The notes beneath the pieces were generated by a model. That model ran no database searches and was not told the origin of the DNA. It saw only the letters and a list, made by a program, of their open reading frames with translations. Made by a program: the position numbers and the translations under genes. Below, piece by piece: positions 1-20,331 of a stretch of 20,331 bases of DNA. Every line of letters begins with the position of its first letter. Position 1 is the first letter of the stretch. Source of the stretch: an uncultured virus (IMG/VR IMGVR_UViG_3300049825_000444). Taxonomy: Duplodnaviria > Heunggongvirae > Uroviricota > Caudoviricetes. The stretch lies in the IMG/VR virus record IMGVR_UViG_3300049825_000444; one strand, 5' to 3'.

Positions 1-43
1 AAATTAAAAAAGATCTAGGTTTATGAATTGGAGATAATTTAAT

Positions 44-229
44 ATGAAAGTAAAAATAAAAGACGGGGAAGTGGTTACTGTTTTATATATGGGTCCTGAA
101 CAAGTAGAAGTTCCAGGTGCGTTAGGTTCTACAAAATTAATCACTAAAACTGTTATGTATGCATACACAAAAAATGATACTAAACCAAAAAGATATTTAC
201 TAGAAGAGATAGAAGGAATTGAGAGGTAG
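44..229 (+). CDS. hypothetical protein (61 aa)
   Basis: ORF with GGAG RBS upstream; tightly packed with the next gene. Confidence 0.75.
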   Translation: MKVKIKDGEVVTVLYMGPEQVEVPGALGSTKLITKTVMYAYTKNDTKPKRYLLEEIEGIER

Positions 230-232
230 TAT

Positions 233-499
233 ATGTTGGGATCCGCATTAATGTTTATTTTAATATTTTTATTATCAATGTTACTTTTCCAAATTTTTAG
301 TAAGCCAAATTTTAAACCAGGAGACATTTTGATTTACAATTTTTCTATAAAAGAATTTCAAACATCATACCCAGATTTTAAAGTAATTTCTGTAGGTAAG
401 AATAATTATTTATTAGAAAGATTGGGTAGTTACAATAACGAAAACTTTGAACAAAGTATTGGTATTACTGATGATCTTTGTACTTTATGGAAAAGGTAA
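233..499 (+). CDS. hypothetical protein with N-terminal hydrophobic anchor
   Basis: GAGG RBS; hydrophobic N-terminus followed by FKPGDIL. Confidence 0.75.
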   Translation: MLGSALMFILIFLLSMLLFQIFSKPNFKPGDILIYNFSIKEFQTSYPDFKVISVGKNNYLLERLGSYNNENFEQSIGITDDLCTLWKR

Positions 500-726
500 T
501 TAGTTATTTAAAAAAACAAACAACTTTATTATACTTAGTATATTTTTTTCATCAAGGTGATAGACATATAGATGCCAAAGTTGGAACTATAGGTAGAGAA
601 ATTAAGTTAAAATTTAAAGATTGGGATGAAGCTTTTAAGACAACAGTATTAGTTATAAATAGATTAAAAGATTACGAAAAAAGACAAATTAAAAAAATTG
701 AAAAAGAATGTAAAGGAATAAAATGA
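487..726 (+). CDS. hypothetical protein
   Basis: ORF 478..726, ATG at 487 preferred; ATGA overlap with the next gene. Confidence 0.7.
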   Translation: MEKVISYLKKQTTLLYLVYFFHQGDRHIDAKVGTIGREIKLKFKDWDEAFKTTVLVINRLKDYEKRQIKKIEKECKGIK

Positions 727-935
727 CTACAGTAAATGAAGAAGAAATCAAAGAAACCTTGGCTATTATTAAAGCTTTAGATGACTATGCAACAACTAGT
801 ATGCCAGAAGAACTACTGGCTAATAGAACAAATACAAAGCCAGCGTTTATGCTTAGAGCTTTAATTAAAGTAATGGTGTCTAGAAATCTTTTATCAGAAA
901 AAGATGTTAATAGTGTATTAGGACAAAATGGATAA
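723..935 (+). CDS. hypothetical protein
   Basis: AAGGA RBS; translationally coupled. Confidence 0.75.
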   Translation: MTTVNEEEIKETLAIIKALDDYATTSMPEELLANRTNTKPAFMLRALIKVMVSRNLLSEKDVNSVLGQNG

Positions 936-1308
936 AGAAAAAGTTGAAGCATTATGCTCTAAAGTTGCTAGAGAAATTTTTTTATACTTAAGAAAGTTTA
1001 GAGTGCCAGTAAGGGACTGTAAAGAAAAATATGGAACTGTAAGAGTTTACACAGGATTGGGCTGGACATCAATACATTCTATATTTTATCCAGGATATGT
1101 GTATAGTCAGTTTCCACAATGGCTATGGACTTTTGATGTTTACTATGGTGACAAACTATTATATTATTCAGGATTATCATGGTTATCTTATAAAGTACAT
1201 GCATGGGCTTATAGAAAAGCTTATAAAAATGCTATTGACAAGTATCCTGAAATAAGAGATAATATTTTAAATTCAGCTGATTATAAAGAATTATTAAAGG
1301 AGTTATGA
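928..1308 (+). CDS. hypothetical phage protein
   Basis: AGGA RBS; 126 aa; KEKYG-x-x-R-x-Y motif seen in phage hypotheticals. Confidence 0.8.
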   Translation: MDKEKVEALCSKVAREIFLYLRKFRVPVRDCKEKYGTVRVYTGLGWTSIHSIFYPGYVYSQFPQWLWTFDVYYGDKLLYYSGLSWLSYKVHAWAYRKAYKNAIDKYPEIRDNILNSADYKELLKEL

Positions 1309-1449
1309 TGATTAACATTCCAACTGCTAAAGAAACTTGTGAAAATTTTAAAAAATTTAACAATTTCTGCTTGTTGTGGAGAAGAAAATGTTAAAACTTA
1401 ATATTAATATTCATAATATTATTCAGTCCCCCGACCGGAGGTCGATTAA

Positions 1450-1725
1450 ATGACTAACACTAAAATAAATAAAACTTGGTCCGATATCAGAAAAAAATTT
1501 GATTTTCTTGCTAAAGAAGAGTTAAAGTCTAACTCTAAACTTAAACTTTTATTAAAAGATTGTAAATCTCATTTTTCCCAAAAAAATCCTTGGGCGTTAG
1601 ATCTTGAAATTGTAAAGTCTTATAGTTGCATATCAAATCCTTATATATTTAATTCTGTTTTAGAACTTAAAGGATATAAAATCTTTTACAATAAAAAAAC
1701 TCGTAGTGTGGTTTTTAAGAAATGA
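1450..1725 (+). CDS. hypothetical protein
   Basis: GGAGG RBS at 1437-1441; 91 aa. Confidence 0.7.
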   Translation: MTNTKINKTWSDIRKKFDFLAKEELKSNSKLKLLLKDCKSHFSQKNPWALDLEIVKSYSCISNPYIFNSVLELKGYKIFYNKKTRSVVFKK

Positions 1726-1883
1726 AAATATATTATTGCATATACTCAAGTACTTTATTTCTAGTAGAAAATGTTAACAATTGAGCTTATCAATATAGAC
1801 TCTGTGACGATACTATTAGTTTTTATATTAAAGGTGAGTGGTTTAAAGATAAACAAAATTATATTTACATTGGGAATTTATGA
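1722..1883 (+). pseudogene. small ORF interrupted by one in-frame TGA (1782-1784)
   Basis: Translates MKIYYCIYSSTLFLVENVNN*AYQYRLCDDTISFYIKGEWFKDKQNYIYIGNL*; ATGA overlaps with both neighbours. Confidence 0.5.
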
Positions 1884-2161
1884 AACATGTAATCTGCAAC
1901 TCCTGTGGCTGGGTTCATTTTGAAGTATCAGTTGAGTATGTCTTAGACTGGCAGGATGCTTGGATTGATCATTGGTTAAAGCTAAATGAGCGAGATAGAG
2001 ACAACTATGGGACAAAGGATAGACCACCTTCTTATAAACAAGAATACTTATGTTGTAATCGTTGTGCTGGCTCATATACAAACTTTAGAGACGCCACAGC
2101 AGAGGAAGTTCCTTATGGGAGTACTATAGGTGGTATTATGACCAGAGAGGCTAAGTTTTGA
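1880..2161 (+). CDS. putative zinc-binding protein
   Basis: Two CxxC motifs (CNSC, CNRC). Confidence 0.75.
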   Translation: MKHVICNSCGWVHFEVSVEYVLDWQDAWIDHWLKLNERDRDNYGTKDRPPSYKQEYLCCNRCAGSYTNFRDATAEEVPYGSTIGGIMTREAKF

Positions 2162-2222
2162 AAAAGAAACCTTGCGGAAACTGCCCTTGTAACAAATGTA
2201 AGAATTGTCCTGTCATTCAAAA

Positions 2223-2642
2223 ATGAAATATAAAAAATTTTCTCAAGAGCTATTTGACCAATACGACACTAAGGCTAGAGAAGTCGTAAAGACATACTTT
2301 AGTAAAACCGATTGGAAGGTAGTGGATAATCCTGATAAATATGGACCAGACCTTATAGCAACAAAAGACACATACTTCATAGAAGTTGAAATAAAGAATG
2401 CTTGGCAAAATACTACTTTCCCATTTACTTCTATCCAGCTTCCACAAAGAAAACAGAAATTCACTAAGCTTCAATATGAAACAACATTCTTAGTCTTAAG
2501 TAAAGACCTAACTCAGTTTATAGGAGTTTGGGGTAAAGAACTAACAGAAGATAGGTTAGTGGAAGTTAAGAACAAATTCATACCTAATGGTGAATACTTC
2601 TTTCAAGTACCACTAGCTAATACTAAACTTATTAAAATTTAG
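2223..2642 (+). CDS. PD-(D/E)XK superfamily nuclease-like protein
   Basis: GPDL...FIEVEIK catalytic-type motif; ATG at 2223 preferred. Confidence 0.65.
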   Translation: MKYKKFSQELFDQYDTKAREVVKTYFSKTDWKVVDNPDKYGPDLIATKDTYFIEVEIKNAWQNTTFPFTSIQLPQRKQKFTKLQYETTFLVLSKDLTQFIGVWGKELTEDRLVEVKNKFIPNGEYFFQVPLANTKLIKI

Positions 2643-2713
2643 GTCCGACGGTTGGGATAGACCAACATCTTCCTGGTAACAAACCAGGGCTTTAGGTTTA
2701 AGCTACGTAGACC
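2641..2713 (-). tRNA. atypical tRNA or tRNA-like element; anticodon ambiguous (UGU/Thr if the loop is 7 nt)
   Basis: Minus-strand 73-mer folds as a cloverleaf: acceptor GGTCTACG/CGT(C)GGACC, D arm GCTT/AAGC, anticodon arm CCTGG-TTTGTTA-CCAGG, T arm GTTGG-TCTATC-CCAAC; lacks the canonical TTCGA and D-loop GG. Confidence 0.55.
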
Positions 2714-2942
2714 CTTTAATTAAATTCAAAACTTCATCAGCAACAAAGGTATCCCCATCCTCTAAGTAAACTGAGATCCCCCGATACTTTTCTAAAGCCT
2801 TTACTACTAACTCTAAATTCTTAGCTCCAGCTAGAAACCCATAGTACAATCCTGGGTTCATTACACCCCGAGGACATTCCTCTTTTTGCTTATCAATAGT
2901 ATTAGCAAAACTTATAGCAGCTTCTTTAGTTTTATTATCCAT
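2703..2942 (-). CDS. hypothetical protein
   Basis: 79 aa ORF downstream of the minus-strand promoter. Confidence 0.65.
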   Translation of the reverse strand: MDNKTKEAAISFANTIDKQKEECPRGVMNPGLYYGFLAGAKNLELVVKALEKYRGISVYLEDGDTFVADEVLNLIKGST

Positions 2943-3035
2943 ATTTTAAACTTTCTTAAAGTCGATTAAAGTATATAAATACCTAAAAATTTTATTCCAA
3001 CTACTGAGGGTAGCCACTACCACATACCCCAAACA

Positions 3036-3242
3036 TTAATCATTCAAAATAATACCCAATTCATTACATACACTCGAATATGTTTGATTTGAGACTTTAA
3101 ACAATACTTCATCACTATCAGTGAAAGCAGCGTCTTCAGGATAATACTTTAGTAAGTTATTAATCCTGCGAGCAAGTCTAGCATTAGTAACTACTAGCCT
3201 ATAATCCTCTAACTCGTATTTGTCAGTTTTCTTATGTAGCAT
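3036..3242 (-). CDS. hypothetical protein
   Basis: GGAGG RBS (3247-3251, minus) just before ATG at 3242; directly downstream of the promoter. Confidence 0.75.
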   Translation of the reverse strand: MLHKKTDKYELEDYRLVVTNARLARRINNLLKYYPEDAAFTDSDEVLFKVSNQTYSSVCNELGIILND

Positions 3243-3259
3243 TATTCCTCCAGGATTAT

Positions 3260-3288
3260 ATAATACCACAACCCCCGAGTTATGTCAA
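3260..3288 (-). promoter_or_regulatory. sigma70-type promoter
   Basis: Minus strand TTGACA-N17-TATTAT. Confidence 0.75.
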
Positions 3289-3403
3289 TAGTCGATTAGC
3301 TTTTAAAGTAGTCATTTTTTTGTTCTGACATATATGACCCCTTCTCATCATCTCAAACCCCCTTACCCCGTATACCCTACTTCAAAAACCATGCCAACAT
3401 ATC

Positions 3404-3476
3404 CTGGTCCTATATTTGCATAGACTTTACTCTGGCATGATACTTGCTTATACCTTTACATGGTATCTAGTTTGCA
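3404..3476 (+). promoter_or_regulatory. three tandem sigma54 (-24/-12)-like sites with 28-bp period
   Basis: TGGTCCTATATTTGCA (3405), TGGCATGATACTTGCT (3433), TGGTATCTAGTTTGCA (3461); all GG-N10-GC with TTGC. Confidence 0.6.
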
Positions 3477-3506
3477 TTATACAATTCCTATTCCATCCTA
3501 CATGAG

Positions 3507-3552
3507 ACCCTAGTATCAGAGTACCTTATTACAGAGGCTCTAGTACTAGGGT
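3507..3552. repeat. imperfect inverted repeat or hairpin
   Basis: ACCCTAGTA-tc-AGAG ... CTCT-ag-TACTAGGGT. Confidence 0.6.
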
Positions 3553-3865
3553 ATGCTTAGGTATAGGGTGGTAGGTTTTGATTCAAGGAATGTACTCAAA
3601 GTTGGGATAGGAATGAATGTATTCCATTACACACCTACTTCATACTACTCATATAAGCTTAATCTACTAACCTCATCCTTATATTGTCATAATTTCAGGA
3701 TTATAGACTTGTATACCTATTAATCATTGTACATTACTTATTCACTAGATATAAGCTATCGATGTTAATAGACTATTGATAGTTAATATCATACTAAGGC
3801 TATAATCTTTATACGTTTTATAATAAGAATACCTTTCAGGATATAGATATATTCGTTTTAAGCTA

Positions 3866-3881
3866 TGGTATGCAACTTGCT
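3866..3881 (+). promoter_or_regulatory. sigma54-like promoter
   Basis: TGGTATGCAACTTGCT (GG-N10-GC) about 30 bp upstream of AGGAG RBS and ATG 3912. Confidence 0.65.
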
Positions 3882-3911
3882 ATAGTATATAATTCAACGA
3901 GGAGTTTTAAA

Positions 3912-4052
3912 ATGAAAGATATATTACTAGGCTTAAGAGATGCTTTACTTATTACAATTGTAATTCAGATTATGGCATTTACATTTATTAAAACATTTAA
4001 AGAACTAGGTACTGTCCGTTCAAATGTTCAAAAGATTGTTTCAGGTAGATAA
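3912..4052 (+). CDS. small membrane protein
   Basis: AGGAG RBS, ATG 3912; one hydrophobic segment. Confidence 0.6.
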   Translation: MKDILLGLRDALLITIVIQIMAFTFIKTFKELGTVRSNVQKIVSGR

Positions 4053-4145
4053 GTATATGTTATACTTAGTATTGATACTTCTTATGCTTTATTTCTTAAG
4101 TCCTTGGTCTTTACTACTATTAATTTTACTATAGGAGTTATACAT

Positions 4146-4400
4146 ATGAAACAACTTAATACAACATTAATGAATCAGCCTCTAGCTTATCAATGTTCTT
4201 TCAGGATAAATGAGCTATGTTCTTATTATGGAAAGCTTAATGCTTATAAGACAATGCTTTCACCCCGTCGCATTATGGAACTGTCCGACTTATCTGAACT
4301 AGAAAGACATGTCTCAAATTTATACATTACAGTGGGTCATGATTGCTATTTTGATGTATTTAATATAATTTTTAATAAAGAATTAAAGAAAGTAGGCTAG
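4146..4400 (+). CDS. hypothetical protein
   Basis: AGGAG RBS before ATG 4146. Confidence 0.7.
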   Translation: MKQLNTTLMNQPLAYQCSFRINELCSYYGKLNAYKTMLSPRRIMELSDLSELERHVSNLYITVGHDCYFDVFNIIFNKELKKVG

Positions 4401-4404
4401 TTAT

Positions 4405-4695
4405 ATGAAACAAACAATAGATATTAATATTTTTAAAGATACTTTCAGGAATTATGGTAGACAAGATCAGTTTAGTTCCCGAGGTCTCGAATTGTTATTC
4501 GACTATTTAGAAGAACTAGAAAATGATACTGGTGACGAGATGGAACTAGATGTTATAGGCTTATGTTGCGACTGGACTGAATCTTCATTAACTGAAGTTT
4601 TAAAAGAATATGACTTAGACTCACTAGAAGATTTACAAGATAGTACTCAAGTAATAGTTGTAGACGATGAAACAGTGATTTATAATGCATTTTAA
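4405..4695 (+). CDS. acidic phage early-type protein
   Basis: 96 aa, strongly D/E-rich C-terminal half; LFDYLEE...ELDVIGLCCD motif. Confidence 0.8.
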   Translation: MKQTIDINIFKDTFRNYGRQDQFSSRGLELLFDYLEELENDTGDEMELDVIGLCCDWTESSLTEVLKEYDLDSLEDLQDSTQVIVVDDETVIYNAF

Positions 4696-4729
4696 TACTT
4701 TACATGATTTTATTTTATATAGAAATAAG

Positions 4730-4861
4730 ATGCTTATTAGAGCTAAGGCTAGAACTTTGAAATTTAAAGATAACAAAAAGAATTACTATTGGTACAGACT
4801 AGATTATATAAATTCATTATATCCTGAATATTCAAAGTTAGGTGTTATTACTTTAAAATGA
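4730..4861 (+). CDS. possible small protein (43 aa)
   Basis: MLIRAKARTLKFKD...GVITLK*; no clear RBS. Confidence 0.35.
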   Translation: MLIRAKARTLKFKDNKKNYYWYRLDYINSLYPEYSKLGVITLK

Positions 4862-5305
4862 TACACCTTCCCTTGAATGCTTAGGGAAGTTGCTTTCATG
4901 TTATATACTCGACGCTTCGCTTTCACTTGCGTTCGCTTCGCTATATAACATACTTAAATAAATGAATTAAGTTTGTGTATCAAAAAGGCGCAACTATCCC
5001 ATTCTTGAGGGTTAGAGCTTAGACTGTTTTCAATCTTAAGATTTGGGTATTCCCGAGTCTAGTTTTTTCTTATCTACTAGAGTCTATTTCTAAGCTTTGA
5101 TTATATGATACTCATAAACATACAATCTTATCCTGTTAGGTCCTATCATCTCTGTACGCCTCTAGGTCTCTTGAACCCTGAACCAGAGGTCACTTGGTTG
5201 TGTCTTGCCCGATTTGCCCTTGAGTTTTCATCCCCAAAGCTTCAATGAATTCTTATCGGATTCTTTTACGTTAGACGATAGGTTCGCCGTTCTATTATTA
5301 ACTTG
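4855..5305 (-). ncRNA. candidate large structured non-coding RNA (~450 nt)
   Basis: No ORF of 60 aa or more; perfect promoter at 5312-5340 pointing into it; nested perfect helices 4859-4866/4975-4982, 4867-4873/4883-4889, 4898-4907/4942-4951, 4952-4957/4967-4972, 5016-5022/5090-5096, 5058-5063/5076-5081; T4 run after the last stem. Confidence 0.6.
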
Positions 5306-5311
5306 TTTATT

Positions 5312-5340
5312 ATTATATGTCAAAATAGTGTACTTGTCAA
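5312..5340 (-). promoter_or_regulatory. consensus sigma70 promoter
   Basis: Minus strand TTGACA-N17-TATAAT, perfect consensus. Confidence 0.8.
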
Positions 5341-5465
5341 TAATATTTTCAAAAGCTACTTATCCCGTTGAATTCATTGATTAATACTTATTTATCCTGA
5401 AAGTAATGTATATAAAATGTACATATCATTATGATACAGTGTTAATGATTTCAAGTAATTAGAGT

Positions 5466-5481
5466 TGGTATGTAGTTTGCT
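5466..5481 (+). promoter_or_regulatory. sigma54-like promoter
   Basis: TGGTATGTAGTTTGCT (GG-N10-GC); shares TTGCTATAGTAT with the 3866 site; upstream of the long + strand gene run. Confidence 0.65.
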
Positions 5482-5501
5482 ATAGTATGTAGTCAAGTGA
5501 G

Positions 5502-6179
5502 GTGATGATTATGAAGATGACTAATAGAGAATTCAAAAAAAACTTAGATTCAATTACAGAAAATGATATAATTCAAATGAGAAACGTAAAGGTCAATCAT
5601 CCTATTAAATTGGAAGACTTAAATATGTCTTTAAAACTAGGAAATGAATATGAGTTAGTTATCAGGGAATTTCTTGAGGCTTTGGGTTTTCAGGATGAAA
5701 GAATAGAGTCTTGTGAATGTAGACGCCGAGACGGGTTTATCCCATATTCTCATAACAAAGGTGGACTAAGTGGATATTCTTATCAATCTCAATCCATACA
5801 TGAATCAACTGGTTTTAATAAAGTTGACGAGGTGATTGAAAAAGGTAGAAAATATAATGAAGAATACTTTAGGTCTGATAACAATATTGATAAAGATGCT
5901 GAACTAACTGAATATCAATTAGAGCTTTTATATGAGTATGAACAAAATTCAGACGATACAATTCAATTTCAAGCTAGAGTTTTGATGACAAGTGAAACAA
6001 CCGCTAATGTTGATTTTTATATTTCAGCAAGTGATTCGCCTTATCACCGATCTAGTGACGAAAAACTAGAACTTAGTATTAAATTCAAGACATCGAAAGG
6101 TATGAAACGAAAATTAAATGCTATTTTAAAAAAAGATTTTGTTCAAAATTTTAAAGCTAATGTTCAAGAGGGGTTTTAA
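5502..6179 (+). CDS. hypothetical protein (225 aa)
   Basis: Long ORF; GAGGTG RBS suggests the start may be ATG 5511. Confidence 0.8.
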   Translation: MMIMKMTNREFKKNLDSITENDIIQMRNVKVNHPIKLEDLNMSLKLGNEYELVIREFLEALGFQDERIESCECRRRDGFIPYSHNKGGLSGYSYQSQSIHESTGFNKVDEVIEKGRKYNEEYFRSDNNIDKDAELTEYQLELLYEYEQNSDDTIQFQARVLMTSETTANVDFYISASDSPYHRSSDEKLELSIKFKTSKGMKRKLNAILKKDFVQNFKANVQEGF

Positions 6180-6181
6180 TT

Positions 6182-6418
6182 ATGAAACACATTAATTTAT
6201 CAAGACCATTAAAAAATGGATTAGCTAAACATATGATAACACAAGAATCAAATAATTACGGTGATCAAATATTGTCTTTTAAATCTTTTTATAAAGACGG
6301 TGTAATATCTGGTTATAAAATTGTTAGCATCACTAGTCGATCAGAAGGTGAATGGATGGATTTTAAACAAATGAAGGCTTATTATAATGAATTAAAAAAA
6401 AGAGGAGTTTTAAGTTGA
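6182..6418 (+). CDS. hypothetical protein
   Basis: GAGG RBS; coupled ORF. Confidence 0.7.
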   Translation: MKHINLSRPLKNGLAKHMITQESNNYGDQILSFKSFYKDGVISGYKIVSITSRSEGEWMDFKQMKAYYNELKKRGVLS

Positions 6419-6639
6419 AAAAGTTTGAAACAAAAACCGGACTATTAACTGATTATGCTTTAAGTTGTGGATACATACAAGTTTTTGAATACAACAACAA
6501 AAGAGTATGCTTATCAAAAGAGCACAACTGTTATCATGTAAAGAATACTAGCAACGAATTAAGGTACTGGAAGACTTTTGATACTCTTAAAGAAGCTAGA
6601 CAGGATTTTAATAAAATTAAAAAGGAACGTCCGCAATGA
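6415..6639 (+). CDS. hypothetical phage protein
   Basis: AGGAG RBS, TTG start; LTDYALSCGYIQ motif. Confidence 0.75.
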   Translation: MKKFETKTGLLTDYALSCGYIQVFEYNNKRVCLSKEHNCYHVKNTSNELRYWKTFDTLKEARQDFNKIKKERPQ

Positions 6640-6782
6640 AATTTAAGCTATACATAAAATTTAAAGATCGAAATTTTCAAACTATCAGTCAAGTTATTGA
6701 TTTTAATAACAAAAACGGTAGGGCTTTGTTTTTAGAGCGAATGAAAAAACAAAAAACAGTGTTGGAATTTAAATTAATATAA
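6636..6782 (+). CDS. small hypothetical protein (48 aa)
   Basis: ATGA overlap, AAGGA RBS, fills the gap exactly. Confidence 0.6.
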   Translation: MKFKLYIKFKDRNFQTISQVIDFNNKNGRALFLERMKKQKTVLEFKLI

Positions 6783-6792
6783 GGAATAACAT

Positions 6793-7131
6793 ATGATTAA
6801 AGTAAAAAATTATAAAAAAATGGGTAGGGGTCTGTATTCAACTAAATCAATCAAAAAAGGCACAACATTCATGACTTGTGAAACTATACTACTAAATAAA
6901 CAGGATTCTAAGCTTGTGGACAAGACACTGTTAGCTAGTTATGTATATGACGCTGGATCTGGACAATCCTGCTTAGCTCTAGGTCTAGGCTCATTGTATA
7001 ATCATTCAAGCTCTGAAAATGTAGAATTTAATATAGTAAAATTTTCCGGTCGAGTTATGATTAAATATAAGGCTTTAAGAGATATTAAAGCTGGTACGCA
7101 GTTATTTTTAAATTATGGTTATGAACCCTAA
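6793..7131 (+). CDS. SET-domain protein (putative lysine methyltransferase)
   Basis: GRGLYS, LYNHS and ALRDIKAG-x-QLFLNYG SET motifs; minimal 112 aa. Confidence 0.9.
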   Translation: MIKVKNYKKMGRGLYSTKSIKKGTTFMTCETILLNKQDSKLVDKTLLASYVYDAGSGQSCLALGLGSLYNHSSSENVEFNIVKFSGRVMIKYKALRDIKAGTQLFLNYGYEP

Positions 7132-7168
7132 CGCATGTATTTTCCTTAATCTATTGAAAGGATTAAAA

Positions 7169-7306
7169 ATGAACCAAGGTATTTGCTTAGAATGTAAAGA
7201 GTGGACAGATCCTGAAGAATCATGTTGTGGTGCTGGAGTTGTGGTAGAAGGATCAATTATTTTTGAAAGTGAGGAAGAAAATGAAATTAATAATGAAAAG
7301 AAATAA
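7169..7306 (+). CDS. small Cys-rich, acidic protein
   Basis: AAGGA RBS before ATG 7169; CLEC...CCG. Confidence 0.6.
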   Translation: MNQGICLECKEWTDPEESCCGAGVVVEGSIIFESEEENEINNEKK

Positions 7307-7445
7307 CTCAAAGTTTGAACAAGTTTTTCAAAGCAAGGTGCTAATGCTTCAAAAAATTAAGCAATTAGAGTCACAAGGCTTTACTATTGTTGAAATTATA
7401 GAAGATGTTCCCCATGTATATTTTCCTAACCCTTTGGTCCACTAG
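7293..7445 (+). CDS. small hypothetical protein
   Basis: Coupled ORF filling the gap; start uncertain. Confidence 0.5.
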   Translation: MKRNNSKFEQVFQSKVLMLQKIKQLESQGFTIVEIIEDVPHVYFPNPLVH

Positions 7446-7456
7446 GAGTAAATAAT

Positions 7457-8029
7457 ATGAAAATTAATACTGATATGATTTCAAAAATGAATCCATGTTC
7501 TGATAGATTTAATAATTTTAAAACTAGCTATCCAGATTTTAATGGTGAATTACATGAATTCTTAAGTTTAGAAAATATTACTTATGATGATAAAGTGTGG
7601 GTATCTGTTAGACTATTAAACAAGAATCAATTAGTTCAATGGTCTATTTTTTGTGCTGAATCTGTAAAACATATATTTGAAACTAAATATCCTGAAAATA
7701 AATGTTTATCTGAATTATTGGATTATTTAAAGTCTATAAATAATTTTGAAAATCTAAGTCAAGAACAAAAAGGCAAAATTCAAAAATTGAGATATGCTGC
7801 TGCTGTTGCTGCTTATGCTGCTTATGCTGCTGATTATGCTGCTTATGCTGCTGCTTATGCTGCTGCTTATGCTGCTGATTATGCTGCTGCTTATGCTGCT
7901 GCTTATGCTGCTGATTATGCTGCTGCTTATGCTGCTGATTATGCTGCTGATGCTGCTGTTAAAAAAGAAGAACAAAGAAATTTAAATTTATTGTATTTAG
8001 CTTCACTAATCGAAACAAACAAGGAGTAA
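7457..8029 (+). CDS. phage protein with Ala/Tyr/Asp low-complexity repeat
   Basis: AGGAG RBS; globular N-terminus (NPC...DKVW...FCAESV) followed by an AAY/ADY tract. Confidence 0.85.
   Translation: MKINTDMISKMNPCSDRFNNFKTSYPDFNGELHEFLSLENITYDDKVWVSVRLLNKNQLVQWSIFCAESVKHIFETKYPENKCLSELLDYLKSINNFENLSQEQKGKIQKLRYAAAVAAYAAYAADYAAYAAAYAAAYAADYAAAYAAAYAADYAAAYAADYAADAAVKKEEQRNLNLLYLASLIETNKE
7793..7960 (+). repeat. coding low-complexity repeat of GCT/TAT/GAT/GTT codons
   Basis: 56 codons drawn from only four T-ending codons; mostly 9-12 bp units. Confidence 0.95.
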
Positions 8030-8032
8030 TTT

Positions 8033-8506
8033 ATGAAAAAACTATTATACACATTTGCTTTCCTAGCCCTGTCATCTTGTGCCAATAACTTAGGTACCAG
8101 TAATGACATTGGTCGTAGACTTGACGAGCTAGAGCGTCAATTCCAGGTATTAAAACAAAATCTAGATTTAACACTCAACACTGTGACACAGCTTCAGTTT
8201 AGTCAAGGGAATCAGGATTCTTTGATTGCAAGTCTACAGACACAAGCAAATTCACAGCAAATTCTTTTGACACAGCTACAGACACAAGAGTCTATTGTTC
8301 AAATTAAAGATGTTTGTGGTACATATCCTGGTGTGTACAATGAAGTAATGTTAAAAACAAAATCTGGAAAATACATTGCGTATTTTGAACAGCATGGAAA
8401 TAGATTTTTAGTTCAGCTAACTCCAGGATCATACAAAACGACCGATAGCACAAATTGTTACTTCACAATTAATTCAAACGGTGAACTAGTCAATGAACAT
8501 TACTAA
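8033..8506 (+). CDS. putative lipoprotein with coiled-coil
   Basis: Signal peptide with lipobox-like LSSC; Q/L-rich heptad region; C-terminal domain with two Cys. Confidence 0.75.
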   Translation: MKKLLYTFAFLALSSCANNLGTSNDIGRRLDELERQFQVLKQNLDLTLNTVTQLQFSQGNQDSLIASLQTQANSQQILLTQLQTQESIVQIKDVCGTYPGVYNEVMLKTKSGKYIAYFEQHGNRFLVQLTPGSYKTTDSTNCYFTINSNGELVNEHY

Positions 8507-8783
8507 GCTAACAATTATCTTTTTATGCGTTACTTTCCTAACCCCTTGTCTTGTTCACTCTGAACAGGACTTGTGGGTAGATGTAACTCATACTTTAGAA
8601 TGTAAACAAATAGGTTACGAAGTGAATAATGAATGTTACTTTGGTCCTAATGATTACCAGGTGCGTTCTTTCCTTACCTATGAAAAAAAGCTTTGGGATA
8701 GTGTAAAATATACTTGGCTTTTTAATCATGGAAAAAGTAAAGATGAGTTAGATGACAACCCTTATTATAAGGATTTAAGATAA
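8493..8783 (+). CDS. putative secreted protein
   Basis: N-terminal signal-like hydrophobic segment. Confidence 0.65.
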   Translation: MNITKLTIIFLCVTFLTPCLVHSEQDLWVDVTHTLECKQIGYEVNNECYFGPNDYQVRSFLTYEKKLWDSVKYTWLFNHGKSKDELDDNPYYKDLR

Positions 8784-8890
8784 TGATTGATTTACTTATA
8801 TACTCAATTATAATCTTATTTATAACAATACCTTGTATTATATTATTAATTGCTTTAGTTATTACAAGTTTAAACGATGAGGACTTATAA
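8783..8890 (+). CDS. small membrane peptide (35 aa)
   Basis: TAATG overlaps at both ends; AAGGA RBS; hydrophobic. Confidence 0.55.
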   Translation: MIDLLIYSIIILFITIPCIILLIALVITSLNDEDL

Positions 8891-9015
8891 TGTTAAATGT
8901 ATATTACAATGACAAGTTAAACCTACTAGGCGTACTCTTTCCTAACCGCTTGCTTAAAGTTCAAGAAGATGGTAATATATTTATGGTACTAACAAAAGAA
9001 TGGAAGATTTTATGA
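8890..9015 (+). CDS. small hypothetical protein (41 aa)
   Basis: GAGGA RBS; coupled at both ends. Confidence 0.55.
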   Translation: MLNVYYNDKLNLLGVLFPNRLLKVQEDGNIFMVLTKEWKIL

Positions 9016-9230
9016 TTATTTTAGGAATTATATTATATTTAACAATTGGATATTTTATAATTGCATTCATTGAAAGATTCACTAAAGAAAAAGAAGAATT
9101 ATTTTATTTATTAGTAATTTTTTTCCCTTTTGTTTTATTTGGTTTGATATTTGTGTCTATTGGTTTTATTTTTAAAAAAATTTTAGATAGTGAACCAAGT
9201 AAATTACGTAAATGGATTAGAGGTTTTTAA
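9012..9230 (+). CDS. membrane protein with two TM segments
   Basis: Two hydrophobic segments; start at 9000 or 9012. Confidence 0.7.
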   Translation: MIILGIILYLTIGYFIIAFIERFTKEKEELFYLLVIFFPFVLFGLIFVSIGFIFKKILDSEPSKLRKWIRGF

Positions 9231-9297
9231 TATGATCACAACAAGTTATGTTTTATTTTAAAACAAGAAACTATGGAAAAAAACGGAGAATACTATT

Positions 9298-9630
9298 ATG
9301 TTTAATAAAGAATTATACATTAATAGACCCTTAAATAGAAAGTCTAAAGGATTATACTATGCTGGATCAAACAAATGGAGACTAAGAGAAGTTATTGTAA
9401 ATGCTTGGGAATTAGGTTTACTTAGATGTGGATATTGTAACCATAGATTTAATCTCATTAGTAATGACTACCCAACTTTAGATCATATTATACCTAAGTC
9501 TCAAAATGGTTCACATAATATTTTGAACTTGACACCATGTTGTAATAAATGTAATGTTAATAAAGGTTCTCAAACTTGGAAAGTTAAATACCCCACCCAA
9601 TTTTTTGGGGTAGAAGGAAAAACAAAATGA
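9298..9630 (+). CDS. HNH endonuclease
   Basis: CGYC...TLDHIIPKSQNG...NL...CNKCN..K motif. Confidence 0.9.
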   Translation: MFNKELYINRPLNRKSKGLYYAGSNKWRLREVIVNAWELGLLRCGYCNHRFNLISNDYPTLDHIIPKSQNGSHNILNLTPCCNKCNVNKGSQTWKVKYPTQFFGVEGKTK

Positions 9631-10559
9631 AAGAATTGATCGTCCTTTGTGGCCCACCAGGTAGCGGGAAAAGCACATGGGCTAAAAATTTCATTAAACA
9701 TGAACTTAATTCTTATCATTATGTGAATCAAGATAGCCATGGTAAAGACGATCATAAGAGACTATTCAATTTAGCTTTAGATTGTGGAGCTAATGTAATA
9801 GTAGATAGAATGGGATTTAATAAAGAACAAAGACAACGATACCTAGCTCCAGCAAAAGTTTTAGGATACAGAACCAGGATTGTTGTTTTACACCAACCTA
9901 AACAAGTGTGTTATGACAGGATTATTGCTAGAGAAGGACATGAAACTATTAAAGCCGGGGACACCGCTACAGCCGGAAAGGTTCTTCATTTCTTTTTTAA
10001 GAATTATGAAAGACCGACACAAGATGAAGCAGATCAAATTCAGTTTGTTTATCCTGGTGGACCGAAAACTAAAGCTGTAATTTTTGATCTTGACGGTACT
10101 TTATGCAATATTGATCATCGTCTTCATTATGTAAAAGGACCTGGAAAAAAAGATTGGAAAAATTTTTTATCTAATGTCGATAAAGATAATGTTAACGAAT
10201 GGTGTAGACAATTGATAAAATCTATGGATGCATTAAAATATAAAATTGTTTATTGTTCTGGTCGTGGTCAAGAATATAAAGATAAAACTACAAAATGGTT
10301 AGGATCAAATGAATTATATGAATATTGTAATGAAGTAGCTAAAGATAAAAACGGTGATTATTATTTAAAAGAAGAACATCTCTATATGAGAGAACGTGGT
10401 GATCATAGAACTGATTATATTATTAAAGAAATTATCTTAGATTTTGAACTATTGACAAGATTCGAAATATTGTTTACAGTAGATGATAGAAAGCAAGTAG
10501 TGGACATGTGGCGTCGTCGAGGTATTACTTGTTTGCATTGTGCCGAAGGGGATTTTTAA
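9627..10559 (+). CDS. pseT: polynucleotide 5'-kinase/3'-phosphatase (T4 PseT/Pnkp-like)
   Basis: P-loop GPPGSGKST kinase fused to HAD phosphatase (FDLDGTL, SGR, VDDR). Confidence 0.92.
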   Translation: MKELIVLCGPPGSGKSTWAKNFIKHELNSYHYVNQDSHGKDDHKRLFNLALDCGANVIVDRMGFNKEQRQRYLAPAKVLGYRTRIVVLHQPKQVCYDRIIAREGHETIKAGDTATAGKVLHFFFKNYERPTQDEADQIQFVYPGGPKTKAVIFDLDGTLCNIDHRLHYVKGPGKKDWKNFLSNVDKDNVNEWCRQLIKSMDALKYKIVYCSGRGQEYKDKTTKWLGSNELYEYCNEVAKDKNGDYYLKEEHLYMRERGDHRTDYIIKEIILDFELLTRFEILFTVDDRKQVVDMWRRRGITCLHCAEGDF

Positions 10560-10699
10560 TGGATGATAACAAAAGAGTTATGAATGCTGCTTTAGAAGAA
10601 CTTGAAGCTCAACGTAGAATCATTACTAAACTTGAAATTGAAAACGATGAGTTAAAAAAGAAGATTAAAGATTTGTTAAAAGAAAAGGAATTAAAATGA
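10559..10699 (+). CDS. small coiled-coil protein
   Basis: TAATG overlap, ATG 10559; heptad pattern. Confidence 0.6.
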   Translation: MDDNKRVMNAALEELEAQRRIITKLEIENDELKKKIKDLLKEKELK

Positions 10700-11193
10700 T
10701 TTGGATTTTATTAGTAGTATTTCAATTTAAACATTTCATTGCTGATTACCCTCTTCAAGGTAAATACATGTTAGGTAAGTTTAAAGATAAAGAATGGCAA
10801 CTTCCTTTAGCTGCTCATTGTGGAGTACATTTTTTATTTACTTTTGTTATTAGTTTTTTAACTTTATATAATAACTATAGATACATTAAAGGAGAATCAC
10901 AATTAGGATTATTAATTATTTTATCAACAGGATTAGCTTTAATAGATTTCAAAATTCATTTTATTATGGATAGAATTAAAGCAAGTCCTAAGATGCTTGG
11001 TCAATATCAAAACTTTACTAAAAAAGAATTTGAAAAAGAGATTTTACCTTTAATGCAAGGTGGAGAATGTTATGAAATGGAAGTAAAGAGTCGTTTAAAA
11101 TCTAATACTTTATTTTGGTGGTCACTTGGTTTAGATCAAATGGTACATCATTTAACAGATATTCTAATTATTTATTTACTAATGAGTTTATAA
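10696..11193 (+). CDS. DUF3307-like membrane protein
   Basis: HFIADYPLQ, H-x-x-x-H, HFIMD and DQMVH motifs with TM segments. Confidence 0.8.
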   Translation: MIWILLVVFQFKHFIADYPLQGKYMLGKFKDKEWQLPLAAHCGVHFLFTFVISFLTLYNNYRYIKGESQLGLLIILSTGLALIDFKIHFIMDRIKASPKMLGQYQNFTKKEFEKEILPLMQGGECYEMEVKSRLKSNTLFWWSLGLDQMVHHLTDILIIYLLMSL

Positions 11194-11582
11194 TGAAAAA
11201 TAATTTTAATGTATTTGGTGATGTTGTAGGAAATGAATTAACGTTAAAAGCTCTTTTAGCTAAAATGCCACAAGATGCTGAAGCCCTTTGCTTAGGTGAT
11301 CCTAATGACCGTGGACCTAGATCTAAACAGGTTATTGAATTTTTAATGCAAAATGGTAGAACAGTATTTTCTAATCATACACATATGTTTACAGAAGAGT
11401 GGAAGCAATCTGCTATGCCTGGGGCTTATCCTAGATATTATGACTCAAATATTTTCTTTGGTAATGGTGGTGAATACACAATGAAATCTTATGCTGATAG
11501 TCCAGTATGGAGAGCTAAAGAAAATTTTTTTAATTGGATTAAAAGAGTTTACAATTTTAATTTTGGAGAAAATTATGGATAG
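11193..11582 (+). pseudogene. truncated calcineurin-like metallophosphoesterase
   Basis: GDVVG (DxH His absent), LGDPNDRG and SNH motifs; only 129 aa, C-terminal His motifs missing. Confidence 0.65.
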
Positions 11583-12696
11583 TACGTTTAAAGTTCCTTT
11601 GACTAAAGTTTTAAAAGTAGAAGATCATCCAAATGCTGATAGATTATCTTTAGCTACAGTTTATGGATTTCAAATTATTATTAGCAGAAATCAATATTCT
11701 GTTGGTGAGTCAGTAATCTATATCCCAATTGATTCAATTATTGATGGTAAATTAGAACAGATTCTATTTCCACCAGATGCTAAAGTTCGACCTAGTAATG
11801 GTCGTATTCGGCAAATTAAATTACGAGGTTTAGCAAGTCAGGGATTACTAGTAAATCCTAAAGATGTTGAATCTATCGTTAACACTAAATATTTAAAACA
11901 AGAACAAGACGTTGCTGCAATTTTAGGTATTACTAAATATGAACCACCAGTAGCAGAAATTCAAGTTTTAAAGAAAGATAAAAAACAAAGAAAAAATCTA
12001 CCTAATCCAAATTTTCATAGCTATAACGGTCTTACTAACTTAAAATGGATGCCTAATCTTTTTGATAGTAAAGAAGTTGTTATCCAGGAAAAAATTCATG
12101 GAATGAATGCAAGAGCCGCATTACTACCTAGACCAGTAAGAACTTTTTGGGATAAAGTTAAAAAACTATTTGGTTATTTCAATTACTGGGAATATGTTTA
12201 TGGTTCTAATAACGTAGATATTACTAATAAGAAGGAATATGTTGGATACTATCAGAGAGATATTCATGGTGAAGTATTTAATAAATTAGATTATCAAAAT
12301 AAACTTTTGCCAAATGAAATTATCTATGGAGAAATTTATGGACCGGGTATTCAAGAAAATTATGATTATGGTTTAACAGAACCTAAATTTATTTTATTTG
12401 ATGTTAAAAAATTTAAAGATGATGGTACTCATTATTGGTTAGATCCTGAACAAGTTGAAGTTTTTACTAAAGAACGTGGTTTTGATATGGTTCCAGTATT
12501 ATATAAAGGAATTTATAATAAAGAATTAGCTAAACAATTAGCACAAGGACCAAGTGTATTACATCCTGATGAACCAGTAAGAGAGGGTTGTGTTGTTAAA
12601 TTATCAGAGAATTATTCACTGGATGGTAACAAACAAGCTTTAAAAGTTATTTCAGAAGAATATTTGGCTAATAACAAAAACAGTGATAATCACTAG
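11575..12696 (+). CDS. ATP-dependent RNA ligase (DRB0094/Rnl5-like)
   Basis: N-terminal HPNADRL OB-like domain; motifs EKIHGMN, YGEIYG, LFDV, EGCVVK, KVISEEY; GGAG RBS before ATG 11575. Confidence 0.9.
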   Translation: MDSTFKVPLTKVLKVEDHPNADRLSLATVYGFQIIISRNQYSVGESVIYIPIDSIIDGKLEQILFPPDAKVRPSNGRIRQIKLRGLASQGLLVNPKDVESIVNTKYLKQEQDVAAILGITKYEPPVAEIQVLKKDKKQRKNLPNPNFHSYNGLTNLKWMPNLFDSKEVVIQEKIHGMNARAALLPRPVRTFWDKVKKLFGYFNYWEYVYGSNNVDITNKKEYVGYYQRDIHGEVFNKLDYQNKLLPNEIIYGEIYGPGIQENYDYGLTEPKFILFDVKKFKDDGTHYWLDPEQVEVFTKERGFDMVPVLYKGIYNKELAKQLAQGPSVLHPDEPVREGCVVKLSENYSLDGNKQALKVISEEYLANNKNSDNH

Positions 12697-12704
12697 GAGT
12701 TGGT

Positions 12705-12938
12705 ATGGAATGGGTTTACGGTAATCATAGAAATTTAGGATGGGGTGGAGCGTTAGTTGATATTAAAAATAATTATGAAACTATTGATTTTTATCCAGAA
12801 TTTGAACAAAAATCAGATGTCAAACATTTTTGGACAAACCGTAAACATGTATTAAGACTAAAGAATATGTCGTTATTTAAATATGTTAAATTGCTATTGA
12901 CTGGAATTAAGTTGTATAATAAACTAGGACAATATTAG
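12705..12938 (+). CDS. hypothetical protein
   Basis: AGGAG RBS. Confidence 0.7.
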   Translation: MEWVYGNHRNLGWGGALVDIKNNYETIDFYPEFEQKSDVKHFWTNRKHVLRLKNMSLFKYVKLLLTGIKLYNKLGQY

Positions 12939-12945
12939 GAGATAC

Positions 12946-13158
12946 ATGAACACACTTAAACAATATATTACAGACAAAACAAAAAGAAGCTCTTACACAT
13001 GGAGTGGTGGTCCAGACTATTCACCAGATGATTACGCAAATGAAGGACAACTTGCTTTAGCGCAGGAAATTCTGTTATTATTAAACAAACTAGATAATAA
13101 AAAAGAAGAATCTGATATGGAATGGCTTAATGTAAAACTTTTCACATATAAAGGATAA
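12946..13158 (+). CDS. hypothetical protein
   Basis: AGGAG RBS. Confidence 0.7.
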   Translation: MNTLKQYITDKTKRSSYTWSGGPDYSPDDYANEGQLALAQEILLLLNKLDNKKEESDMEWLNVKLFTYKG

Positions 13159-13162
13159 AATC

Positions 13163-13357
13163 ATGAAAATTATTGATTTTGTAAATCAATTTAATTATAC
13201 AATGAACGGTGCTACCGAAACTTTATCACAAGCAGAACTAGATGAACTTCATGTTTTAGTTTCAAGTATGATGCTTGATAACTGTGGAACCATTTCATCT
13301 TTTACTTTAACTGACAAAGGGCAAATAGAATTGGAGAATTCTAATGACAAAACATGA
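13163..13357 (+). CDS. hypothetical protein
   Basis: AAGGA RBS. Confidence 0.7.
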   Translation: MKIIDFVNQFNYTMNGATETLSQAELDELHVLVSSMMLDNCGTISSFTLTDKGQIELENSNDKT

Positions 13358-13517
13358 TTTAGTTGCTTGTTTATTTTTAATCACCAACCTTGTTCTTGGT
13401 TATGCATTTAATATTGATATTGTAACTACTTTAATTCTTACAGGATTAAACTCATTGTTTATGATATTATACGCAGCAACATTTTATCTATATAAGTTAA
13501 ATGAAAAAGAAAATTAG
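13344..13517 (+). CDS. small membrane protein (57 aa)
   Basis: GGAG RBS; MTKHDLVACLFL...; two hydrophobic segments; fills the gap. Confidence 0.6.
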   Translation: MTKHDLVACLFLITNLVLGYAFNIDIVTTLILTGLNSLFMILYAATFYLYKLNEKEN

Positions 13518-13734
13518 ACCTTTAGGATCTATTCTATTAGATTTAGAAATCATTCTGGATGAGATGATAGATTCTCATGAATTACAAGAAGGTGATTTAT
13601 ATGGGTTGATTTTTTCTCATATTGATATACATAGACCCGATATCAAAGAAAAATATGTTGACGGTGGCTCTCCTTTTAGGTATTATGGATCTATAGAAGG
13701 CCTTCAAACTATTTTAAATAGGAGTAAAAAATGA
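13501..13734 (+). CDS. hypothetical protein
   Basis: Coupled ORF, 77 aa. Confidence 0.75.
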   Translation: MKKKIRPLGSILLDLEIILDEMIDSHELQEGDLYGLIFSHIDIHRPDIKEKYVDGGSPFRYYGSIEGLQTILNRSKK

Positions 13735-14738
13735 TTGGATACAAAGCTACCGACAAAGATGGGAAATGTCGAGATTTTACTTTTAAAGTGGGTAAAACAT
13801 ATAAACAGAGTGGTAATTTAAAAATTTGTGAAAATGGATTTCATTTTTGTGGAAATATACTAGATGTATATAATTATTATCCTAGATCTGTGGACACTAG
13901 AATTTTTAAAGTTCAAGCTTTATCTGATGTTCAAACTGAAGGAGATAAATCAGTAACACTGACTTTAAAAGTTTTAGAAGAATTAACTGAAAAAGAAATC
14001 TTAAATATTTGGATTAATAAAAATAATTCTGGCGACAGGAATTCTGGCGACTGGAATTCTGGCAACAGGAATTCTGGCGACTGGAATTCTGGCTACGGGA
14101 ATTCTGGCAACAGGAATTCTGGCTACGGGAATTCTGGCGACTGGAATTCTGGCTACGGGAATTCTGGCGACGGGAATTCTGGCGACGGGAATTCTGGCTA
14201 CGGGAATTCTGGCAACAGGAATTCTGGCTACGGGAATTCTGGCAACAGGAATTCTGGCGACTGGAATTCTGGCGACGGGAATTCTGGCTACGGGAATTCT
14301 GGCAACAGGAATTCTGGCGACTGGAATTCTGGCTACGGGAATTCTGGCTACTTTAATACAGAAATTCCCTTATATTTTTTTAACAAACCGTCAACAATCC
14401 TGTATACTAAAGAACTTGAAAATAAACTAAGAAACTTAAATGTAAAACCAATCTTGACATATACTTATTCGGCTGAAATGACAGAACAAGAAAAAAATGA
14501 CAATCCTTCACATAAAACTACTGGTGGATTTTTACGCAAAACTCAAAGAATGAATTGGAATTTTTTAACAGAAGAAGATAAATCTTTAATTTTATCTTTA
14601 CCTAACTATGACGATGATATCTTTGAAAAAATTTCAGGTATTAGATTATTAATACCCAAAACAATCAAAATAACAGTAAATGGTGTTGAAAAAGAGCTAG
14701 AATATTCTAAAGCTAAAGAACTAGGTTTGGTGGACTAA
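13731..14738 (+). CDS. NSGxx pentapeptide-repeat phage protein
   Basis: N-terminal GYK...C..GFHFC domain, 22 NSG[DNY][RWGF] repeats, C-terminal TTGGFL...LPNYD domain. Confidence 0.88.
   Translation: MIGYKATDKDGKCRDFTFKVGKTYKQSGNLKICENGFHFCGNILDVYNYYPRSVDTRIFKVQALSDVQTEGDKSVTLTLKVLEELTEKEILNIWINKNNSGDRNSGDWNSGNRNSGDWNSGYGNSGNRNSGYGNSGDWNSGYGNSGDGNSGDGNSGYGNSGNRNSGYGNSGNRNSGDWNSGDGNSGYGNSGNRNSGDWNSGYGNSGYFNTEIPLYFFNKPSTILYTKELENKLRNLNVKPILTYTYSAEMTEQEKNDNPSHKTTGGFLRKTQRMNWNFLTEEDKSLILSLPNYDDDIFEKISGIRLLIPKTIKITVNGVEKELEYSKAKELGLVD
14025..14354 (+). repeat. 22 x 15-bp tandem repeat AATTCTGGC(G/A/T)AC(A/T/G)GG
   Basis: Directly visible; last unit ends in TTT. Confidence 0.97.
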
Positions 14739-14739
14739 T

Positions 14740-14997
14740 ATGGGAATTTGGCAAGAAGAAGAGATAAGCTTTAATGAAAAATACACAGATCAACCTTATA
14801 TTGTTAGTATTGAGTATAAAGTATATCCAAATAGTTTAGACTTAAAATCCTGGAAGCTTTTAGATCCCATTACACACAAAGAAATTCTGATTCAGGATAA
14901 AGAATTTTCTTCTCAAGTGGAAAAATATGTATTAGACTATATGGAACACAAAGAGAATCATTTTTATTTTGATGAGGAAATGTTTTATGGGTATTAA
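14740..14997 (+). CDS. hypothetical protein
   Basis: Coupled ORF, 85 aa. Confidence 0.7.
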   Translation: MGIWQEEEISFNEKYTDQPYIVSIEYKVYPNSLDLKSWKLLDPITHKEILIQDKEFSSQVEKYVLDYMEHKENHFYFDEEMFYGY

Positions 14998-15331
14998 TAT
15001 TTCTTTATATAGACTAACTTATGATAAAAAGATTGGGAAATTAGATTTTATCAAAGATAACTCGTTTAATTCTATTAGACAGGGTATTGATAACCATGTC
15101 AATTCAGAATTGTCAAAACTATATTTAAGTCCCTACTGTGATTGTGTTTACAGTTATCATGAGCAATTTTGGCGACCAGTAGATGTGGAGTCGGCTAAAC
15201 TTTGGGCTTTTGATAAAGCTAAAGAACTTAAAATGGATAGTGCTCATGATAGATGGGTTCTCGCATTTCATAAAATACAAAATGATATGACTTATTGGTT
15301 TCAACCTCTTATTAAGGAATTTTATGCTTGA
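14987..15331 (+). CDS. hypothetical protein
   Basis: GAGGA RBS; start likely ATG 14987. Confidence 0.7.
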   Translation: MGINISLYRLTYDKKIGKLDFIKDNSFNSIRQGIDNHVNSELSKLYLSPYCDCVYSYHEQFWRPVDVESAKLWAFDKAKELKMDSAHDRWVLAFHKIQNDMTYWFQPLIKEFYA

Positions 15332-15500
15332 TTATCTAGTTAGTGTGATTATTATATCCTGTGGACTTAAATCTACAGACTTATCTAATGCTCAACTAAA
15401 ATGTATGGATTATTTTAATAATTGTGCTGTAAAATACAATAAAGAACTTGAGAAGCAGGATATTGAAAAGTGTAAAAAGGATTTTTATAAATATGAATAA
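15324..15500 (+). CDS. small Cys-containing secreted or lipoprotein-like protein (58 aa)
   Basis: AAGGA RBS; MLDYLVSVIIISCG...QLKCMDYFNNC...KC. Confidence 0.65.
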   Translation: MLDYLVSVIIISCGLKSTDLSNAQLKCMDYFNNCAVKYNKELEKQDIEKCKKDFYKYE

Positions 15501-15867
15501 TATTATAGAAATTGAAATTGTATTATTAACTAAATTAGTTTTTGTCTTGTATTCTGATAAAACATCTAAAGAATTTAATTTAGATGACTTTAAAGCTAAA
15601 GCTTTTATGACAGATAAAATAACTAAAATTACCGTTTGGGATACTTATTTTCCTGTATATTATAAAAACTGGACATCTTTTATTTCAGACAATTCTTGGT
15701 TTTCAAATAATGGTTGGTTAGTTGGTACTGAAGCTCTACCACAAGGAACCGCTATTTTTGGTGAAGATAAACTAAGAAACCAAGACTTATGTGCTCATGA
15801 ATATGTAGATGTAGGATTTCAATTTACAAAAATGGTATGTAAAAAATGCGATAAGGAGTTAAAATGA
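15493..15867 (+). CDS. hypothetical protein with C-terminal zinc-finger-like motif
   Basis: CAH...CKKC; ATG 15493 with AAGGA RBS. Confidence 0.7.
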   Translation: MNNIIEIEIVLLTKLVFVLYSDKTSKEFNLDDFKAKAFMTDKITKITVWDTYFPVYYKNWTSFISDNSWFSNNGWLVGTEALPQGTAIFGEDKLRNQDLCAHEYVDVGFQFTKMVCKKCDKELK

Positions 15868-16067
15868 AAAAAGTAGTTTTAAATATTTCCGTAGCACTTT
15901 TAACTATATCATTAATCTGTGTATTAGTGTACACAATGTTTACATATCCTTATATTTTTGCTTATGGATTTGCTATTTTTTTAACTTTTTGTGGAACAAT
16001 AGCTATTTTAGACAATTTAAATGCTTTAGGTGAAGCTATAATTAATTTTTTTAAAAATGAAAAATAA
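15864..16067 (+). CDS. membrane protein with two TM segments
   Basis: AAGGAG RBS; two hydrophobic segments. Confidence 0.7.
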   Translation: MKKVVLNISVALLTISLICVLVYTMFTYPYIFAYGFAIFLTFCGTIAILDNLNALGEAIINFFKNEK

Positions 16068-16242
16068 GAAAATACTTTTAAGTTTAATCTTGATTTTAGT
16101 ACCTGGATCTGGTATAATATACGGAAGTCATCTCTTATATAAGATACTTAAAAAGAAACCTAGAACATATCAGGATTTTTTAAAAGAACTAAGAAAGGAA
16201 GCTGGACTTGAAAACAAAAATAACACCTCTGGATCTTTCTAA
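16057..16242 (+). CDS. small membrane-anchored protein
   Basis: Hydrophobic N-terminus, basic tail. Confidence 0.6.
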   Translation: MKNKKILLSLILILVPGSGIIYGSHLLYKILKKKPRTYQDFLKELRKEAGLENKNNTSGSF

Positions 16243-16408
16243 AATTAGTGAACAAGCTATTTCTTTTTATAAAGACGAGTCACCTGGAGATCTTAGTCAT
16301 GAACAATTTAGAGCACAATGCTTTTTAAAAGCGAGTCTTGGTGTATTACAAATTAACGGAAGTATTGAATTCCCTTATAGAAAAAATACGGAGAGTGTAG
16401 ATGAGTAA
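16208..16408 (+). CDS. hypothetical protein
   Basis: TTG start with AAGGA RBS. Confidence 0.6.
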   Translation: MKTKITPLDLSKISEQAISFYKDESPGDLSHEQFRAQCFLKASLGVLQINGSIEFPYRKNTESVDE

Positions 16409-16607
16409 AATTGAGTTAGTTCCTACCGAGTTTAAAATCATGCGTTCACCAACTGAAGAAGAACTGAATTCTGAATTATTTAATAAAATCTGGAATACTA
16501 TTAAATCTTGGGATGTAAATGTGCCTGAGCATTATTCAGGATATTGTGGTGTAAATGGAAGTCATGTATGTTTGATTTTAGATGCAATAAATAAGGAATT
16601 AAAATGA
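16401..16607 (+). CDS. hypothetical phage protein
   Basis: GGAG RBS; IKSWDVNVP..YSGYCG.NGSHV..ILDA motif. Confidence 0.8.
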   Translation: MSKIELVPTEFKIMRSPTEEELNSELFNKIWNTIKSWDVNVPEHYSGYCGVNGSHVCLILDAINKELK

Positions 16608-16927
16608 TTAAAAGATTTGTTGTTGACACAAAAGATGAAGATTTAGAAGGAGAATTAGTTTATTTTGACGATTATCAAGCTCTAAGACAAAGAGTTGATG
16701 AATTGGAAAAAACTTTAAATCCAAGTAAACAATTCACTTCAGCAGACAAAGCAATAGCTCATTATAAGAATGAAATAATGAAACTTCAAGAAAAATTGAC
16801 AATAGTTGTTGATGCTTTAAAAAAAATAAATAAAGAAGAATTAAATTCTCAAAGACCAGGTGGATCACATTCAGTATCTGCTAGAATAAGTTATGATACA
16901 TTAAAAAAATTAGATGTATTGATTTAG
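16604..16927 (+). CDS. hypothetical coiled-coil protein
   Basis: AAGGA RBS; GELVYFDDY followed by heptads. Confidence 0.75.
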   Translation: MIKRFVVDTKDEDLEGELVYFDDYQALRQRVDELEKTLNPSKQFTSADKAIAHYKNEIMKLQEKLTIVVDALKKINKEELNSQRPGGSHSVSARISYDTLKKLDVLI

Positions 16928-16934
16928 GAGTTTT

Positions 16935-17126
16935 ATGAAAAAAATTATAACATTAAAAGTTGGAGATACTGTACCTGAAAATGCCAAATTTCTATATGCT
17001 GATAAAAAGAAAATTAAAACAGGAAGAACGGAAACAGATTATGGTATTTTTTCACAAACAACATACGTTCAATATAAAATGGTTGTTTACTTTTATTATG
17101 AAATTGAAGAAAGTGATGCAACTTAA
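16935..17126 (+). CDS. hypothetical protein
   Basis: AGGAG RBS. Confidence 0.7.
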   Translation: MKKIITLKVGDTVPENAKFLYADKKKIKTGRTETDYGIFSQTTYVQYKMVVYFYYEIEESDAT

Positions 17127-17273
17127 ATGATTAAATACATAGCAATTTTCAATATCATATTAGCTATAACAAGTCAATTTCAATCTTATGAGAATATTGT
17201 AACTTATATTATAGTTTTGTGGCTGGGGATTTTAATTCAAGCTTTGCATATTGACAAGCTTGCTGGAAAATAG
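17127..17273 (+). CDS. small membrane protein (48 aa)
   Basis: Begins immediately after the previous stop; hydrophobic. Confidence 0.45.
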   Translation: MIKYIAIFNIILAITSQFQSYENIVTYIIVLWLGILIQALHIDKLAGK

Positions 17274-17279
17274 TATAAT
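17251..17279 (+). promoter_or_regulatory. consensus sigma70 promoter for nrdJ
   Basis: TTGACA-N17-TATAAT, perfect, 32 bp upstream of ATG 17312. Confidence 0.85.
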
Positions 17280-17311
17280 ATATTAACTAATCTTATAGCC
17301 AGGAAATCATC

Positions 17312-19162
17312 ATGAATCAATCAAACAAGCTTCTTTCAGAAATCGTAGCATTTAGAACTTATTCAAAACATTTACCACATCTTGGTAGACGAGAAAGTTT
17401 ACAAGAAACTATCAATAGAAATATGAACATGCATTTAGATAGATTTCCAAAATTATCTAAAGATATTATTAAAGCTTTTGGTAATGTTCATGATCTTAAA
17501 GTTATGCCGTCAATGCGAGCACTTCAATTTGCTGGAGAACCTGTGTTAAAGAACAATATTAGGCAATATAATTGTTCTTTTCTTAATATTGATGACACAG
17601 CGGCTTTTAATGAAACATTGTTTCTTTTATTATCTGGAGTTGGAGTTGGGTTCAGTGTTCAAAGAAAACATGTAAATAAATTACCTAAAATTAAACCACC
17701 AAAAGAAAATGGATTTTTTGTTGTTCAAGATTCTATCATGGGTTGGGCACAAGCTTTAGAGTTACTAATTAAAGCTTATTTTTTTGGTGGTATTTTACCT
17801 CAATATGATTTTGGTAATGTACGATCAAAAGGTAGCTATTTAGTAACGACAGGATCAAAAGCTCCTGGGCCTGAACCATTAAAAAAAATGCTAGAGCTTG
17901 TTGAAACTAAATTAAAAAATACAATGGGGAGACAATTAAAACCAATTGAATGTCATGATATTTTATGTATTATTTCAGATGCAGTATTAGCCGGTGGAAT
18001 TAGACGAGCGGCATTAATTTCTTTATTTGACAGAGATGACAAGGAAATGTTGACATGTAAACATGGTGAATGGTGGAACAATGCTCCATGGAGAGCCAGA
18101 TCAAATAATTCGGTGGTTTTGCCTAGAAATAAAGTAAATGAGGAAGAATTTTATTCTGTCTATAAAATGTGTCAAGACTCTGGTAGTGGCGAACCAGGAT
18201 TTTTTTGGACAAATGATGAAGATTGGGGAACAAATCCTTGTTGTGAAATTGCTTTAAACTCAAACCAATTTTGTAACCTAACAACAATTAATCAAACGGG
18301 TATTACAAGTGAAAAAGATTTTTTAAATAGAGTTTATGCGGCAAGCCTTATTGGAACACTTCAAGCTAGTTATACAGATTTTGATTATTTACGATCATCC
18401 TGGTCAAAAACAACAGAGTCAGAAGCTTTACTTGGTGTATCATTTACTGGTATTGCTGATGCAACTTTATTAAATCCTGAAATGATTCAAAAAGGCGCAA
18501 ATCTTGTTTTAGAAGTAAATGAAAAATATGCCAAAAAATTGGGAATAAATTTGGCAGCTAGAACTACAACAATTAAACCTGAAGGAACTAGCTCTTGTGT
18601 TCTTGGTAGCTCTTCTGGAATTCATGCTAGACATGCCGAATATTATCTGCGTCGAGTTAGAATGAATTCTGATGATCCATTAGCTGTTTATTTAAAAGCT
18701 GTAGTACCTGAACTTGTCGAACAGGATACATTTAGTGCTAGCGGAGTCGTTGTAACAATTCCACAAGAAAGTCCAAAAGGTTCAATTACTAGACCTCAAG
18801 AAACAGCTGAAACCTTATTCAAAAGAGCTTTATATTATCGTAAAAATTGGATTGAACCTGGACATAGGGAAGGTATCAATAAACACAATGTTTCAGTGAC
18901 CATTTCCGTTAAAGACAACGAGTGGGATAGTTTAAAACTATTAATGTGGAAAAATCGAAATAATTACTCAGGAATTAGTTTATTACCATTTGATGGTGGT
19001 AGCTATCAACAAGCACCATTTGAAGATTGTAGTCAAGAAAAATATGAGGAAATGTCTAAATTAGTTAAAGAAATTGATTTAAAAATGATTAAAGAAGAGT
19101 TTGATAATACATCTAGAATTGAGAGTTTGGCTTGTGTTGGTGGAAACTGTGAAATTTCTTGA
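17312..19162 (+). CDS. nrdJ: class II (adenosylcobalamin-dependent) ribonucleotide reductase, RTPR-like
   Basis: MPSMR, YNC, GGIRRAA, GEPG, TNPCCEI (NxCxE), TTIKPEGT and C-terminal CVGGNCE; no nrdB nearby. Confidence 0.92.
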   Translation: MNQSNKLLSEIVAFRTYSKHLPHLGRRESLQETINRNMNMHLDRFPKLSKDIIKAFGNVHDLKVMPSMRALQFAGEPVLKNNIRQYNCSFLNIDDTAAFNETLFLLLSGVGVGFSVQRKHVNKLPKIKPPKENGFFVVQDSIMGWAQALELLIKAYFFGGILPQYDFGNVRSKGSYLVTTGSKAPGPEPLKKMLELVETKLKNTMGRQLKPIECHDILCIISDAVLAGGIRRAALISLFDRDDKEMLTCKHGEWWNNAPWRARSNNSVVLPRNKVNEEEFYSVYKMCQDSGSGEPGFFWTNDEDWGTNPCCEIALNSNQFCNLTTINQTGITSEKDFLNRVYAASLIGTLQASYTDFDYLRSSWSKTTESEALLGVSFTGIADATLLNPEMIQKGANLVLEVNEKYAKKLGINLAARTTTIKPEGTSSCVLGSSSGIHARHAEYYLRRVRMNSDDPLAVYLKAVVPELVEQDTFSASGVVVTIPQESPKGSITRPQETAETLFKRALYYRKNWIEPGHREGINKHNVSVTISVKDNEWDSLKLLMWKNRNNYSGISLLPFDGGSYQQAPFEDCSQEKYEEMSKLVKEIDLKMIKEEFDNTSRIESLACVGGNCEIS

Positions 19163-19186
19163 CTTTTATCAATAATATGATATTAT
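19159..19186 (+). promoter_or_regulatory. probable sigma70 promoter
   Basis: TTGACT-N16-TATTAT upstream of AAGGAG RBS. Confidence 0.5.
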
Positions 19187-19209
19187 ATTAAATATAAGGA
19201 GATGACTAT

Positions 19210-19677
19210 ATGAAAACAATCTTTCAAACAGAAGACGGCGTCATTGTATTTCCAGATCTAGGAGCAACAACTAGATATAAATATTTAACGGGGAAACCAC
19301 AAACTTTTTTTCATAAAATGAGAAATCAAATTAATGGAGAAATTGAATCTTTATTACTATCTTGTAATGGAGAAATGGTTAAAAATGTCAATTTATACAT
19401 CGTTGATGATATATGTGATGGTGGAGCAACATTCATTAAATCCTGTGAAAAACTTAAAGAATACAACCCAAAATCAATTAATTTAGTAGTAAGTCATGGT
19501 TTATTTACTAAGGGAACTAAAATTCTTTATGATGCCGGAATCACTAAGATTTTTACTACTAATAGTCTACTAAGAAATAACAAAAGATTTAATAAACAAA
19601 ATTTTGAAGTTTATAATATATTTGACAATTATATAGAATTACCGTATAATGATGGATATGAAAAAAGGGTGGTGTAA
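19210..19677 (+). CDS. prs: ribose-phosphate pyrophosphokinase-like (Prs/Adps) protein, C-terminal PRTase domain only
   Basis: FPDLGA, KMR, IVDDICDGGATF PRPP-binding loop, VSHGLF, TTNS; N-terminal domain absent (155 aa). Confidence 0.8.
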   Translation: MKTIFQTEDGVIVFPDLGATTRYKYLTGKPQTFFHKMRNQINGEIESLLLSCNGEMVKNVNLYIVDDICDGGATFIKSCEKLKEYNPKSINLVVSHGLFTKGTKILYDAGITKIFTTNSLLRNNKRFNKQNFEVYNIFDNYIELPYNDGYEKRVV

Positions 19678-19679
19678 TA

Positions 19680-19874
19680 ATGGAATTACTTATAGCAATT
19701 GCAGCTCTATGTTCAATACCCAATGGTTCAGTTAATCGAAGTTATACTGAAGAAATTCAATTAAAATGTCAAAAAGAATATATGAAATGTATTGAAAAAA
19801 ATGAAAAACCTGGTGAAGCATATACCATAAATTGGTATGCAAATCAATTAATTAAATGTGTAAAGGATAAATAA
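19680..19874 (+). CDS. small secreted Cys-containing protein
   Basis: Signal-like N-terminus; C...QLKCQKEYMKC...KC. Confidence 0.7.
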   Translation: MELLIAIAALCSIPNGSVNRSYTEEIQLKCQKEYMKCIEKNEKPGEAYTINWYANQLIKCVKDK

Positions 19875-19875
19875 A

Positions 19876-20190
19876 ATGAGAAATAATATTAATTCAATGA
19901 TTTTAGCAGATTTTTATAAGCTTTCACACAGGCTTATGTATCCTACCAATACACAAGCGGTCTATAGTACTTGGACACCAAGAACCAGTAGAATTGATGG
20001 TGTAAAAAAATCGCAAAAAGGTGCTGTGGCTGTTTTTCAAGATAGTAATGGTAAAATTTCATATCAGGACGAATTTATGTTAGATGATTGTCCAAAAAAC
20101 AATTTACTTAGAACTGTTTTTCAAAACGGACTTCTTACAGTGGAAGAAAAATTTAGTGAAATAAAATCCAGAGTTTTAAAAGGAATTTAA
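19876..20190 (+). pseudogene. nadV: nicotinamide phosphoribosyltransferase-like (Nampt/Namat) gene with a large in-frame internal deletion
   Basis: N-terminus ADFYKLSHRLMYP...YSTWTPR fused to C-terminus KKSQKG...LLRTVFQNG...FSEIKSR; 104 aa versus roughly 470-500 aa typical. Confidence 0.8.
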
Positions 20191-20331
20191 TGATTCATTA
20201 TATCAAAGGTGATTTATTTAAAGCTCCGGCCACACAACTAAAAGTCCATGCTTGTAATTGTCAAGGTGTATGGGGTTCAGGTGTTGCGGTTCAATTTAAA
20301 GACAAGTACCCCCTTGAGTATTTTTTATATA
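20190..20331 (+). CDS. macrodomain (ADP-ribose processing) protein, partial
   Basis: MIHYIKGDLF...HACNCQGVWGSGVAVQFK..YP macrodomain motif; runs off the window end. Confidence 0.85.
   Translation, partial: MIHYIKGDLFKAPATQLKVHACNCQGVWGSGVAVQFKDKYPLEYFLY

What the first reader, a model, noticed from the sequence alone, without database searches (positions are those of the whole stretch)
4855..5340. Candidate novel ~450-nt structured phage ncRNA with its own perfect promoter, antisense to the early region
Seen: an ORF-free gap in an otherwise wall-to-wall coding genome; a perfect minus-strand TTGACA-N17-TATAAT (5340-5312) with no RBS/ORF downstream; many nested perfect helices. The 3' domain is a multibranch junction closed by TGATACAC/GTGTATCA (4859-4866/4975-4982) holding three hairpins, followed by TTTT. 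A middle domain is closed by AGCTTAG/CTAAGCT, and further stems include CCTCT/AGAGG (5159-5189). Known: phages carry large structured RNAs (GOLLD, ROOL classes), but I do not recognise this as one of them, nor as an intron, tmRNA or RNase P. Inference: an undescribed large ncRNA (e.g. protein sponge or anti-defence RNA) or an RNA primer for replication.
Basis: partly seen in the sequence, partly recalled or inferred. Interest (0 to 1): 0.85.

Follow-up and report, generated by a model that had tools for sequence, protein, structure and literature searches.

The report
Orphan promoter-driven non-coding phage RNA
A gene-free stretch of an uncultured freshwater phage carries a textbook-perfect promoter that fires into about 450 bases with no protein gene and ends in a very stable cloverleaf-shaped fold, so it is probably a new non-coding RNA gene, but it has almost no relatives and its role is unknown.

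Summary
The promoter is credible. It belongs to a TATTGACA(AG) promoter class of this phage, and three other members sit just upstream of a start codon. No Rfam family, tRNA, hidden ORF, alternative-code ORF or pseudogene trace was found.

The structure is uneven. Only the 3' four-way junction (4859-4982) is far beyond chance (z -6.9). The middle domain is marginal (z -2.3) and the 5' domain is not significant (z -1.5). The junction has 39 Watson-Crick pairs and no G-U, and folds equally well on either strand or as DNA.

No covariation test was possible because near relatives are missing from all collections searched. Two weak comparative hints exist. A 96-97% identical strain carries two substitutions that turn minus-strand G-U pairs into Watson-Crick pairs. 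One related phage (RNR 73% identical) has the same layout and a probably homologous central hairpin.

Best reading: a new orphan phage ncRNA gene ending at a convergent-transcription junction (confidence 0.45). It is not a GOLLD/ROOL-type RNA and not an antisense RNA to the early genes.

The parts
5312..5340 (-). Perfect sigma-70-type promoter TTGACA-17-TATAAT of the phage's TATTGACA(AG) class; transcription start expected near 5304-5306
   Evidence: 12/12 match; all 5 TATTGACA sites in the window are promoter-like. There were no differences across 5287-5344 in the X2 strain contig.
5294..5323 (-). Second, overlapping promoter-like site TTGACA-18-AATAAT (11/12), start expected near 5287
4855..5305 (-). 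Candidate non-coding transcript (about 450 nt if it ends at the UUUU; the 3' end is not established)
   Evidence: Fold z -4.64. G+C is 0.36-0.40 against 0.25-0.30 in the flanks, and the skews are reversed. No credible ORF. No Rfam match.
4859..4982 (.). Four-way junction: an 8-bp closing helix around hairpins H1 (4952-4972), H2 (4898-4951) and H3 (4867-4889). It overlaps the TGA stop of ORF 4685-4861
   Evidence: 39 pairs, 0 G-U; z -6.92 on minus, -6.02 on plus; z -6.58 / -5.31 as DNA; the most extreme 200-nt window on the minus strand.
4898..4951 (-). Central hairpin H2. Its tip (4913-4939) carries GAA/AAG triplets and two GCGAAGC copies. This is the only part with a probable homolog, in the related phage record G003
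4867..4889 (.). Hairpin H3 (7 bp). On the plus strand it is followed by TTGCTTTC, so it is a possible terminator for the plus-strand operon ending at 4861
   Evidence: Read from the sequence.
5016..5096 (-). Middle four-way junction closed by AGCUUAGA/UCUAAGCU
   Evidence: pair probability 0.90; z -2.29, 8 of 200 shuffles as good.
5039..5070 (+). Terminator-like hairpin plus T6 on the plus strand, inside the middle domain
5142..5282 (-). 5' domain closed by the 10-bp helix CCUAUCGUCU/AGAUGAUAGG. It contains G-U pairs specific to the minus strand
   Evidence: probability 0.99; z -1.49, not significant. Two X2 variants fall on its G-U pairs.
5242..5380 (.). Exact 11-nt inverted repeat TCAATGAATTC (5242-5252 and 5370-5380) bracketing the promoter
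   Evidence: Function unknown.

Best explanation
The gap holds a separate non-coding RNA gene of the phage.

Proposed mechanism:
- Host sigma-70-type RNA polymerase starts at the perfect early-class promoter (5340-5312), near 5305, and transcribes leftward. The start is inferred, not shown.
- The transcript is purine-rich and gene-free. It has a loosely folded 5' two-thirds whose helices use minus-strand-only G-U pairs.
- It ends in a very stable four-way junction (4982-4859) at the point where it meets the oppositely transcribed operon ending at 4861.
- The junction most likely stops or stabilises the RNA's 3' end and also blocks read-through from the other side (inferred).
- The conserved tip of its central hairpin, a run of GAA/AAG triplets, is the best candidate for a binding site of a protein or nucleic acid partner (speculative).

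The RNA's trans-acting role is unknown. It defines a new family that is so far almost an orphan.
For: Promoter:
- It matches 12 of 12, one of three such sites in 20 kb.
- It shares the extended TATTGACA(AG) motif. All 5 TATTGACA sites are promoter-like (expected 1.48). The sites at 17251 and 3288, and the 12/12 site at 19622, lie 18-33 nt before a start codon, while 5340 has none.

No coding potential:
- (0 of 10 stop-to-stop fragments hit PHROGs).
- The only small ORF preceded by a Shine-Dalgarno sequence (5149-5090) loses its AUG in the natural variant at 5148.

Composition: G+C is raised, and GC and AT skews are reversed relative to the plus-strand genes.

Folding:
- z -4.64 overall.
- The minus strand is better than the plus strand in all 4 sub-stretches tested.
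- The 3' junction is the most structured 200-nt window on the minus strand.

Strain variation:
- Both substitutions listed inside the RNA (5148, 5219) convert minus-strand G-U pairs to G-C and A-U.
- There were 0 differences in 58 nt of promoter and start, against 6 in the next 93 nt upstream.

Related phage G003 (RNR 73% aa identity, 6 shared ORFs):
- A minus-strand TTGACA-18-TATCAT promoter fires into a 425-nt ORF-free stretch that ends at a convergent ORF, next to the same 96-aa gene.
- It carries a hairpin of the same architecture and tip motif, with a lower stem of entirely different sequence.
- The L003 hairpin's best hit in the whole window is our H1-H2.
Against: - No expression data; no RNA run was listed.
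- No covariation. The relatives are either 96-97% identical or barely alignable.
- The 5' domain (z -1.49) and middle domain (z -2.29) are weak.
- The 3' junction has no G-U pair and folds as well on the plus strand or as DNA. It therefore does not by itself argue for a minus-strand RNA.
- No canonical minus-strand terminator was found, while plus-strand terminator-like sites lie inside the gap.
- The two strain substitutions are weak statistics. The chance that 2 of 2 random transitions keep pairing is 0.09-0.14. Two further differences in that contig were not listed.
- Homology with L003 is modest. 10 of 4212 real background windows score as well for H1-H2 and 121 of 4212 for the whole junction. 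In G003 two unrelated sites tie with it. The 5' 300 nt shows no reciprocal hit. 7-mer collinearity is not significant, with 170 of 500 shuffles as good. Single-sequence covariance models do not detect it.
Confidence: 0.45

Rival explanations
1. The functional unit is a boundary between transcription units, not an RNA product. The hairpin cluster 4859-4982, together with the plus-strand terminator at 5039-5070, stops transcription from both directions. The strong leftward promoter exists to oppose read-through from the plus-strand operon 3870-4861 into the next plus-strand unit, by transcriptional interference or as an insulator.
For: - The junction sits exactly at the convergence point and overlaps the stop codon of ORF 4685-4861.
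- All 39 pairs are Watson-Crick with no G-U, as expected if both strands must fold.
- z is similar on both strands.
- H3 is followed by a U-rich run on the plus strand, and there is a plus-strand terminator-like site at 5039-5060.
- In L003 the last hairpin is flanked by an A-tract and a U-tract, like a two-way terminator.
Against: - The other convergent junction of the window (2642-2703) manages with about 60 nt.
- A 124-nt four-way junction with a conserved purine-triplet tip, plus 320 nt of G+C-enriched spacer, is far more than a terminator needs.
- The minus-strand-only G-U pairs and their strain variants are left unexplained.
Confidence: 0.2
2. The region is a replication origin or another DNA-level element. 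The promoter would supply an activating or priming transcript, as in ColE1 RNA II, T7 or the T4 R-loop origins (recalled from memory). The perfect hairpins with two GCGAAGC mini-hairpin motifs would act as single-stranded DNA signals.
For: - GCGAAGC occurs twice in the window, both times in the tip of H2 (expected 0.20; 1 of 100 shuffles reach 2).
- The junction folds as DNA with z -6.58.
- There are two overlapping promoters.
- The RNA is G-rich with several GGG runs.
- In a distant relative, L034, the region upstream of the 225-aa gene homolog holds four iteron-like 21-nt repeats.
Against: - There are no iterons or tandem repeats in our gap.
- No replication genes were identified in the window.
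- The exact GCGAAGC is not kept in L003, which has GUGAAGC and GCUGAACGC.
- The region downstream of the promoter is G+C-richer, not an AT-rich unwinding element.
Confidence: 0.12
3. The gap has no function of its own. It is a decayed or rearranged early region that kept an orphan promoter, and the inverted repeats are remnants such as terminators of lost genes or a small mobile insertion with 8-bp terminal inverted repeats.
For: - The element is an orphan, with no matches in the collections searched.
- The 5' domain folds no better than shuffles.
- Gene order around it differs in G003.
Against: - A perfect promoter of the phage's own class is unlikely to persist without use.
- No protein remnant was found.
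- G+C enrichment and a z of -6.9 are not expected of junk.
- The same layout recurs in a phage whose proteins are only 36-73% identical.
- The promoter is invariant in the strain variant while the adjacent spacer varies.
Confidence: 0.13
4. The transcript acts in cis on longer minus-strand transcription. It could be a leader or a put-like antitermination RNA that lets polymerase read on, antisense through genes 4861-3870, towards the minus-strand genes at 3242-2703. Alternatively it could encode a very small peptide.
For: - The RNA starts directly at a strong promoter.
- No canonical minus-strand terminator was found down to 3000.
- An earlier scan note on another phage proposed a put-like RNA for a similar layout. 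That is a lead only (e1-3484466).
Against: - The minus-strand genes at 3242-2703 have their own strong promoter at 3288.
- About 1.6 kb of head-on transcription against real genes would be needed.
- The only plausible small ORF loses its start codon in the variant strain.
Confidence: 0.05

Closest known systems
Large ornate phage-associated RNAs (GOLLD, ROOL)
   Same: Long, promoter-driven, non-coding, multi-junction RNA in a phage genome from an aquatic metagenome.
   Different: No match to any of the 4227 Rfam 15 models, even at E up to 10. It is shorter (about 450 nt), only one third is strongly structured, and it lacks the wide distribution and covariation that define those classes. That these families are in Rfam is recalled; the cryo-EM paper PMC12286853 was seen only as a search listing and abstract.
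Small stable RNAs of large lytic phages (for example the T4 species 1/2 RNAs next to its tRNA genes; recalled, not checked here)
   Same: Phage-encoded stable non-coding RNA of unknown function, with a cloverleaf-like end, in a phage that also carries tRNA-repair enzymes (PNK and RNA ligase).
   Different: The four-way junction is not tRNA-like to ARAGORN or to the Rfam tRNA model. It has its own promoter and is not part of a tRNA cluster.
Bidirectional intrinsic terminators at convergent genes
   Same: Hairpins at the exact meeting point of two opposed transcription units, made only of Watson-Crick pairs so that they fold on both strands.
   Different: It is a 124-nt four-way junction rather than one G+C-rich hairpin flanked by A- and U-tracts. 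The tip sequence is conserved. The minus strand was not called a terminator by the scan.
Origin transcripts and primer RNAs (ColE1 RNA II, T7 and T4 R-loop origins; recalled) and DNA mini-hairpin signals (G4 origin, ssiA; PMC13037366, passages read)
   Same: A strong promoter reads into a non-coding structured region, the RNA is G-rich, and there are two GCGAAGC motifs.
   Different: No AT-rich unwinding element downstream, no iterons, no adjacent replication genes, and the motif is not strictly conserved in the relative.
HK022 put-type cis-acting antitermination RNAs
   Same: A structured RNA encoded immediately downstream of a strong phage promoter.
   Different: There is no operon on the same strand directly downstream. 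No sequence or structure comparison was made. The idea comes only from an earlier scan note.

Membership tests
Any Rfam 15 family (including GOLLD, ROOL, group I/II introns, tmRNA, RNase P, 6S, Y-RNA-like) | Score at or above the family's gathering threshold with its covariance model | tested here: not met
   0 matches over the whole window at gathering thresholds. In 4600-5600 at E up to 10 there were only 6 chance-level hits of 17-22 bits against thresholds of 35-97.
tRNA / tmRNA | Cloverleaf with a 7-bp acceptor stem, D, anticodon and T arms, and conserved loop bases | tested here: not met
   ARAGORN found 0 genes in the window. There is no tRNA-model hit in 4600-5600. The junction arms are 6, 10+ and 7 bp with 8-9-nt loops and no T-loop motif.
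Canonical intrinsic terminator ending the minus-strand RNA | G+C-rich hairpin followed within 0-2 nt by a U-run | tested here: not met
   The scan found no minus-strand terminator in 3000-7000. The UUUU follows the closing helix of a multibranch loop.
Cis-antisense RNA to the early genes | Transcript overlaps a coding gene on the opposite strand | tested here: inconclusive
   If the RNA ends at 4855 it overlaps only the stop codon of ORF 4685-4861. The real 3' end is unknown.
Self-splicing intron in a split gene | Flanking ORFs join into one protein, and an intron core is present | tested here: not met
   The 225-aa protein's relatives are mostly about the same length, 181-257 aa (only proteins of 123-394 aa were searched). 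There is no intron model hit.
Structured ncRNA supported by comparative analysis | Helices maintained by compensatory changes across homologs | tested here: inconclusive
   Only one distant probable homolog exists (L003). H2 keeps its architecture with a lower stem of different sequence, but the alignment is defined by the structure and n = 2. Two strain variants keep pairing.
Mini-hairpin (GCGNAGC) origin or initiation signal | GCGAAGC-type motif in single-stranded DNA at a replication or transcription start | tested here: inconclusive
   The motif is present twice. It is not exactly kept in L003. Use as an origin cannot be tested here.
Iteron-type replication origin | Tandem direct repeats of about 17-22 bp next to an AT-rich region | tested here: not met
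   No such repeats in 4600-5600.

The most novel reading that the evidence does not exclude
This is the first member of a new family of phage regulatory RNAs. A conserved hairpin tip presents five spaced purine triplets (GAA-GAA-AAG-GAA-GAA) as a docking platform for an oligomeric RNA-binding protein of the host or phage. That would resemble the way TRAP reads spaced triplets (recalled). The abundant early RNA would then act as a protein sponge that helps host takeover.
Probability: 0.1. Interest if true: 0.7.

Novelty: new variant of a known kind. Interest (0 to 1): 0.42.

Why it matters
Few non-coding RNA genes of lytic phages are understood, and the known large ones (GOLLD, ROOL) still have no established function. 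This is a cleanly delimited candidate. It has a perfect promoter, no ORF, an exceptionally stable four-way junction and a hairpin tip shared with a related phage. It could be cloned as a 650-bp fragment and tested for transcription, termination in both directions and protein binding without culturing the phage. If it turns out to be only a transcription-unit boundary, it is an unusually elaborate one and shows how this phage lineage separates its early operons.

Tried and rejected
Homolog searches that found nothing:
- blastn and megablast against 50,697 phage records.
- blastn and nhmmer against fetched loci.
- DNA and covariance-model search of 5+5 viral records.
- Exact 20- and 29-mers in viral contigs and genome contigs. 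The 20-mer turned out to include the variable position 5219.
- L003's region against phage records.
- A mis-specified degenerate pattern wasted one scan. It could not match even L003.
- The 96-aa neighbour gene is absent from 5 further viral records.
- Earlier-findings look-ups by place and by sequence were empty.

Expression: no RNA holder was listed. Only DNA contigs were laid.

Relatives of the flanking 225-aa protein (L001, L002, L034, about 55% identical) have different upstream regions.

Hidden coding:
- Alternative genetic codes.
- Small ORFs.
- PHROGs scan of 10 stop-to-stop fragments.

Trans-target search by RNA duplex energy over 1958 windows gave no outstanding or sensible target.

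Side path on the 225-aa flanking protein:
- No Pfam, PHROG, NCBIfam or PDB sequence match.
- The AlphaFold model has pLDDT 91.
- Foldseek found nothing at E 0.001 or better.
- The best VIA-align Z was 6.7, and the T4 MotA C-terminal domain scored Z 5.1. Both are within the tool's stated noise range, so no function is inferred.

Other:
- A sliding z-score scan timed out. It was replaced by an MFE-versus-GC regression.
- MAFFT alignments of our RNA with L003 were in the wrong register because of the internal GAA periodicity, so RNAalifold counts on them were not used.
- Single-sequence covariance models R1 and R2 did not recover L003 significantly.
- A 7-mer collinearity test was not significant.
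- The motif ATCCTGAA as a phage promoter element was rejected. Many copies are in-frame Tyr-Pro-Glu codons.
Full report
**Context.** The window is a 29%-G+C fragment of an uncultured large lytic phage.
- It encodes polynucleotide kinase, RNA ligase, ribonucleotide reductase and NAD-salvage enzymes.
- A SET-domain protein and a pentapeptide-repeat protein are also encoded.
- The only run holding the stretch in full is a freshwater-sediment metagenome, which may be its source.
- No cultured phage is near. There is no nucleotide match in 50,697 phage records. The RNA ligase is at most 30% identical to any protein in them.

Between the stop of ORF 4685-4861 and the start of the 225-aa gene at 5502 there is no credible ORF on either strand.
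- Reading TGA as W or TAG as Q opens nothing long.
- Ten stop-to-stop fragments hit no PHROG family.
- Of the small ORFs inside the putative transcript, only one (5149-5090, 19 aa) has a Shine-Dalgarno-like sequence. A natural strain variant at 5148 destroys its AUG.
- The perfect TTGACA-17-TATAAT lies at 5340-5312 on the minus strand. A second site at 5323-5294 matches 11 of 12.

**The promoter is probably real.**
- Across bases 1-20000 only three sites match 12 of 12. The other two sit 30-33 nt upstream of the RNR gene (17312) and of the ORF at 19680.
- The promoters share an extended motif. All 5 occurrences of TATTGACA (expected 1.48; 3 of 100 shuffles reach 5) are followed at 17 nt by a -10-like hexamer. 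The same holds for all 4 occurrences of TTGACAAG.
- Three of the strong promoters (17251, 3288 and the 12/12 site at 19622) precede a start codon within 18-33 nt. The one at 5340 does not.
- In a 96-97% identical strain from another freshwater metagenome, the contig covering 5287-5437 has no difference in the 58 nt spanning the promoter and start. It has 6 differences in the next 93 nt upstream. This is suggestive, but the numbers are small.

**Structure.** The stretch 4855-5305 folds at -118.9 kcal/mol on the minus strand (z -4.64) and -109.2 kcal/mol on the plus strand (z -3.34). No shuffle of 100 was as good on either strand.

| Sub-stretch | z, minus strand | Shuffles as good | z, plus strand |
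|---|---|---|---|
| 3' junction 4855-4985 | -6.92 | 0 of 200 | -6.02 |
| Middle junction 4986-5100 | -2.29 | 8 of 200 | -1.59 |
| 5' domain 5141-5289 | -1.49 | 15 of 200 | -0.99 |
| Hairpin 5095-5140 | -1.78 | 11 of 200 | +0.45 |

- In a regression of MFE on G+C over 200-nt windows of the whole window, 4801-5000 on the minus strand is the strongest outlier, at -3.26 sd.
- So the 450-nt structured RNA is really one exceptional 124-nt four-way junction plus about 320 nt of modest structure.
- The junction has 39 pairs, all Watson-Crick. It folds as well as DNA, with z -6.58 and -5.31. It therefore does not say which strand or which molecule matters.
- The 5' and middle helices contain 6 G-U pairs that would be A-C mismatches on the plus strand.
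- G+C is 0.36-0.40 against 0.25-0.30 in the flanks. GC and AT skews are reversed relative to the plus-strand genes. Both fit a minus-strand sense.

**Ends.**
- No canonical terminator is called on the minus strand. The UUUU at 4858-4855 follows the closing helix of the junction.
- On the plus strand there is a terminator-like hairpin with T6 at 5039-5070.
- H3 (4867-4889) is followed on the plus strand by TTGCTTTC.
- The gap is therefore also the place where the plus-strand operon 3870-4861 should end. If both readings are right, the two transcripts would overlap by about 200 nt.

**Known families.**
- No Rfam 15 family matches at gathering thresholds.
- None matches meaningfully at E up to 10.
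- There is no tRNA or tmRNA.
- The 225-aa protein's relatives are mostly about the same length, so the gap is not an intron in a split gene.

**Relatives.** The phage is nearly an orphan.
- The 225-aa neighbour has 45 relatives among 5.8 billion proteins. Apart from its own copy, none is above 59% identical.
- The loci holding such relatives have different upstream regions.
- One of them (L034) has four iteron-like 21-nt repeats there.
- Exact-word scans of viral and genome collections found nothing.

**Strain variant.** Two 151-nt contigs of run X2 cover 5103-5253 (4 differences) and 5287-5437 (6 differences).
- No other X2 record laid on 3500-7000 aligned over its full length. The rest were 33-42-nt pieces with 3-8 differences.
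- The two differences listed inside the RNA are 5148 A>G and 5219 C>T.
- Both fall on minus-strand G-U pairs (G30-U158 and U68-G87) and turn them into G-C and A-U.
- Random transitions in that stretch keep pairing in 33 of 89 cases, so 2 of 2 has a chance of about 0.14.
- The narrower event, G-U to Watson-Crick, is rarer but was defined after the fact.
- Two further differences near the contig ends were not listed.

**A related phage with the same layout.** Record G003 (79.8 kb, terminal repeats, 33% G+C) shares 6 ORFs with the window at E of 0.001 or better. RNR is 73% identical and the 96-aa protein 57%.
- In its locus L003, a minus-strand TTGACA-18-TATCAT (11 of 12) at 2675-2646 fires into a 425-nt ORF-free, G+C-richer stretch (2216-2640).
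- That stretch ends at the stop of a convergent ORF. It lies 360 nt from the homolog of the same 96-aa gene.
- It folds with z -2.46 overall. Its thirds give z -2.06, -1.52 and -0.75 on the minus strand.

Sequence similarity to our RNA is weak.
- The local alignment score is 222 against 166 +/- 22 for shuffles, with 3 of 300 as good.
- Against real phage sequence as background, the L003 region ranks as follows:

| Query from our RNA | Background windows scoring as well |
|---|---|
| 27-nt H2 tip | 24 of 4212 |
| H1-H2 (79 nt) | 10 of 4212 |
| Whole 3' junction | 121 of 4212 |
| Whole RNA | 15 of 1054 |

- Searching the other way, L003's H1-H2 finds our H1-H2 as its best hit in the whole window, at 105 against 94 for the next hit.
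- Our H1-H2 finds the L003 site at 105, but two unrelated G003 sites tie with it at 106 and 105.
- The 5' 300 nt gives no reciprocal hit.
- 7-mer collinearity is not significant, with 170 of 500 shuffles as good.
- Single-sequence covariance models do not detect L003.

The shared core is the tip of the central hairpin.
- The pattern GAAGC-N0-1-GAA-NNN-AAGTGAAAG-N1-3-GAA was derived from both sequences.
- It occurs once in the window and once in L003. It occurs in none of the other 34 loci held, and in no other record of the viral collection.
- In both phages this tip sits on a hairpin of the same architecture: 2-3 bp, a bulged A, 2 bp, a purine internal loop, then a 3-4-bp apical stem.
- The lower stem is perfect in both but has an entirely different sequence. 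Ours is AUGUUAUAUA/UAUAUAACAU. L003 has GUUUUAGCUUGA/UCAAGC-G-UAAAAC.
- In both, a short hairpin with CAUU(U) in its loop abuts it directly on the 5' side.
- I take this as a probable (about 60%) homolog of the H1-H2 module, and as conservation of the overall layout. It is not proof of a conserved 450-nt RNA.
- Again almost all pairs are Watson-Crick: 1 G-U, at a terminal pair, in the L003 hairpins as I read the folds.

**Interpretation.**
- Most likely (0.45) this is a separate non-coding RNA gene, driven by an early-class host-type promoter and ending in or at the junction.
- The near-absence of G-U pairs in the 3' module in both phages suggests that this module is constrained on both strands. 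That fits a role at the convergent junction, as a two-way stop or 3'-end stabiliser, in addition to whatever the conserved tip does.
- Four rivals remain:
  - a pure transcription boundary or interference unit (0.20);
  - an origin, primer or DNA-hairpin element (0.12);
  - a functionless remnant (0.13);
  - a cis-acting leader or micro-peptide (0.05).
- For the origin reading, the two GCGAAGC motifs and the review's statement on mini-hairpins at phage origins (PMC13037366, passages read) count in favour. The lack of iterons and of an AT-rich unwinding region counts against.
- 'Antisense to the early region' is not supported unless the RNA reads through 4855.

**Verdict.** This is a real, well-delimited and plausibly new phage ncRNA locus. 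The evidence is a strong promoter, absence of coding, one outstanding structural module and thin comparative support. Function and even the functional strand of the best-folded part remain open. Interest is moderate.

Noticed in passing
window 2648-2708 (-): A tRNA-like element (anticodon-loop UGU, Thr-like) scores 23.9 bits against the Rfam tRNA threshold of 29, and ARAGORN misses it. It starts at the stop codon of minus-strand gene 2942-2703. Its anticodon-arm hairpin is the two-way terminator-like site between the convergent genes. By my reading the acceptor stem has 5 of 7 pairs and there is no CCA.
   Followed up: partly
window 3290-3870: A second ORF-poor, G+C-richer region with strongly negative GC skew lies between promoter 3288(-) and the plus-strand genes. 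It folds with z -2.49 (minus) and -1.85 (plus). It contains G-runs (GGG..GGGG..GGGGG..GGGG on the minus strand, about 3345-3385) that could form a G-quadruplex just upstream of the promoter. ORF 3553-3723 looks non-genic.
   Followed up: partly
window 1233, 3290, 5342, 10450, 17249 (first bases of the sites): The phage has its own strong promoter class, TATTGACA(AG)-17-TAtAAT. All 5 TATTGACA sites are promoter-like, and the sites at 17251 and 3288, like the 12/12 site at 19622, sit 18-33 nt before a start codon.
   Followed up: yes
window 5393-5403(+), 3833-3843(-), 4198-4208(-): The 11-mer TATCCTGAAAG occurs 3 times exactly and twice with one mismatch (expected 0.62; 0 of 100 shuffles reach 5). 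Two exact copies lie in the two divergent promoter regions. Several related ATCCTGAA copies are simply in-frame Tyr-Pro-Glu codons.
   Followed up: partly
window 4811-5378: AATGAATT occurs 11 times in the window (expected 4.9), and 4 of the copies lie within the 570 nt around the candidate RNA. They include an exact 11-nt inverted repeat TCAATGAATTC at 5242-5252 / 5370-5380 that brackets the promoter. This may be a regulator binding site.
   Followed up: no
L034 3600-3690 (upstream of the 225-aa gene homolog): Four tandem 21-nt units (CCAATTGGCTA[A/G]GA[T/C]AACAGCGATA) that look like iterons or operator repeats, in an ORF-free 1-kb region of a distant relative.
   Followed up: no
window 5502-6179 (+): The 225-aa protein belongs to a family of about 45 uncharacterised phage proteins with no Pfam, PHROG or NCBIfam model. 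Its AlphaFold model is confident (pLDDT 91), but no solved fold matched clearly (best Z 6.7).
   Followed up: partly
window 13731-14738 (+), repeats 14025-14348: The gene combines DUF7666 with pentapeptide repeats encoded by 21.6 copies of a 15-nt tandem repeat. This explains the strongest 'structure' signal on the plus strand in the MFE scan.
   Followed up: no
window 6793-7131 (+): A SET-domain (lysine methyltransferase-type) protein is encoded in the phage early region (Pfam E 6e-15).
   Followed up: no
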